A DNA stretch of 55,702 nt, the filler included, from Jimgerdemannia flammicorona (taxonomy: Eukaryota), in the NCBI GenBank assembly GCA_003990765.1. It is 2 parts of 2 records of this genome, joined end to end, with 100 filler letters (N's around TTAATTAATTAA, not from the genome) between each part and the next. Parts side by side here need not be neighbours in the genome. Positions count along the whole stretch, not along the records: positions 27,903 to 55,702 come from RBNJ01000601.1; 1 more part is not named here. The stretch is one strand, 5' to 3'. The notes under the pieces were generated by a model. It did no database searches, was not told the origin of the DNA, and saw nothing but the letters and a program-made list of their open reading frames with translations. The stretch's first letter is position 1. Each line of letters opens with the position of its first letter. The translations under genes and the position numbers were made by a program. Of the stretch, positions 1 through 55,702 are shown one piece after another.

Positions 1-842
1 AACCTAGACTATATAGGCCAAAACCCTCCCCCACCACCCACCAAGCACTGCCCCCCCATTAACCTAGGCTAGCTATTGTCCAGCAGCTCAACCATACCAG
101 GCGCAGCAGGGCTAACATGCCCACACCTCATTCTGCGCACCATGCTCTCCCGACCACCAGGGGAAACCCAACCATATGCCAATGACCGAAAGCGCATGCC
201 TGAGAACCCAACATATGTACAAGGCCATGCCCGAGCTGAATAGAATAGCCCCTGCCACCCCAAAGAGAATGACAGGTAAATAAAAAACCCTCATCAAAGC
301 ACAATATGGTGGGTAGGGCCTAGTTCTCCCAGTCGAGGTGAGTAAAGGACTTACACGTGAGGCGGGAGGAAGCCCCCAATACCCCACTACTCAAGCCTGC
401 GGGCCTTGATCACGTTGCCGTGTCAGCTCTCAGTTCCAGTTGAGTGCAGCCAAGACGCCTGAAATGGGTAGCCTTGGGCCTCCTGACCCCCCCTGACGAC
501 TGAGGCCCAACTCCGCTGACTGCCAAAAGAAGCCAATAGTGACACCTACTACCTAACTGCGTCACACCAATCAAAAGGCCCCACCAAAGCAGCACCTGCC
601 CCAGCCCCGATGACCACCCCCAGCCTGGCACCCTACTGGTTCACCGTAATCGTCCTTCCGCCTATCTGTGACAGCCATCTCCCCTTCCATCCCGACAACA
701 CCCAAAAAGCAGTCACCTACACCAGAACTGTGCTTGCCAGGAAGCTCGCCAAAGCCAGAGGGCCCCACCACAGGCACCGAGGACCTGCAGGTAACCTACA
801 CTGAGCACTTGATGCCCAAGGTTGGCTGACTCCCTATGTAGC
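1..842. repeat. Unclassified interspersed repeat (copy 1; runs off the window start)
   Basis: Its reverse complement aligns colinearly with 32509-33345, e.g. GGGTTTTGGCCTATATAGTCTAGGTT vs GGGTTTTGGTCTATATAGTCTAGATT and CTTGGGCATCAA in both. No recognisable protein domain. Confidence 0.75.
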
Positions 843-2388
843 CCGAGATACACCTAGACAACTCCTTGTTGGTGATGGCAAAAGGAAGAAGGCGCCGCAC
901 CAAAACGGATATACCCCAGATGTAGCTGAAGGCACCAGAATCCGCGAAAAAGTGGAGGAAGCACCGATCCGACACCGATAAAGGGGCAACTCATCACCAT
1001 TGCCCTCCTCCCACCATGCCTCTGCAGGCACAGCAAACCAACCCGAGGTAGAGGGGGTAATAATAGGGGAAAGGGGACTCGGAAGGTCACCTACCAAACC
1101 TTGTGACCAGTAAGATAGCGGAGAAAGGAGCTGATTTTTGTTGACCATTTGTTAAGCTTGATGCTTGCAGGCTTCAAATACAGAATGAATACTAGTCGAC
1201 TACTTGTTGCTCGCAAAATCGTTGTTTTTATCCTCTTTGCCCTTGTCCATGTGTGACTCATTTATAAATTGATATTATCTGCTCTGGGCAAAGCTATCAT
1301 GAGTAATTTCTGATGCATTGCAAATGAATACAGCAAGCCTGTGGAATGATACTTGCTCTGTGATTAAAAGACTACAGCTATTGGTGGTAGGAATATCGAT
1401 GATATTAGAATCCGTATTTCTGATAGAGTATTCTATACCAAATGTCCGGTTCTTCATTTTTGCTACTTGTATAGACTTGAATAATATCGAAGATAGCAAG
1501 TTAATTATAAGAATAGGAATGCAAACCATATTGTTCCTCTTTCAAGCAAATTACTCACTTTGTTCAGATAATTTGACACTACCAATTATACATTTTTCCT
1601 CACATACGTCAGAGTTTGGCAACTGAAGTCAAAGTTTCAGCTTGGTATTACGATGTCAGATGGTTTCCATAAGAGCGACTTGAATTCTGTATACTTCATC
1701 CTTTTTAGACAATCACAAAGTCGGGGAATGTCTTCAATTCTAAAACTGATATCAGTCCTTATTGTATTTCTACAGTGTAATCCACAAAATAACTTGGGAA
1801 AGCAAGTACCTCCTCTGTGATTGATCCAGTGAGGAGAGAATACATATATATAACAAGAGGTGTTGTTTGGCCCGAAACAGTTTTCGAGTCTTTGGCCTTT
1901 GAGAGACATATCTGATAGCATCGCCTTGCAATAGTCATCATGAACGAGTTCCTCCAATGATATATTTGAAATGTTGGGTAAACTAATCGCACAACCAAGA
2001 AGTTTGGATGTGCGCAACAAAGTCACATAACTTATGGAAAGGTTTCAAATGATTAAATTGATACACGTGAATCTATTTCTTTATTTTCAGTATTTTTATC
2101 GGATGCGTGGTGTTCATCTAAGCCACCACTCACTCTTCTGATGACTTCTTGCCCTTTGGTGTTATATCTCCATGACTCTTTGATGACATCCCAAGTGAGA
2201 TCCTTGTTTGCATCCTTATGAATATAGATGACACCCGCAACATCCTCACTGCGAACGCGTCTGCCATTGCTTTGCAGACATCGTCCAGGATGACCATCTC
2301 AAGGCCTGCTGGCTGAAGAAGACAAAGTTCGGCACTCACAAAGCTCTCGGCTCTGCTATTCTCAACACCCTCAATGCTGGCCTCAAGA

Positions 2389-2412
2389 CCCCCCCCCCCC
2401 CCCCCCCCCCCC
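2389..2412. repeat. Poly-C homopolymer
   Basis: Run of about 24 C read directly. Confidence 0.9.
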
Positions 2413-4825
2413 TGAACTTTGGTCAAGGCAGTAACATGTACCAATCACTCGAAGATGCCAGGATCCTCTAGCTATTCTGATGACATCCCGTGGGCATTCT
2501 CCGTGTATGAGCAGCTGTGGATCCATGCACCTCATCTATGGCCAATGGCAGAAATATGATGGGTTTGATGAAAGCCAAGGAGCCAACTGCAGTCTTCACT
2601 AGAGATGTGTTGATCAGAGATCATGTATGGGGATCAGTTTAATTTTGTTAAAATTAGAAGAGGTCAGTAGATAGCTGTGAGTGAGTGATGAGTATAGGTG
2701 TTTAGGAGGCCATAAATATAAAAAAAACCCCCTCTAGCCTGATCAAAATGGTAATGAGCTATTGTGTAGGTGTTTCAGAACCCAATGCTTTGATTATCGG
2801 AACACTTGGATCAGATATTCAACAATACGACATTCGTATATATCTATAATGTATATTTTCGTTTTTTATAAAAACACACTAGCTCCTTCTGCATCCCCAT
2901 GCTTCATTGTTATTAAGTTGTTGTGATAATTTACAAATATATAAAGTCTTTCAATGATAGAATACATGGAATAGTGACATATGTCAATCTAATCTACATG
3001 TTGCCAATCAAGTTAGATCAACCACAAGAAATAGTCGAAATCAGCCAACTTGGCCAGCACCCAGAAAGATGGCAGGGCTAATTATGCAAGAGATGCAAGA
3101 TTGTTGAGTCATGGTTTGGTCAGAGGTTTGGCTGGTAAAGCCAGAGCCAGAGATAGCCAAAAGTTTTAGCACAGTATACTATAAACTTAACCAAATGGTT
3201 CGGCGATATTATAGTCATTTTTGTAGGCTGAAATGATCTCATTGAAATCGAAATCTCTCTCATTATTGATATGTTTTGGCTAGCATGTCTCTGAAATGTA
3301 CTGCTATCATACCCGAATGAAGTTCAATAGTACAGGCTTTGGAATTCAAAAATCTGAACCCAGAGAACATGTATAGTATTCAAGACACTTCAAACATATT
3401 TTTCCAAATACATTTATACCCCACTTCTATGTCTTAGCATAACCCTGACTATCTTCTTGGTCTCATCTGTATACATCCTTGCCACCATTACATATGGTGG
3501 CCTCTGGCTCCTCGTTATCATCAAAATCATACCACAGCCCTCTTGTACTACTGCTGGCCATCATCAATGGCTATACAACCGAAGCGCTGTGATACCCATA
3601 TATGGACAAAAGCACTGAGGTAGCATCATAGCATTGGCCATGGTGGTAGACGCTGCACTGGTTGCGGACGATGGCAAATAGGAAGTTGGGGGATACTAAG
3701 ATGGTAGGATGGTAGTAGTATTGGTTGAGGGGGCGCCAGCGGGGAGACTGATTTTGGTGCCAGAGAATATAGAGTTAAAAGGAGAATGCCACGACTTGAC
3801 AGTTAACTACCCCTACAATCAAAATGCTCACTCTATCAATCTAGCTAACTCTGAATCAACTGGACAAAAACAGAACAAAGAAAAAACTCACCTGACCCAT
3901 CCTCTTCCTCCTCCGAAAATGCCAGATCCTCGATGTCAGCAGTACATACTTTCTCACAGCCTTCTTCATAATCCTCTTCCTCTTCTTTCTCCCATCCCCT
4001 CTCTCCTCTTTTGCCTTCGTCTCCATCTCTTTTTTCTTCATTAAACATACTGACTACCCCTACCACCAGCCTTGGCACCGTGTTTTTGATGATGCCAGTT
4101 GTCGATTCTGCTGCAACCTCCAACTCTGTCTCTACCTGTCTCCTCCTCCACCTCCTCCTCGAACTCCTCTTCCACATCGTGATCCAGCTTGAACAGTCAT
4201 CGTCCTCTTCCCAAGACTGGCCATCATCCTCCATCTACTCATCAACCTCCTCTATCACCCTTCCTGTGTCCTGTCCTCCCGTCCTATCCTTTCTTGTCTT
4301 CATCTTCCCACTTCTCCTCCTTCAATGCCCTCCCTATCCCCTGATCCCTGAAGCTCGCCATGATCTCGGTTTCATCCATTTTGAGGTTGGGTTGGCTACG
4401 CTGGCATGAGTCCTGGTTGCCCAAATGAGGCCGAGAAAGAGAGGTATACTCGATCGCAATGTTGATGCTGTCTGCAGCAGCTGATAGTATGGCCATTATG
4501 GGGACGATGAACTGCTATAGTTCGACCATAGGGCCAAAGGTATTCTGCTTGGAGCTGGGGGTGGATGAGCGCGGGGTGATGTGGACACCCACTGGAATCC
4601 CTGGTGAAGAAGTTAGTGGAGGACGATTTGGTCGCTAGCAAATATTGTTGGCTCATATGTTATCAAAGTTGTGGTAGAGGCGCTCGAGGAGGTGGATGGC
4701 CTGCTGCCGGGAGAAGCCACCAGTGGCAGAGAGGCGAAAATGTCACAGTAGATGGAGGCGTGGGCTGGATTGGACTTCTTGATGTGGTCATTATACTTGT
4801 CTAGATATACGGTAATGCAGATGGG

Positions 4826-5200
4826 TGCCGCGTATGAGCAGAAGCTCAATTATCTTGACATGGGTACTGGCTGTGCTGATGTGGAGGGCAGAGTTGTTCA
4901 ATGAGTTAATATGCATGGCTGATCAAATAATCTGGTAGACAATATAGTCCATGCCAGTGGCACAGGCGGCATGTAAGGGGCTTGACAGGTGAGGAGGCCT
5001 CACTCAGGCTGATGATCTCGGGAGTATGGAGTAGAGAGAAGTGTAACAATTAAGGATAGAGATGGCCCAGGGAAAATTCAGGTGTGACTGGTGCACATTC
5101 TTGGAGATCTTTCTGTCAATTTTGCAGGCTTGGGTATCGAGAAGGTAGGCGAAGAGGGTGCAATGACATCTGGAGGTGACCCAGTGTAGAAGAAGGTTGC
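4826..5200 (-). pseudogene. Ankyrin-repeat protein pseudogene fragment (probably part of a larger decayed gene at about 3845-5750)
   Basis: Minus-strand translation gives ankyrin-like units GNLLLHWVTSRCHCTLFAYLLD, SPLHAACATGMDYIV and NSALHISTASTHVKIIELLLIRG, with stops and frameshifts. A GT...CAG intron lies immediately upstream (about 5292-5201). Confidence 0.6.
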
Positions 5201-7012
5201 CTGTGAAGAATGGGAATGACCAAATGAGTGATAAAGTACTGAGTCAAAGCAATGAAATAAAAAGTGAAGACATCATATATCAATGTTTACCAGTGGCTAT
5301 ACAGACTACATACCCAAAGTTGATCGGCAGATTCACAAACCAGATTTCCGAACAGGGGATTTGGTAGTTCTCGGTGGCCAGAGACGTGAACATCAGAGCT
5401 GGTCTGCAGACTTTGTGATCAGTGATATGTGCCCTGACCCCCTACCGCCTTCGACTGACCTGCAAGTCTTGGAGTTCCTGTGTCACTGTTGTCTGTTATG
5501 CCACATCCTTGATGTCGGTGAGAAGCCACGCGTGTGCCTCCACCTGCTTATCAAGCTATATTGCCTGGTCCACCACCCTGGCGATGTTGTCCTCAGGTCC
5601 ACCATCGAAGAGAGTTTCTTGAAATTGTCTCGCAGGTCTTAGCATTTTCAGTGTCTCGGCTTCGAACTTGGAGTCTGTGACTTAAGTAAGTATGCATGGT
5701 GGGAGTCCAGTGGGCGACCGCTGGCAAGGTCAAAGATCAACTTGCATGTCTTGGTGGTGCTTTCCAAATCTGCGAGGGAGTTTTGTTTGTTTGGAGATGA
5801 GGGGGGGGGTTGACAAAAATGTGGAGAAACATAGAGATGAGTCTTGATCCAGCCAGCTTAAATAGAATAAAATAATCTCCGATAAAATAAAATAATGATA
5901 ATAATAATAACAGAAAACAGGAATAAAGAAATCAACTTCATCAATACACTGGATTTCTGTGCGGGTAGTTGGTGTAATCAATCTTCAAGTTCATTGTCTT
6001 GTCGATACGCTCCTGCTTCTCACTGACAATAATGCTGCTGTACACTGGTGTTGATAAAGTCACTGTGGATGAGGAAGAGGTTGACAAGTGGGATATTTTG
6101 GTAAATTCAAATTATTGAAGGCATGGTAAATGTAAGTGTGTGTGAGGGAGGAGATTTGCGTCAAGGTTGAATGATGGGGAAATAACAGAACAACCCCCCC
6201 CCCAAAAAAGGCTTACCTGACGAATGGATAGAGATCCTTATAGTCGAATAGATGTACAGGATCTGAACCTTGACTGCTGCTGCTGCTTTTGGGGTGCCGA
6301 TAAGCCGTTTTGTTGGCATAGGTTCAACTGGGCAGCATGGAGTCTGTTTACAGAGTATATCTCATGAGCCATAGCTAGTCGGCCCATCCAACCTCTCTCA
6401 TACCAGCATTCTCTTTCCCTCCTTGCTGTTATTGACCCCCACATGCACCTTATGCCAACCTCATTTGCTGTCATGTAATCGAGGCCAATGTTGGGGAGGT
6501 TGGTGATACACATACATAGGTTTTGGTGGCAAAGGTTCTTGAGGTACAGGAAGAGTAGAAGCAGTAGAGGTTTGAGAAGTATGGAAGATGTAAGGATGTG
6601 GCTTGTTATGTTACTGTGTCCTGTAAGGTATATATATTATATGTTTTAGAATTGATACATCCTAATCAAGGTTGTGAAATGATAGTGCAAGGGGTCCTTA
6701 CCACTCTATGTTCTATATGTATCCTCAAGACCTTGCTGTAGGTAGTCATGGATATTTGTTGATAAAGCCCAGATTTGGAATATTTAGATCCACACAAGGA
6801 AGGTGGCTATCACGTACTTTTAGGTTGTTCTGCAACATATTAAGAAACAGTCATGATACAAAGCTACAAATGCACTATACATTATAACCTTTTGCCTCAG
6901 GCCCCGTCATTCTTGAGTATACACATAACCCTTTGAATTCTTTGGAATGGCTCACTTTCCATTCAACCATTTTAATCTTGCTCATTCTTTTCTTCTCTGT
7001 CCAGACTTGACA

Positions 7013-7290
7013 ATGTCTGACTTCATTACCCTCAACTGCCTGGTCTATGGCAATAATTCAATTGAACATGCCTTCACAGTCAATTCACCAAGATGAAAAA
7101 CATTGATGAACTCGAGGACACCATCAAAGTGGAGAACCCATAGACATCCATGATAAGCCGAATGACAAGTTAAAACTGCTGACCCAGGAGATGACATCAA
7201 TAATCCACTCGATGGTGAGGATCTATTCATGTTTGATGAAATACAACAGCTCTACCCCGAACACTCAAAAAGACATATCACGTTGTCATC
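7013..7290 (+). pseudogene. Crinkler (CRN)-type N-terminal ubiquitin-like domain, frameshifted; further decayed exons probably extend to about 8394
   Basis: ATG 7013: MSDFITLNCLVYGNNSIEHAFTV / KNIDELEDTIKVENP / DLFMFDEIQQLYPEHSKRHI(H)VVI. This fits the CRN header pattern (L-x-C-L-V-x-G ... F-x-V ... L-x3-I-K ... I-H-V/I-V-I) after two frameshift repairs. Confidence 0.6.
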
Positions 7291-10200
7291 ATACCATCTA
7301 TCATATGTGATGGGAAACAAGTTTCAAGAAGTGGAAATTAAAGGAGTGCTAGTTGCCTGTATGGTATGTTATCTCTTTATGATTCACATAAAGCAAGGGG
7401 TGTCTTGATAACAGTATATTGTGCTCTTAAATTGTAATTATGTCCGAAGCGCAAGCCATTCAAGTGGCCCGTGAATTCGAGGATAGTGAGCTTCAAGGTG
7501 ATGTCTTTACAAAAGTCAAAAATGTGGTGCAACTTCACTATGGATTCGGGGACAGGTATGTTAAGAGTTTATGTCAAATGTTCAAATAATCACTATGTTC
7601 GTGGAAACCCATATATGCACCTTTTCCGATTTTATATCACTGGAGAAGGAAGTGAATACCTCTCCATATCAATTCTAATGCATTTTTATTTTACTTTTTT
7701 TTTTTTTTATATTCATCATAGAGTTTGCTTTATTGTATGGATTGGAGGACAATAACAACCCTCCGCTACATATTTCAAATGCAGTAAGTTGTCCCCCTCC
7801 CCATATTGTTCACCTTCATTAAATATCTGGATGCTAAAATGTGGATTGCCTTTTACTATCGCCATTATTGCAGGTTATATTGAATTGAAGAGCGAATTCT
7901 CTTGTGCAATCTCATAGTGAAGCAATAGGTAATGTAATTGCCTATACTGGGGAATACTGTTAGATAAAGTCTGTTACTTTTACTAACTCTCACATTATAT
8001 TAAATCATCTCAAATGAAGAGAGTGAGGTATCGAAATCTGAATATGCAAATTCTTCTCTGGTGATTGAAAATAGTATACAGTTCATCCACAAAGGAATAT
8101 CTTGGGTAAGAATGGACATTGACCTGCTTGATTCTGCAATGTGGATAGTTGTGGGTGTAACAGGAAACTGCTGGTTGAGGAATCGCTTTCTTATTCTTTT
8201 TTATATGATAAACATTTGCAACTTACCCTCAATCATCCTCCCCTCTCTCTCCTTTGATAGATAAATTTCTTGAAGGCAACATAGTGTAATAATATCAGAA
8301 AACACAAGTATCAAAGTATATTCATCAATTACAGGGGGATGATTGTATATCTCGCACTTGTGATATTCTCGATATAATGCACCATTGCTTACAGGTATGA
8401 CAATCCTTCGCCATCATTGTTGTGACATCATATTCTAAACCCATGTCCTGTCTGTATGTCTTTCACATCTACTATTTTTTTCTGACCACCCATTTTCTTG
8501 GTATTTTACTTCTCTCTGGTTGCATGTATTTGTATTGTTAACATTTTTATGTTCTTCCATGTTTTGGTCATAGGCTGATTTAGCACTAGACATTCACTGC
8601 ACAGGGGTTGAAATATACAAAGTACTAATAAATATATACATCTAGTATTTTTAATTTGCGAGCCCACGTTCTTTTCCACAATGTTGATGGAAAGATATCC
8701 AGTACATACTGCCATGTAAATTGAATATTTGGAACAGGCCTTCCATCTGATAACTATCGCAACTTGACTAACTCTGTTTTTCTATCAATAGCTTATTTGT
8801 CTACTAGCAGTAAGAAGGGTCAAAGAACAAACCTTCATAAATATAAATATACAATATGCTAAGCAAGGAGTTGTAACTTCTCGGTTCCGAATTTTTTAAT
8901 GATGATATGGCTTGTATTTTGAAAATCATTGAGGATAATTGCCTTGTCATGAGTATCCACATATTGACATCCCATCCCCCAAACTAATGCCCTCCTCTAG
9001 CTCATATGCTTCAATCAATCTCGCTTCATGCATCTCTATATCCTCACTTGCCTTCTGGAAGCTATGCAACTGGGTCTCATTATATCTAAATTCACCTCGA
9101 TCTTGGTTGGATATCCCGAGGCCCATAGTACTCCTCCATATCTACAGACTTTCCAAGTCGTCTGTCCATGCGGCACTGGCCTCTCCAAAATAATACAAGT
9201 GATGAAATGGAAAACATAATTGAATCGTCACCTGCTGCCCAGGCCATTATATGCACTGTCCTCAAGGCCCTTTATCCTGGTCTCGCACTCCACTACCGAC
9301 GCTGAGGTTTATCACCCCGACCATGCCACCTTTCACTTGTCTGATGGCCAAAGCCCATTTTGGTACTGGAGGACTGGCTCACATGACTCAAGTATGAGAA
9401 TGTGTTCTTTATGGCCTTTCAAGTTTTTCAGTGCTATTTTGGAATTGATGTGATAAGTTGGAGTTTGCATGTGTCATTTGCGATTTGTTTTCTTCCATCT
9501 CCACAGATCATCCACCAGAGTCTGATCTAGTTTATCGAGCATATTGTCATCACCTTCCTTTGCACCATCTTTGCAGTCATGCAGATCATGGAGATGAAAT
9601 GGTACAGATCGTAGATAGTTGACAGTTTTAAAGCATATGAGGACTGAATATATGTGATCCCTTCGACTTGACTCCCCATTAACTCAACAACTTACCCCTC
9701 TAGGTGGAACATCATCAGCAGCATCGGCCAGACCTATGGCATCACAGTCATCATCCTTATAGGGTTCAATATCACATGCCAGTACAAGATCAGCCTTGTC
9801 ATATTCACAGTTGCATTTGGAGGGAGGAAGGTTTCTTGAGTTGGTATAGTTAAAGTAGTGATGGGTGTTTTGTAGATTTAATGTTGACTTTAACCTCCAT
9901 TTCTGTTTCGATCTGGATTTGCAGTTTGGCTGAAATGTCTACAAGTAGATTGGTGCTGATGTTGAGATACAAAGTATATACATGATCTCCCTCTTCCTGT
10001 CATCATGCCTATCTAAAAACCCATTTCCTCTATTGTTCCAGATGCCTTTCACATCTACCAGATTTTTGTATTTCTGCTCAAGCTAGATGCCTTCTTCAAG
10101 CTTGTCTTCATTGTCTTCTGGTTGGCTGTCATGGCTGAGACAGTTATATGACCTCACAGGGCCCAGTCCTTGTTGCCATATTCATAATTCATGTTGTGCT

Positions 10201-11386
10201 ACATGCACTCAATTTTCCGGTACTGTTTCTGGTGAGGAGGATGGTGGGTGTTGCAGTTGTAATTTGCTTTGTGTGTTGGGAGTGTCATGGTGTTTTAGGT
10301 TCTCACATTCTGAATTCACTTAGATACATTTAGGTCGAGACAGAATCTGTGCCACTCATCGCCCTCTTCCTGTTCTTCCTCTCCATTTTTATTGTCGACT
10401 TCTAGTCCAATACCCAGTGGGAGTTTTGAACTTTTGTAGGTATGGCACGTGGAGGGAGAGGGAAGGAGGGACAAAAGGAAGGTTCAAGCTGAGACTACTG
10501 CAGTTAAAGGAGAGGTTGTTAGACTTGAAGGGGAAGATTGAAGAGATGGCAAGGACTATCGGCAAGATGCAGGCATTGTTGGAGCCTGTGAGGAAGACCT
10601 TGTTGAAGCCGAGCTTCATAGAGAAGGTGCAGAGCAGGTTCGAGGGGTATATGACACATTTGGTGTGAGTTACAGTTTATTATTCATTTTATCCATGCAT
10701 TCGACATTGGATTGTGAACTTACCCTTCTCTATTCCAGCGCAAAATTATCGACACTCTCATCATAGAACTATGCTCTCAAACATTGTGTCGAGATTAATT
10801 AATAAATTCGATTGCATTTTTCTCTGTGAAATACTTGATGACATACTGCTCGATGAAATGGTCGAGTGACCAGGTGATCTTATGGATAGCTCCTTGGAGT
10901 AAATTTCTTAAGTGTGAAATGAGGAAGGCATTCCTGTTATAATTACAATGCTACTCTAATTGGGTAGTGATGACATGACAATTAGGTGACAATATGACAA
11001 TTATGTCAGTTCAAAACAAACTCATGATAGTATCAGGCCCACAATTTGTTCAGTTTGTAGAAGGAATATAGCAGGTGGACCTCTATTAGAAAGATTACAT
11101 GCTGGTATGACACAAAGTTACATAGTTGAATACAATCACCTTACCGACTTGAACCAACTGGGCTGCAAACCAACAGCTTCTACATCTCTATACAGATAAG
11201 TATGGTGAATCTTGTATAATCTTCGAAATCCGAAAAACCTACTAACTTTAGTTTTGACCTCTGGTTTTGGTTGCTTTTAAGCCAACTGATGAGCCCCTTG
11301 AGCAAGGAATTTTCGGACATGTCAAACAAACACGATCTTGCTGATGATGGTTATATTTGAACACTAGTCACTTAAAAAAATTCCAT

Positions 11387-13065
11387 GGTGTCCAGTGAGT
11401 ACTTGATACTGAGGTCAGATCTCAGTGCAATTCTTGCATAATGTTCCTTGGGGATTTCAACTGCAAGGCTAGTTGGAATGAGCCTTCTTTCATGAGCAGG
11501 AACAGTGACTTGTTGTATAGCTTGAAGGTCTAAACCAATGGCTCCTTCTGACTATAGCTAAGAAATCTGAGCCTTGAGGTTGACTTGTATGAAATTGAGT
11601 ACAACTTCTTAGTCAACTGGTTGACCTTGGGTATCTTTGAACAGGACTAGAATCCTCTTAGACTTAGTAGTCTTTTTGGAATATTTAGTAGCAATGTGGC
11701 CAGACTAATAGCAAAAGAAGTAGGCTTCAGCCTTCTTAAGATACTCCTTTTCCTCAGGTATAAGTTTGCTCTTCTTGTTCTTATTGATAGTATCCAAGTT
11801 CATGAGGGCAGATCCAATAGTTCTGACTTTGGTTTTCTCTCTTCTATAGTTATTGTTGAATGGCAGTCCCTTCTATTCAAAGTAGTGATTATAGGTAATA
11901 ATATCAAACCTATTAGCAATTTTCATTATCATGTCTAGGTCTTTGAATTCTTCAAGTTTGATATGAACTCAGGTTTGTCCTTTCAGACCTCAGATATACT
12001 TATTGATCTTATTATCTTCAGTAACATAGTAGCTCTAGTAAAATAGATATTATATACTTATACAGACTTAAGTTATTTGATATTTACTAGATAGTTTTAT
12101 ATAGTCTTGATACTATTGATTAGTTTGAATTGACCTTGAATGGCATCTGAGAATTCACTCCAAGTCTTGATTCAGTCAGAGAATCTGGTATTCTGAATAT
12201 GATTTTATTACCAGATTATAGTATTTTCTCAAAAGAGTATAGTAGTAAATTGAACTAGTATTGCTTCTTTCAAATTAGTCAGTTCACTATATTGCTTCAA
12301 TTGAAAAAGTCAAGTATTAATAGATAGTCCTCCTCTTTGGTCATCAAAGGTATCAGGCCTCTGAGGCTTGATGGTGACTACTGTTAGAGATATTGATATT
12401 AGTATAGATATAGACTAAGTAGGGGCCTTATTGTTCAATTTGTCTAAGTAATCTTAAAGTTGGAAAATCTGAGTTAATATAGTATGCAAAAAACTTTCAA
12501 TAGATCTAATTGACTAATTGGGGATCAGCTATTTATTCTCTTCTTCTTGCTAATTATAGAAGATATTCTATAAGATATAGATATTATAGAAGTTTCTATC
12601 TTAGTCATTGATATCTATAATATTGTAACTGATACTTGAGAGGTTTCTTATTTAGACAAAGTATAACTTAATCACTGCTATTAAGTATAATGGTTCTGGT
12701 TTCTAAATAAGGAAGTAACTTATTCTAGAAGTTTCTAAATAGCTTAATAGTTACTTGAAGTTCTGAAAGATCTTATAAGTTCTGAGAGAAAATATTTTAA
12801 GCTTTATTCATAAGAACAAAGGGAATATTTATATCAGATCTGAAGAAAAATCTAAGAAATCAAAGGAAATACCAAGAGGAAAGTTCTCAGCAAAGATGAT
12901 AAATAAAGTTCTATAGATTTCCATAAAGTTTCATAACTAGCTAAAAATATTCTAACTAAAGCTTAGTGCTAAAAAAGAATTTCTAAGCATTCAGAAAGTA
13001 CTAGAAGGTTATAGAATATTTAAGAAAGATAAAGAAAAAGAAGTAAATTACACTGAAATATTATA
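11387..13065 (-). mobile_element. Truncated Ty3/Gypsy LTR retrotransposon: 5' LTR, gag, CCHC knuckle, N-terminal half of dUTPase
   Basis: Colinear with the element at 14577-16620. Degenerate knuckle (AYFFCY*SGHIATKY) continues in frame into EGAIGLDL...IPTSLAVEIPKEHYARIALRSDLS. Breaks off at about 11387. Many stops arise from C>T changes. Confidence 0.85.
12624..13065 (-). repeat. 5' LTR of the minus-strand Gypsy-dUTPase element
   Basis: Reverse-complement homologue of 14577-15041. Begins TATAATAT (from TGTAATAT) and ends ...CAGTTACA. Confidence 0.8.
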
Positions 13066-13420
13066 TTAATACTATAAAGATCAGAGTTGAAAATACTATA
13101 TTAAAGGAGTAAAGTAGGCCATAATCAAAACTTACTATAAAAGCTATATATCTCTATAAATTTCTAGTCAAAGTTTAGATAAATATATTGAAGAATTTCG
13201 CTTATTATATATATTAAAGCAGAAAGAGGAAAAGAGAGTAATTAGCAGTGAAAAATCTACTATTAATAAATATAGAACTGTCATCAATAGATAAACTCAG
13301 TATTTATCTAATTAGTAATTAAGTAGTTCTACTAGAGAGTATAGAGATACTCAACTAGTAGAAGATGAATTATTATTTTCCAAAGAGGTAGCCAGTAGAC
13401 AAGACTGATAGTCAATTTTA
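13066..13420 (+). mobile_element. Heavily decayed hAT transposase C-terminal fragment (older copy of the family at 17841)
   Basis: Aligns to about 21180-21490 through C>T/G>A changes: TACTATAAAGATCAG vs TACCACAAAGATCAG; GCAGAAAGAGGAA in both; CTCAACTAGTAGAAG vs CTCAACTGGTGGAAG. Confidence 0.75.
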
Positions 13421-13508
13421 ATTAATTTAATTTTTGAGATATATATATATATATAGATAAACAGATATATCAAATGGATTTTTCTAATCTATATAATATA
13501 GTATGAGA

Positions 13509-13740
13509 TAGTACTTATAAATAAATCAAATGAAATCAAGTTGAATTGAATGGGAGATCTGAAAAGTCAAATTAAATTGGGATTTTTTCAAGTTAAATAA
13601 AAGTCGAATCAAATGGAAGTTGAATCAAATAGAGCTTTAATTTGATTAGGGTTGAATTGAATGGAGCCTCGATTTGATTAGGATTGAATTGAATAGAGCC
13701 TTAATTTGATTAGGGTTGAATCAAATGGAGGCTTTATTTA
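13509..13740 (+). mobile_element. Decayed hAT/MITE terminus with GAATC-derived subterminal repeats
   Basis: Starts TAGTACTT (cf. TIR TAGTGCTC), followed by degenerate GAATC/GAATT pentamers and about four copies of a TTTGATTAGGGTTGAATTGAATGGAGCC-like unit. The other end was not found. Confidence 0.5.
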
Positions 13741-13934
13741 AATAATAATATTATAAAAATTTTATTGATTATAATATAGACTAGACTATCAATGATACAG
13801 GCTATTAATGATTTCTCTTATATCTAGCTACTACTGCCTGATAAGTGTTATTATATGCTCTTTTTTAGAGAGATAGATTCAGAGTCAAGATATTATATTA
13901 TATTTCTTTCCATATTACCTACAATTGTAGCAAC

Positions 13935-14304
13935 TAGTGCTCCCAACGAATCGAATCGAATCGAATTTGGCCCAAACTCAATTTGATTCGATCGAATCAA
14001 GGGTCCAATTCGATTTGATTCAAATTGAATCAAAGGTCCAATTCGATTTGAAGTTTGATTTGAACCTTAATTTTGAAAATGTAATAACTCAACGAAAACT
14101 CATCCAAATTTAACATATTTTAGCTTGTTAGATTCCCGTATTAATGTGATTCTAACAAGCTAAAGTATGTTAGATTTGGATGAGTTTATGCTGAGTTATT
14201 GCATTTTGAAATTTAGGGTTCAAATTAGACCCTCAATTCAATTCGACTCATTTAACCCTCAATTTGATTTGATTCGAATTGATTCAACTCATTTGGGAGC
14301 ACTA
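13935..14304. mobile_element. hAT-type palindromic MITE (370 bp)
   Basis: TIRs TAGTGCTCCCAA...TTGGGAGCACTA with a perfect 8-bp TSD GTAGCAAC (13927-13934 and 14305-14312). The body folds back around TTTAGCTTGTTAGA...TCTAACAAGCTAAA. Confidence 0.92.
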
Positions 14305-14576
14305 GTAGCAACTGATATATAAATGAACTCTTTTTGGAACCAGAACCTCTTTATCACTTGAAATTTCAATGTCTGGAGTATTATTATCAGAAATTTCAAA
14401 CATATTATCAATCTTCACTTCAATGTCTGAATCCGAAATCTCAATGATGGCAGCATTGGTGAGCATGTCATTCTCTACTTCAATGTCTGAGTCTAAAATA
14501 TCAATACAGCAGTATTGGAAATGACAGTATTGGGGGCTATAGCAGTAGCAGTTATGGCAGTAACAGTATTTAGAAT

Positions 14577-15041
14577 TGTAATATTTTAGCATAGTTTATT
14601 TCTTTTCTTTGTCTTTCCTGAACATTCTATAATCTTCTGGTACTTTCCAAATGCTTAGAAATCCTTTCTTGGTAACAAGCATTAACTAGTACTCATTTAG
14701 CTAGTTATAGAACTTCCTGAAAACTTGAAGAACTTTGTTTGTCATCATTAGTCATTTTTGCCAAAAACTTTCCTCTTAGCATTTTCTCTTGATTTCTGAG
14801 ATCCTTCCAGATCCTTCTTTCAGATCTTGTATAAATATCTCCTTTGTTTTCATAAATAAAGCTTCAGAATATTTTCTCTCAGAAACTACAAGAATTATTA
14901 GAACTCTGAGTATCTCTTCAAGCTACTTAGAACTTCCAGAACTAGTCACTTCCTCAAATAGAAACTAGAACCATTACACTTGGTAGTAGTAGGGAAGTTA
15001 TACCTAGTCTTATCAAGACACCTCTTAAGATACTAGTCACA
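14577..15041 (+). repeat. 5' LTR (465 bp) of the plus-strand Gypsy-dUTPase element
   Basis: TG...CA termini (TGTAATAT...AGTCACA), TATAAAT near 14830 and AATAAA near 14855. Boundaries coincide with the homologous LTR at 12624-13065. Confidence 0.82.
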
Positions 15042-15302
15042 ATACTATGAATGATAATGAATGGAACCTGTCATACAGTGCTTATGGTCCAGGCAATGCC
15101 TCTTACAATCAGCAAGAAGAAGAGAAACAGCAAATCCCTACTCAGTCAACTGGGTCTATCAAGAGTCTTTTGTAGACTATATTAGCTCAGATTGTCTAAC
15201 TTCAAGAATGTATAGAGAGAAAGAAAAGCAAGGCCCCTGTGTATACCTCTGCACCTTTACTGATATCAATACATCCGACAGCAGTCACCATCAAGCCTCA
15301 GA

Positions 15303-15655
15303 TAGTGCTCTCAAATAAATTGAATCAATTCGAATTGAATTGAATTGAGGGTCCAATTCAAACCCTATTTTTATAAATGTAATAACTTGAGGAATACATG
15401 TCCAAATTCAATGTTCGTTAGCTTGTTAGATTCCCCTATATAAGAGGAATCTAACAAGCTAAACCTCATTAAATTTGGATATATATTAGTCGAGTTATCT
15501 AATTTCTAAAAATAGAGTTTAAATTGGACCTTGAATCAAATTGGACCTCAATTCAAATTGATTCAAATCAAATTGGGCCTCAATTCAATTCAAAGTTTTC
15601 AAATTGAATTGAATTTGGGTCCAATTCAATTCAATTTGATTCATTGGGAGCACTA
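15303..15655. mobile_element. hAT-type palindromic MITE (353 bp) inserted in gag
   Basis: TIRs TAGTGCTCTCAA...TTGGGAGCACTA with 8-bp TSD GCCTCAGA/GTCTCAGA (one C>T difference). Same central hairpin as the MITE at 13935. Excision restores gag IKPQKPNTFDG. Confidence 0.92.
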
Positions 15656-16395
15656 GTCTCAGAAGCCTAATACCTTTGATGGCCAAAGAGGTGGACAGTC
15701 TACTGATGCTTGGCTTTTCTAATTGGAGCAATACAGTGAACTCGCCACACTTCTCTGAGGGAATACTGTAATCTGGTAGTGAAATCATATTCAAAACACA
15801 AGATTCTCTAGCCGAATCAAGATCTGGGGTGATTTCTCTGATGCTGTATAAGGCCAATTCAAACCAGTCAACAGCACTAAGGCCACATGAGACCACTTGG
15901 CAAATGTCAAACAACTCAAGTCTATACAAGCATACAATGTACAATTCCTGTCAATCTTGCTAAAGCTACTATATATCACTGAAGATGAGAAGGTTGACAA
16001 GTACATCTGAGACCTGAAAGGTCAAACCCAAGTTTGTATTGAACTAGAAGAATCCAAAGATCTAGACACAACAATGAAGATTGCTGATAGGTTTGATGTC
16101 ATCACCTATGGTCACTGCTTCAAACAGAAGAGACTATCTTTCAAAAACAATAACTATAGAAGAGAGGAACCCAAAGTCAGAACTATTGAATCTGCCTTCA
16201 TGGACCTAGATACCATCAATAAGAACAAGAAAGACAAGCTTACACCTGAGGAAAAAGAGTATCTCAAGAAGACTGGAGCCTGATTCTTTTATATCAGCTT
16301 GGCCACATTGGAACTAAATATCCCAAAAAAACTGCCAAACCCAAGAGGATCCTAGTCCTGTCTAAAGACACTCAAGGTCAGCCAGTCAAACAAGA

Positions 16396-16803
16396 AGTTG
16401 TACTCAATTTCATATGAGTCAACCCCAAGGCCCAGATCCCTCAAGCATAGTCAGAAGGAGCTATTGGTTTGGACCTTCAAGCAGTACAATAAGTCACCAT
16501 CCTAGTATATGAAAGGAGGCTCATTCCAACTGGCCTTTCAGTCGAAATTCCCAAGAAATACTATGCAAGGATTGTACCAAGATCTGGCCTCAGTTTCAAG
16601 TACTTACTGGATATTAGTGCAGGAGTTATTGATCCTGACTTCTGAGGTGAAATGCAAGTCCTGCTAGTCAATCACAAGAACTAACCATATACTGTCAATG
16701 AAGGTGACAGCTCATTCTGGAGTGAGCCACCCTACCAGTTATCAAAGAAGTTGCCAAGCTGTCATCAACTAAGCAAGATCAGAAAGGCTTTGGCAGGACT
16801 GAC
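16396..16803 (+). pseudogene. Retrotransposon-encoded dUTPase domain, between Gag-NC and protease
   Basis: All five trimeric dUTPase motifs are visible: AIGLDL (I), PRSGLS (II), AGVIDPDF*GE (III, TGA from CGA), EGD[short deletion]LIL (IV), KGFGRT (V). Confidence 0.9.
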
Positions 16804-18310
16804 AAAGTTACAAGCATAGCTGAGAACTAAGCCAATCTTCAAAGGTCTAGTCAAGAGACAAGAACTAGATGTTCTCATAGACAGTAGAGCTGTTGGGAAC
16901 TTCATCAACAAGAACCTCATCAACAAGCTCAAGATTCTCACCAAACCAGCTAGCAAGAATGATAGAGTTGTTACTGCAGATGGCACCACTCTACCAATCA
17001 ACTCAATTGCTACTAAACATCCCCTCAAGATCCAGAAATACTGAGAACATTTAGATTTTGAGGTAGCACTACTAGGAGACCATGATCTGATCCTAGGCAA
17101 ACCCTGGCTTACATGACACAACTCTTAGATTGATTGGATCAAGAATGAAGTCACCTTGATTCAAGATAGAGCCAACATTATAATCAAGTCAGACAAGACT
17201 CAGATAAAGACCCCAATTGCCACCCTTTCAGCAATTCAGTTTAAGAAGGCCCTCAAGAAAGCTACCTGTGCCTTTGTTGTACTGATCTGATCTAAGAAAG
17301 AAGACAAGAAGCTGTCAATCAGTAAAAGTATCGTTACTGCTAAATAAATACAAGGATGTCTTTCCAGACAAACTATCTGGTCTACCACCTTCAAGAGATC
17401 ATGAGCACGAAATCAAGTTGGTACCTGATGCAGCTATACCTAAGGAGAAGATATACCATATGTCACTATTCAAAATTGAAGCAGTTAAGAAAGAACTCAA
17501 TGAACTTATCAAGCAAGGAGCCATTCAGCCAAGCAAATCACCCTTTGGCTCTCTAGTTCTATTTATCAAGAAAAAGGATGATATTCTGTGAATATACATA
17601 GACTATTGAGTACTCAACGAGATCACAGTCAAGAACTATTATCTGCTACCACTCATAGATCAAATCTTTGATACCCTCAAGAATGCAAAATACTTCACTA
17701 AGATTGATCTCAATTTGAATCAAACCAGAAGACTTATCCAAGACTGCCTTCATAATACCTTTTGGACTCTACAAATTCCTAGTTATGGCCTTTGGTCTCA
17801 CCAATGTGCCAGCAATCTTTCAAGACCTCATACAAACTGTTAGTATTCCAAACAAGTCAATTTGAATCAAATCCAGATTCAATTCATCACATGATGGTTT
17901 GATTCGAATCTCAAATCTGAAGCCATCCGAATCAACTCGGATTTAATCCAAATCGCCCCATCTGAATTGCCCCATCCGAATCACCCATCCGAACTACTCC
18001 AATCCGAATTACTCAATCTGAATCACTCAATCCAAATTGCCCCATCTGAATTGCCCCATCCGAATCACTCATCTGAATCACCCATCTGAACCACTCCAAT
18101 CCAAACCACTCAATCCAAATCACTCAATCCAAATCACTCAATCTGAATCACTCAATCTGAATCACTCAATTCGAATCCTCCAATTTGAATCCTCCAATTT
18201 GAATCCTCTAATTCGAATCCTTCAATCCGAATCCTCATCTGAATCCTTTAACCGAATCCTCCAATCCAAATCCTCCACATGACTCATATGCTGGACATGT
18301 CCACAACACA

Positions 18311-18341
<31 letters not shown>

Positions 18342-18360
18342 TACACATGTACATGCAAAC

Positions 18361-21300
18361 ATGCAAACACACATGTCGACAGATCAGTCTTCAACAGTTC
18401 ACAGTACCAATGATGCTTCAAGTCAAACATCCCTGATAGTTCCACACCTTCCACACAATCCTCGCTCTGAAATCTGGCAACATTATATTAAGATAGGAGA
18501 TGATGTTGTTTTTTTTTTTTTTTTTATAATCTCTTGGACTCCGTCTTTATTACCAGTCTATGAATAAGTATACAATATCATCACCCACTATCTGATCCCC
18601 ATTGGGTGGCCCCACCCCACCTCATCATGTATAAAGACCACTCTCTCACCAATAACTCCAACTCTCCCACCACTCTGACCACAGATTTTCACCACCAAGC
18701 GGCACCTCCGACCCCCCTGCAGCCCCCAACCAAGCCACCAGCCTGTCAAGGTATCCTCCATAAGGAACTGCCACCTTGCTAGCCAGCTCTCCAAGCTCAG
18801 TCACTTCTCCTCCTCAAATACAAATAGCCAGTGGCTGGCCAGCCCAACCCAAATAGCCAACGCCCAGCCTAGAGTAATCCACTCTTCCCCAACCCCTCCT
18901 ATCAATCGATCCCTCAGGTCCTCCCACCTCCCCTGTACATCATCACCCCTATGCCTTACCCCCAAGCGGTCTCCAATGGCCTGCCAAAAGTCTCCCAACA
19001 CCTCACACTCCCCTAGCCAATATTCCGGCATCTGTACCAATCCCCCTTCCTGCCTGACATTATGGCACTCCTTGCAGTCAAAGCAGCCCTCTACAATAAG
19101 GTGTCCTGAGTGGAAGTTAAGCATCACATTCCTCCTCAGTACATGCCACCAGACTACCCAGTACTTCGGTGGCATCCAATTTTTCACTGCGGCACTCCAG
19201 ATGCCAGTCCCACTCCTCACCAATTCCAACTCCTTGCCAACAACTAGGCCACAGATCCTGGCCTGGACTCTGAGATGATGTTTGTAATTATTGCAGGTAA
19301 AAAATTAAGATGCACCTATTGATACTTTGTTTTGACACATACATGATATTGTTTTGATACACACATGATATTGTTTCATCCACCCCCATGAACTGCACCA
19401 GCCAGAAGTTCAAAATGCTTGGGGGTATGACTTCGAACATGAATCGACACATAAAAGACAAGCACTCTGACAAAATCAAAAAGATCACAGAGACAAATAA
19501 AATTGACATCCAAGCTGTAGTGGGTACGTTTATCCAATTGCCTGACCATTTCTGTACCAATAACGCCATTTAATCAAAAATTTTAGCCATACTCTTCAGC
19601 AGATTTCGAAATCGGCTCATTTGCTGGATTGTGTGCACAGACCAGCCATTCACAACCATCGAGAGTGATCAATTGCATAGCATCTTTGGTCTCCTCAAGC
19701 ATGATTTATATTTGCCAAGTGCTGATACTATTCGCAAAGATGTCCTGGAGGCCTATAGGAAGGAGCACAACAATCTCCGCCAGACACTTCAGGTAAAATA
19801 AGGGCAGCACTATGACCTTTGCAAGCTGAATTATATAAAAGAGCTCATCAGTTTAACCTCACATTCATTAAGTACAATTCAGCAGGCAAAATTTCGTTTA
19901 CGATTGACACATGGACATCCCCCAATGCAATTTCGTTTCTGGGCATTATCAGTCATTAGATTGACCTCAATTGGTGGCTTAAATCACTCACCCTTGACTT
20001 TGTTAAACTTGCTGGCCCTCATTCTGGAGACAACATCACAGATGCTTTTATTAGTTGTATCCAGGAGCTTGGGATCACCACCAAGATAAAAAAGGGGGGC
20101 TTGCTGTCAGGTCGGCGTTTTGAGGGAGGTCCTAAACCAAACCAGACTTTATTGGTTACTTATTTTCACATAAATTTGTCAACCAAATATTTCAAGTACA
20201 GATTTTGGCCATTACGATGGACAATGCCACAAACAACTCAACATTTTTCCAAGGTTTAGCAGCCAGCCTCAAACAGAAAAACGTGGCCTTCAGTGCAGAA
20301 AGCTGCAGTGTATGATGCCAGGCCCACGTACTGAACCTTGCTGTTCAGGACTATCTTACATAAGTAGACAAAACATCTGAGAGAGGAGGGGCCCTGAGCA
20401 TAATTTCCAAGCTGCGCAAACTGGTTGTGTCGGTCCAATCGTCTCCACAACAATGAGACAAATTCACTGCACAGTGTAGGGCAATCAGTTTAGCCCTGAA
20501 AGAGCTTATATTGGATGTCTGTATGCATTGGAACTCAACATTTGCAATGATCCAGTGCACGCTGGAGTTTGCTGTAGTATATATCCTTTTTTTCTTCGGT
20601 TGGCTGAAGCAACTGTTTTGGATGATGGAAGATTTATTTTTAAAAAAAAAAAAAAAGCCAATAGATTCAACGATGGCTGCTGATAAGGAAATATGGGCTG
20701 AGACTCTAGGTGAAAGCGAGTGAGACGTACTTAGGAATGTTATCAGAGTTTTGAAAGTAAGTGGTGGTTGCCCTGACTCCACACTTATTTTGTCTGCCTC
20801 CGCACAATGCAACACCTCACCACATATAACTGTCAGTGTTTCGATGATTGTACGAAGGATATAGTCAAACAAACAACCCCGACAATAAGCTCTGTAATAC
20901 TGGTATACAACCTTCTAATTGACTGGCTAGAAGACAAGCTTGAGGCCAGGCTGGAGGGTTGCGGTGATTTACGGTTAAGCCCGGATCAGAGAGACGCCAT
21001 GGAGGTTGCTCTAAGCAAGCTTAGAAAATACTACTTCCAAACAGATACTACTGTATACTCAATCAGTACAGGTATGTTGATGTCGGCATGTGGCCGTTGC
21101 CCCTTCCAAAACAGAGAAAACTCTGCAAAAACTCACTCTCCTTTTCTTCGAACAGTGCTGGACCCATGCTTAAAGCTACAATACCACAAAGATCAGGGCT
21201 GGGAGCAGCACTTCATTGAGAGAACCAAGCAGGCCGTAATTGAAGTGTACCAGAAAAACTATGCACTGCCGCAAGGTTCCAGCCGAAGTCCGGACGAATA

Positions 21301-21723
21301 TGCCGAGGGATCCCTCCTGTCCCACATTTACTTCAGCAGAAAGAGGAAGAGGGAGCTGTCAGAGGAAGAGCTGCCGTCAATAGACGAACTTACCATTTAC
21401 CTCGCCAGTGACCATGTGGTCCTGCTGGAGGGCACAGAGGTGCTCAACTGGTGGAAGGTGGGTTGTCAGGCGGACATTGGGCCAATTTAACCCACCAATC
21501 TAACCACCGCTCTACCCACCGGGGCATGCAGCTGCATCAAATGGACTTCCCCAGCCTGTGTGGTATGGCTCGGGACTACCTGGTGATTCCTGCCTCCAGC
21601 GCTCCTGTCGAGTGGGTGTTCTCAGATGGGGTGGACCTCGTTGCCCCAAAGAGGTGTGCGCTGAATGCTGAGACAATCTGGGCATGTATGTATCTGAAGT
21701 CTTGGTGGGGCTTGGGCCGCTAA
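18361..21723 (+). pseudogene. Intron-containing hAT transposase with BED zinc finger and C-terminal dimerisation domain (disrupted)
   Basis: BED finger RSEIWQHY..CNYC..GMTSNMNRHIKDKH, split by a LINE and an intron. Then DQPFTTIES, catalytic SFTIDTWTS and ITMDNATNN, CQAHVLNLAVQ, WNSTFAM, LNWWK, and FPSLCGMARDYLVIPASSAPVEWVFS. Several in-frame stops. Confidence 0.92.
18508..19271 (-). mobile_element. 5'-truncated Tx1/L1-like LINE (3' end) inserted in the BED finger exon
   Basis: Poly-T at 18509-18525 is the minus-strand poly-A tail. 11-bp TSD GAGATGATGTT (18497-18507 and 19272-19282). Encodes the same ORF2 C-terminus (CKEC..PEYWLGEC, ...MGIR*) as the full copy. Confidence 0.92.
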
Positions 21724-21977
21724 AATTTGACAGGTCCATGGATAAGTTGGTTGGCCTTGTGGAATATTTAATACCTTTCAAAATAATAAAAAAGGAAAAA
21801 AAAACCTGAGGACTCAGCCCGGAGTTTGTGGCCAAAGTGGGGTGAGGTTGGTGGTGGCGGCAGAGGGAGCATGCATCAAAAGGTCTTTCTCTGGTCATCT
21901 TTCTCTACTACAATTCACATTACACACACTTTTACAACACACTTTCAAGTCGTTTATTGGAGAAAGATATTAAGGCA

Positions 21978-23939
21978 ATGTCAACCAGTAAGCAAGCCGA
22001 CATATGTACTAGGTCAGGCGGACCTGGGGCCTTCAACTGGCAGCATGTCGGGAGAGGGTATGGACTGGGGATGGGGTCATTCGGGGGCTCAGATGGGCAG
22101 GGCAGCTTGGGTAGGGGAAGCGGCACTGGAGGGGGGGCTGGAGGGCAGTAGGGAAGGAGCTTTGCAGACACGCTGAGGACAGGAGGTTGGCCAATGGGAG
22201 ATCGTAGTGGACAGTCAGAAGGGAAGGGGAAGAAGAAGGCTGAGAATGCTGGGGGAGCTGGGCCTTCGTCAGTGGGAGGTGGAGGGAGTGGAGCAGTTGC
22301 TGGGGGTAGTGGTGGGACTGCTGATGGTGGCATGATGGCAGATCAGGAGGAAAAAAAAAGAGATGTGACAGCTGATGGCCAGGGGGGACAGGGGTTCCTG
22401 ATGTGGAAGGGAGACCTGGCAGATGGTGTAACGGGACTGGCGGTGGCCCCGTTGCTCAAGAAGTCAATCTTGGAGTTCGTGGCTACCTTGTACTTCCGGG
22501 GCTTGGCAGTGACGGCGAGGATGGTTCTGGGGCTCATTTCAAAGCAGGTGGCTGGGGCAGCCTCGGTGAAGTTTTTGAAGGGTCTGGAGGGGGTTGAGGT
22601 GGGCTTTGAGGAGGCGGGCCCACTGGATGAGGTGATGAAGACTGGAGTGGTGGTTGGGGAAGTGGTGGTCCCTATGGTGCGCTGCCTTAGGTGGGACCCC
22701 AGGGTGGTTCAGTTGCTAGTTAAAGGGGTATCTATGGTGTTGAAGGTTGAGACTAGGAGGAGGGTTGAGGAGGTGGTGGCTGAGTATGGTGACGTGGTGG
22801 ATATCGGATTCCGGGTGTGGAAGGGGACTGTGATCAGGACAGGTGACGTGGATGTCAGGATTAGGCTGGTGGGGAAGGAGGCCATTGGCAAGGCAACTGA
22901 CTGGCCTTCGGTGATGATGTGGGGGGCCATTGTTTGTAGAGTGTCGAGGGTGAAGGGGAGTGAGGAGGAGGAGGAGGATTTGTTGGAAGCACTGGAGGAG
23001 TTGAGTGGTGCAGTGGAATGGAGGGCAAAGGCCTGGAAGCTCTTTGAGGAGACGATGCACCTAGAGGTAGTGGAGGGGAAGCGGATCCGCATGGACAAGA
23101 GGCAGTGGGAGCAGGTACAGGGGCACAGGAGACAGAGGGAGCTTTTGGCAAGTATTGACATGGAGGCGAAGAAGAAGGCAGAGGGGGCTGGGGTGACTGG
23201 GGGCATCGAAGCCAGTGTCTGGGCTGGTAAAGGAGAGGAGGAGGTGGAGGCAGACAAGGATGGAGCTGGGAAAGTGCCGAGCAAGAACCCCTATGCCGAT
23301 GGGACTTTTGAGGTCTGGGAGCAGGAATTGGATGACTCTTCTCCTCCTCTTATCAGGAGGGGCCTGGCTGTGAAGAGAAGGATGACAGAGGATATACTGA
23401 TGAAGGGGGCCCAGCGAGTGCGATTTGGGGTCCCTGATGTGGCGGAAGGGGGCCAGGTGGTGGTAGTTGGTGAGGATGAGCTGGTGGATATCCCTGAGGA
23501 GGAGTGGGATGAGGCTGCCAGTGTAGGTGCTGACACCACGATGTTGGATGCAGGATGGCTGGGGACTCTGGGTGGGAAGGAGGTAGGGAACTTGCTGTGG
23601 TTGTATATGGTGATGGACAACCTTGCGGCTGAGGCCTTGGGAGAAGTGGACCTGCAGGCGATGCCTGATGAGCATTGGATGGAGATGTTGCAAGGAGATG
23701 GAGTGGTAGGAGCACTGAGGGCAGAGATTCTTATGATCCTCCTGGAGGAGGAGGGTTATGAGGTGGATGAGGTGAGGAAGGCGGAGCTGATGGTGGTTGC
23801 TGATGAGTGGGCAGCCTACTGCTGGGCTGAATGCCATGGTTTGCAGCTCTGGAGGGAAGCCTGTCTGGAGTATCGTGAGGACTTTGAGAAGAGAGAAGAT
23901 GGGGCAATGGTAGAACTTCTGGAAGGGTTGGAGGCATGA
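21978..23939 (+). pseudogene. LINE ORF1 (about 650 codons; one premature TAG at 22149-22151)
   Basis: ORFs 21957-22151 and 22194-23939 are in the same frame, separated by one TAG. Gly-rich N-terminus, SFADTL motif, RRM-like VQLLVKGV...YGDVVDI...RTGD region, acidic C-terminus. Confidence 0.75.
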
Positions 23940-24045
23940 GAAGCTGGGGAGAGGGAGCTAGCTGCTGAACATGTCTTGGACTTAGTGCAGGAGGAGCAGA
24001 ATGTGGACTTTTAGAGGATGGGATCACGATTTAACATTATTCCTT

Positions 24046-27000
24046 ATGAATGGTACAACTACTATTTTCTCTTTGAATGTGAATGGGTTGAGGGGACCTG
24101 GGCAGCGTAAGAACATTTTTTCTTGGCTCAAGGGATTGGAGGCTGATATCTTCTTACTACAGGATGTTCAATGTGAGGATGAGGATGATTGCTTAGAGTG
24201 GACTAGGGAATGGGGTGGAGCTACTGCCTGGTTTGGTAAAGTGGCGATTCTGGTGAGGAAGGGGAGAGGCAACTTGGAGGGAATCAGAAACTGGGGTGAT
24301 CGCTTGGTATGGGGAGATTGGCAGCGGCCAGGGTGGGAGTCAGTGAGAGTTGGCTCCTGCTACTGCCCTGCAGTTAGGGGTGAGAGGATTGCATGGATTG
24401 AGGAGCTGCTGGAGGAGGGTATTCTCTTGGAGGAAGGAGTCGATGTTCTCGGGGGGGACTTTAATATGGTTCGGGATCAGCATCTGGACAGAACTGATGG
24501 GGGGAGGAGTGCAGGGGGGAGAAGTGGAGGTCTGGATACATGGGAGAAGGTGGAGAGGTTGAGCTCCTTAGGGGATATGGGCAGAATGTGTTGGGCAACA
24601 ACTGGGTCTACACACATTGGGTGAATGGCTTAGGTACAAGGATTGATTGGATTCTGACGGTAGAGTATTGGGGTTCTGATGTTTGGAAGATGTTGGTGGT
24701 AGAGTGGTGCCCTTGGTCTGATCACTGGGGAATATTTGGAAAGGGGCAGTTTGGGGGGAGTGGAGATGGACCCGGACATTGGTGCCTTAACTCCTCCCTG
24801 CTGGCTGAGAAGGAGTTGTGGGACTCATGGGAGGTGGACATTCAGGTGAAGGTTCTTGCCTGGAGGCATGAGGGTTTGTCTGTTGGTGTCCATTGGATAA
24901 GATTGAAAGAGGCAGTGAGAGTATATTGGGGGGGAGCAGGTAGAGATGTTGGGAGGTGGAGCAGGTAGAGATGCTGGGAGGTGGAGGAGGGAGCACACAA
25001 GGTGTGCTTCCAGCAGGTTGAGAAAACTGCAAATGGATTGGGTGGATTTGCTTACTGCGGATGGAGTGGAGGATTGGAGGGTAGAGCAGGCTAAATTGGA
25101 GATAGTGGAACTGCAACAGGTCTTGTGAGAGGAGGAGGAGACCCATATGCGTGGAATGGCTGCTAGGCTAAGGTGGCAGGGGCTTGAGGAGGGTGAGTGG
25201 CCAACTAGGTACTTATCAAGACTCCTAAAAGCCAGGAGGGTGCGACATTGGTGGGATGGGATCTTGGATGCTGATGGGGATATGGTGCATGGCATGCAAC
25301 GAATCCTGGGGGTTTTAAAGAGGAGATGGCAGGGTTTGTGGAGTGAGAGGGAAGGGGGTGCCGATGGGGTGATGATTGCTGATACACTAGGGGAGTGGGA
25401 GTCACCGCAAGTAGCTGGACTGGATGACTTGATCTTACCGATGCGAGGGGAGGAGATCCAGAGTGTCCTTGCAGCAACTAAGCTTGGAACAGCACCTGGG
25501 GAGGATGGGTTGCCTTGGGACTTCTGGAAGAGGATGGTAAAGGTCCCTGGTATTTTGGGGGAGATGACTGTGCTCTGTGATCATGTTCTTCAGAGCAGTG
25601 AGTGGGTTGGAGAGCAGGACCTTGGGCTGGTTGCCCTATTGTATAAAGACAAAGAGAGGAGGGAAGACTGGAAGAACTGGAGGCCGATCATGCTTCTGGA
25701 TATGGACAGGAAGATAGTGACTAAGGTGATAGTCGCAAGGCTGCAGAAAGTTGCCCAACAGGTTCTGGGAGAGGAGCAGCAGAGCTTTGTTGGGGGCAGA
25801 CTTATAAGAGATGGTACTGCATGGGTGCATGGGGTCATTGAAGGTGCCCAGGCTTGTGGACTGGATGGAAGGTTGGTCTTTTTGGACCAGGAGAAGGCCT
25901 ATGACCGTGTATGGTGGGTTTGGCTGGGCAAGGTGTTGGATCAGATAGGTGTTCCCCCAAGATTTCGGACATCTATATTGAATCTGCTAGAGAGCAGTCG
26001 GGCGGGACTGATGTGTAATGGTCACCGAGGTTTGGCATTCTCCTTGGGTAGAGGAGTTCCTCAGGGGGACCCACTGTCCCCTATACTCTATGCCCTTTCG
26101 TTGGAGCCATTGATGGATAAGATTCATAGGAAGGTGGTGGGGCTCTCTATTTATGGTATAGTGTAGAAGGTGGGAGCCTTTGCAGATGACATGGTGGTTG
26201 GACTTGGGTCTGTGGCAGATGTCGAGGCACTTAGGGAGACAGTGGAATGGTATAAGGCTCACTCGGGGGCAAAGCTCAACTGGCATAAGTGTGAGATGAT
26301 GGTGCTTAGTAATGGGCTAGTGGGTGGGGATGTCATTGGAACAATTGTCTCTACTGGTGAGGCAGTACAGTATCTGGGCATCTTTCTTTCTGTATATGGT
26401 TCTGTCTTACTGTGGGTGTAGTGGGAGAACAGGGTGACCATATGGGGGGAGGCCCTTCGGAGTTGGGGAGGCTGACATATTTCTCTGGCAGGGCAGGTGA
26501 TGGTTCTGAACATATACTGGTTCTCCAAGCTGTGGTACGTGGCCTATCACCTTGATTTCCTAGCTTGGGTGGTGAAGAGGCTGATGAAGATGGCCAGAGA
26601 TTGGATCTGGGCAGGCAGGAGGTCTCAGATAGGTTGGGATACTCTTGCAACGCTGGTGGTCAGGGGAGGTCTGGGCCTTGTGGACTTCCCTAAGAGGCTG
26701 CACTGCTTGCGAGCCTGGTGGTTGAAGAGAGCTGCAGAATTGCAGGGAGGGGGTTGGGTGCCACTGTTGAGAAAGGTGTGGGTGATGAGGACATCTCCTC
26801 GAGGGTCCTCCGGGGATCTGCTCTCTTTGGTGAGGCTGAATGGAACTCAGTGGTTGCGGTTTAAGGGTTTTTGGTGGGGGGTGGTAGATGGATCACACCG
26901 CATTGGCCTGCACTGGCAAGGCAATGAGGGGGAGGTGGATTGGGGACCCGATATGTGGCAATGGGATAGACTGCTCCTGGGGGGTACTCCACTTGATACA

Positions 27001-27729
27001 TTTAATTTTGGGGATGAAGTGGAGTGTCAGTAGTATCTTGGACAGGATCTTTGGCCCAGTGGCTGGCAGGCGGCAGGGATCGGCGAGGAGTGGGACTGGG
27101 CAGGTATCTGGTCTTGGAGTGCTGAGGTGCGGAGGTGGCTTCCTCCCAAGTTCTGGGTGGTATGGTGGCGAATGCTGTGGAGGAATGTTATGTTAAACTT
27201 TCGCACTGGGTATCTGGTGGATGGTGGCCGTTATGATTGTGAGGAGTGTTATAATGTAGGGCAGGCAGGGGGTATTGTGCAGACACCAGAACATTGGCTG
27301 GGGGAGTGTGAGGTCTTGGGAGACTTTTGGGTAGAAATAGGGGATAGATTAGATGTAAGGAGGAGGCTGGCAGGTGTGGGAGGCCACTGGGAGGACTTGA
27401 GGTCTCAGCTAGTGGGCGGAGTTGGGGACAGCTGGCTTACTGTAGGGTGGGTATTGGCTGCGTGGGTGGGACTAGCAGGACATTGGCTTTTTGTATTTGA
27501 GGAGGGACAGTAGATGGGGCTAGGGGAGAAGATTTCCAGGTGGGAGGAGCTGTTGGGAGATCTGTTGACTGGATGGTGAGTGGGTTGGGGCCCTCAGGGT
27601 GGGCAATGTCACAGCTTGGTGGCAAGGATCTGTGTGCAGAGTGGAGGGAGGGTGGAGATTGTATTAGACAAAGTGGTCTTTCATCGGGAAGGGGTAGGGG
27701 TGGGGGGCCCTCCTAGAGGGATCGGATAG
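24046..27729 (+). pseudogene. LINE ORF2: APE endonuclease, reverse transcriptase, C-terminal CCHC; frameshifted with stops
   Basis: Endonuclease SLNVNGL, LLQD, GGDFN, RIDW, SDH. RT APGEDGL, NWRPIMLL, FLDQEKAYDRV, GVPQGDPLSP, FADD. C-terminal CEEC..PEHWLGEC; ends PPRGIG*. Confidence 0.93.
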
Positions 27730-27802
27730 GTGGAGAGATAACTGTATTTATAGAGATAGATGGACATAATAAAGGATGGGAGTCCAAGTGACTATAAAAA
27801 AA

Positions 27803-27902
27803 NNNNNNNNNNNNNNNNNNNNNNNNNNNNNNNNNNNNNNNNNNNNTTAATTAATTAANNNNNNNNNNNNNNNNNNNNNNNNNNNNNNNNNNNNNNNNNN
27901 NN
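27803..27902. other. Artificial contig spacer (N44-TTAATTAATTAA-N44)
   Basis: A symmetric 100-bp gap with a six-frame stop linker. This is an assembly/scaffolding artefact. Confidence 0.95.
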
Positions 27903-28460
27903 GTCAGCAAATCTGCCACCAACTCCTCCCATCTTGATAACTTTTCCCGGATCCCTATCTGTCACCCCTCCTCAAAAACAAAGAGCCAATGTCCAGCCAA
28001 CCCCACCCACACTGCCACAATCCAACCTACAGTAAGCCACTGATTGCCAACCCCTCCCACAAGTCTAGACTCCAGATCTTCCCAACGACCTCTCTCCCCA
28101 TCTGGTCTCCTCTCAACCCCAAGGCGGTCCCCTACAGCAATCCAAAAGTCACCCAGAACCTCACACTCCCCCAGCCAATGTTCAGGTATTTGCACAAAAC
28201 CCCCAACCTGCCCAACATTATAGCACTCCTCACAATCCAGCTGACCTCCAACCACCAGATGCCCAGCACGGAAGTTCAACATAACATTCCTCCGCAACAT
28301 CCGCCACCATACTACCCAGAACTTGGGAGGAAGCCACCGCCGGACCTCTGTACTCCAAGACCAGATTCTTGTCCAATCCCACCCTTCACCAATCCTCACC
28401 GCCTGCCAGCTACTCGGCCAAAGATCCTGGCCAATCCGCCGCTGACACTCCACCCCATCT
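27903..28460 (-). mobile_element. 5'-truncated copy of the same Tx1/L1 LINE (ORF2 C-terminus)
   Basis: ORF 27962-28453(-) is highly similar to the 27127-27513(+) region: RRWLPPKFWVVWWRML, CEECYNVGQ, GLAGHWLFVFEEG. Confidence 0.9.
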
Positions 28461-28679
28461 CCGTATCACATGGTCTTTCTCAATGGCTTCAGGTGGAGCA
28501 AGACATGGGCTTGGTGGATAGCATTCGTCAATGGTAGGGGGATGTGGTGGGACCTTTTACCCAATAGCACTCAGTTGGAACAGTCTTGGTTGAGATACAA
28601 ATAGACTGGGTGCTAGTGGTGGAGTACTGGGGTAATGTACTGGACACTGCTGAGGTGTGCTGGTGCTCTTAATCAGATC

Positions 28680-28717
<38 letters not shown>

Positions 28718-30655
28718 GGACCTAGGACACCTCATCAACCAGACTGAAATCCACACAGACCCCATGAAGATTGAGGCTGTTGCAGCCTACCCAAGACCCA
28801 GAACAACTACAGAAGTCCATGCCTTCCTTGGACTGGCCAGCTACTACAGAAGGTTCATCAAAGGATACTCTAATATTACAGCACCTATCTATGAGCTACT
28901 GAAGAAGGAGACCAAATTCGAATGGACCAAGGAATGCCAAGAAATCTTCAATGAACTCAAGACCAGGTTGACCCAAACACCTATCCTCAGAAGACCAGAT
29001 TGGAATCTAGAATTCATCCTGCAGACAGATGCAAGTGCTATAGGACTTGAAGCAGTTTCAGCTCAGAAGAAAGATGGACATGAATATGTCATCTCCTATG
29101 TAAGCCAAGGTACCTATAGAGTAGAACAGAACTATGAGTCATATAAGCTCAAATGCTTAACAGTAGTTTGGGCAGTAGACAAGTTCCACTACTACCTAGC
29201 CAGGAAATACTTCACTATTTAAACAGATTATTCTGCTCTTGTCTGACTATTCCACACTCTGAACCCCAAAGGAATATATGCCAGATGGATCTACAGGCTG
29301 TAAGAGTATGACTGTACTGTTAAGTACCACTCAGAAAGAACTAACACCAATGCTAATGCACTCTCAAGAACACTCCAAAACACCCCCATCAAGACTATTC
29401 AATATGAATAAGGAGCTATACTATGGATTAATCAGCTACCTTGGGCAGCAGAAGATGCCCAACCACCTCAAACCCTGGACAATCACTATCATCAACTGGA
29501 CTTGGAAACAATTTGAACTAGATAACACTATACTCAGAAAAGGAGGAAAGCTAGTAATATCTAAATACAAGAAGTATCAAGTAATGAAGGAAGTACATAA
29601 GCAAGGATATCTAAGAGGAATCAATATATACAATAAGGTAAGAAGAACTATATGGTGGTCCAAGATAGAAGAAGATCTGTGCCAATTTGTCAAAGAGTAT
29701 GACAAGTACCAAAAACAGAAATAAGATCAGTAAGATCAGATACCTGGGTCATCAAGAATTGAGCCTATCTCCTTCCACTACATCACAATGAATATTATTG
29801 GGCCACTACCAGTAATATTATCAGGAAACCACTATATTATAGTTATTGCAGACCTCTTCACCAAATGGATAGAGACAGAAGCATTACAAGAAGCCAATGC
29901 CCTCTCTATAGCCAACTTCCTGCACTAAGAAATCAGCTGCTACTATAAGACACCAAAACAAATCACAACAGACTGTGGCACAGAATTTGTCAATGGATTC
30001 CATGAGATAATATATCAGAAATACAAGATCCAGCACATCAAGACCACTGCATACTACCCTCAAGGAAATAGACAGATAGAGAGAACCAACAAGACCCTCA
30101 AGAACATTCTGGTGAAGATCACAGAGACATATGAGAATTGGGATAGCTATCTCCCAACTGCCCTCTCTATCCTATGAGACATACAGTCACAGAGTACACA
30201 CTTTACCCCAAGAGAACTGCTCTTCAGAGAAGAAGATTCTGATAGAACCTCAGCTACAAATCTAGACCTATCTTGGAGATAGGTTGATGCAGAAATCTGG
30301 AGGCTACACCAAATCAGGAAGAAGGCTGAAGATTATATTATCAAGTCACAAGTACTGATAAGAAAGAATGTGGAAAAGAATTACAAGACCCTAGAACTCA
30401 TTCAAATCAGAGAAAAGGTCCTATTGTATCAAAATATAGTAGAAGCCTCATGGTCATGAAAACTGGAGCCCAAATGGGAAGAACCCTTCTATGTGCAAGA
30501 TATCAAGGGAACTACCTTCTGGCTTAGAAAAATCTCAGGGACCATACTGCCTACTATGGTATATAGGAACAGACTCAAGAAGTACCACAAACCTATATAA
30601 GAGAAGCAAAATATGATGACTGCCCATGAGGTTCTAGTCTGCAAATCATAACAGC

Positions 30656-32010
30656 ATGTCCCATAACCAACAAGCTATCTGTCTGGACCATTCTCTAAGA
30701 GATATAGCACCAGTAACTACTCATCTGTGAGACTTTCAAAGCCAGAGGAGTTTGAACCATCAACTGATTGATCAAGATCAGAATCAGGCCCTTGCTCTAT
30801 ATGAAGGGAGTGACTCTTCACCATTATGCCAAAATATATAGAGAAGATGCTAGCCCATAAATACCACTTTTCGACCCCTTGCCAGAGGTTATGGGATCAT
30901 CAAATTTTTCAAGACTGAACCAATGAATAAGGATACTTGAGAAGATCCCTATTCAGAAGGAAGATATAATGGTGACCCCAGAATGATGACATCAGCACAG
31001 GAGACAGTCTTTCCTTACAAGCTATCAGATTGAAGTACAAGAAGATCATATGACATATGAGATGAGCAATGATGACCAATTTTGAGTCATTGTGACCACG
31101 GTACAAGCATCCTGAGGAATATAAAAGAAGGATCAAGGAACTGCAGTAATAGCAACCAACAAGACCCACCAATTCCAAAATAGCTCAAAGACTCACTACA
31201 AATGAAATGCCTGCTGTCTGCCAAATCTCAAGATCAAGAAACCACCAAGGTATCTCAGTCAAAGAAAGGATGTTCCAAGACATCAGAAGAGCCATGAGGA
31301 CCTACTCAAGAAGGACTCCTAGTGTCAACCTGGGTACCAGTGACTCTTATCATTATATTCTCTACTGCTGTGAAATGGAAACAAGGATCACCATTGCTAC
31401 CAAATGCCTTCAAATGTAGTAGAAGTACAAAATAGAAAACCTCCTCTGCTGAGAGTTCCTATAGGCCAGCACTCAAGAGCTACAAGATGCCACTCCTATG
31501 GATATATGCAAAATGAGGATAGCTAAGAAGATCCATCAAATCTTCAGGCATGTACTATAGTCAATCCCCAACTTAAAGTATGTTAGAGTCTCAGATTTCA
31601 GAGATCTATCATCTTGCCATATCAATACACTAGAAGCCAGGGTGGCTACAGAAGCTCAGTCCACTATTACCCTCAATAGTGATGAAGTAGAAGACTTCTG
31701 GCATCTTATCCTCCAGGACAACCCAGACCAATTCCTGCAAGGATTGATCTCAGTATTCCAAGGCCCAAGTATCCAGATTAGACCTCCCCAAGACCCCACA
31801 TTTGTTCCCTATTTTGTGGAAGAGAACCTCATAGACTGGAGAGCTCCAGACCTCCTTCCCACCACTGAATGTAATATCAAAGTACATGAGATGTGCAATC
31901 TACATGATGACAATGATGAGACAGATGAGATGTTCATAGACCTCATCTCCTTTGAAGACATCCTGATCTCTGATGATGAAGCCTCTATGGTCTTGAACAT
32001 TCTGCTCTAA
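30656..32010 (+). pseudogene. Accessory ORF3 downstream of integrase (about 450 codons, unknown function)
   Basis: ATG 4 nt after the pol stop. Reads through with TGA/TAG stops explicable as single transitions and one frameshift. Shares a 28-aa motif with ORF3 at 43786. Confidence 0.65.
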
Positions 32011-32018
32011 GTCTCTTA

Positions 32019-32146
32019 GTTACACTGAATAATGCCAGCACTAGCATTCTGAGGTAATGCAAAATTGTTCCAGTACTGGCATCTGATGTAATACTGAATA
32101 ATTCCAGCACTGGTATTCTGATGTGACACTGAATTATACCAGCATC
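32019..32146 (+). repeat. About four tandem 34-35 bp repeats in the presumed LTR U3
   Basis: Unit approximately ATGTAATACTGAATAATTCCAGCACTGGTATTCTG, containing palindromic CCAG(C/T)ACTGG. Confidence 0.75.
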
Positions 32147-32508
32147 CTGAACCTATACAACTATCAGTACCAACTCTGGAACTTAGCAGTTTTTTCTATC
32201 CTAGCATTTTATTTTAGTTATTGAAATTTATATTTAGCTTTATATCTTAGTAACCATTGAATTATATTTTGTATAAATACTCCTCTTATTTCCTCTGAAA
32301 TAAAGTCAGTTCTGGTTCACTTACATATACTTCTTTGCAAGTAATCTAAGAGATAACAAGACAGTTAAAGATAAGAAGTTTGAGGACTATAAGACCTTGG
32401 GAAGGCACTCCAATAAGAACTTGCTTATAACAAACTTGAGTTAGTCTAAGAGATACACCTTGAAGAAAATCTGGCATATTTGAAGGACTCAGTGACCACT
32501 ATGTAACA

Positions 32509-33386
32509 CTATATAGAGAGTTGGCTGATCTTGGGCATCAAATATCTGTAAAGGTTTTAGCAGATTCTTAATACTTGTAGCAGACTCTCTGAGCTTTAGC
32601 AAGCTTTTCAGTAAGTACAGTTCTGGTATAGAAGACTGTTTTTTGAGTAGTATTAAGATGGAAAGAGAGATGGCTATTATAGATAAGTGAAAGAATAATT
32701 ACAGTAGACCAGTCAGATATTAGATTAGTAATAGTTATTAAGACTAGTATAGATACTATATCAGTGGAGCCTTCTGATTAGTACAGAGAAGTTAAGTAGT
32801 AAGTATTACTCTTGATAGCTCTCAGTAATATATAAGCTTAGACTCTAGTTATTTGAGATCATTGAGAGAGCCTAAGACTACTTAGATTAGATATTTAAGG
32901 TATACTCAACTAGAACTAAGAGCTGATATGATGATATAACTGAGATCTATAGACTTGAGTAGTGGGATATTAGAGATCTCCTCTCACTTTATATATAAGT
33001 TCTTCACTTATCCTATTGAGGAGAATCAGATTCTACCTACTGTTTTATATCTTTTATAAGAGTTTTTCTTTACCTGTTTCTCTATTTGAGATTGTAGAAA
33101 CTTTGCTATCTGGCTCTGATATAGCCTTATACATACATTAGAGTTTTAGGTATATATATTTAGTTATTAGTATATGGTTATTTTTTCTCTAGTAGTAGAG
33201 AGAGTATGATATGCAGAATGAGGTATAGGTTTTTTATTCTTGCTATATCTGATATAGTAGAGCTATTAGACAATAGTAAGCTTAGATTTATAGAGGTATA
33301 GCATTCAGGAGAGAGGTGGGGTTTTGGTCTATATAGTCTAGATTTTCTTCTAATAAAAATCTATAGAACATAGAGTCATTTTTTTT
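32509..33386. repeat. Unclassified interspersed repeat (copy 2, inverted, heavily C>T/G>A mutated)
   Basis: Inverted homologue of 1-842. Cut on the left by the Gypsy LTR ending at 32508; ends in a T/A tract on the right. Confidence 0.75.
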
Positions 33387-33404
33387 AAAAATAAAAAAAT
33401 ACTA

Positions 33405-33574
33405 CTAAACTTATATAAAAACAACTTAGTATCTAGAGTGAATAAACCTCAGATCAAAGAAGTTTGAGCCTCATCCTAGTAGTCTGATAATGAGATCAGA
33501 TAGATACTATCTATGACTCTGAGAAGTTAAGAAAATTTACTATACTTCTCAGATTATATATTTACTATATTATA
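33405..33574 (+). repeat. 3' half of an LTR related to Gypsy family 2
   Basis: ATCTAGAGTGAATAAACCTCAGATCAAA is identical to 38756-38783. Terminus TTACTATATTATA resembles CCACTATATTATA at 44757-44769. Confidence 0.6.
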
Positions 33575-36313
33575 TCATCTTATATAATTATCTATCTATA
33601 TCTATCTCAATCATCTATCCATCTCAATTATTTATCTCATTTATTATTATTATTATTATTATTATAGTATTATAAAATTTATATAGTAATTTTCTTTTTA
33701 AAAAATATAAAACTGGTAGAAAATCTTATATATATAAATATTAAATTTATAGAGAGATATGAAAAAAGTTTAAATAAAAATTCTGACTCTGTCAAAGTTG
33801 TAGTAAATCAAGCCATATTACAGAGTTTTTTTTTAATATATTTTTTTCTCGTTATGTTCTATACCTTCGAAGTTTACTAAAATTTATTGAGGTTTATAGA
33901 TTTGCCGCACTGTACATGTGGCCAGCCAGACCAGCACAGTCTAACCAATACACTACAACACTAGCTTACATTGAAGTATTATAAGTATTATATATATATT
34001 TTTTAAGGATCAAAACGCTCAGTGATTCGCAGGTGGTCACATCCATCAACTCGTCAACCTCCTCGCTCGCAAGACCCTTCAATCCTGCGCCGAAAGACCG
34101 ACAAATATGTTTGAAGAGTTGTTTTTTTTGGGATTGAGAAACGAGGCGACGTTGCTCGTTTTGATTTTGCAAACCGAGTGGTCGAAAGATGGTAACATCC
34201 CAACAGGAAATCATTTGACTGTATACCTCCATCTCGGCAATTACACTGGTTGGACTCGGTAAACCGATCCTCATGCCACTATTGCATCAGGAATACACAA
34301 CGGGGCTCTCTTAATTTTCGTGGTGTATGATATAAGGTGACTACAAGTAATTAAACTTCCGCACTCCACCGCCTATACACCTTCCCTAAACACCCTGCTA
34401 CAGCGACGAACCGCCGAAATTGGTCCCTCTGCCAAGGTCATCCAGAGTATTACAGTGATACTGCTTTCCCATCGTTCTGTAGTCCATCGCCGTACTGCGG
34501 TCGTCTGCGGTCCATCGTCATTTTGCGATCTGCGGTTCATCATCGTTCTGTTTTCTGTGGTCTATAGTCATTCAGAAGTCCTCGGCGTTTTGTGGTCCAT
34601 CGTCGTCTTGCAGTTTATCGTCACCTACCATCGTTCGGCAGTTAACCATCGTTATGCGTCGAAAAACGGCCCTATCTGTATATACATCCTTGATTATTAA
34701 TATTAAGGCCCACGTAAGGGTGCCAAGTACCTATAGAAAGGCCTCGAGAGCCGCACGGCTTGCGTACAGTTCGTACGGGTTCTGAGGGCCCTGGCACAAT
34801 GCAAATCACGCCATTGTTCTACTGCCTTAATTTCGACGCGTCAAGCTTTACAACAGTACACACAGTACAGTATATACACAGCCCTATCCGTGAATCTTGT
34901 TACCATGACCTGTCAACTTCGTACAAGTCTTCTTGTGTAGCCGCCTACCTTGAGTTTCCGTATGCCCACTTGACTCGAATGTTTCTGTATACTGTGTTTC
35001 GAATCACCATATCGTCTCACAATGGTGTTATGCAACTTCTCGCTTTAGATTCTCTTATTCACATACTTTCGGATATTGCCATACAGGTAATTTCTTCGGA
35101 ACCTCTATTGATCGCCGCGACCGCAGTTATATTCGTCAGCTTATCGGGGAACCGAACGGATGCTGAGCCTCAAGTAATGGTAAATGACGTGTGTTGAGAG
35201 TTTTGCTAGGAGTTCGTGCGGTACAAGAAGAAAAAAAAAAAAATTCCGGCTTATAAGTGGACAATCCAGTCGTCGACATGCTCTAGAAACAGGTGGGGTG
35301 TCGGGGAAGGTGTCAGCTTGTTTGAGATCCTGATTTCGCTTTGTAGGATGGTAGGGTGACCGTGGCGGCAGTCGATGTCTTCATATATTAACTGTGGCTG
35401 TGGTGGCATGTATTGCGATGAGGTAACTAATAGGCAGACACAGGAGACGGAAGTGAATGAAGATACTAAATTCTACTACACGAAACACACTACCACCCTA
35501 AGAGTTATTTTTAAGTGATTTCAGAGATGAGCATCCTTAAAAAAATATATCGTATACTCTTCCCTATGTTGTTCAAGTGGTGATATGCATATGTCGCCTT
35601 TGCTTCGCTTTCAAAAATTTATTTCACCGCTTGACGTTCGTTGTGTTCGCTTTTAAACTTAATTTTGGCTATCATGATACGATCGATTGCGTTCCATGTC
35701 AAAAATCGGAGGCCTCGAATGGCACAGCGTGTTCAAAAGGAATTGCCCGTCAGAAATCCATTGTGACCCATAAGCGAATTGTGACCTATACGATTGCTGA
35801 CAATATCTCACAATACCCAGTCGTGACTTCCGAAAGCGATCTGAAAAGCGTCCATAGAAACCAACTTTATCGGCACACCCGCTGCAAGCTGACATCTACC
35901 AACGAGCATGTAGAGGCACGGTTCAGCACGTTAACGATATCCAAAACGTTAATACGCCGCTAGGGGGTGCGGTCTTGGATCCGTTTCATTCCATTTGGCC
36001 TATGATGACGTAAGTCTCGCTTTGGTAAGATAGCAGTGGGAATGAACTGGTAACCGAAATGATAAACAAAATCAATTCGGCGCCAAATACCGCTAGCGGC
36101 GCCATTAAAGAAGAAATATGCCTCATTCCAGTTAGACTCACCAACCGATTTATATAGGTTTATAGATTTGCGGCGTGGGAACGGGATGAGTCAGACGAAT
36201 TATTCCTAAGCCACAACAGACCGTTACCGATAACTACATTAACCCGACCCCTTGCCAATCAGAAAATATTTCAACAGTGAAGAGTTAACTAGCCCCACTT
36301 CATCTGCCACAAA

Positions 36314-38205
36314 ATGTACACAATCAACCCCGCAGAACAACCCATACTCACCGCGACGGCAATCGTCCTCCTCAGCTACCTCCTGATCCGCGCAACATCA
36401 AGTCGCAAGCCCAAGCTGGTCGTCCAGCCCTGGAACAACATACCCATTCTCAGCATCAAGGAAATGATTTATCCGCCCCAAGAGGATCCGTGGAAGAAGC
36501 TCGTCACCATCGCCCAGGACCCTCGAAATTACCCGCTCTGCGCCATCCCCGGCATCTTCAGCGGAGCGCCAAATCTGGTCGTCAATGATATTGACATGAT
36601 GAAGGAAGTATTTATCCAAGGACAATCCTATGGCCACGGCGAGCAAAAAATGGCGAGACCTAGAGACTTAATCACCATGAGCTATTACCTCTTTGGAGGA
36701 CGGCACATCGCCAACTCAGACGGTCACGTAAGTCATTTGGTTTCCGTTATGATTTCTGGAATTTTTAACAATGGTCCTTCATTTCACTGTCTAACAATTG
36801 ACGCTCCCCTCCACTGACTGCGCACAGGAATGGAAATGGCGTCGCCAGGCCTATTCGCCACCCTTCCAGCCGAGATTCCTCGTTCCAGCCTTGCTTCCTT
36901 ATGCCATCGAACGCGTCCAAAAACTCAACGAAGAGCTTGCCAAACTCGCAGCCACAGGAGAGGCCGCGGAGTTGGATAGCGAGATGAGCCACGTTGCGTT
37001 CGACATTATTTGCAAATATTGCTTCGGTTATGCTGATGAGGAACTCGACTTCCAAGACGTCAACGGCAGGGAAAACCTCAAGGTAGGAGAATCAACCTTC
37101 ATCTTTCGCATGCGTGACTTTTTTTTTCCTTTCAAGGGGATCCAGAACCATTCTGGCCTTTTAAAATTGGAAATGTCATGAACATATCTCGCAGAATGAA
37201 TTCGTCGCCCTCTTCGGGAGCATCGCCTCCGTCTACCCCCGCATTCCCATTATCAAGCACACTGAATGGGGTCAGCGTCACTACAAGCCCGCCCGCGAGC
37301 GCCTTGACGCCTTTATCAATCGCGCCATTAAAAAATCCCTCGCCCAGCCCGACCTCTTCCTCGACAGCAATACCGATAAACCACGTTTCCGCCCTCTAAT
37401 TCACGAGCTTGCCAAGAATACCAACTTCGAGGAGGGTACCGATCATAGCCTCGGCAGGGAGATCCTTGCCACAATCTTTGCGGGACATGACACTACCTCG
37501 CATACATCTTCGTTCGCACTCGGTGCTATCGCCCAGCATCCTGAGGTCCAGCAGCGCCTTTTTGAGGAGATCAGGGGGCAGTTGGGACCTGACCCGATCG
37601 ATGTCGCTGCTTTGACAACTGAGTCGTTAGGAAGTATGAAGTATTTGACTGCAGTCATTAAAGAGGTCATGAGGATGTATCCGACCATCAATAACTCGTA
37701 TGTCGAGGCTCTAAAGGATACCACTTTAGGCGGAATGGCCGTCCCAGCTGGTACGTTATCCTAAACTCCCTCGCTCTTGCGCGTACAATGTCGTATTGAA
37801 CGTGACCTTGCAATCGCCAATCCCTTTCCTAACCATTTGCTACCTTATCACAATTCAGGAACCATCATACTCGCCAACTTCCGCGGCGCCCAGATGAACC
37901 CCAACCTCTTCCCGAACCCCGAAAAGTTTGACCCGACCCGTTGGCTCGAACACGCCGACGCCGACATCTTCCAGGATGTCGACCACATTGCGACCAGATC
38001 CTCCAAACCTGAGCTCGTCTTCGGCCTCGGTCCGCACGCCTGCCTCGGCCGTAATCTCGCCTGGCTCGAGCTTCGCATTTTGATCGCCGCAGTCGTGAAC
38101 AAGTTCAAGCTCAAGCTCAAGGAGGGAACCGCACTCGATACCTATACGTTTTTAACCATGTTTCCCAAGGATGGTGTGTGGGTTACGTTGAAGGAACGTG
38201 TTTAA
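36314..38205 (+). CDS. Cytochrome P450 (paralog A), intact, 523 aa; exons 36314-36727, 36828-37082, 37195-37750, 37859-38205
   Basis: GT-AG introns give an open 1572-nt CDS. N-terminal hydrophobic anchor, WKWRR (C helix), AGHDTT (I helix), KEVMR (ExxR), FDPTRW (PERF-like), heme motif FGLGPHACLG. Confidence 0.95.
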
Positions 38206-38475
38206 ACTGCCGGAGTCGGAGTCTTAAATGTCCTTGATGGTTGGGGTTGGGATAGATCTAAAATTGAGCTTCGACCAAGTTATAAACATTTCCTTTTCTC
38301 TCCAAAATGATTGTGGCATGCACACAACTCTTAAATAATGATTATTTAATTCCAATAAGTAGTTTATTCCCTAACTATTAGTTCTTGAATTTTTTTTTTT
38401 GTAAATAAATCACAAATGATATGTATATGCATTTTATAAAAGCACTACTATTTAGTACTCAATTGCTCTAACTGT

Positions 38476-38953
38476 TGTGATGGTTGATCTGAATTAGTAA
38501 TATGAATTAGAGGAATAGACATTTGATTATAGTATCTAAATCTGATTCCCAAATATAGCCTTGCAAAATAGCAGTCATTTCAGTAGTGTAGAAAACTTTA
38601 ACAACTGCTAAGATTCTGCAGATGTTGAAATATTTGCAATTATTGAAATCCTAGCAGATATTAAAAGATTTGATACTTGTAAAGAGTGACTTACAGAAAA
38701 TATAGTCATAACTTAGTCACTCTATAGCTGGTAAACTTGTATAAATATTCCTAATATCTAGAGTGAATAAACCTCAGATCAAAATAGTTTAAAGTAAAGT
38801 AAAAGCAAGAGAACTAGTAAGCCTGTAGGTAGATATACTTGAAACTCATCTACTCCTATATTCTGAGAACTCTGTAGAGTTAAAGAAGATTAAGTTTTTA
38901 AGATACATATAAAATCTGATATACTTATATAGTTATATATCTAATTATGCTAA
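38476..38953 (+). repeat. 5' LTR of Gypsy family 2 element
   Basis: Starts TGTGAT. Direct repeat of 44287-44769, differing mostly by transitions. Confidence 0.88.
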
Positions 38954-40689
38954 TACTATCTGAGACTAAGTAGCTAAAGTAATCTTTATGAAAGAAATTT
39001 ACCTAGAGATAGCCATGGCTATTTGCTTATTATTAGTAGTTCTGGACCTACTATAAAAGACCACCTATACTTAGTAATACTAAATAGCCAGACACTCATA
39101 AGACTATATAATAGAAAGAGTCATAAGAGTCAGAATTAAAGCACTTAAAGTAATTAGTATAATCTCTACCACAATACTTAATTGAAATACACTACAGTCA
39201 AAAGCTATAGAACAATAAAGAAATAATGACCCTATAGAGAAACTTGTTAAGAGATTTGCTAAAATAACTACCTATCTAAGAGAATGATAAAGAAAATCAG
39301 AGGAAGAAACTATTACTTAGTTCAGAAGTTTGCTGTTATCTCAGACAAGAAGAGAGATACCTGTTATACTTATAGAGAAAAAGACCACTACTCATATAAA
39401 TATATAAGTAAGATCAAACACAGGATCTAGCTAAATAATGTTACTCAAAATAAGGAATAGGCCAACACTATCATATTTGAGAAGATTAGATAATCTGATG
39501 AAGAAGAATAAGAGGTCAATCTTATATAGACTACTAAGAAAAATATCTATAAAGAACCCTATAATTAACTACTAGAGAGATTCAAAAAGAATCTAATAGA
39601 AAAATATATAGAGACTACTATAGAAAACTAAGCTAAAGAAATAGATCAAGATATAGAGTTGAAACAGACTGTTCAAGATATTATTTGAGAAACTACTCTA
39701 GCTAGTGAGAGAGAAAAAGAGAAGAAGCTTTATAAGACTAAGATCTTTAAGTATAATATCTTCTAGGATCTCAACTAACAAAAGATCAATGCAACCTTTG
39801 GCTAGCTGGCAGAAATCTATATTTAGATAGCAAATGAGATTTGAACTTGCTGAGATAATTAAAAATTAAGACTGAAAGATAACTGAAACCAATAATATTC
39901 AAAAAGACTCTAGAGAAGAAAGTAAAGATAATTACAAGACCTCTGCCTATATAATCTGTCAGATTGAAGATAGAGTCTTTAATGCCATCATTGATACTGG
40001 AGCAAAAAAATGCCTCTTTAGCAAAAGAAATGGCAGACCACTTAGGTTAGGAGGTTGAAAAAGTAATAAAATTGGTATTTGTTATAGTAGATAGTATAAG
40101 AACTATATTTCTGAGAAAGATCTAAGATATTTCTATCAAGTTTGGAGAAATAACTATTCCAGTAGATATAATTGTGACTAATACAACCAACTATAACATT
40201 CTTATTAGCAATCAATAGCATTATAAAGCTAGAGTAATAATTGACCTAAATACCTAAAAGTTATAGATCATCTACTATAGACAGAAGCTACAAATTTTCA
40301 TTAATATTAATAAAGAAGTTCTACTCAAAATAGAGAAATAAGAAAGTAAGCAAGAAGAATCTTAGATAATATCTATTTAGAAAAAAAAAAAAAAAAAAAA
40401 AATTTTAAAAAAAATTTATTAAAAAAAAAAAAAAAAAAAAAGATTGGATAGATGAGTAAAGAAGACTGATATAAGAAGATTACTGAAAGATATATATTAC
40501 AAAGAGTCTATTCTCATAGGATCAGAATATACTATATAGAGTATATCAATAATTACTACTAGTATACTATTAGAGTCAAGAAAATCTATTATCAAAAAAG
40601 AGAAAAGACTCTCAAAGAACAAAAAAGGACAAAAAAAGAGAAGAATGATAAATTATTAATCCTTCTGATGAATAGTAATAATAAAGAAG

Positions 40690-41107
40690 AAATTAAGATC
40701 AAGATTCAGAAGATCTACTCTAATATAGTTCTAATAAAAGATATATATATATCAGAGAATATAACTAAAATATATATCACTATAGTAGAGAAAACCATAC
40801 TTGAATCTCAAACAATCACCCTACTCACAACTGGTCTGAAGATAACTATTCCAAAAAACTATATTAAACTCACAAGACAAGAAGTAATCTGATCAGGAGC
40901 AATATCACTATTGAAGGAGAAGTCATTGATTCAGATCATATTAGAGAAGTACTACTCATTAGTAGAAATCACAATTCTACAATCTCATTTCTCATCAAGA
41001 AGAACTGATTGGTGCAGATTTTGATCTTTTCAGTCTTATAGCCAAAGATTAAAAAAATTAAGAAGTTGGAGGAAACAGACAGAGAAAAGAAAGAATTTAG
41101 ATTTATA
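40690..41107 (+). pseudogene. Retrotransposon-encoded dUTPase domain, between protease and RT, hypermutated
   Basis: TTGLKITIP, TRSNL (motif II), EGEVIDSDHIRE (motif III), LVQILI (IV). LEETDREKKEFRFI reverts to RGxxGFGST (motif V) using only G>A/C>T reversions (GAA<GGA, AGA<GGA, TTT<TCT, ATA<ACA). Confidence 0.82.
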
Positions 41108-43785
41108 GAAGAGGAGTTTTTATCAGTACTAAGATTACTAAGCTAGACTACAAGAAAGAGAAAACTATGAATAAGTATAGCTATACAATTAGAAATAAAT
41201 TCTCACTCAAGAAGATACTCTATGAATTCAAGGATATTCTAGCTATGAATTTCAAGGATATTAAGAAAAAGACCTCAAACTACTACTATGATATAGATAT
41301 AGGAGATATTAAACCAATTTATCAAAAAGTAAAGTTAATTCCATTAGTCTATTGAGAATGGCTCAGAGAAGAAATCAAGTAGATAGAAGAAACTAGTATT
41401 ATCAAAGAAATCAGTAGTCCTTAGAGTTCACTAGTTATACTAGCTCCAAAGAAAGAAAGCAAACCTGGAGAATTTGTCTTAAGACTCTGTTCCGATTACA
41501 AAAAGCTCAACCTGATTACTAAGAAAGATCACTAACTACTGCTACTCATTAGTAACATTCTTATAATCCTAGGAGATAAAGTGTAGTATTATAGTATTTT
41601 AGATCTATACTTAGAATTCTACCAAATTAGCCTTACAGAAGTAGTATGTAAAAAGTCAGTCTTTATTATCTCAGATAGAATCTATGTCTACTTACAAATA
41701 TTATTCAAAATATATAATATACCAGTAAGCTTCTAGTGAATGATAAATAAAATCTTCTACTATGATATAGAAAGATAGATAATGGTTTATATAGATGATA
41801 TAATTATTTACAGTAAGACATCAGAGAAGTATCTATAATACATCCAGCAGATAATAGAGAAGCTAAGGAAGTATAGCTTATACATCAAGCCTAAGAAGTA
41901 CAAATTTGTAGAAATTGAGATTTTTTATCTTGCTCACATTATCAATTAGAATAGAATATATACAGACTCTCTCAAGATTCAAGAGTAGCAGTATATCTAA
42001 GACCCACTATCATTACAGAAGCTCAAGTCTTTGTAAGACTTATCTTATACTATTATAGATTTATTAGAGAATTTTTCAATATTGTAGACCTAATCTATAA
42101 ACTCAATAAGAAGGACATTAAGTTTCAATAGACTGGTAGATAACAGAAAGTATTCAATGAGCTCAAGATCAGACTGATCTAAGTACTAATCTACAGAAGA
42201 CCAGATTGATCTCAGAAATTTATTCTATAGATAGATGTGAGTGTATAAGAACTAGGAGTATTTCTGACCCAGTAGAAAGACAAAGTAGAGTATATCATTA
42301 TATATCTCAGCTGAGAAACCCAAGGAGCTAAAAAGAAATATAAATCATACAAGTTAGAGTGCCTTGCAGTCATCTGAGCTATAGAAGAGTTCTACTACTA
42401 TCTTATTAGAAGATACTTCACTATTCAGATAGACTATTCAGTCCTTACTTAGCTACTGACCACTAGATAATCTAAAGAAATTTATATCAGATTAATTATG
42501 AAGTTACAAGCCTATAATATAACTATTATATACTGCTTCAAAAGAATAAATGCTAATATAGAAGCTCTTTTATAAATACTTTAAAGAACTTTCAATGCAT
42601 AAACCAACTATAAATAAGAAGCTCTATTATAGAATTACCACCTATCTGAGATAGTGAAAGATGCCCCAATATCCGGAAGAATAGATATAAATGATTATTA
42701 ACAGAACATAGAAACAATTCAAGACTGATAGAGAAATATTAAAAAAAGAAAAACTACTAGTTATATCTGAACAAAAGAAGAAGCAAGTAATGAAAACAGT
42801 ATATAAACTTAACTATTTAGAAGGAAAAAATATATATAATAAAGTGAGAAGAACAATGTGATAATTAGGAATGGAGAAAGATATCAGATGATTTATCAAA
42901 ACCTATAATAAATACTAGAAATAGAAATAAGATCAATAAAATCAGATTCTGAGATCAGTATATATATATATAACTAGTACTCTTTATATATCATATAATA
43001 GATATAATTGGCTCTCTACTCTCGAATTTGACTGATAACCAATATATTATTATTATTATAGATTTTTTTTACAAAATAAATAGAAGTAGAACTTCTCAAG
43101 AAAGCTAATATATAGTCAATTACCAATTTCTTCTATAAAGAAATTATCTATCAATTTAAGACCCCAATATAAATAACTATAGATAGAGGAATAGAATTTA
43201 TAAACCAGTTCTTTAAGGTTCTCTATAAGAAGTATAATTTGAACTGGAGTCTATTACTCTCAGAGAAATGAATAAGTAGAAAGAACTAATAAGACTCTCA
43301 AGAACATTATTGCTAAGATCTATAATAACTATAAAAATTGAGATTACTAGCTGCCAATAGTATTATCTGCTCTCTAGGATATTTGATTATAAAGTACCTA
43401 TTTTATCTCTTAAGAAATACTATATAGTAAAGAAAGTCCTCAAGAAATCTTATCATCTAATGAAGATACTATATGGAAATACATAGATAAAGTAATATGA
43501 AGACTATACCAAATTAGAAAAAAGGTCAATGATTATATAACTAAGATACAGACTCTATAATAGAATAATGCAGAAAAGATTTACAAGCTCTTGAAAATTA
43601 TCAAGATAAGAGAGAAAGTTCTAGTATATTAGAATATAGTAGAAGCCTCATAGTCTCAAAAACTAGAGCTCAAGTAGAAAGAATCTTATCTTATACAAGA
43701 TATAAAAGAAACTATCTTTTGGTTTAAAAACTATTAGATACAATTATCTCTATTACTATCTACTGAAACTAGCTCATAAAGTATT

Positions 43786-44190
43786 ATGACTAACTAATAA
43801 AGAAATGCTACAGCTCTTAAGATCACCAGTACTATATAATGAGCCATAGAAAGATAATAGTGTTTCACTAAGCCACCAACTATAGAGAAATTCTTTAACA
43901 GTATTCAGAGTATATGTAGTATAGATATACTTATAATAAAATTCACATTTCAAGGCCTACTAGAACTAGACCGAGTTCTGAAATACTTCAAGTTGAGATA
44001 GCTACTAAACTTAAAGTCAGAAATGAAAAAAGAAAATTGAATTAGAGAGTATCAGCTCTCTTATATACAGATTACCATTACTAAGAGAATATATAAGTTA
44101 TTTAAAGAGAATGAGCCAGCTCTAGCTCATTTCTGAGAAGTAGCTCTAGGAGACTTTAGATATATCAAGAGACAATATTGAGATATATAA
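43786..44190 (+). pseudogene. Accessory ORF3 downstream of integrase (at least 135 codons)
   Basis: ATG overlaps the end of pol; single frame with transition-type stops. Contains ITKRIYKLFKENEPALAHF*EVALGDFR, which aligns without gaps to ORF3 of the element at 28720. Confidence 0.6.
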
Positions 44191-44286
44191 TAATATAAAT
44201 TATACAATATAAGAAGATTTAACTGATTAAAGGTTGGGAGTTTGAATAAAATATTTCAGAGATAAATTATCTATTTAAGAGATAGT

Positions 44287-44769
44287 TGTGATAATTTATC
44301 TGAATTAGTAATATAAATCAGAAGAATAGATATTTAATTGTAGTACCTAAATCTGATTTCTAAATATAGTATAGCTTTGAAAAATAGTAGTTATTTCAGT
44401 AATATAGAAAACTTTAACAACTGCTAAGATTCTACAGATGTTAAAATATTTGTAATTATCAAAATTCTAGCAGAGGTTAAAAGATTTGATACTTGTAAAG
44501 AGTGACTTATAGAAAACATAGCTACATATAACTTAGTCACTCTATAGCTAGCAAATCTATATAAATATCTTTAGTATTTAGACTGAATAAACCTCAGATC
44601 AAAATTGTTTAAAGTAAAGAGAAAGTAAGAGAACTAGTAAGCCTGTAGATAGATATACTTCAAACTTACCACTTTTATATCCTGAGGACTTTGTAAAGTC
44701 AAAGAAGATTAAGTTTTCAAGATACAAAAATCTGATATACTTATATAGTTATATATCCACTATATTATA
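44287..44769 (+). repeat. 3' LTR of Gypsy family 2 element
   Basis: TGTGAT start after a purine-rich remnant. Ends CCACTATATTATA (cf. CCACTATGTAACA at 32508). Confidence 0.88.
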
Positions 44770-45829
44770 TTATATACTTATATATATATATTAACTATAA
44801 ATAATTCTAAATATACTCTAAGATTATAGATAATAATTATTTCTTATAATATTATATCTGATATTTTAAAGATTAGAGATATTTAAATCTAAATCAGAAA
44901 ATAAATTTTATCTAATAATTATTATTATTATATTTAGATAATCTATTATAAATATACATATATATATACTATGAGTATATTCTTAGCTATATGGACTACT
45001 AATTATTTATTTGTATCAATTAAAATATATATATATATAGCTTTTTTACTATCAGAAGAGATAAGATTATAAATCTATACTTAATATCACTATAAAGATA
45101 GAGTTAAAACTACTAAGTAGAAGAACTAGTTGCAAAATAATAAAATAAAAATTATTTCTAAATTTTGTATTTTAAATATTATTCTTTATAATATAATCTA
45201 AATTTAGCTACTATCTAGAAAACTTTACTAATTAAGAGAAATCTGCTAAATCTACTATATTATGCAAAAACTATACTATTTAGAAAGTTATTAAAATTAT
45301 CTATTATATATAAAGAACTCACATACTTAAAAGTTGAAAACTACTCAATATTTTATTACTTTTTGACAAAGTAACTAAGGGCTTAAGTCAATCTACATAG
45401 TTACTCTAACTTTGTAATTTTTCTCTATTGAGCTGATATGTTATACTAGATAGATTAAGTATAGCTAATATATATTTAATTATATTTAATCAACTATATA
45501 AACTCTTTAAAAATATTTATATTTTATATAATCTTTAAACTAATAAGATTATTTTATATATTATAATATAACAAATTTATTAGTTAAATAGATATAATTT
45601 ATATCAAGTTAATATAATGATATATGTAGAGTCTATAAATGATAAGAAAGAGATACTATATATCAATACTTTATAAATTGGCAATATATATTAAAATATA
45701 TAAAAATACTATTTACTAATAATATCTGAGAAATTGACTTTATCAAAAAGGAAGCATTCTATTTTGGATTTTATATACCTAAATATGTATTGAAAAATAC
45801 AAATAAATATCGATACTTAGTATAGCTAG

Positions 45830-46290
45830 CTATATCTCTTCTAGATTATACTATATCTGGATGCTCTAAGACCCAATATCTTCTTAAAGATCATCAGCAC
45901 CTGTTCATACAGTGGTTACACCTGGCTGTGCTTGCCCTGTCATTTTTAGAAGAAAGTTGGATTATTCAGCCCCTCACAGCCAAATTGTTCAAAGATAATG
46001 TCATATATGGGTGCTCCGACCCCAACACCTTCTCTTTAATTACCAGCACCCATTTGAACAACAGTTCTGCCTTGTTGTATATACTTGCCCTGGCGGTTGT
46101 AGAACCCAGCCTGATTGTCCAGAGACGATGCCGTGTCTGGGTACTCTGATATGTAAAGTCGCTCCGCTTTGTCGTACATACCATAGCTTTTGTAGAACCG
46201 CCAAGATTTGTGCTTGGGTGTTCTGAACCTAGGACCTCCCCACGGACCCACGGATCGCCAGCGCCTGTTGGCAGAATCCGACGTACATCA
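45830..46290 (-). pseudogene. TPR-repeat (kinesin-light-chain/NLR-type) gene remnant
   Basis: Fragments QQALAIR..VLGSEHPST, EYPDTASSLDNQAGFYNRQGKY and KAELLFKWVLVIKEKVLGSEHPYMTLSLNNLA in shifting frames. Decays into AT-rich DNA on the left. Confidence 0.8.
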
Positions 46291-46462
46291 GCACCCCGTC
46301 ACGAAGTTCGAGAGAACTGCGTGGATATCGGGAGCAGAGCATCGGGAGGACAGCCAGGTTGAAGCTCGGGTTGTGCGGAGCAGGAATTTTGAGGTTGGTT
46401 GGCTGGCCGAGCCGGCGGCCACCGAAGATGTTTTTCCAGGACGATTAGTCCATCTGCCTGGC

Positions 46463-47025
46463 GTGACGAGACGGTTGGTATTTTTGACCTGTCGCCATAA
46501 TGAATTGTGGACGTTGGCATACCAATATCGAGGACTTGGACGCTGGCAATAAAGGTTTTGACGTGCCGTGCAAACATTAACCAAATGAAGAAATTCTCAG
46601 AATTTTCCTGCTCTCCCTCGATCTCGAGACCCTTGTGTTTTCTAAAGCAATCATTCCAATGAAAACCTCCTGTCCCGAAAATTGCAGAGGCATGTCCGGA
46701 GAATTACCGCATAGTCTACAACCCCTACAAGCTAATTTATTGGCTGTTATCTCGTTACCATGTTTTTTATTCATCGCGATCTCTTGCAATTATCGATTGA
46801 TGTTATGTTTGTCCGATGTACATGAAATAAAGTTCGGCAAGTGCCGTAAGCGAATCATGATTATATGAAAATGAAACAAGGCATCCGAAATAACTATAAA
46901 AAAAACCTGTTAAATGAGACAGGGGAATGTGTGTCGATCATTCTATTTTAGATGGGTGGAAAGTGTAACACGGGAAAAATAGGCGGAAGGAAATCCACGC
47001 ACTTCGGATTTCTGTCAGTGTTAGG

Positions 47026-47075
<50 letters not shown>

Positions 47076-47360
47076 AATGCGCTTGGCGAATTGTCCCTCC
47101 CTTTCGATTTTTCCGTTCGGGCGTATCAACGGGCCCACTCTTTTTCACCCAGAATCCTTTGCATACCAATGAATTGAAACAGTTTCACAAAAATTAACCC
47201 AATTGCTGTCCCATTCCTCGACATGGGAAGTTCATTCCAAAGCCACAATAGATTATTCCTCATATATACCTATATTAATACTGCTGGACCCGACGCCTTG
47301 CCAAACTTCAGAAATCATAAACGGTGAAGAGCTAGCTAGTTATACACTATCACTTGCTAC
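46463..47360 (+). repeat. Upstream region duplicated with P450 paralogs B and D (counterpart 53136-53975)
   Basis: Colinear blocks such as GTGACGAGACGGTTGGT, ATAATGAATTGTGGA, CCGTAAGCGAAT and GCTTGGCGAATTGT occur in both. Confidence 0.85.
47029..47074. repeat. (CT)23 microsatellite upstream of P450 B
   Basis: Read directly. The counterpart upstream of paralog D (about 53764-53782) is much shorter. Confidence 0.95.
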
Positions 47361-49262
47361 ATGATGTACAAAATAAATCCCGCAGAAAAACCCATACTCA
47401 GCGCGATGGCAATCGTCCTCCTCAGCTACCTCTTGATCCGCGCAACAACAAGTCGCAAACCCAAGCTGGTCGTCCAGCCCTGGAACAACAGACCTATTCT
47501 CACCATCAAGGAAATGATTTACCCGCCCCAAGAGGATCCGTGGAAGAAGCTCGTCACTATCGGCCAGGACCCTCGCAATTACCCGCTCTGCGCCATCCCC
47601 AGCCTCTTCGGCGGAGAGCCAAATCTGGTCGTTAATGATGTCGACTTGATGAAGGAAGTCTTGATCCAAGGACAGTCCTATGGCCATGGCGAACAAAAAA
47701 TGGCGAGATCTAAAATTATAATCGACCTGAGTTACTACCTCTTTGGAGGATGGCACATCGGAAACTCAACCGGTCACGTAAGTCTTTTGGTTTCTGTTAT
47801 TTTTTGCCTTTGAGCTGGATTTCTGGAATTGTTAGCAATGTCCATTCATTTCACTATCTAACAGTTGACGCTCCCTCCACCAACTGCGCACAGGAATGGA
47901 AATGGCGTCGCCAGGCCTATTCGCCATCCTTCCAGCCGAGATTTCTCGTTCCAGCCTTGCTTCCTTATGCCATCGAACGCGTCAACAAACTCAACGAAGA
48001 GCTTGCCAAATTCGCAGCCGCAGGAGAGGCCGTGGAGTTGGATGGCAGGATGAGTGATGTTACGTTCGACATCATTTGCAAATACTGCTTCGGTTATGCC
48101 GATGAGGATCTCAATTTCCAAGACGTCAACGGCAGGGAAAGCCCCAAGGTAGAAAATCGATCTTCCTCTTTCGCATGCGTCACCTTTTTTCTTTCAGTGG
48201 GATTAAGAGCCATTTTGACCTTTTAAAATTGGAAATGGTATCAACGACCCTTGCAGAATGACTTCATCGCTCTCCTTAAAGGCGTCGCCTCCGTCTACCC
48301 CCGCATTCCCATAATCAAGCACACCGAATGGGGTCAGCGTGGCTACAAGCCTGCCCGCGAGCGCCTTGTCGCCTTTACCAATTGCGCCATTAAAAAATCC
48401 CTCGCCCAGCCCGACCTTTTCCTCGATAGCAATACCGACAAGCCACACTTCCGCCCTCTAGTTCACGAGCTTGCCAAGAATACCAACTTCGAGGAGGGCA
48501 CCGATCATAGCCTCGGCAGGGATATCCTTGCTATAATATTTGCGGGACATGACACTACCTCGCATACATCTTCGTTCGCATTCGGTGCTATCGCCCAGCA
48601 TCCTGAGGTCCAGCAGCGCCTTTATGAGGAGATCAGAGGTCAGTTAGGACCTAGCCCGATCGATCTCGCTGCTTTGACGACCGAGTCATTGGGAAGTATG
48701 AAGTATTTGACGGCAGTAATTAAGGAGGTCATGAGGATGTATCCGATCCTCAATTTCTCATTTACCGAGGCTCTCAAGGATACAACTTTAGGCGGAATGG
48801 CCGTTCCAGCTGGTACGTTATTCAAAACTTCTCGGCTCCCTTGCGCGTACAATATCGTATTGAACGTAATTTTGCAATCCCGTTCCTAATCATTTGCCAC
48901 CTTATCACACATCAGGAACCCTCATAGTAGCAAACTTCCGCGGCGTTCAAATGAACCCCAAAATCTTCCCGAACCCCGAAAAATTTGACCCGACCCGCTG
49001 GCTCGAAAATGCCGACACCAACACTTTCCAGGATGTCGACCACAATGCGACCAAATCCTCCAAACCTGAGCTCGTCTTCGGCCTTGGTCCGCACGCCTGC
49101 CTCGGCCGAAATCTTGCCTGGCTCGAGCTCCGTATCTTGATTGCCGCAGTCGTGAACAAGTTCGAACTCAAGCTTAAGGAGGGAACCACACTCGATACTT
49201 ACACATTTTTCACTATGCTACCCAAAGATGGCGTTTGGGTCACGTTGAAGGAACGTGTTTAA
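47361..49262 (+). CDS. Cytochrome P450 (paralog B), intact, 523-524 aa; exons 47361-47777, 47894-48148, 48257-48812, 48916-49262
   Basis: Same exon sizes (255, 556, 347 nt) and motifs as paralog A (AGHDTT, KEVMR, FGLGPHACLG). The spliced frame is open. Confidence 0.95.
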
Positions 49263-50029
49263 ACCGCTGGAGACAAAGTCTTAAATATCCTTGGTAGTAA
49301 GGGTTGGGATAGACCTAAATAGACTTCAGTTTCGACCAGGTAATATGTCCTTTCGAGCTTTTCCTTTTTGCTCAAACATGGTTATGGATAGAATGTAACA
49401 CTTAAATAATGATCACTTAATTCCGATTATTCAAACATTTTTTCTGTAAATAAACCACCTTTGCACATTTCCAAAACAAACTGTCATTCGGTACTCAATT
49501 GCTCCAACTGTGCGCCTATGCCAACCGTAAGCGATCTCGAATTTATTTTAAAGCCACGGATGGCAATCGATCATTGTAATCTCATATCGGATTAAAAAAA
49601 GCATGTTCTCGCTGTCGGTCAGTTGTAGCTTTTTCACCGTCCCAGGGATGGAAGATTATAAACCTACGCCCAAGTGACTACAGAAGCAGAGTTGGAGCTA
49701 CTGAGTCGGGAAATTGATCGTAGGACAACTATAAAAATGATAGCATTTACGAAATCGCTGTATCGTGGTATAATCTAGGCTACTCCACAATCGCCTGACA
49801 TAACCCCCGGAAAATGCAATCTAAAATCCCACAACAAAAATTACGTAATGGCGCTACACAGCCATCCGGGAATCTGCGCATTACAGGGATCAACAACCTG
49901 CGATTGTGCATACAGTATTTGGGCTGCCTTCCTTGACTAGTGGCCTTTCCGGCAAGGTAGTGCCATCACAGAGTTTCGCAAAGGTCGTCTCTGACTTGGT
50001 GATTCGTGCTATCTTTACAACGCGGACAA

Positions 50030-50623
50030 ACATTTTTGGCGGTGGAAAGTCAAATCTATTCATCAATGATGTCGACCGGATGAAGGAAGTCTACATCCAA
50101 GGACAGTCCTATAGCCATGGCGAACAAAAAATGGGGAGACCTAGATTCGCAATCGACCTTAGGCTACTACTTTTTTGGAGAATGGCACATCGCCAACTCA
50201 ACCGGTCACGTAATTAATTCAAATGGATTCTGCTTCATTTTTTAGTTTTAGTTTTAGTTTTAGTTTTATTTACTTTATTTTATTTTGGAATTGTTAACAA
50301 GGGCTATTAATTTCACTATCTAATAATTGACGCTCCCTAACACTGACTGCGCACAGGAATGGAAATGGCGTCGCCAGGCCCATTCACCTCCCTTCTAGAC
50401 CAGATTTCTCGTTCCAGCCTTGCTTCCTTATGTCATCGAACGCGTCAACAAATTCAACGAAGAGCTTGCCAAATTCGCAGCCACAGCAGGATGAGCGATG
50501 TTACGCTCGACATTATTTGCAAATACTGCTTCGGTCATGCCGATAAGGAATTAGATTTCCAAGATGTCAACGGCAGGGAAAACCTTAAGGTAGGAAAATC
50601 AATATTAATATTTTGCAGGTGTG

Positions 50624-50658
<35 letters not shown>

Positions 50659-51438
50659 TGGGATTCAGAGTCATTCTGACCTTTTAAAAATGAAAATGAC
50701 ATTAACGACCCTCGCAGAGTGACTTCTCGCCCTCTTTAAAGGCTTCGCCTCCGTCTACCCCTGCATCCCCGTCATCAAGCACACCGAATGGGGTCAGCGC
50801 GCCTACAAGCCCGCCCGCGAGCGCCTTGATGCCTTTATCAATTGCGCCATTGAGACGTCACTCGCCCAGCCCGACCTCTTTCTCGACAGCACTACCGACA
50901 AGCCCTCAATTTACGAGCTTGCCAAGAAATCCAAGGGCACCGATCGTAGCCTCGGCAAGGACATTCTTGCCGTAATCTTTGCGGTATATGACACTACCTC
51001 GCATACATCTTCGTTCGCATTCGGTGCTATCGCCCAGCATCCTGGGGTCCGGCAGCGCCTTTTTGAAGAGATCAGGGCTTGGCTTCCTTGCGCGTACAAT
51101 ATCGTATTGAACGTAATTTGCAATCCCGTTCCTAACCATTTGTCACCTTATGACACATCAGAACCCTCATAGTAGCAAACTCCCGCGACGCCCAGATGAA
51201 CCCCAACATCTTCCTGAACCCCGAAAAGTTGGACCCGACCCACTGGCTCGAACACGCCGACGCCACCGCCTTCCAGGACGTCGACCACAAATGCGACCAA
51301 CTCCTCCAAACCTGAGCTCGTCTTTGGCCTTGGTCCGCACGCCTGCCTCGGTCGTAATCTCACCTGACTCGAGCTCAAGAGAACCACACTCGATACTTGC
51401 ACGATTTTAACAATGTGACGTTGAAGGAACGTGATTAA
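50030..51438 (+). pseudogene. Cytochrome P450 pseudogene (paralog C)
   Basis: Lacks the 5' part of exon 1. Has frameshifts, AGHD changed to AVYD, and a deletion removing the ExxR region and the third donor site (junction near 51077). Premature TGA after the heme motif. Confidence 0.92.
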
Positions 51439-53975
51439 ACTGCCGGAGTCGGAGCCTTAAATGTCTTTGGTGGTTGGGTTGGGATAGACCTAAACTTCAG
51501 TTTCGACCAAGTTATAAGCTTTTCTTTTTTGTTCCAACATGATTGTAGCCAGCACGTAGCTCTTAAATGATGATCATTTAATTCCGATCCATAGAATTTT
51601 CTCAAACCATTAGATGGACTCCTTTCAAAAAAAAAAAAAAAAAAAAAAAGATCTGTAATTACACTACCTTTGATATGCACATTTCCCAACCACAATGCCA
51701 TTCAGTACTCAATTGCTCTAACTGTGCGCTTATACCAAACGCAAGTGATTCCAAATTTAACCTAAGGCCGCGGATTGAAATCGTTCCTTGTCAATTTCAT
51801 ATCCGACATTTTAAGGATTAAAGAATTCCATGTTCTCGTTTATCATTGGGGAGATTGATGCCTGCGGCCCAAGTCTGATAGATGGTTGAATGGAAGCACG
51901 GATGAATGGATGGATGAATGGATGGAGAAAAATTGTGCAAGAGAGAGTTGGTCGTTGCGTTCGTCTGCTTATCAGTGGACCCTGATGGTTTTCACATATA
52001 AAATTCAATGGTCCACAATTGCACATAAATTCGCGCAGAACATTCAGTCCCATAATCTCGGTTTCTAGAACAGGCAATGAGCATATTTGCATTTGTCATT
52101 AAAATGTTACATAGTTGTTTCATTGATATTGTTTTTATTTTTCCAACAAAATCGATTGTTACCGCATGATGGACCGTTCACTTTCAGTAATCATAAATGC
52201 TTATTTCTGTTAAACACACGATATCTGTGATATATACCCCAGGTGTTCAGATCAATTAACACTGGTGTGGTGAGTTATATTGATAGCCGGCATTTAGTGA
52301 CATCAACAACATTGCAATCAGCTAGATTTCTCCTAGATTGTATACGCAGGCATTTTTCAGAAGGATTCGTCCGTCCGCCTGGTGAGGAACATGAGCAGAA
52401 TCGACATCCTGGTTAGGCACACCTGCCGCTACAGCAGCCCCTGCTGGGTCGGCCGTTCGGTTTTAATCCAAGGCGTGTAGGCTAGTTCGAGGAACTGCCG
52501 TGTTCGCAAATCAAATAGGACGATGATTTCTTCGTGGACGGTTATGGGTAGTTGGGTGAAGTGCATTGCGGACAAAATGGGGAGTGTTGCGTCATGCCAT
52601 CTAACTTGATGGCATCCGTAAGTATATACTTCTTCCGCCTCATACTTGACGATGTCTTGCACTCTCTTCCCGTATGTTCGTTTCGCCAAACCATTTGGCG
52701 AGTTCCATTCTCCACCCCAGGCTCTCACCCCTCGGCTGGCAGCGAGGCGGCACACATCGTTGGTGTCACTGGCCAAAATTTGGTACGAGGCTCCTTTGCA
52801 ACACTTCACTGTCGCAGTTTTTGTATGCGCAAAGTGGTCGTAGACTGCCCGAGTAATGTTCGCCTCACTGACAGCAGAAGGAAACGAGGACGAAAACCTA
52901 CGTATGCACAACATATATACGCTCTCTCTCTCTCTATGCAGCAGCAGAAGGACGGACGGCACTGAGATAAGGTGGAGTCGGAACGTTTTCGGGTGCACCG
53001 TGAACTACCACAAGCGCATACCATTTACAGTCGTTACCTCGACTGTTTTTTGTATACTAAATGTGGAGGAACACTGCCATATTAGAGAAGAATGAATGTC
53101 AGCAAGTGAACTGACGTGTTCACATGAGTTCGAGTGTGACGAGACGGTTGGTGTTTCTCGGACCTATCGCTATAATGAATTGTGGAAATTGGCATATCAA
53201 TATCGAGGATTTTGACGCCGACAGTAAAATAATTATTTCTGGCATTGACATAAGAAACTGCGTTGTGAATTCATTACAATAACGTTAACCTAATGAATGT
53301 ATTCTTAAAATTCTTCAAGACGTTCTCGCTATGTTGGCACAGTTTGTGAACCTTACAAAGTAATATACCGACAAAAATCTCGACCATTATCTCGTTGTCA
53401 TGATTTTTGTATTTCTCACGACCTCTTGCTATTATCGATTGATGTCATATGTATATTTACAACTCGTCATCAATGCAATACGTCACTATGTGGCTTGTGT
53501 TCTACGTAATCAATCGCAACGCAATGTTTGCAATATCAATAGAAATGCAAAAACCATATAACTACAACAAAATTAAAGCTCGACAAGTACCGTAAGCGAA
53601 TTGTGACTTATGGAAATGAAATAGGACATCCGAAATACAAAAAAAAAAAACCGCTGAATGAGTCAGGTTGCTGGGAGGAACGTCCTCTTAGAGACGTCAC
53701 TAATCAACACGTGGTTGAACCATGCCAAAGAAGAAATCCACGCGAGTAGTACGATCAGTGCTGTCTCTCTCTCTCTCCCTCTATAAATCCGCTTGGCGAA
53801 TTGTTCCTCCCTTTTGATCTTTCCGTTCGGGAATATCAACGACCCCGCCTTTTTTCTCCGAGAATCCCTGTATGATAGACAATGAGCTCATCACAAAAAT
53901 TAACCTCATTCCTACGGTCCCATTCCTTTGACCATCAATAGCGAAAGCTAGATACACACCATCGCTTGCGACAAA

Positions 53976-54867
53976 ATGTACACAATCAACCCCGCAGAAC
54001 AACCCATACTCACCGAGACGGCAATCGTCCTCCTCAGCTATCACCTAATCCGCGCCGCAACATCAAGGCGCAATCCTAAGCTGGTGGTCCAGCCCTGGAA
54101 CAGCAAACGCATGCTGAGCATCAAGGAAATGATTTACCGCCTCAGGAGGATCCGTGAAAGAAGCTCGTCACCATCGGCCAGGAATCTCGCAATTACGCAC
54201 TCTGCGCCATTCACGGCCTCTTCGGCGGAGAGCCAAATGTGGTCGTCAATGATGTCGACTTAATGAAAGATATCATGATCCACGGACAGTTCTTAGCCAT
54301 GGCGAACTAAAAATGGCGAGACCTAAAATTATTCGACCTGCACTACTATATACCTCTTTGGAGGAAACTCAACCGTACCACTTTAGGCGGAATGGCCGTT
54401 CCAGCTAGTAAGTTCGTTATCCCAAACTCCCTTGCGCGTACGAAATTGTGTTGAACAACTTTACAATCGCCAATCCCATGTCTAACAATTCGTTACCTTA
54501 TCACACTATGACAGGAACTCTCATACTTACAAGCTTCTGCGGCGCTCAGATGAATCCCAACCTCTTCCCGAACCCCGAAAAATTTGACCCGACCCGCTGG
54601 CTCGATCACCCCGACGTCGACGCCGGCGCATTCCAGGACGTCGACCACACTGCGACCAAATCCTCCAAACCTGAGCTCGTCTTTGGCCTCGGTCCGCACG
54701 CCTGCCTTGGCTGAAATCTCGCGTTGCTCGAGCTTCGTATCTTAATCGCCGCAGTCGTGAACAAGTTCGAGCTCAGTCTCAAGGAGAGAACTACACTGGA
54801 TACTTACACCATTTTAACCATGCTTCCCAAGGATGGTGTGTGGGTCACGTTGAAAGAACGTTATTAA
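53976..54867 (+). pseudogene. Cytochrome P450 pseudogene (paralog D)
   Basis: Exon 1 is frameshifted. An approximately 1-kb deletion joins the end of exon 1 to the end of exon 3 (AACTCAACCG|TACCACTTTAGG near 54375). TGA follows HACLG directly. Confidence 0.92.
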
Positions 54868-55374
54868 ACCGTCGGAGTCCGAGTCTTAAATGTCCTTGGT
54901 GGTCGGGGTCGGGATAGACCCAAATAAACTTCAGTTTCGACCGGATTATATGTCCTTTCGAGCTTTTCCTTTTTCCTTAAACATTACTATGGACACCACG
55001 TAACTCTTAAGTAATGAGCATTTAATTTCAATCCGTAAATGCTCTTCTTTCAAACATTTATTCTGTAAATAAACAACCTTTGAAATGTATATATACATTT
55101 CCTATAGCAATCGTTCCTTGAAATCTCATATCTGACAATTTAAGGATTAAAAGAATGCATGTCCTCTTTGTAGCTTTGGTTACAGCAACTAGAGATATTT
55201 GAATCTAAATCTTACCTAATGGCCAGTGGCGTGCTCCCAGCTATCTCGGTCGCTGACCGCTTGTTTGTTTGCGGAGATGCATAGTTTTTTCACCATCGGA
55301 GGGAGGAGGGGAAGGGAGATTATAAACCTGTGCCTCTGGGTGGCTTTTTATGGTTGAGGAAAGACACGAGTGTG

Positions 55375-55460
55375 AATGGATGGATATGGATGGATATGGA
55401 TAGATGGATGGATGGAAGAAAGAATAGATGGATGGATAGGAGGGAGGGAGGGAGGGAAGG
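55375..55460. repeat. Degenerate (GGAT)n/(GGGA)n microsatellite; related tract at about 51880-51925
   Basis: Read directly. Both tracts lie in duplicated 3' flanks of P450 pseudogenes. Confidence 0.8.
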
Positions 55461-55702
55461 CGACTGTGCAATAGAGTCGTTGCGCACGTCTCTGTCAGCT
55501 TGCTTGTCAGGGTTTGCATGTTGGACTCACAGTGCTTCACTATTGCACAGAATTTGCGAGGAATGCCGCTCCCATTATCACAGTTTCTCGAACAGGCGAT
55601 GAGTGTATAGACCTTTGCTGCTAAAATATTTCGTTATTATTTTCTTGGTTTTGCTCAGGGCTTCTTTTGCTCCTTATCACGCGTGGAACACCCCCCCCCC
55701 CC

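Follow-up and report, generated by a model that had tools for sequence, protein, structure and literature searches.

Retroelements that carry a trimeric-type dUTPase have been described with the domain in several positions. In betaretroviruses (MMTV p30, Mason-Pfizer monkey virus NC-dUTPase), one or more zinc knuckles are followed by a flexible linker, the dUTPase and the protease (PR), and the dUTPase is delivered with Gag-derived proteins (PMC4531489, PMC1802613); the available account of the NC-dUTPase, which also treats the role of retroviral dUTPases, describes it as a transframe protein produced by gag-pro ribosomal frameshifting (PMC4531489). Novikova et al. (2010) described three locations of the dUTPase in Gypsy elements of Postia placenta: the amino-terminal end of Pol in PosPlaTy3-3, the carboxyl-terminal end in PosPlaTy3-4, and a site between PR and reverse transcriptase (RT) in PosPlaTy3-5. 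Independent dUTPase acquisitions were already proposed there (PMC2864245). Tmt1 (Tuber), PosPlaTy3-5, Juno/Vesta/TelKA (Adineta vaga) and planarian elements are Gypsy-like and have captured a trimeric-type dUTPase into Pol (PMC5408684, PMC6431247); in all of these it lies between PR and RT, downstream of PR. Llorens et al. (2009; PMC2774666) have also compared the dUTPases of betaretroviruses and fungal chromoviruses.

Here, we analysed 55,702 nucleotides of Jimgerdemannia flammicorona DNA, filler included (GCA_003990765.1; the window). It very probably contains two decayed remnants of one Ty3/Gypsy-type LTR retrotransposon family that encoded Gag, nucleocapsid (NC), dUTPase, PR and RT in one frame, with a cellular-type dUTPase captured independently and a layout already described for fungal Gypsy elements. 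On the plus strand, Pfam searches, tblastn and local HMMs gave the order Gag capsid, CCHC knuckle remnant, dUTPase, protease and RT N-terminus, which bears out the original prediction of a Ty3/Gypsy-type element with NC-dUTPase-PR order. The capsid lies at 15744-16142 (Ty3_capsid, E 1e-7, 32 bits with a cut-off of 29.1; Retrotrans_gag, E 1.7e-7), in a Gag region (15666-16175) with 7 stops in 170 codons. The knuckle remnant at 16281-16321, identified from translation and DNA, reads *FFY (asterisk, stop), a 1-bp deletion and QLGHIGTKY. The deletion breaks the knuckle; the alignment with the minus-strand copy has a single-base gap in the plus arm here, and tblastn with the public protein P0154 switches frame between matches to residues 1-49 and 27-170.

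The plus-strand dUTPase was found at 16412-16803, close to the predicted 16396-16803. Searching frame 1 of 16001-17700 with stops read as X, Pfam matched PF00692 at E 3.3e-20 (72.6 bits, cut-off 22), with residues 143-236, corresponding to window positions 16427-16708, covering profile positions 2-94 of 129. The local HMM recovered two segments, 16412-16708 (iE 9.4e-39) and 16708-16803 (iE 5e-6), and tblastn with P0154 placed motifs IV and V, in the C-terminal third, in another frame (16708-16827). All five motif regions are recognisable; the reading frame shifts at about 16708 and is interrupted by 6 stops, and 112 of 144 and 32 of 40 residues are identical to P0154. The aspartic protease follows at 16844-17167 (RVP_2, E 8.1e-9, residues 283-389 at 16847-17167; gag-asp_proteas, E 4.8e-4; local PR HMM, iE 1.5e-29), with LIDSRA in its active-site region. 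It shares a frame with the N-terminal part of the dUTPase, and the stretch between them is shifted by two small indels. The N-terminal part of RT (17337-17841; tblastn with P0003 residues 275-449 and P0052 residues 421-592) is matched as far as 17841 and is followed by a 14-nt satellite (family D4).

Upstream of Gag, the plus copy has a region in common with the minus copy (14579-15302, 72% identical to 13063-12360 by blastn) that may hold LTR and leader sequence. A palindromic, foldback-like insert at 15311-15657 (self-inverted blastn matches, inverted repeats I8-I10) occurs in the plus copy and has no counterpart in the minus copy; positions 13933-14281 hold a related palindrome. Repeat search, blastn and boundary alignment found no LTRs for either copy, and Pfam detected no chromodomain in the one frame searched. 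The element has no env gene, unlike betaretroviruses.

The second copy, delimited by inverted-repeat arms and by tblastn with P0154, is a 5′ fragment on the minus strand (11390-13063) comprising the upstream region, Gag, the knuckle and the first half of the dUTPase. P0154 residues 1-138 match 11803-11390 without a gap (76%; 105/138 residues identical), in keeping with the prediction that this copy needs no frameshift, but four in-frame stops are present, all opposite Gln. Its knuckle remnant (11681-11722, minus strand) translates as YFFCY*SGHIATKY; aligned, like the plus-copy remnant, to CFFCHQTGHIATKC of P0154, it has Tyr in place of the first and last Cys and contains one stop. The knuckle shares a frame with the dUTPase N-terminal half (11384-11590, minus strand), which retains motifs I and II only (PF00692, E 4.9e-9, profile 3-64 of 129; local HMM, iE 2e-20, positions 2-70). 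At about 11390 the fragment breaks off partway through the dUTPase. It lacks a protease, so the placement of the domains with respect to PR is visible only in the plus copy; the expectation that both copies would place the dUTPase upstream of a protease thus holds for one of them.

Judged from sequence, both copies are dead, non-functional relics. Read in its best frames, the plus copy has 18 stops in 618 codons in addition to frameshifts, and across the NC-dUTPase stretch of both copies all ten stops stand opposite Gln, Arg or Trp of P0154. Between the two copies, 173 differences are transitions and 23 are transversions (88% transitions); 45 of 72 C/T differences fall in a CpA context and 24 of 56 G/A differences in a TpG context. 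The observed/expected CpG ratio is 0.00-0.07 in pieces of the element versus 1.06 in a neighbouring P450 gene. Inactivation would have involved RIP-like C-to-T and G-to-A hypermutation and small indels, together with truncation of the minus copy and nested insertions in the plus copy. A CpA bias of the RIP kind is found more typically in ascomycetes. This signature, taken with the literature, suggests that the element is of fungal type.

The two copies form the arms of one inverted repeat (11391-13063 and 14579-16611), which raises the question of whether they are separate insertions. A single 5′ fragment could have given rise to a nearby inverted duplicate, the two then diverging through RIP-like mutation, in which case there were not two transposition events and the window offers one independent witness of the NC-dUTPase junction. 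The arms flank a 1.5-kb AT-rich spacer, boundary alignment showed their homology stopping at corresponding points on the inner side, where no LTR end could be recognised, and the predominance of transitions with CpA/TpG bias is what would be expected if RIP acted on a duplicate. However, the arms are unequal, since the minus arm ends within the dUTPase while the plus arm continues into PR and RT and alone carries the 350-bp palindromic insert, and two head-to-head insertions followed by a deletion would fit equally well. We regard local duplication as a real possibility that falls somewhat short of an even chance. The NC-dUTPase junction does not depend on the answer, as P0154 and P0004, which come from other contigs, also show it.

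P0154 (216 aa) and P0004 (178 aa; named 'dUTP pyrophosphatase' by its source) are near-intact public relatives, 76-80% identical, in which knuckle, a linker of about 25 aa and dUTPase form one open frame. Together with the minus copy they bear out the predicted continuity of the dUTPase with Gag/NC. The linker, proposed at roughly 20 residues, measures about 25-35 residues in P0154 (knuckle Cys41 to a dUTPase start at 66-77). The dUTPase motifs of P0154 are AIGLDL, PRSGL, GVIDPDFRGE, RIAQLIL and KGFGSTD; in alignments, a Trp occupies the motif V site where solved dUTPases keep Arg, and the best relatives may therefore themselves be mutated copies.

To survey the architecture more widely, 151 proteins (the 150 best hits plus P0003) were classified. 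The dUTPase preceded PR in 9, an order upheld by Pfam in all nine, whereas PR followed by dUTPase was the commoner order (22/151). Tandem dUTPases only were found in 25 proteins and a single dUTPase segment only in 92; one protein (P0004) had NC followed by dUTPase, one had PR only and one had no segment hit. A zinc knuckle lies upstream in three of the nine: P0032 has Retrotrans_gag, zf-CCHC, dUTPase and PR, and P0047 and P0028 have zf-CCHC, dUTPase and PR. In P0052, dUTPase and PR are followed by RVT_1 and RNase H, and in P0018 a single ORF extends from Gag as far as the beginning of RT. An intact copy of the studied family with a whole gag-dut-pro-pol frame was not found, and we infer the single dUTPase-PR-RT frame from the plus copy and the more distant relatives P0018 and P0052. 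Trees of the dUTPase and of PR have poor resolution and do not give the number of origins of the dUTPase-then-PR order.

Fungal Gypsy elements had already been described with the dUTPase in any of three positions, and upstream of PR at the Pol N-terminus is one of them. The original prediction had placed the novelty of the element in the position of its dUTPase, and this claim fails because PosPlaTy3-3 occupies the same position (Novikova et al., 2010; PMC2864245). By its description, PosPlaTy3-3 resembles the studied family as a fungal Gypsy element with dUTPase upstream of PR at the start of Pol; that description does not state an in-frame CCHC knuckle before the dUTPase, which the studied family has. 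In Tmt1, PosPlaTy3-5, Juno/Vesta/TelKA and the planarian elements the domain is downstream of PR, whereas here it adjoins the nucleocapsid.

The predicted likeness to the betaretroviral NC-dUTPase layout is supported by the published descriptions (PMC4531489, PMC1802613), and it is best read as convergent, as had also been proposed: the domain appears to have been captured independently, because its type is that of eukaryotic cellular enzymes and a gag-pro frameshift plays no part. P0154 aligned over the full length with solved eukaryote-type dUTPases (E 2.7e-36 to 1e-30), and an ESM Atlas model of its residues 61-207 superposed on a cluster of eukaryotic dUTPases (TM 0.65 by query and 0.83 by target). 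Homology of the whole NC-dUTPase-PR module, by descent from or exchange with a betaretrovirus-like ancestor, would account for the identical module order in betaretroviruses (PMC4531489) and for the similarity between betaretroviral and fungal chromovirus dUTPases noted by Llorens et al. (2009; PMC2774666). Yet the P0154 dUTPase is far nearer to cellular eukaryote-type and large-DNA-virus enzymes (E 1e-30 to 3e-36) than to the sole chain named 'POL POLYPROTEIN', the solved retroviral enzyme (E 6e-14), and no betaretrovirus-labelled chain appeared among the 60 best of 70 matches. In the tree, itself poorly resolved, retroelement-linked dUTPases are scattered among stand-alone ones, and Gag and dUTPase share one frame here, where the betaretroviral protein is described as requiring a gag-pro frameshift (PMC4531489). 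Rapid retroviral sequence evolution could mask common descent, but we consider such homology very unlikely.

Less probable still is that the dUTPase is foreign to the polyprotein and that rearrangement or faulty assembly put a piece of a host dUTPase gene, or of some other element, between Gag and PR: the region is a transposon nest (hAT, LINE, a second Gypsy element), two runs of N lie at 27803-27902 and in the plus copy frame changes flank the dUTPase C-terminus on both sides, but the N runs are 11 kb away, the CpG depletion and stop pattern of the domain match those of the flanking Gag and PR, the knuckle-linker-dUTPase junction recurs in the minus copy and, in open frame, in P0154 and P0004, and dUTPase precedes PR within a single ORF in nine other database proteins, of which three carry an upstream zinc knuckle.

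With an independently captured, integral dUTPase, the ancestral polyprotein would have run in one frame from Gag capsid and CCHC knuckle, across a linker of about 25 aa, to a trimeric-type dUTPase and then, after a spacer of about 13 aa, into aspartic protease and RT. By analogy with retroviral dUTPases, the enzyme of a live element may have been packaged in the virus-like particle within Gag-Pol, where it would hydrolyse dUTP beside reverse transcriptase; less uracil would then enter the cDNA, protecting it from uracil excision.

A further fragment at 28716-30584 (plus strand) contains the RT C-terminus, RNase H and part of an integrase (RT_RNaseH_2, E 7.6e-29; Integrase_H2C2, E 2e-6; rve, E 4.1e-7) and is also matched in tblastn by P0003 residues 508-725 and 876-1020. 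A 10.9-kb nest of other transposons separates it from the plus copy, with which it is colinear. It contains just 5 stops in 359 codons, and its DNA is 63.5% identical to 41935-43783 of a second element; whether it belongs to the same element as the plus copy is uncertain. The second LTR element, at 38554-44666, has its dUTPase between PR and RT, the order of Tmt1-type elements. The position of the dUTPase thus differs between elements within the window (dUTPase-PR-RT versus PR-dUTPase-RT), as it is described to do between PosPlaTy3 families in one genome.

The window is eukaryotic, transposon-rich DNA in which AT-rich blocks alternate with GC-normal blocks. In a sequencing-run search three runs matched, with shares of 0.09-0.26, and none of those listed held RNA. 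The + strand between 15.7 and 17.8 kb was translated with stops written as X, and this recovered, in order, a Gag capsid at 15744-16142 (Pfam Ty3_capsid E 1e-7, Retrotrans_gag E 1.7e-7), a broken CCHC zinc knuckle at 16281-16321, a dUTPase at 16412-16803 (PF00692 E 3.3e-20 over 16427-16708, scoring 72.6 bits where the cut-off is 22), an aspartic protease (PR) at 16844-17167 (RVP_2 E 8.1e-9 at 16847-17167; local HMM iE 1.5e-29 at 16844-17158) and the N-terminal part of reverse transcriptase (RT) at 17337-17841. These E-values exclude chance matches, and the Ty3-type capsid followed by a CCHC knuckle assigns the family to Ty3/Gypsy. The original prediction had placed the dUTPase at 16396-16803, which is accurate to about 15 bases, and its identity as a dUTPase was borne out in both copies of the element.

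The second copy lies on the opposite strand. Here, 11803-11390 (-) gave a single ungapped match to residues 1-138 of P0154, a near-intact database relative of 216 aa, with 105 of the 138 residues identical; the match runs from the Gag C-terminus across knuckle and linker to dUTPase motifs I and II. The minus copy is free of frameshifts, as had been predicted, though it contains four in-frame stops and ends within the dUTPase at about 11390; PF00692 is matched at profile positions 3-64 of 129 (E 4.9e-9, 36.5 bits, cut-off 22). Its knuckle, YFFCY*SGHIATKY, aligns to CFFCHQTGHIATKC of P0154, and the knuckle remnants of both copies align to the CX2CX4HX4C of this protein. Pfam did not report zf-CCHC for P0154 at E <= 0.001, and the knuckle is therefore called from its visible pattern. 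A tblastn search found neither protease nor RT downstream of the minus copy on the - strand. Thus, the order of nucleocapsid (NC), dUTPase and PR that had been proposed for two copies is complete in the plus copy, the minus copy contributes NC and the first half of the dUTPase, and the position of the dUTPase relative to PR is shown by the plus copy only.

Together the two copies make up a single inverted repeat, with arms at 11391-13063 and 14579-16611. The plus arm carries an additional 350-bp palindromic insert at 15311-15657, and the arms may represent two insertions or one inverted duplication. They are 79% identical and differ by 173 transitions and 23 transversions. Comparing arm with arm, 45 of the 72 C/T differences lie in a CpA context and 24 of the 56 G/A differences in a TpG context, while the CpG observed/expected ratio is 0.00-0.07 in pieces of the element versus 1.06 in a nearby P450 gene. 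Ten stops fall within the NC-dUTPase stretch, both copies taken together, and at each of them P0154 has Gln, Arg or Trp. In its best frames the plus copy has 18 stops in 618 codons. A 1-bp deletion shifts its reading frame within the knuckle, and the frame shifts again within the dUTPase at about 16708 (the C-terminal third continuing in a different frame, 16708-16827, by tblastn and local HMM). Another change follows the dUTPase, one more separates PR from RT, and RT itself changes frame at about 17720-17730, where RT matches in two frames overlap. This pattern of decay is RIP-like; both copies are relics and cannot encode a protein. Self-blastn and repeat finding detected no direct-repeat pair that could serve as long terminal repeats (LTRs) around either copy, which is expected because the copies are truncated relics, and which weakens the case for completeness of the element but not its family assignment.

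In the Pol region of the plus copy, PR is followed by RT, and the RT match stops at 17841, with a 14-nt satellite after it. RNase H and integrase were found only past a 10.9-kb nest of other transposons, in a fragment at 28716-30584 that starts directly after a poly-T run with the C-terminus of RT. This fragment is colinear with the plus copy except that about 50-60 RT residues are missing; its 359 codons hold only 5 stops, its DNA and that of the window's second Gypsy element are 63.5% identical, and it may be part of a different insertion. One frame scanned to 30900 gave no Chromo match; the relative P0003 has a chromodomain.

The character of the dUTPase was read from P0154, which scored 128.8 bits against PF00692 and retains all five motif strings, as would be expected of a trimeric dUTPase. 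Where motif V has its conserved Arg, P0154 has Trp and the window Gln. P0154 aligned from end to end of the domain with solved dUTPases of eukaryote type (best E 2.7e-36), with human mitochondrial DUT, shrimp dUTPase and CG4584 among the chain names (E about 1e-31), and its Atlas model superposes on a eukaryotic dUTPase cluster. An Atlas feature search returned only generic dUTPase clusters (score 0.76). Sequence comparison already makes the fold clear.

To survey relatives, the 316-residue NC-dUTPase-PR read-through was used in an exhaustive representative search (E <= 0.001), which matched 17904 proteins. The best was P0004 (178 aa, 79% identical), a member of the same 90% cluster as P0154. 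In both proteins an open frame runs from the Gag C-terminus through the knuckle and linker into the dUTPase, reaching the end of the domain in P0154, and both come from short contigs. P0004 is labelled simply 'dUTP pyrophosphatase' by its source and is actually a piece of retrotransposon Gag-Pol in which a zinc knuckle precedes the enzyme. Among the best 150 of the 17904 matches, none except P0004 exceeded 51% identity over the matched stretches; with P0004 itself being short, the searched library is therefore without a full-length polyprotein of this family. A word-based search for long polyproteins, made with the decayed query, matched one of 1804 candidates, P0003, in which the order is PR-dUTPase, and a scan of metagenome contigs with P0154 gave 355 pattern matches, none of which was confirmed.

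Domain arrangements were counted in 151 proteins, the best 150 of the 17904 matches plus P0003. The dUTPase precedes PR in nine and follows it in 22; 92 matched in one dUTPase segment only, 25 in tandem dUTPases only, one in NC then dUTPase (P0004), one in PR only, and one had no segment match. Pfam confirmed all nine proteins with dUTPase before PR: P0032 reads Retrotrans_gag, zf-CCHC, dUTPase, PR; P0047 and P0028 read zf-CCHC, dUTPase, PR; and P0052 reads dUTPase, PR, RVT_1, RNase H. In P0018 a single ORF extends from Gag as far as the beginning of RT. Several lineages therefore have the layout in intact open frames, and in these dUTPase-PR families the dUTPase lies within 25-60 residues of the zinc knuckle. 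As a separate observation, the tandem proteins (P0005-P0012, P0020, P0034-P0036 and others) carry two or three dUTPase domains per chain and are without a protease segment; they may be single-chain pseudo-trimeric dUTPases.

The position of the dUTPase had been proposed as novel, and this did not hold, since the architecture is already catalogued for fungal Gypsy elements. In the part of their paper that treats Postia placenta, Novikova et al. (2010; PMC2864245) place a dUTPase at the amino-terminus of Pol in PosPlaTy3-3, at its carboxyl-terminus in PosPlaTy3-4 and in the PR-RT interval in PosPlaTy3-5; the same part refers to previous finds in Phanerochaete and Tuber and suggests independent acquisition from different sources. 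Compared by described layout only, the plus copy is like PosPlaTy3-3 in having its dUTPase (16412-16803) upstream of PR (16844-17167). Later papers give, for fungi, only the PR-RT position (PMC5408684, PMC6431247), and the literature searched yielded no other catalogue of retrotransposons with the dUTPase-PR order. The feature is real and was correctly read, and it is a decayed new member of an already described type. It opens no new question: the layout was published in 2010, as was the proposal that capture occurred repeatedly and independently, and the present copies are dead.

The likeness to betaretroviruses, in which a dUTPase also adjoins NC, had been attributed to convergent acquisition, and convergence is the better reading. 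The sole chain named POL POLYPROTEIN matched P0154 at E 6e-14 (among the best 60 of 70 matches), placing the dUTPase nearer to eukaryote-type chains than to this one. Convergence is strengthened because the betaretroviral NC-dUTPase is, in the section of PMC4531489 that treats it, a gag-pro transframe product. In betaretroviruses pro encodes the dUTPase and a -1 ribosomal frameshift links it to NC, whereas in the present family NC and dUTPase share one frame (the minus copy, P0154 and P0004), and the frame change of the plus copy is a 1-bp deletion within the knuckle, unlike the betaretroviral frameshift. A section of Llorens et al. (2009; PMC2774666) had already noted a likeness between betaretroviral dUTPase and the dUTPase of fungal chromoviruses.

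A quick tree built from 172 dUTPase domains grouped the window family into one clade (SH-aLRT 99), whose nearest neighbour was P0022, also dUTPase-PR (support 88), and retroelement-linked dUTPases were scattered. Since 93 of the 169 inner branches of this tree are open, and the PR tree is star-like with the window PR outside every supported clade, captures cannot be counted. Rather than being captured anew each time, the dUTPase of fungal Gypsy lineages could be a movable module repositioned across the protease. This reading is allowed by the presence of both orders in two element families of the window, by one dUTPase clade (SH-aLRT 97) that mixes PR-dUTPase and dUTPase-PR proteins, and by the proximity of dUTPase to knuckle in dUTPase-PR families; we nevertheless consider it unlikely. 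On this unlikely reading the enzyme, should it be released as a mature NC-dUTPase fusion, would provide a first non-vertebrate counterpart to the RNA-bound betaretroviral dUTPase.

By analogy with retroviral dUTPases, the enzyme would have been carried into the particle on Gag-Pol and, once packaged, would have held dUTP low around reverse transcription. The family adds one entry to the short list of retrotransposons with their own dUTPase and, together with the nine database proteins (from the best 150 of 17904 matches plus P0003), shows that an NC-adjacent dUTPase upstream of the protease recurs outside vertebrate retroviruses, which bears on why reverse-transcribing elements repeatedly recruit this enzyme. 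For the annotation of fungal transposons the value is modest: behind a stand-alone 'dUTP pyrophosphatase' call there can be a fragment of a retroelement, as with P0004, and such labels can swell counts of cellular dUTPases in metagenome annotation.

A second LTR retrotransposon occupies 38554-44666 (+), with LTRs at 38554-38846 and 44370-44666 that are 88-89% identical. It contains a protease motif, IIDTGA, at 39987-40004 (a weak call, local HMM iE 0.033), a dUTPase remnant at 40776-41098 (local HMM iE 1.3e-8; Pfam 18.3 bits, E 0.002, under the cut-off of 22) and RT at 41209-42569. Its order is PR-dUTPase-RT and that of the plus copy dUTPase-PR-RT, so both dUTPase positions occur in the window. 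The interior is extremely AT-rich (GC 0.22-0.29; 0.29 over 41209-42569), with an excess of TpA and depletion of CpA/TpG at 41209-42569.

The nest inside or beside the plus copy (17842-28715) comprises the 14-nt satellite (17945-18222), a hAT remnant (19800-21720; Dimer_Tnp_hAT E 4.8e-11), inverted LINE-tail fragments (18804-19304 and 27965-28465) and a LINE (22152-27510; Exo_endo_phos E 1.2e-9, RVT_1 E 7.1e-20) that is rich in GC and strongly GC-skewed and is preceded by a 595-codon open frame that has no Pfam match. Runs of N lie at 27803-27846 and 27859-27902, and the assembly there may be imperfect. The palindrome that splits the plus copy upstream of Gag (15311-15657) is related to another at 13933-14281; both are foldback-like, about 350 bp long and 77-78% self-complementary, and, judging by their translation, they may be composed of the short satellite-like unit that also makes up 17945-18222.

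The window also holds a tandem cytochrome P450 family at 36293-38300, 47340-49312, 50040-51613 and 53946-54917 (Pfam p450 E 1.5e-28 and 5.3e-28 for two exons). One exon searched against longer proteins gave no match at E <= 1e-20. DNA identity between the copies is 64-94%. CpG was measured in one of them (36300-38300) and is normal there (observed/expected ratio 1.06), indicating that this copy was spared the RIP-like, CpG-depleting mutation of the transposons.

Follow-up and report, generated by a model that had tools for sequence, protein, structure and literature searches.

Introduction

Additional genes are known in LTR retrotransposons and, to our knowledge, few of them have an assigned function. 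In complex retroviruses the regulatory genes adjoin the 3' LTR, with an internal promoter in the case of foamy virus Tas and U3 repeats in the case of HTLV Tax. The primary paper on brtn is reportedly that of Zhao et al. 2011. This additional gene of the Boty-like Gypsy elements of Botrytis and Sclerotinia lies between pol and the 3' LTR, is antisense to gag-pol and has no assigned function in the available sections of PMC8365987 and PMC7264820. The available sections of PMC7264820, a review of additional ORFs, place under aORF-3S the sense ORFs found between pol and the 3' LTR, such as the env of insect gypsy and the env-like genes of plant Athila and Bagy2.

The gene analyzed here, ORF3, lies in a window of 55,702 nt (the whole stretch of DNA that was analyzed) from Jimgerdemannia flammicorona. 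Like the aORF-3S described in the available sections of PMC7264820, it is in sense orientation, past pol and before the 3' LTR, and appears to be conserved across copies and related lineages. In contrast to env, it lacks a signal peptide and a transmembrane helix, and it has its own candidate TATA box with no sign of env-type splice-dependent expression. It is also short (267-342 aa) and strongly acidic, has no apparent sequence or predicted-fold likeness to the aORF-3S proteins, and its host is probably a fungus and not a plant or insect. With brtn, as described in part in PMC8365987 and PMC7264820, it shares a location past pol and ahead of the 3' LTR in a fungal Gypsy element, as an extra gene with no assigned function, but differs in being sense, a comparison made by description. 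Like Tas and Tax, ORF3 is the last gene at the 3' end, immediately ahead of U3; it has a candidate internal promoter, U3 begins with tandem repeats, and the protein is basic at its N-terminus and acidic-hydrophobic at its C-terminus. It differs from them in having no sequence or modeled-fold homology and in being carried by a retrotransposon without env. A sense ORF3 in a fungal Gypsy element is not described in the available parts of PMC3248453, PMC8365987 and PMC7264820 or in our literature searches, in which antisense brtn was the only fungal example of an extra gene.

The best explanation, to which we give a probability of about 70%, is that element 1 of the window is a copy of a Gypsy element with an orphan sense accessory gene, ORF3, that probably has its own promoter, and that a second element, element 2, does not have this gene. 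Judged from its sequence, ORF3 is a sense, non-env orphan gene, open across lineages of 34-40% identity and with an apparent promoter of its own. Such a gene would lend itself to studying whether accessory proteins act in the control of transcription, in traffic to the nucleus, in targeting or in counter-silencing.

Results and Discussion

Element 1 and the Position of ORF3

The features of element 1, all on the plus strand, are as follows.

28716..30597, plus strand: pol fragment with the end of RT, RNase H, and the zinc and core domains of integrase (Pfam, blastn)
30598..30600, plus strand: pol stop codon, TAA (translation, sequence)
30601..31206, plus strand: 606-nt spacer from the pol stop to ORF3, with no open frame and no Pfam match in any frame
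31120..31129, plus strand: TATAAAAGAA box, candidate internal promoter, 87 nt upstream of the ORF3 ATG
31207-32010, plus strand: ORF3 pseudogene, 267 codons and TAA (phmmer, HMM of the relatives, alignments)
32020..32508, plus strand: 3' LTR (alignment to the element 2 LTR, metagenome depth edge)
32022..32144, plus strand: 3.5 tandem copies of a 35-nt unit at the LTR start, in U3 (TRF)
32272-32279 and 32299-32304, plus strand: TATAAATA and AATAAA of the LTR (sequence), aligning with like motifs of the element 2 LTR

Element 1 (28716-32508) belongs to a lineage of LTR retrotransposons of the Ty3/Gypsy type and is a mildly decayed copy that is truncated at its 5' end. Its pol is truncated at the 5' side, carries premature stops and one frame change, and matches the Pfam families RT_RNaseH_2 (E 4e-29), Integrase_H2C2 (E 5e-7) and rve (E 2e-7), in the order of Ty3/Gypsy elements. 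By blastn, it is 63.8% identical to the pol of element 2 over 1822 nt. Upstream of it are a T33 run (28682-28714) and N gaps (27803-27902).

The 3' LTR alone is present in element 1, as inferred from the alignment to the element 2 LTR, the repeat boundary and a PBS-like loose end. The alignment is collinear (32048-32482 with 38488-38927) and scores 204, against 157 +/- 12.7 for shuffles, none of which (0/100) reaches it. The LTR ends with ...AACA at 32508 and its start is uncertain by ~15 nt; no clear polypurine tract was observed before the proposed start, and no tRNA genes were found in the window. The number of 35-nt units varies among copies, as joints skip 71-80 nt in the soil-metagenome contigs of runs X1 and X2.

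The stretch from the pol stop to the 3' LTR measures 1419 nt (30601-32019), and a sense ORF, ORF3 (31207-32010), was found between the pol stop (30598-30600) and the LTR (from ~32020). ORF3 starts 606 nt past the pol stop with the conserved MPA/MPP opening and ends ~10 nt short of the LTR. In the window it has 267 codons, compared with 271 to 342 aa in the full-length intact relatives, and carries five premature stops (codons 71, 72, 82, 86 and 118), all of them TAG or TGA, each of which a single transition would turn into a sense codon (CAG, TGG or CGA). In soil contigs, the bases C at 31420 and G at 31452 give sense codons in nearly all of the contig depth of the four runs, so the decay at these two positions is private to the window copy. 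The relatives keep frames of 271-342 aa open at 34-55% identity, and a comparison of the window copy with L001, a relative on a metagenome contig, gave a pN of 0.375 and a saturated pS of 0.777 over 246 aligned codons, premature-stop codons being left out. On this sequence evidence, the ORF3 of element 1 is a real accessory gene, in a decayed copy, between integrase and the 3' LTR.

An Orphan Protein Family

A phmmer search of 1.84 billion representatives with the ORF3 read-through as query returned four matches at E <= 0.001 (4e-105, 9e-42, 8e-37 and 1e-28), all cluster representatives and all falling on query residues 217-469. A word-indexed search found nine proteins at E <= 0.001 among 1858 candidates; with P0002 these make 10 clusters, together 21 ORF3-family proteins. 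The members are 34-80% identical and come from metagenome contigs only. Five intact ones start with MPA/MPP, and the alignments show a conserved N-terminal family motif, AKK[IV]HQ[IV]FRHAPW.IPN..YV.V.D. An HMM of the relatives, built without the window row, gave a single match in six frames, at 31249-32007 (342 bits).

Scanning metagenome contigs with the family pattern yielded 235 stretches and one ORF3 relative, L001, which has 40% aa identity to the window copy and flanks unlike the window except for short motifs. No match to the pattern was found in viral contigs, and no pol-ORF3 fusion was found in a search of proteins of 600-2000 aa, which is weak evidence. Soil contigs span the ORF in 4/4 runs, in addition to the 21 homologous proteins. 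ORF3 is, by its sequence matches, a member of an orphan family known only from metagenome contigs, and the family profile (alignment A2) could serve as a marker of one Gypsy lineage in soil metagenomes.

A Candidate Promoter Upstream of ORF3

L001 has the identical 10-mer TATAAAAGAA 80 nt before its ATG; a shared word as long at a similar distance was obtained in 9/1000 shuffles. On the 3' side, the ORF stop of L001 is followed by a purine run and then TG, and the 13-mer TACACTGAATAAT of the 35-nt LTR unit is also found 3' of the L001 ORF (0/300 shuffles). We infer that ORF3 is probably transcribed from its own promoter, the conserved TATAAAAGAA some 80-87 nt before the ATG. Such a promoter would give a subgenomic ORF3 mRNA of ~1.1-1.2 kb, with the signal in the 3' LTR providing for polyadenylation. 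None of the listed runs that hold the ORF3 stretch is recorded as RNA.

Linkage of ORF3 to Element 1

The soil-metagenome contigs, which are pieces of 150-350 nt, span 28.7-32.5 kb as one repeat with a sharp end at 32508. Their summed depth is unbroken over 28667-32507 in all four runs and drops at 32508 from 2248 to 6 in X1, 148 to 2.8 in X2, 73 to 1.4 in X4 and 28 to 0.3 in X3. Contigs join the pol stop to the spacer (30373-30680, 30544-30790 and 30755-31099), the last of them running without a break into the ORF3 segment, and others join the ORF3 stop to the LTR repeats. Past 32508, one contig each in X2 and X3 continues as a loose end with ACT and then TGGTGCCC..., a PBS-like TGG... as found behind a 5' LTR. 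No single sequence covers gag-pol, ORF3 and both LTRs, and the window copy is without its 5' half; the linkage therefore rests on the tiling and on the sharp repeat boundary.

Depth over 31005-31839 is 2-3 times the pol depth in X1, X2 and X4, although these depths are unsuited to ranking, and this excess means that the ORF3 segment may also occur apart from pol. The depth step also gave the idea of an LTR starting near 31005-31100 and enclosing ORF3, which was dropped because the whole LTR of element 2 aligns to 32048-32482.

It is unlikely, in our estimation, that ORF3 and its TATA box are a passenger in the 3' region of element 1, either a gene of the host or a small independent repeat. The gene does have a candidate TATA box of its own, resembles no retroelement protein and lies in the segment where contig depth exceeds that of pol in 3/4 runs; transduction-like capture is also described in the available part of the review PMC7264820. 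According to the same part, however, captured genes occur in one or few copies, and ORF3 is maintained in several lineages, at 34-80% identity. The 1.84 billion representatives yielded no cellular homologue and four clusters in all, and the relatives all lie on short contigs with 'hypothetical protein' as the only name attached. Against a passenger also stand the unbroken passage of contigs from the spacer into the ORF3 segment and the L001 ORF, which likewise ends just before a purine run, TG and the shared LTR 13-mer. The 375 nt upstream of the L001 ATG hold no integrase but are shorter than the 606-nt gap of element 1 and so are not informative either way.

Layout and Possible Function of ORF3

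An accessory gene of the element itself, our preferred reading, leaves the role of its protein to be considered. The N-terminus of the ORF3 protein is basic and rich in Arg. Its middle part is largely helical and contains blocks of strong conservation, and its long tail is acidic and includes short hydrophobic motifs that are conserved, ..F.[DN]L.. and, close to the end, LNF. The sequence-only reading of this DNA had seen no signal peptide, transmembrane helix or chromodomain and could assign the protein to no known family, and our results agree. In six proteins, no signal peptide or transmembrane helix was found (highest 19-residue Kyte-Doolittle mean 0.97, hydrophilic N-termini), and ORF3 has neither this pair of env features, signal peptide and membrane anchor, nor a match to a Pfam env family. 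Pfam gave no match in the six frames of 30.6-32.5 kb and nothing below E 0.01 in ORF3, the spacer, the three antisense frames or the three sense frames of the element 2 post-pol stretch. The top subthreshold families, PHD_P300 (0.069), PatG_C (0.066) and ATG5_HBR (0.028; 4/22 members), were far below the cut-offs. Neither 30599-32508 nor 43789-44285 matched a chromo family in any frame, even at E up to 1, and no PDB sequence matched the ORF3 profile at E up to 10.

An AlphaFold2 model from 22 sequences was poor (pLDDT 46.5), and a Foldseek search of PDB with this low-confidence model, which found nothing at E <= 0.001, is of little meaning. In the ESM Atlas, the first match (0.83) belongs to no named family and the model of ORF3 itself has a pLDDT of 0.35. 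Sequence or fold homology to retroviral transactivators of the Tas/Tax type was not found in PDB, Pfam or Foldseek, the last with the low-confidence model. As the model is poor, the functional reading rests only on the charge layout and on short motifs found by eye.

On that footing, ORF3 is most likely a nuclear regulator of its element, a functional step that we put at little better than one chance in four. The basic N-terminus could serve in nuclear import or nucleic-acid binding, and the acidic-hydrophobic tail could be an activation or recruitment module, acting perhaps on the variable 35-nt LTR repeats, in the manner of the transactivators of complex retroviruses. A doubtful extension is that this probably fungal Gypsy lineage is 'complex', in that ORF3, as a small nuclear protein with an Arg-rich N-terminus and an acidic, activation-like tail, would be expressed from an internal TATA promoter and switch on its own LTR through the variable 35-nt U3 repeats. 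If true, this would be a feed-forward circuit of the Tas/Tax kind that arose independently of retroviruses, and its protein would have a fold that has not been seen before.

Short hydrophobic motifs within an acidic tail are typical of protein-docking modules. The ORF3 tail would also fit an integration-targeting or anti-silencing factor, for example a substitute for a missing integrase chromodomain, which we hold to be quite improbable. The integrase stops ~45 residues beyond its GPY/F-like module with no chromodomain downstream in any frame, and the repeats of this host show heavy transition-type decay; no domain or fold match of ORF3 in Pfam, PDB or Foldseek speaks for such a role.

Element 2 and the 28-aa Block

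The features of the second element, together with the element 1 side of the 28-aa block, are as follows.

38474..38941, plus strand: element 2 5' LTR, 85.3% identical to 44285-44757 over 477 nt
38942..43797, plus strand: element 2 internal region (gag-pol), GC ~27%, many stops (Pfam, alignment)
43798..44284, plus strand: element 2 post-pol stretch, ~487 nt, no ORF and no family match, with the element 2 side of the 28-aa block at 44077-44160
44285..44757, plus strand: element 2 3' LTR, pairing with the 5' LTR
31519..31602, plus strand: element 1 side of the 28-aa block, inside the conserved N-terminal ORF3-family motif

Element 2 is complete as an LTR element and shows decay of the transition type. 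RVT_1 (E 6e-10) and RT_RNaseH (E 2e-19) are still detectable in it, followed by an integrase-like stretch that aligns to element 1, and its pol stop lies at 43795-43797. We did not detect an ORF3 homologue in it, either with the family HMM in six frames or with a position-specific ungapped test, and the ~487 nt from its pol stop to its 3' LTR are too short for an ORF3 gene. Its sequence makes it a related yet distinct Gypsy family (pol 64% identical DNA, LTRs alignable) without ORF3.

Both elements had been read as starting a sense ORF at the pol stop. No open frame begins at either stop: the frame that begins with the ATG at 30656 has only 24 codons, the plus strand of 30601-32010 has open stretches of at least 80 aa only at 31153-31419 and 31561-32010, and stops are abundant in all three frames of 43786-44190. 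The gene of element 1 begins at 31207, 606 nt beyond the pol stop and not at it. Of the selected accessory factor proposed for the two elements, the part concerning element 1 stood (protein-level conservation, after integrase) and the part concerning element 2, with no room and no homologue, did not.

The block of 28 aa reads at 31519-31602 and 44077-44160 exactly as had been quoted, with 8/28 identities, a BLOSUM62 score of 36 and one stop within each row. The conservation claimed for it is at the level of chance. When all frame pairs of the two post-pol stretches are compared, it is the top ungapped segment (score 37), a score reached by 7/60 shuffles (mean 31.3, sd 4.4). The family HMM gave 1.2 bits on the element 2 post-pol stretch in the proposed frame, with 14/200 shuffles higher. 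When forced, the position-specific test chose the same place in the same frame (44053-44160, profile columns 76-111, 13.7 bits), with 26/100 shuffles at least equal, or 47/100 when each T/A was allowed as a former C/G. DNA local alignment gave nothing at the block, and the spacer of element 1 and the post-pol stretch of element 2 are collinear at a level that is not significant (11/100 shuffles).

A third ORF conserved from the pol stop in both elements, as a factor selected in two divergent Gypsy families, is very improbable: the block is there as quoted, the forced profile falls on the same motif columns and the elements are related in pol and LTR, but shuffles do as well, neither pol stop opens a frame, the space from pol stop to LTR (~487 nt against 1419 nt) and from block to LTR (125 nt against 417 nt) differs, and Pfam still finds the RT and RNase H of element 2 despite decay. 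Judged from these sequence comparisons, the resemblance of element 2 to ORF3 is due to chance. In this way a short protein match, noticed by eye between decayed copies, can lead to a real gene for the wrong reason.

Structure of the two Gypsy elements

Element 1, a 5'-truncated Gypsy copy (28716-32508), and element 2, a full LTR Gypsy element (38474-44757), consist of the following parts.

Parts of the two Gypsy elements in the window
28716-30597: element 1, 5'-truncated pol fragment with RT_RNaseH_2, Integrase_H2C2 and rve
30598-30600: element 1, pol stop, TAA
31207-32010: element 1, ORF3, 267 codons ending in ..LNILL and then TAA (22-row alignment)
38474-38941 and 44285-44757: element 2, LTR pair, 85.3% identity over 477 nt
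Between the LTRs: element 2, internal region of about 27% GC with many stops, Pfam RVT_1 (E 6e-10) and RT_RNaseH (E 2e-19) still detected
43795-43797: element 2, end of the pol frame, aligned with the pol end of element 1

The pol fragment of element 1 is preceded by a T33 run and an assembly gap. The pol DNA of the two elements is 63.8% identical over 1822 nt and the similarity stops at 30530/43730. No chromodomain was found by Pfam after either integrase. In element 2, about 487 nt are left between the pol stop and the 3' LTR.

An accessory gene downstream of pol in element 1

ORF3 of element 1, which lies between pol and the 3' LTR in the sense orientation, is an accessory gene that is conserved and under coding constraint. 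The region 30601-32007 was translated with X in place of stops, and a search of 1.84 billion representatives with this query yielded four proteins. Their matches all fall at query residues 217-469, with E values of 4e-105, 9e-42, 8e-37, and 1e-28 and identities of 75, 42, 65, and 34%, respectively. A word-indexed search gave 9 proteins at E ≤0.001 among 1858 candidates; together with P0002, another relative, they fall into 10 clusters with 21 proteins in total, all encoded on contigs of 540-4848 nt in JGI/IMG or ENA and bearing no name or that of "hypothetical protein". When an HMM based only on the relatives was run on six frames of the window, it gave a single match, at ORF3 (342 bits), and nothing elsewhere.

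The start of the gene, MPA, is conserved and common to the window copy and five intact proteins. The window copy harbors five premature stops (codons 71, 72, 82, 86, and 118), all TAG or TGA. Logan contigs of four runs (X1 to X4; three soil metagenomes and one organism) were placed on 28500-33500 at a likeness of at least 80%. Since nearly all of the contig depth in all four runs reads the sense base at 31420 and 31452, the damage is private to the window copy.

ORF3 as part of the retrotransposon

Three lines (an LTR alignment, a repeat boundary, and bridging contigs) indicate that ORF3 belongs to the retrotransposon. The LTR of element 2 aligns collinearly and nearly end to end with 32048-32482, with a transition-tolerant score of 204 that none of 100 shuffles reached (157 +/- 12.7), and TATAAATA and AATAAA occur at matching places in the LTRs of both elements. 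The 3' LTR of element 1 is therefore placed from about 32020, which leaves roughly 10 nt between it and the ORF3 stop.

The contig cover is unbroken over 28667-32507 and collapses at 32508, where the depth drops from 2248 to 6 in X1, from 148 to 2.8 in X2, from 73 to 1.4 in X4, and from 28 to 0.3 in X3. Past this point, one contig each of X2 and X3 continues with ACT and then TGGTGCCC..., which is how a primer-binding site behind a 5' LTR would read. Contigs span the pol stop and the spacer behind it (30373-30680, 30544-30790, and 30755-31099), and others link the ORF3 stop to the 35-nt repeats of the LTR, in differing repeat numbers. No single record spanning the whole element was present in the window and the contigs examined.

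The summed depth over 31005-31839 (spacer end and ORF3) was 2-3 times that of pol (28834-31004) in X1, X2, and X4, although summed contig depths are unsuited to ranking. This could reflect pol-less derivatives keeping ORF3 and the LTR, or a contig-depth artefact.

A second lineage

L001, a metagenome contig of 1535 nt, harbors an intact ORF of 291 codons with 40% identity to the window ORF3, and its flanks show no overall alignment with the window. TATAAAAGAA lies 80 nt upstream of the ATG in L001 and 87 nt upstream in the window; a shared word of this length at a similar distance arose in 9 of 1000 shuffles. At 1252-1270 of L001 a purine run of 10 nt and a TG come immediately behind the ORF3 stop, which reads as a textbook polypurine tract and LTR start, whereas element 1 has no clear tract of this kind before its proposed LTR start at 32020. 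TACACTGAATAAT, the core of the repeat unit in the LTR of element 1, recurs about 120 nt further on in L001 (0 of 300 shuffles).

Over 246 aligned codons, premature-stop codons dropped, pN between the window ORF3 and L001 was 0.375 and pS 0.777 (saturated), and in the family frames of 271-342 aa stay open at 34-55% identity. The lower pN and the open frames together show selection on the ORF3 protein.

The proposed similarity between the two elements

The sequence-only reading had a sense ORF start at the pol stop in both elements and took a block of 28 residues (31519-31602 in element 1, 44077-44160 in element 2) as conserved between them. No such ORF was found in either element: the ATG at 30656 opens a frame of 24 codons, open stretches of at least 80 aa on the + strand of 30601-32010 occur only at 31153-31419 and 31561-32010, and 43786-44190 has stops in all frames. 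The two strings themselves were quoted correctly (8 of 28 identities, BLOSUM62 score 36, one stop each), and when the two post-pol stretches are compared without gaps, the block is the top segment, with a score of 37. This score was reached by 7 of 60 shuffles. Compared with the family profile in the proposed frame, the element 2 stretch scored 1.2 bits, and 14 of 200 shuffles scored higher. An ungapped position-specific test chose the identical place and profile columns at 13.7 bits, equalled or bettered by 26 of 100 shuffles, and by 47 of 100 when every T or A was allowed as a former C or G. Because shuffles reach or beat these scores, the similarity is at chance level; a DNA local alignment at the block gave no match either.

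The claim of a conserved accessory gene of no known family thus stands for element 1 and fails in the comparison with element 2. The element 1 string falls inside a conserved N-terminal motif of the ORF3 family, so that the lead reached a real gene although element 2 had nothing to compare it with.

Features of the ORF3 protein and its possible role

As first proposed, ORF3 could not be assigned to a known family: there was no match in Pfam, PDB sequences, or the ESM Atlas, nor by Foldseek against PDB with a model of pLDDT 46.5. This AlphaFold2 model (22-row alignment) consists mostly of helices in the first 185 residues, with a mean pLDDT of only 46.5. The absence of a transmembrane helix or signal peptide was borne out, the top 19-residue hydropathy mean in six proteins being 0.97. 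In P0005, one of the relatives, the first 60 residues are Arg-rich with a net charge of +8 and the remainder sums to -29, of which -17 lies in the last 91 residues. Short hydrophobic motifs, namely ..F.[DN]L.. and an LNF close to the C-terminus, are kept in the tail of every lineage. The LTR of element 1 starts with 3.5 variable 35-nt repeats.

ORF3 would be expressed from its own candidate TATA promoter as a subgenomic RNA using the LTR poly(A) signal, and its protein may be a nuclear regulator, in the likeliest case a transactivator of the LTR. We give a probability of about 25-30% to this role. Targeting and counter-silencing are alternative roles, and a passenger gene is a less likely possibility.

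Foamy-virus Tas has an internal promoter and HTLV Tax has U3 repeats; ORF3 and its element are like them in layout only, and homology was tested and not found. The brtn gene of the fungal element Boty was reportedly described by Zhao et al. in 2011. It is antisense according to passages of PMC7264820, and PMC8365987 likewise cites Zhao et al. 2011. Additional ORFs of plant LTR retrotransposons lie mostly between pol and the 3' LTR, and the sense ones described in these passages are env-like (PMC7264820). An ORF3 is not mentioned in the passages of PMC3248453, and no sense ORF3 in a fungal Gypsy element was found in the literature passages searched. The ORF3 of element 1 is an accessory gene of one Gypsy lineage, in sense orientation, orphan and not env-like, and it is a pseudogene here.

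Surroundings of the two elements

The window appears to be a repeat-rich eukaryotic region, probably fungal. It contains copies of a cytochrome P450 gene, a LINE that encodes endonuclease and RT, and stretches whose GC is 21-33% and which show transition-type decay. The P450 copies form a tandem family (36242-38356, 47288-49427, 50040-51077, and 53946-55082; 75-85% identity; Pfam p450 E 1e-28), and element 2 with an AT-rich block is inserted between two of them. The LINE-like element (22152-27033, + strand) is GC-rich with a strong GC skew; its first ORF of 595 aa has no Pfam match and is followed by Exo_endo_phos (E 1e-9) and RVT_1 (E 7e-20).

Inverted repeats of 68-77% identity (27010-27569 with 27903-28462; 18519-19263 with 27040-27802) flank both N gaps (27803-27846 and 27859-27902), just upstream of the T33 run and the truncation point of element 1, and may mark a rearrangement or an assembly join. 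Directly after the element 1 LTR, a repeat at 32587-33344 matches 1-760 of the window in reverse at 66-73%. Nearly all differences are transitions that lead to A/T in the copy at 32.6-33.3 kb (GC 31% versus 56%), and element 1, adjoining this decayed repeat, is only mildly decayed. Further on, 60 nt at 33406-33465 are 85% identical to the TATA/AATAAA region of the element 2 LTR, and 35 nt at 33327-33361 resemble the post-pol stretch of element 2 at 43910-43944 with a score above all 100 shuffles; both are probably remnants of a collapsed old copy of the element 2 family.

Follow-up and report, generated by a model that had tools for sequence, protein, structure and literature searches.

Within the window, by which we mean the whole analysed stretch of 55,702 nucleotides, we observed a regional C>T hypermutation of both strands which, after a Ty3/Gypsy LTR retrotransposon had inserted, struck this element and, as far as about 45.9 kb, the host DNA on its right side. 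The hypermutation depends on the base 3′ of the cytosine (CpA ≈ CpG > CpC > CpT) and not on the base 5′ of it. Taken as a whole, we regard it as somewhat probable that these data reflect a mutator of RIP-like type, probably coupled to DNMT/heterochromatin, whose host is an Endogonales-like Mucoromycota fungus. To our knowledge, no RIP-like process has been described in Endogone-type early-diverging fungi.

Table 1. Coordinates of the mutated element, its flanks, the comparators and the other mutated blocks of the window.
Feature	Coordinates	Strand	Remarks
Large inverted repeat, left arm	11500..13065		partner 14577-16502; both arms partly mutated, left more
Third hypermutated block, hAT-like, in inverted-repeat spacer	13067..13375	+	GC 0.24; mutated copy of 21179-21468 (GC 0.53)
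Second hypermutated block	32508..33344	-	GC 0.32; repeat copy whose unmutated copy is 1-842 (GC 0.56)
P450 copy A, spared	36284..38205	+	aligns to residues 36-563 of Endogone sp. P450 P0002, 50-53% identity
Left flank, unaffected	38206..38330		vs copy C, 124 aligned bases: 6 forward, 7 reverse transitions, 7 transversions
Left flank, mild decay	38331..38475		transitions 10 forward, 3 reverse; C/G at 38 sites of the paralog
Left target-site duplicate, unmutated	38471-38475		ACTGT, final 5 bases of left flank
5′ LTR	38476..38948	+	pairs with 44287-44768; GC 0.281; G/C kept at 35/54 transition sites
Dead Ty3/Gypsy interior	38949..44286	+	reverse transcriptase ~41485-41940, RNase H ~42141-42515
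3′ LTR, more mutated of the pair	44287..44768	+	GC 0.247; G/C kept at 19/54 transition sites
Right target-site duplicate	44769..44773		ATTAT, mutated from ACTGT
Host right flank, heavily hypermutated	44774..45141		368 bp homologous to P450 B, C and D flanks
AT-rich stretch, presumed hypermutated	45142..45842		GC 0.08-0.24; composition and residual-C context like proven flank
Transition zone, partly mutated TPR-like unit	45843..45960	-	GC 0.40, climbing back
TPR remnant, unmutated, frameshifted	45961..46300	-	weak TPR_10 match; CpG o/e 0.98 (46001-47000)
Copy B flank, comparator, ancestral-like	49263..49729		alignment to copy A flank
Copy C flank, comparator	51439..51824		empty insertion site at 51721-51725
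Copy D flank, comparator	54868..55310		alignment to copy A flank

The carrier of the mutations is a Ty3/Gypsy LTR retrotransposon of 6.3 kb (38476-44768), with two LTRs, a target-site duplication (ACTGT) and a reverse transcriptase followed by RNase H. P450 copy A lies 270 bp upstream. The element has a GC content of 27% and its right flank one of 17%, both being C>T/G>A hypermutated. When stops were read as X, the interior matched the Pfam families RVT_1 (E 6.6e-10) and RT_RNaseH (E 2.6e-19). The mutated copy gave no Pfam match to integrase, and the region still aligns to an integrase-bearing relative at 28732-30590. Across three frames the interior carries 143-165 stops. Stops occupy 25 of the 314 codons aligned to the same relative, many of them of the type CAR>TAR or TGG>TAG/TGA, and transitions relative to it number 320 in the forward direction (C>T/G>A) and 114 in the reverse. 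The two LTRs are identical in 411 of 487 columns and differ by 54 transitions and 7 transversions; their identity of 85.3% over 477 positions rises to 95.7% if only purine/pyrimidine is scored.

P450 copies B and C show the empty insertion site (...GCTCTA-ACTGT-GCGC). In copy A, ACTGT stands to the left of the element and ATTAT, followed by ATAC, to the right. The earlier note had taken the right flank to be homologous to the flanks of the P450 paralogs, and this was borne out by local alignment scores of 67, 73 and 50, or z = 20, 26 and 13 against 100 dinucleotide shuffles per comparison (shuffle means 19-20, sd 2.1-2.4). The matching segments are 44774-44879 with copy C, 44974-45035 with copy D and 45036-45141 with copy B. 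All six strings quoted in that note were found where it placed them or at matching places: ACTGTGCGCTTATA at 51721, ATTATATACTTATA at 44769 (also at 12049), CCAACCGTAAGCGAT at 49521, TTAACTATAAATAAT at 44791, ATATCCGACATTTTAAGG at 51799 and ATATCTGATATTTTAAAG at 44854.

In the three segments together, 78 of the 118 paralog C/G positions are T/A in copy A, alongside 8 reverse transitions and 15 transversions. Three-paralog parsimony over 44774-44873 gave 26 forward and 0 reverse changes; the ancestral C/G there number 33, of which 26 were lost. The gene body of the P450 A lineage shows 36 C>T/G>A vs 49 T>C/A>G changes over 1411 sites, and the right flank differs from it significantly (Fisher p = 7e-12). 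GC is 0.12-0.23 in the copy A right flank (44774-45141) and 0.38-0.58 in the paralog pieces. The proposed passage of hypermutation from the element into single-copy host DNA stands, but the word "leaks" used for it is too weak: the mutation load of the flank equals or exceeds that of the element (C/G loss of 66% in the proven right flank vs ~44% in the element).

The boundary postulated beforehand was upheld, in that the edges are sharp and the tandem P450 copies escape. Towards the gene, hypermutation ends within ~145 bp; in the opposite direction it stops inside a TPR pseudogene, within ~200 bp. At the insertion point, the loss of C/G steps from 10/38 on the left to 27/37 on the right (p = 7e-5), and the short reach of the leftward decay is seen in the counts for the two parts of the left flank (Table 1). 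The claimed rightward decay of ~1.1 kb into a TPR remnant holds by homology for 368 bp, and its final ~115 bp consist of a TPR unit that is mutated in part: 45843-45955 aligns to the adjacent unmutated unit 45993-46105 with a score of 35 vs a shuffle mean of 21 (sd 1.9). The middle 700 bp (45142-45842), for which no homologue within the window scored above shuffles, are presumed to be hypermutated from their composition. CpT makes up 71% of the residual C/G across 44774-45842, and GC is back at 0.53 at 45961-46462. The TPR identity of the remnant is itself tentative, the TPR_10 match (E 1.8e-4, 21.9 bits) being weak and under the Pfam cut-off of 27.5 bits.

P450 copy A retains its CpGs despite its tandem paralogs, as the earlier note had pointed out: CpG o/e is 1.03-1.10 at 36001-38000 vs 0.00-0.11 at 39001-46000. 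Copies A and B, which are 88.1% identical over 1910 bp, are untouched, and so is copy C. The pseudogenised P450 C and D were spared too (CpG o/e ~1.0).

In the right flank, mutated sites amount to 24/27 for CpA, 23/30 for CpG, 16/27 for CpC and 10/29 for CpT (chi-square p = 1.2e-4). Two independent copy pairs repeat this order, and pooling the flank with them gave CpA 73% (150/205), CpG 74% (70/94), CpC 45% and CpT 28%. The order is weaker in the element when it is compared with the related Gypsy (CpA.51, CpC.48, CpT.34). The 5′ neighbour was without effect in four data sets (.53-.71,.46-.54,.45-.58 and.42-.44). Between 56 and 71% of the residual C/G in all AT blocks is CpT, vs 24-25% in unmutated DNA. 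Of the 73 flank mutations scored for context, only 23 fall at CpG, as do 34 of 228 in the pair 32508-33344/1-842, so the spectrum goes beyond the CpG deamination that had been named as its possible explanation. CpG, CpA and CpC are indeed all affected, as had been claimed, but the process is not context-blind: the 3′-neighbour hierarchy is reproducible, has CpA on top and is RIP-like.

RIP is commonly called at TpA/ApT > 0.89, (CpA+TpG)/(ApC+GpT) < 1.03 and a composite index > 0, and stricter tools ask for a substrate index <= 0.75. Across the eight 1-kb windows of 38001-46000, TpA/ApT was 1.04-1.23 and the composite index exceeded 0 in seven. The substrate index, (CpA+TpG)/(ApC+GpT), was 0.84-1.07, lying below 1.03 in six windows and reaching 0.75 in none.

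At least three further AT blocks of the window, all derived from repeats, bear the same signature. The block at 32508-33344 shares 93% purine/pyrimidine identity over 844 positions with 1-842, from which it differs by 229 forward and 31 reverse transitions and 50 transversions (CpA 94/134, CpG 34/46, CpC 69/168, CpT 31/118). For 13067-13375 against 21179-21468 the corresponding counts are 79, 7 and 16 (CpA 32/44, CpG 13/18, CpC 22/41, CpT 12/44). The dominance of C:G to T:A changes by which canonical RIP is recognised is thus found in the flank (78/8/15) and in both pairs. The arms of the inverted repeat show purine/pyrimidine identities of 96% and 89% and transitions of 98 vs 41 and 91 vs 38 (CpA 0.49-0.63, CpC 0.30-0.32, CpT 0.15-0.22).

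Repeats, whether as an LTR pair, an inverted repeat or dispersed copies, are present in every mutated block, so that a purely chromatin-guided process is not established; in two of the blocks the repeats form close pairs that enclose a heavily mutated stretch. A purely homology-triggered process is not readily expected either, given the unmutated partners at 1-842 and 21179-21468 and the untouched 88%-identical 1.9-kb P450 tandem.

Other transposons of the window lose CpG only. The LINE (22-28 kb) and the Gypsy element at 28.6-31.5 kb have a GC of 0.38-0.58 and a CpG o/e of 0.00-0.26, vs ~1.0 in genes, which points to CpG maintenance methylation. Decay of this DNMT1/DNMT5 type, with GC retained, thus occurs in the same window. 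However, CpG methylation-deamination cannot have made the AT blocks, because these lose CpA, CpC and CpT cytosines as well.

Under the RIP-like reading that we favour, the repeat inserted downstream of P450 copy A would have seeded a silenced (heterochromatic) domain, which spread into the adjoining single-copy DNA. Either an enzyme of the DNMT family or cytosine methylation with subsequent deamination may have acted as the mutator over that domain. The domain would be bounded by P450 genes that are transcribed or selected, and a separate process of maintenance methylation would underlie the loss of CpG alone from the other transposons. The overall interpretation of the earlier note is retained here as regards the non-CpG, flank-crossing hypermutation, the sharp edges, the spared P450s and a probably early-diverging host; the spectrum is not context-blind.

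Canonical RIP is premeiotic, belonging to the sexual cycle, and strikes every copy of a duplicated sequence. Several features are shared with the RIP of Pezizomycotina: C>T/G>A changes affecting the two strands, an influence of the 3′ base that favours CpA, a transposon killed by CAR>TAR and TGG>TAG/TGA stops, sharp-edged AT-rich blocks and mutated single-copy DNA beside them. Neurospora RIP follows the order CpA >> CpT > CpG > CpC, whereas here CpG equals CpA and CpC exceeds CpT. Also unlike Neurospora, the flank is mutated no less than the repeat, linked duplicates of 88% identity escape and the substrate index falls only to 0.84-1.07. Leakage of RIP into flanks is cited by Testa et al. 2016 (PMC4943192) from Irelan et al. 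1994 and for Leptosphaeria avirulence genes; the same paper gives the trigger of RIP in N. crassa as a duplication of ~400 bp with at least 80% identity.

In Neurospora, DIM-2 can drive RIP together with DIM-5 and HP1 (Gladyshev & Kleckner, 10.1101/115501), a form called heterochromatin-related RIP, and DIM-2-dependent RIP is described as spanning the whole linker and flanks, whereas RID-dependent RIP spreads only ~150 bp (10.1101/2021.04.05.438447). Our blocks resemble the DIM-2 type, as non-repeated linker and flanks are mutated across whole segments: the 5.3-kb LTR-to-LTR interior, the flank (66% lost) and the spacer inside the 11.5-16.5 kb inverted repeat (79 vs 7 in the compared piece) are all heavily mutated. 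In Neurospora itself, DIM-2-type RIP is still homology-triggered, and a review gives the methylation preference of Neurospora DIM-2 as CpT (PMC13297926), which is the least mutated context here. RIP-like C>T changes in repeats outside ascomycetes are reported as TpCpG hypermutation of transposons in Pucciniomycotina (Horns et al. 2012, PMC3318451). That process is confined to TCG, whereas here the base on the 5′ side makes no difference and non-CpG sites account for 50 of the 73 flank mutations scored for context.

Native AT-rich composition or AT-biased neutral drift of non-coding DNA, with no targeted process at all, is a scarcely credible explanation of these data. Changes on the B, C and D lineages are mildly GC>AT biased (1.3-2:1), but the flanks of these copies and pseudogenes C and D keep GC at 0.38-0.58 and CpG o/e at ~1.0 over the same or a longer time, while forward changes outnumber reverse ones by ~10:1 in the flank and, in the two pairs, by 7:1 and 11:1. 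This explanation is refuted for the proven flank and for both copy pairs. Editing by an AID/APOBEC-type deaminase, with retroelement cDNA or transcribed single-stranded DNA as possible substrates, comes close to being refuted and is very improbable. Retroelements are the classical targets of such enzymes and C>T/G>A is their product, but the host flank was mutated post-insertion (ACTGT to ATTAT), the two strands of the right flank are equal (C>T 35, G>A 38) and the 5′ neighbour, which defines deaminase preferences, is flat in all four data sets. Passive decay, that is, long dense methylation in all contexts with spontaneous 5mC deamination, would need neither a dedicated or episodic mutator nor repeat recognition; we consider it unlikely. 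Slow methylation-driven loss of such size does occur here, as CpG-only decay removed 75-100% of the CpGs from other transposons in the window. Moreover, seven comparisons revealed no strand-coherent tracts of mutation, a result that also counts against the RIP-like reading, and an effect of the 3′ but not of the 5′ neighbour is in keeping with the site preference of a methyltransferase. What speaks against passive decay is the scarcity of transversions beside a large loss of C (7 in 487 columns of the LTRs; 15 vs 78 in the flank) and the abrupt step at the insertion point.

It is quite improbable that the host assignment is wrong and that a Pezizomycotina ascomycete acquired these mutations through ordinary, leaking RIP of the RID type. 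Classical RIP does show C>T/G>A changes with CpA as one of the preferred sites, AT-rich blocks and leakage into flanks (PMC4943192). The TpA/ApT and composite indices agree with it, and a feature search of a protein atlas, given without alignment or identity, labelled generic P450 clusters "commonest Ascomycota". However, no ascomycete P450 was among the close matches when 5.8 and 1.84 billion proteins were searched. The closest named relatives belong to Endogone sp. FLAS-F59071 (56% and 43% identity), the two best representatives overall share 54% and 47% identity, and the 10 best representatives looked up include 2 from Jimgerdemannia and 0 from Dikarya. RID-type RIP also fits poorly with GC-rich transposons depleted of CpG only, with the untouched P450 duplicates and with CpG and CpC being mutated far more than CpT. 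These relatives, all of one gene family, suggest an Endogonales-like Mucoromycota host and speak against Pezizomycotina. The host is probably an early-diverging fungus, a case that the earlier note had considered, and the ascomycete with canonical RIP that it had set as the opposing case is not where the P450s point.

The RIP-like mutator that we favour would thus differ from Pezizomycotina RIP in its host as well: RID is described as confined to Pezizomycotina and is reported absent from Endogonales, whereas DIM-2-like homologues are reported in Endogonales and Glomeromycota (PMC9963178). Badet & Croll present RIP-like signatures as unique to ascomycetes, and their Table S14 classes Endogone sp. 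and Jimgerdemannia as "no_rip". In the same table, k-mers whose enrichment in non-coding DNA exceeds 2-fold number 13 in Endogone sp. and 23 in Jimgerdemannia, with 0-5 in the other Mucoromycota rows examined, and TATA is enriched 3.1x and 4.0x in the two, respectively.

We describe with high confidence a stretch of hypermutated DNA in which the mutation followed the insertion of a retrotransposon, is regional, acts on both strands and is sensitive to the 3′ neighbour of the cytosine. Its edges are sharp, one at a gene and one inside a pseudogene, and it recurs on repeat-derived DNA. Between 38 and 46 kb GC is 0.21–0.34, versus 0.47–0.51 on both sides of these 8 kb. All six sequence strings quoted in the earlier note were found, at the positions it gave or at matching ones.

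In the right third of the window a cytochrome P450 gene is present four times in tandem (A to D). For A and B, the alignment to an Endogone sp. P450 spans residues 36–563, and the two share 88.1% identity across 1910 aligned bases (151 transitions, 77 transversions); in C and D, stops and deletions disrupt the gene. Because the four tandem paralogs supply the ancestral state of the flank, the locus is a natural assay: it shows, one base at a time, which way the mutator works, in what context, how far it extends and where it stops. The segment upstream of B (46463–47334) is homologous to that upstream of D (53136–53946), with 96% purine/pyrimidine identity over the first 97 bases, so the repeat unit of the array takes in a promoter-side segment. 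Upstream of B, at ~46950–47080, there is a (GA)n/(CT)n microsatellite. Among ten ORFs around the locus tried against Pfam, seven had no match.

A dead 6.3-kb Ty3/Gypsy LTR retrotransposon (the element, 38476–44768) starts 270 bp past the stop codon of P450 A. Its reverse transcriptase and RNase H are detectable with stops read as X; it holds 143–165 stops per frame, and stops account for 25 of the 314 codons alignable to a related element, with many CAR>TAR and TGG>TAG/TGA changes among them. The empty insertion site is seen in B and C (...GCTCTA/ACTGT/GCGC). In copy A the left target-site duplicate is ACTGT and the right one ATTAT, followed by ATAC. Inside the element, some 65 bases at 40380–40445 are nearly pure A/T, perhaps a purine-rich tract that has been converted throughout, or else a nested poly-A tail.

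Features of the P450 array, the element, its right flank and two mutated copies (forward, C>T/G>A; reverse, T>C/A>G; CpN fractions, ancestral cytosines lost/total per 3′ neighbour)
Feature	Position	Compared with	Details
P450 copy A	36284-38356		
P450 copy B	47334-49427		
P450 copy C	50040-51588		5′-truncated
P450 copy D	53946-55032		internally deleted
Element LTRs	38476-~38948 and 44287-44768	each other	85.3% identity over 477 bases; 95.7% if purine/pyrimidine only scored
Flank segment alignable base by base	44774-44879	copy C flank	
Flank segment alignable base by base	44974-45035	copy D flank	
Flank segment alignable base by base	45036-45141	copy B flank	
Mutated copy (GC 0.32)	32508-33344	1-842 (GC 0.56)	229 forward, 31 reverse transitions; CpA 94/134, CpG 34/46, CpC 69/168, CpT 31/118
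Mutated copy (GC 0.24)	13067-13375	21179-21468 (GC 0.53)	79 forward, 7 reverse; CpA 32/44, CpG 13/18, CpC 22/41, CpT 12/44

The right flank, that is the host DNA 3′ of the element from 44774, was aligned locally, with transitions tolerated, to the flanks of the other P450 copies and to 100 dinucleotide shuffles of each. The real flanks scored 67, 73 and 50 versus shuffle means of 19–20 (z = 20, 26 and 13), and three unrelated control regions scored 17–22. The homology on which the earlier note had relied is thus confirmed. Since four-way MAFFT alignment was unreliable past ~44874 (23 and 14 transversions per bin), pairwise transition-tolerant segment alignments were used in its place. Over the three aligned segments, 78 of the 118 C/G of the paralogs are T/A in A, with 8 reverse transitions and 15 transversions. 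Parsimony with three paralogs over 44774–44873 gave 26 forward and 0 reverse changes, 26 of 33 ancestral C/G being lost.

To the left of the element the decay is indeed short, as previously proposed: 6 forward versus 7 reverse changes at 38206–38330, and 10 versus 3 in the final 145 bp before the insertion. C/G loss across the insertion point is 10/38 on the left and 27/37 on the right (p = 7e-5). The body of P450 A shows 36 forward and 49 reverse changes over 1411 sites (flank versus gene body, Fisher p = 7e-12), and its CpGs are retained, with CpG o/e ~1.0 in the P450 genes versus 0.00–0.11 at 39–46 kb. The mutation has left the tandem P450 copies and the DNA flanking them untouched, pseudogenes C and D included; as these two escape as well, coding selection is not the reason for the escape.

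The earlier estimate of about 1.1 kb of rightward decay stands by homology for 44774–45141 and by composition alone for 45142–45842. No homologue of the latter was detected anywhere in the window, nor any partner on either strand in the B, C and D flanks, the TPR remnant, the region upstream of B or the C–D spacer. We count it as part of the mutated flank on its composition: its GC is 0.08–0.24, and CpT makes up 71% of the residual C/G over 44774–45842. GC then rises from 0.19 to 0.47 between 45700 and 46000, within a TPR-like unit (45843–45955) that aligns to an adjacent unmutated unit. The TPR assignment itself is weak (21.9 bits versus a Pfam cut-off of 27.5).

Loss in the flank depends on the 3′ neighbour (CpA 24/27, CpG 23/30, CpC 16/27, CpT 10/29; chi-square p = 1.2e-4) and is independent of the 5′ neighbour (0.53–0.71). 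The earlier observation that CpG, CpA and CpC are all hit therefore holds, and this spread beyond CpG excludes CpG deamination alone as the source of the flank mutations. The absence of a 5′ effect, together with the equality of strands (35 C>T versus 38 G>A), likewise excludes cDNA editing or an AID/APOBEC-like pattern. Pooling the flank with the two copy pairs in the table gave CpA 150/205, CpG 70/94, CpC 107/236 and CpT 53/191.

The two LTRs differ by 54 transitions and 7 transversions, and more mutation has fallen on the 3′ LTR (G/C lost at 35 sites versus 19 in the 5′ LTR, p = 0.04). The flank has lost 66% of its C/G and the element interior ~44%, the latter counted as forward differences from a related Gypsy that is itself 15% diverged by transversions. 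On these figures the flank is mutated no less than the interior of the element.

Purine/pyrimidine-coded BLAST with words of 20 revealed that two further AT-rich blocks are mutated copies of sequences also present unmutated in the window (see the table); neither pair shows an effect of the 5′ neighbour. In a large inverted repeat (11500–13065/14577–16502) both arms are partly mutated, unequally and with the same context order. Its spacer holds the hypermutated hAT-like fragment 13067–13375 and 32-bp tandem repeats at 13588–13744. Across all AT blocks, 56–71% of residual cytosines are in CpT, versus 24–25% in unmutated DNA. The unmutated partner of the hAT-like fragment is the DNA of a 237-aa ORF (20777–21490) with no Pfam match, which we take by eye to resemble the C-terminal region of a hAT transposase. 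An AT-rich fragment related to the LTR of the element (33340–33598, aligning to 38666–38943) sits at the edge of the 32.2–33.9 kb AT block, just before GC rises to 0.51 at 34.0 kb.

A LINE at 22–28 kb and a second Gypsy element at 28.6–31.5 kb show plain CpG decay: GC is 0.38–0.58, CpG o/e 0.00–0.26, and (CpA+TpG)/(ApC+GpT) is raised to 1.3–2.0. Set against the all-context loss in the AT blocks, this means that the window holds two regimes of cytosine loss.

As to the agent, a 3′-neighbour rule with no 5′ effect would be expected of an enzyme of the cytosine methyltransferase type. According to two reports, RIP (repeat-induced point mutation) of the DIM-2/DIM-5/HP1 branch mutates the entire linker plus flanks, whereas RID-dependent RIP reaches only ~150 bp (10.1101/2021.04.05.438447; 10.1101/115501). 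Coverage of whole linkers and flanks here would fit the former branch. Against a DIM-2 reading, Neurospora DIM-2 methylation is said to favour CpT (PMC13297926), the context least mutated here. Passive deamination of 5-methylcytosine in all contexts would leave sequence that looks like the work of an enzymatic mutator, and the lack of strand-coherent mutation tracts, for which a runs test was negative in 7/7 comparisons, speaks for it; we nevertheless regard it as unlikely. The left/right asymmetry might come from what lies on each side, the 3′ end of P450 A (transcribed or constrained) on the left and the dead TPR remnant on the right, and read-through from the 3′ LTR might also contribute.

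The evidence on the trigger is divided. On the side of homology, every mutated block contains repeats, in two cases arranged as closely spaced pairs; on the other side, unmutated partners exist and linked gene copies 88% identical escape. The earlier interpretation is supported in part: it stands in its description (C>T hypermutation of the element and host flank, P450s spared, CpG not the sole target), and our confidence in naming the enzyme, or in choosing between homology and chromatin as trigger, is low.

The host is probably an Endogonales-like member of the Mucoromycota; this moderately confident placement draws on a single gene family, the P450s, at moderate identity, the CpG-type methylation decay and the repeat load. 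Of 1059 candidates in a word-indexed search of 5.8 billion proteins with the P450, 6 were matches; Endogone sp. FLAS-F59071 supplied the top two (56% identity at 90% coverage and 43% at 93%), and a green alga came next (41% over 47%). HMMER, run exhaustively over 1.84 billion representatives, gave only 3 matches at E <= 1e-30, the top two at 54% and 47%. Among the best 10 representatives inspected, two are from Jimgerdemannia flammicorona and none is from Dikarya; the remaining named entries are multi-domain predictions from animals or oomycetes. The search with the LINE returned mainly metagenome sequences, and its first named relative, Lichtheimia ornata at 26%, is a weak pointer. The RNase H of the second Gypsy (plants, Chara and animals at 35–50%) was uninformative, and protein atlas P450 clusters ('commonest Ascomycota') were set aside as feature similarity without alignment. 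Of the sampled sequence words of the window, fractions of 0.33 and 0.14 were present in two sequencing runs of one organism, with no RNA run among the holders listed.

RIP and RIP-like mutators are regarded as limited to ascomycetes (Badet & Croll 2025), apart from a TCG-specific process in relatives of rusts and smuts. The genome of Leptosphaeria maculans is heavily RIP-affected. Badet & Croll (2025, PMC12543289) concluded that ascomycetes alone carry RIP-like signatures, and used a ratio that requires relics to be annotated as repeats. Their Table S14 labels Endogone sp. and Jimgerdemannia 'no_rip', with 13 and 23 k-mers, respectively, whose enrichment in non-coding DNA is >2-fold, and TATA enriched there 3.1x and 4.0x; the other Mucoromycota rows seen have 0–5 such k-mers, and Leptosphaeria maculans (45, 0, 0) is likewise 'no_rip' (PMC12543289). 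CpA-centred RIP indices barely flag blocks of the present kind, and since degenerate relics have lost their repeat annotation, ratio screens call such genomes 'no RIP'. No account of RIP-like hypermutation in Endogonales or any other Mucoromycota turned up in the literature searched, which excluded the primary Endogonaceae genome paper.

The process at this locus behaves like RIP with leakage. It differs from canonical RIP in its host, probably in RID, and in its order of sites. RID is reported in Pezizomycotina only, and DIM-2-like genes in Endogonales and Glomeromycota (PMC9963178). Provided that the host is as proposed, this would be a new variety of RIP-like process. We put forward, as a tentative and somewhat doubtful proposal, that Endogonales have a genuine repeat-associated C-to-T defence mutator without RID, probably acting via a DIM-2-like methyltransferase and heterochromatin, with the order CpA≈CpG>CpC>CpT. 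If so, RIP-like defence would be older than Dikarya or would have evolved twice: in an Endogone-type fungus, the origin of such defences, or of mutagenic use of the DNMT1 superfamily, would move before Dikarya, convergence being the alternative. Kingdom-wide screens would then have counted the relics of the mutator simply as 'non-coding AT-rich k-mers'. The proposal would also bear on the policing of the very repeat-rich Endogonales genomes, which reach up to 77% repeats according to a review (PMC10386755).

In the transposon-rich first 34 kb, CpG o/e is 0.00–0.57 and GC is often retained; in the genic parts (34001–38000, 46001–55702) CpG o/e is ~1.0–1.25. The switch at ~34.0 kb is sharp, which suggests CpG maintenance methylation restricted to repeats. 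The LINE (22000–28540) is Tx1/L1-like, with endonuclease–RT ORFs at 23986–26166 and more ORFs to 27513, a very strong G-over-C skew of 0.35–0.52, GC of 0.47–0.58 and CpG o/e of 0.21–0.37. A piece of its 3′ end recurs at 18801–19304 (-), 27034–27513 (+) and 27962–28465 (-). Two runs of 44 N (27803–27846 and 27859–27902), within the filler span, are the sole gaps in the window and lie at the junction of LINE copies. A 14-bp tandem repeat array (CATCYGAATYRCYC-like, C-rich strand) occupies 17945–18222.

Follow-up and report, generated by a model that had tools for sequence, protein, structure and literature searches.

The window, by which we mean the whole analysed stretch of 55,702 nucleotides (filler included) from Jimgerdemannia flammicorona (GenBank assembly GCA_003990765.1), contains a block of low G+C content (21-34% across approximately 38.4-46 kb) that is occupied by one LTR retrotransposon. 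This Ty3/Gypsy element of 6.3 kb, designated element B, extends from about 38474 to 44757 and has a G+C content of approximately 27%. Its 5′ LTR on the plus strand (38474-38941), which starts with TGTTGTGAT, was delimited by blastn against 44285-44757, and the 3′ LTR on the same strand (44285-44757) was recovered both by blastn and through the repeat families D17 and D19. The two LTRs are 85.3% identical over 477 nt according to blastn, with 88-89% identity for the D17 and D19 families. The ends of the element show no clean target-site duplication, as CTAAC faces CTATA.

All internal features of element B lie on the plus strand and were mapped with Pfam on the three plus frames of 38900-44300, reading stops as X, together with tblastn searches that used an intact relative, protein P0039. 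A probable relic of a gag zinc knuckle (CYTYREKDHYSYKY, 39362-39403), in which Cys codons read as Tyr, was noticed by eye in the translation, and we infer rather than detect it because Pfam gave no gag match in B at E ≤ 0.1 in these three frames. The aspartic protease (39927-40356) is spread over two frames and was found by tblastn with residues 63-205 of P0039 (combined E = 2.8e-12), a segment that contains the RVP_2 domain of that protein; its IIDTGA motif is at 39987-40004, with the DTG at 39993-40001. An A-rich low-complexity linker, read from the sequence, follows at 40366-40442. The region assigned to dUTPase consists of a weakly recognisable N-terminal half (40701-40862, frame position mod 3 = 0) and a C-terminal half with motifs II-V (40865-41104, frame position mod 3 = 2). 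Downstream lie the reverse transcriptase (RT; 41152-41982, RVT_1 E = 6.7e-10, 31% identity in tblastn with P0039), with YIDD at 41788-41799, and RNase H (41985-42569; PF17917 E = 2.6e-19, PF17919 E = 9.7e-18).

The remaining part of Pol is a degraded integrase region (42570-43730), recognised through its position inside 41935-43730, which aligns with a related copy in the window, element C (28728-30530), at 63.9% nucleotide identity over 1822 nt; C has Integrase_H2C2, and B itself gave no Pfam integrase match in the three plus frames of 38900-44300. Pfam likewise returned no chromodomain in B at E ≤ 0.1 in three frames, a result that carries no weight because the region is too heavily degraded. 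From these mapped matches, therefore, the order in B is protease, A-rich linker, dUTPase, RT, RNase H and degraded integrase, that is PR-dUTPase-RT-RNaseH-(IN). Paired LTRs, the order of the Pol domains and an RT nested among Gypsy polyproteins in the RT tree all fit a Ty3/Gypsy element. An earlier note on this DNA had placed a dUTPase between the DTG protease and the RT, and the mapped positions (dUTPase at 40701-41104) agree with that placement.

A probable dUTPase remnant in Pol

We consider it very probable that 40701-41104 preserves, in mutated form, what remains of a trimeric-type dUTPase, lying in a Ty3/Gypsy Pol between protease and RT. Profile searches recognise mainly its C-terminal half. 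The earlier note had called for confirmation by a hidden Markov model, and this was obtained in part: PF00692 matched nucleotides 40880-41098 with E = 0.0051 (profile positions 53-125 of 129, the C-terminal half only), yet the 17 bits stay under the gathering score of 22 bits, and because of this we read B as what decay has left of a family member rather than as a working one. A custom dUTPase model, built from 407 domains and run on six frames of the entire window, gave five matches at E ≤ 10, situated in three places, namely B, an element designated A, and A′, a partial copy of the family of A. In B it matched 40856-41098 with 19.9 bits and, collinearly and weakly, 40773-40862 with -1.5 bits. 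Comparison by hhalign of the C-terminal half with dUTPase alignment A1 yielded a probability of 94.6% (E = 6.9e-8, 75 columns), and the N-terminal half gave a weak match (E = 0.023, 15 columns) at a collinear profile position. The dUTPase of element A produced two collinear tblastn HSPs in B, that of the N-terminal half with E = 0.001.

Agreement at conserved residues was scored with a transition test, in which columns at least 60% conserved among the 407 aligned domains were counted when the B codon encodes the consensus residue as it stands or does so after C>T or G>A changes are undone. For the C-terminal half, 34 of 52 conserved columns agree (16 identical, 18 transition-reachable), compared with a mean of 10.2 (sd 2.8) and a maximum of 20 when the same layout was placed elsewhere in B (n = 5191). 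This bears out the earlier statement that motifs II-V can be recovered by undoing transitions. For the N-terminal half, 7 of 16 columns are identical or transition-reachable, a value matched by 110 of the 5191 control placements.

Motifs II-V follow one another in canonical order within 40877-41104, and most of their substitutions are C>T or G>A: motif II reads TRSNL (40877-40891), motif III VIDSD (40922-40936), motif IV KKN*LVQI (40997-41020) and motif V TDREKKEFRF (41075-41104), following the usual I-V numbering of trimeric dUTPases. Motif I was not convincingly recovered in B, where the columns of the conserved D and L read Y and I, neither of them transition-reachable. The domain is disrupted by a frameshift in the vicinity of 40860-40880 and by stops in frame, including a TGA at 41006 that falls on the Arg column of motif IV.

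A chance likeness arising from AT-rich low-complexity sequence could be argued from the Pfam score below the curated cut-off, from the N-terminal half, which alone lacks significance, and from pairwise searches with 14 intact dUTPase domains, of which six matched B by tblastn at E ≤ 1 and eight, P0039 included, gave no match. Pairwise tblastn against B is uninformative as to its nearest dUTPase. Against chance stand the hhalign probability, the control placements, none of which reached the observed 34 columns, and the silence of the other AT-rich blocks of the window, where the six-frame search gave no dUTPase match at E ≤ 10. Moreover, the match lies exactly where the intact relative P0039 carries its dUTPase. 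We therefore regard the chance reading as close to refuted and the likelihood that it is correct as very small.

Other Gypsy elements in the window

Element A, on the plus strand, carries a dUTPase in another place. Its gag (15726-16331) was matched by Retrotrans_gag and Ty3_capsid (E ~2e-6) and by tblastn with P0001, and its dUTPase (16406-16803) by PF00692 with E = 6.7e-20 and 71.6 bits, above the 22-bit cut-off; the custom model covers 16406-16708 with 98.3 bits and 16705-16803 with 14.5 bits, on either side of a single frameshift at about 16705, and in-frame stops occur as well. The aspartic protease (16847-17167, RVP_2 E = 1.8e-8) comes after PF00692, so the dUTPase of A is located between gag and protease. 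The N-terminal part of an RT (17325-17853) completes the order gag-dUTPase-PR-RT and shares 48.6% identity with P0001 in tblastn and 52.1% with P0002 over 165 columns, after which, at about 17.9 kb, the element is cut short. The same family has a second, partial copy in inverted orientation, A′ (11384-13063, minus strand, 72-76% identical to A in blastn), in which upstream sequence and gag survive along with the first dUTPase half (11384-11596), this last being matched by the custom model at 11596-11384 on the minus strand with 48.5 bits.

Blastn found no nucleotide similarity between the region of A and either B or the LTRs of B; the earlier note had described the LTRs of the two families as unrelated. 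The same note had reported two Gypsy lineages with dUTPase in different slots, and this holds: A has gag-dUTPase-PR-RT, B has PR-dUTPase-RT, and their RTs fall into separate clades.

Element C (28722-30530, plus strand) is a 5′-truncated relative of B that comprises the RT C-terminus, RNase H and integrase, the RNase H and Integrase_H2C2 being recognised by Pfam; the dUTPase region is absent from this truncated piece, which is much less mutated than B. Short stretches similar to the LTR of B occur at 33406-33601. A ends and C begins at almost neighbouring points of the RT (P0001 residues 718 and 774), which raised the possibility of a single element divided by the block of 17.9-28.7 kb. This arrangement was rejected because the two have different nearest relatives (A shares 52.1% identity with P0002 but 31.7% with P0039, C 51.9% with P0039 but 37.6% with P0002) and fall into different supported RT clades.

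P450 paralogues were also observed as flanking genes, and their nearest Atlas clusters are in Ascomycota, which we record as a lead only.

Mutation pattern

The copies in the window are dead, with stops, frameshifts and differences that are strongly biased towards C>T and G>A. Transitions account for 50 of the 57 differences between the LTRs of B and for 168 of 190 between A and A′. Counted from C to B, the C>T (167) and G>A (140) differences outnumber T>C (40) and A>G (71). The TpA/ApT index of B is 1.15, and its (CpA+TpG)/(ApC+GpT) is 0.97. Repeat-induced point mutation (RIP) is an established fungal process, and thresholds for these indices are taken here as general background. The bias is the signature expected of RIP.

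Relatives and reverse transcriptase phylogeny

A HMMER scan with the RT of B covered 1.84 billion representative proteins and gave 43,421 matches at E ≤ 0.001, of which the best 150 were examined. Among these 150 listed matches of the 43,421, phmmer detected dUTPase in two, P0039 and P0152, and P0144 had a weak HMM match. Additional relatives came from searches with the dUTPase-PR region of A (13 matches) and with alignment A1, which returned polyproteins of transposable elements (TEs) and cellular dUTPases. The protein sample thus consists of the best matches to the RT of B and to TE dUTPases; host dUTPases of Dikarya and the published fungal elements are absent from it.

P0039 is an intact protein of 1044 aa whose source label is dUTP nucleotidohydrolase. 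Its protease (60-176), dUTPase (396-522, 109.5 bits) and RT (638-802) form the order PR-dUTPase-RT-RNaseH, and it shares 33.6% identity with B (429 RT-RNase H columns) and 51.9% with C. According to Pfam architecture, PR-dUTPase-RT is also found in P0004, P0270, P0276 and P0279, and fragments with PR-dUTPase are P0268, P0272, P0275, P0277 and P0280. The arrangement gag/dUTPase-PR-RT occurs in P0001-3 and P0152, and P0010, P0012 and P0013 are Copia polyproteins with dUTPase.

The RT tree, a quick search on 111 rows and 462 columns with SH-aLRT values, pairs B with C as sisters (99) and joins them to P0039 (98), which is their closest intact relative on this tree among the matches listed. Element A groups with P0001/P0002 (82), within a set of six rows (95) and a set of 14 rows (99). 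A and B belong to different RT lineages, and the PR-dUTPase-RT order of B is inherited from an ancestor common with P0039. The 14-row set around A includes the PR-dUTPase-RT proteins P0270 and P0004, so that both slots occur in one clade.

For the history of the domain, nine rows of the RT tree were scored as carriers, 56 as non-carriers (450 or more residues ahead of the RT, without a dUTPase match) and 46 as unscorable. The presence of dUTPase needs at least five changes on this tree, a gain and loss count that is biased because the proteins were picked by similarity to the RT of B and to TE dUTPases, and the slot among carriers needs two.

dUTPase phylogeny and origin

The careful dUTPase tree (59 rows, 139 columns) was built with B excluded, because in a tree that included it B had an end branch of 5.41 and fell into no supported set. 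A transition-aware ranking of 251 dUTPases against the codons of B gave fractions of 0.43-0.60 (mean 0.484, sd 0.035) with P0039 in 40th place, and does not discriminate. Since the dUTPase of B is too mutated to place, P0039 served as its stand-in in the tests below.

In the careful tree, A clusters with P0001-3 (98/94). A 15-row set (97/84) unites this A-group with P0039, P0004, the three Copia dUTPases, the archaeal P0331 and several short dUTPases, its inner branches being unsupported (22-81). The group of P0270 (100/99) lies among eukaryotic cellular dUTPases, and the caecilian ERV-like P0007-9 form a clade of their own (100/100). In AU tests, a single clade of all 21 Gypsy dUTPases was rejected (p = 0.0035), a clade of the A-group with P0039 was not (p = 0.345), and neither was a clade of the 10 TE dUTPases outside the P0270 group (p = 0.266), a group named post hoc. 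The dUTPase of A is 37% identical to that of P0039, which in turn is 45% identical to the non-TE P0308; A is thus no closer to P0039 than P0039 is to a protein from outside TEs. The dUTPase phylogeny that the earlier note had suggested as a check thus rejected the all-Gypsy clade and was compatible with a common origin of the A-group and P0039 dUTPases, B itself being unplaceable.

That note had gone on to propose that the two lineages captured dUTPase independently, under recurrent host selection against uracil in cDNA and, in the form weighed here, from different cellular or viral sources. This is an evenly balanced proposition in our assessment. The slots of A and B differ, their RT lineages are separate with dUTPase-less lineages in between and at least five changes on the tree, the all-Gypsy clade is rejected, and the P0270 group is nested in eukaryotic cellular dUTPases with the A-group and P0039 elsewhere. 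Furthermore, the available text of Novikova et al. 2010 (PMC2864245) describes apparently independent acquisition of dUTPase from different sources, the same conclusion, for the Postia, Phanerochaete and Tuber elements. What stood of the earlier proposal is thus the difference in RT lineage and in slot; on the other side, the domain of B is uninformative and a single clade of the A-group with P0039 is compatible with the data, and the part on host selection meets the fact that the A and B copies are both dead, the window data being silent on selection.

In a second reading, the module was acquired once or rarely and then moved between slots and lineages, Copia included, through recombination of co-packaged RNAs. 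We hold this to be possible, at something short of even chances. It would account for the position of the A-group, P0039, P0004 and the three Copia dUTPases together (97/84) and apart from the eukaryotic cellular group, for the 10 TE dUTPases that may form one clade, and for the presence of both slots in one RT clade (99), with A and P0001/2 on the one hand and P0270 and P0004 on the other. However, the 15-row set also holds the archaeal P0331 and short dUTPases on unsupported inner branches, the group tested was defined after inspection of the tree, A shares only 37% identity with P0039, and the P0270 group is clearly of different affinity. A more specific form of this idea, that the dUTPases of A, B and some Copia elements belong to one retroelement pool of non-host affinity, nearest to short and archaeal dUTPases and traded by recombination, appears to us rather unlikely; if true, the two slots would reflect exchange among retroelements and not repeated capture of host genes.

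Because of the RT tree and the differing slots, we lean somewhat towards independent gain, meaning that dUTPase entered the lineages of A and B separately, by cellular or viral capture or by transfer from another retroelement. The short dUTPase alignment is compatible with a common and possibly retroelement-borne origin for A and B. Among Gypsy dUTPases generally, the rejected all-Gypsy clade (AU p = 0.0035) and the number of changes on the RT tree (at least five) speak in favour of more than one origin.

Proposed function and significance

In the ancestral, active form of B, the dUTPase domain may have been released from Pol or have acted within it. By analogy with retroviruses, it would split dUTP into dUMP and pyrophosphate close to the reverse-transcription complex, and such local hydrolysis would exclude uracil from the cDNA, so that, as we propose, host uracil-DNA glycosylase and repair would spare it. 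The benefit would presumably be greatest where cells do not divide and the dUTP/dTTP ratio is high. We infer this uracil-exclusion role by carrying it over from retroviral dUTPases, the role of which is also summarised in the available parts of PMC2864245 and PMC5408684.

For annotators the case is of modest use, as a domain with RIP-like damage is still recognisable via transition-reachable conserved residues, and a ruined copy can be represented by an intact relative such as P0039. The case opens no new question; the origin and purpose of retroelement dUTPases are long-standing questions that reach beyond one window.

Comparison with known systems

Betaretroviruses and non-primate lentiviruses carry a trimeric-type dUTPase within gag-pro-pol, where its proposed role is to keep uracil out of the cDNA. 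The domain stands beside the protease in betaretroviruses and between RNase H and integrase in lentiviruses. The betaretroviral slot next to the protease is as in element A, whereas both groups of viruses differ from A and B in their vertebrate hosts, in bearing env and in their RT lineage. References named for retroviral dUTPases are Hizi and Herzig 2015 and Payne and Elder 2001. Closer in arrangement to B are Juno, Vesta and TelKA of bdelloid rotifers, which are Ty3/Gypsy-like with PR-dUTPase-RT, but unlike B they have animal hosts, resemble retroviruses in bearing ORF3 and env-like genes, and are intact with recent activity, as far as the available text of Rodriguez et al. 2017 (PMC5408684) describes them. 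P0039 shares the complete PR-dUTPase-RT-RNaseH order with B and differs in a dUTPase that is intact and full-scoring.

Among fungi, the accessible part of Novikova et al. 2010 (PMC2864245) reports Gypsy families of Postia placenta with dUTPase at either end of Pol (N-terminal or C-terminal) or in the gap between protease and RT, mentions that dUTPase had been reported before from Phanerochaete chrysosporium and from the ascomycete Tuber melanosporum, and, with Novikova and Blinov 2008, describes fungal dUTPase elements among chromoviruses. Compared by these descriptions, PosPlaTy3-5 of Postia placenta and the chromoviruses of Phanerochaete chrysosporium are, like B, fungal Gypsy elements with PR-dUTPase-RT; their hosts are basidiomycetes and their copies putatively intact, in contrast to B and A, which are ruined by C>T and G>A changes. 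Tmt1, an LTR retrotransposon of the ascomycete Tuber melanosporum, is reported to carry a dUTPase as B does, in work by Riccioni et al. (2008) that both PMC2864245 and PMC5408684 cite; in the available text, PMC5408684 refers to that work for the placement between protease and RT yet names the hosts basidiomycetes. In Entomophthora muscae, PF00692 is enriched together with retroviral protease domains, according to the part seen of a preprint (bioRxiv 10.1101/2023.09.13.557621). Our literature search found no dUTPase-bearing Gypsy elements described in genomes with repeat-induced point mutation, and the RIP-like decay of B is a difference of preservation, not of kind. Both the PR-dUTPase-RT order and the variable slot in fungal Gypsy elements were already in print in 2008-2010, as the accessible portions of these papers indicate, and to this known pattern, in which the position of dUTPase in Pol varies among fungal Gypsy families, the window adds one case.

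Gypsy copies and dUTPase relics

Upstream of A, a Gypsy element with the order gag-dUTPase-PR-RT, lies an inverted partial copy, A' (11384-13063, minus strand), which is arranged head-to-head with A and carries gag and the first half of the dUTPase. As A' bears part of a dUTPase, the window holds three dUTPase relics, not two. Self-complementary units of ~250-350 nt (13933-14281 and 15311-15657) are found between the two copies (13063-15657).

The broken end of A is separated by a block of ~10.8 kb (17945-28700) from the start of C, a truncated relative of B, the mutated Gypsy element with a dUTPase relic between PR and RT. This block includes a satellite of 14-nt units (17945-18222) and a non-LTR retrotransposon, whose Exo_endo_phos and RVT_1 matches span 23986-24621 and 25129-26163, respectively. 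A stretch at 22-28 kb is rich in G, with a GC skew of about +0.35 to +0.5. Near 20-21 kb, a translation appears hAT-like by eye only, and the ORF at 20777-21487 had no match in Pfam.

C itself (28722-30530, plus 33406-33601) encodes the RT C-terminus, RNase H, and the integrase zinc domain, and shares 64% nucleotide identity with B, with which it pairs as sister in the RT tree. C is 5'-truncated and carries a far lower mutation load than B, and would serve better as a template for studies of family B, although the PR-dUTPase part is missing from it.

AT-rich blocks and cytochrome P450 pieces

Two very AT-rich blocks (32000-34000 and 44758-46000; G+C 0.20-0.33) have dinucleotide indices resembling those of RIP, and no coding content could be recognised in them; within the former, 32587-33344 matches the first 760 nt of the window on the opposite strand with 66-73% identity. 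Element B and the AT-rich block at 44.8-46 kb separate the first from the second of four related cytochrome P450 gene pieces (36284-38381, 47334-49312, 50040-51613, and 53946-54917), which have a mutual identity of 61-94% depending on the piece. The heme-binding motif FGLGPHACLG was found in these pieces, and their closest Atlas clusters are P450s of Ascomycota.

dUTPases of database relatives

Outside the window, the database proteins P0010, P0012, and P0013 are Copia-type (RVT_2) polyproteins with a dUTPase, which in P0010 and P0013 separates the integrase and SH3-like domains from the RT. Their dUTPases form one clade (branch supports 99/98), close to those of the Gypsy A-group and of P0039, an intact PR-dUTPase-RT polyprotein. 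A tight group of gag-PR-dUTPase-RT polyproteins (P0268-P0280 and P0005) has very canonical dUTPases (~150 bits). In the dUTPase tree these nest among eukaryotic cellular dUTPases, away from those of other transposable elements, and it is mainly this placement that leads to the rejection of one common origin for all Gypsy dUTPases.
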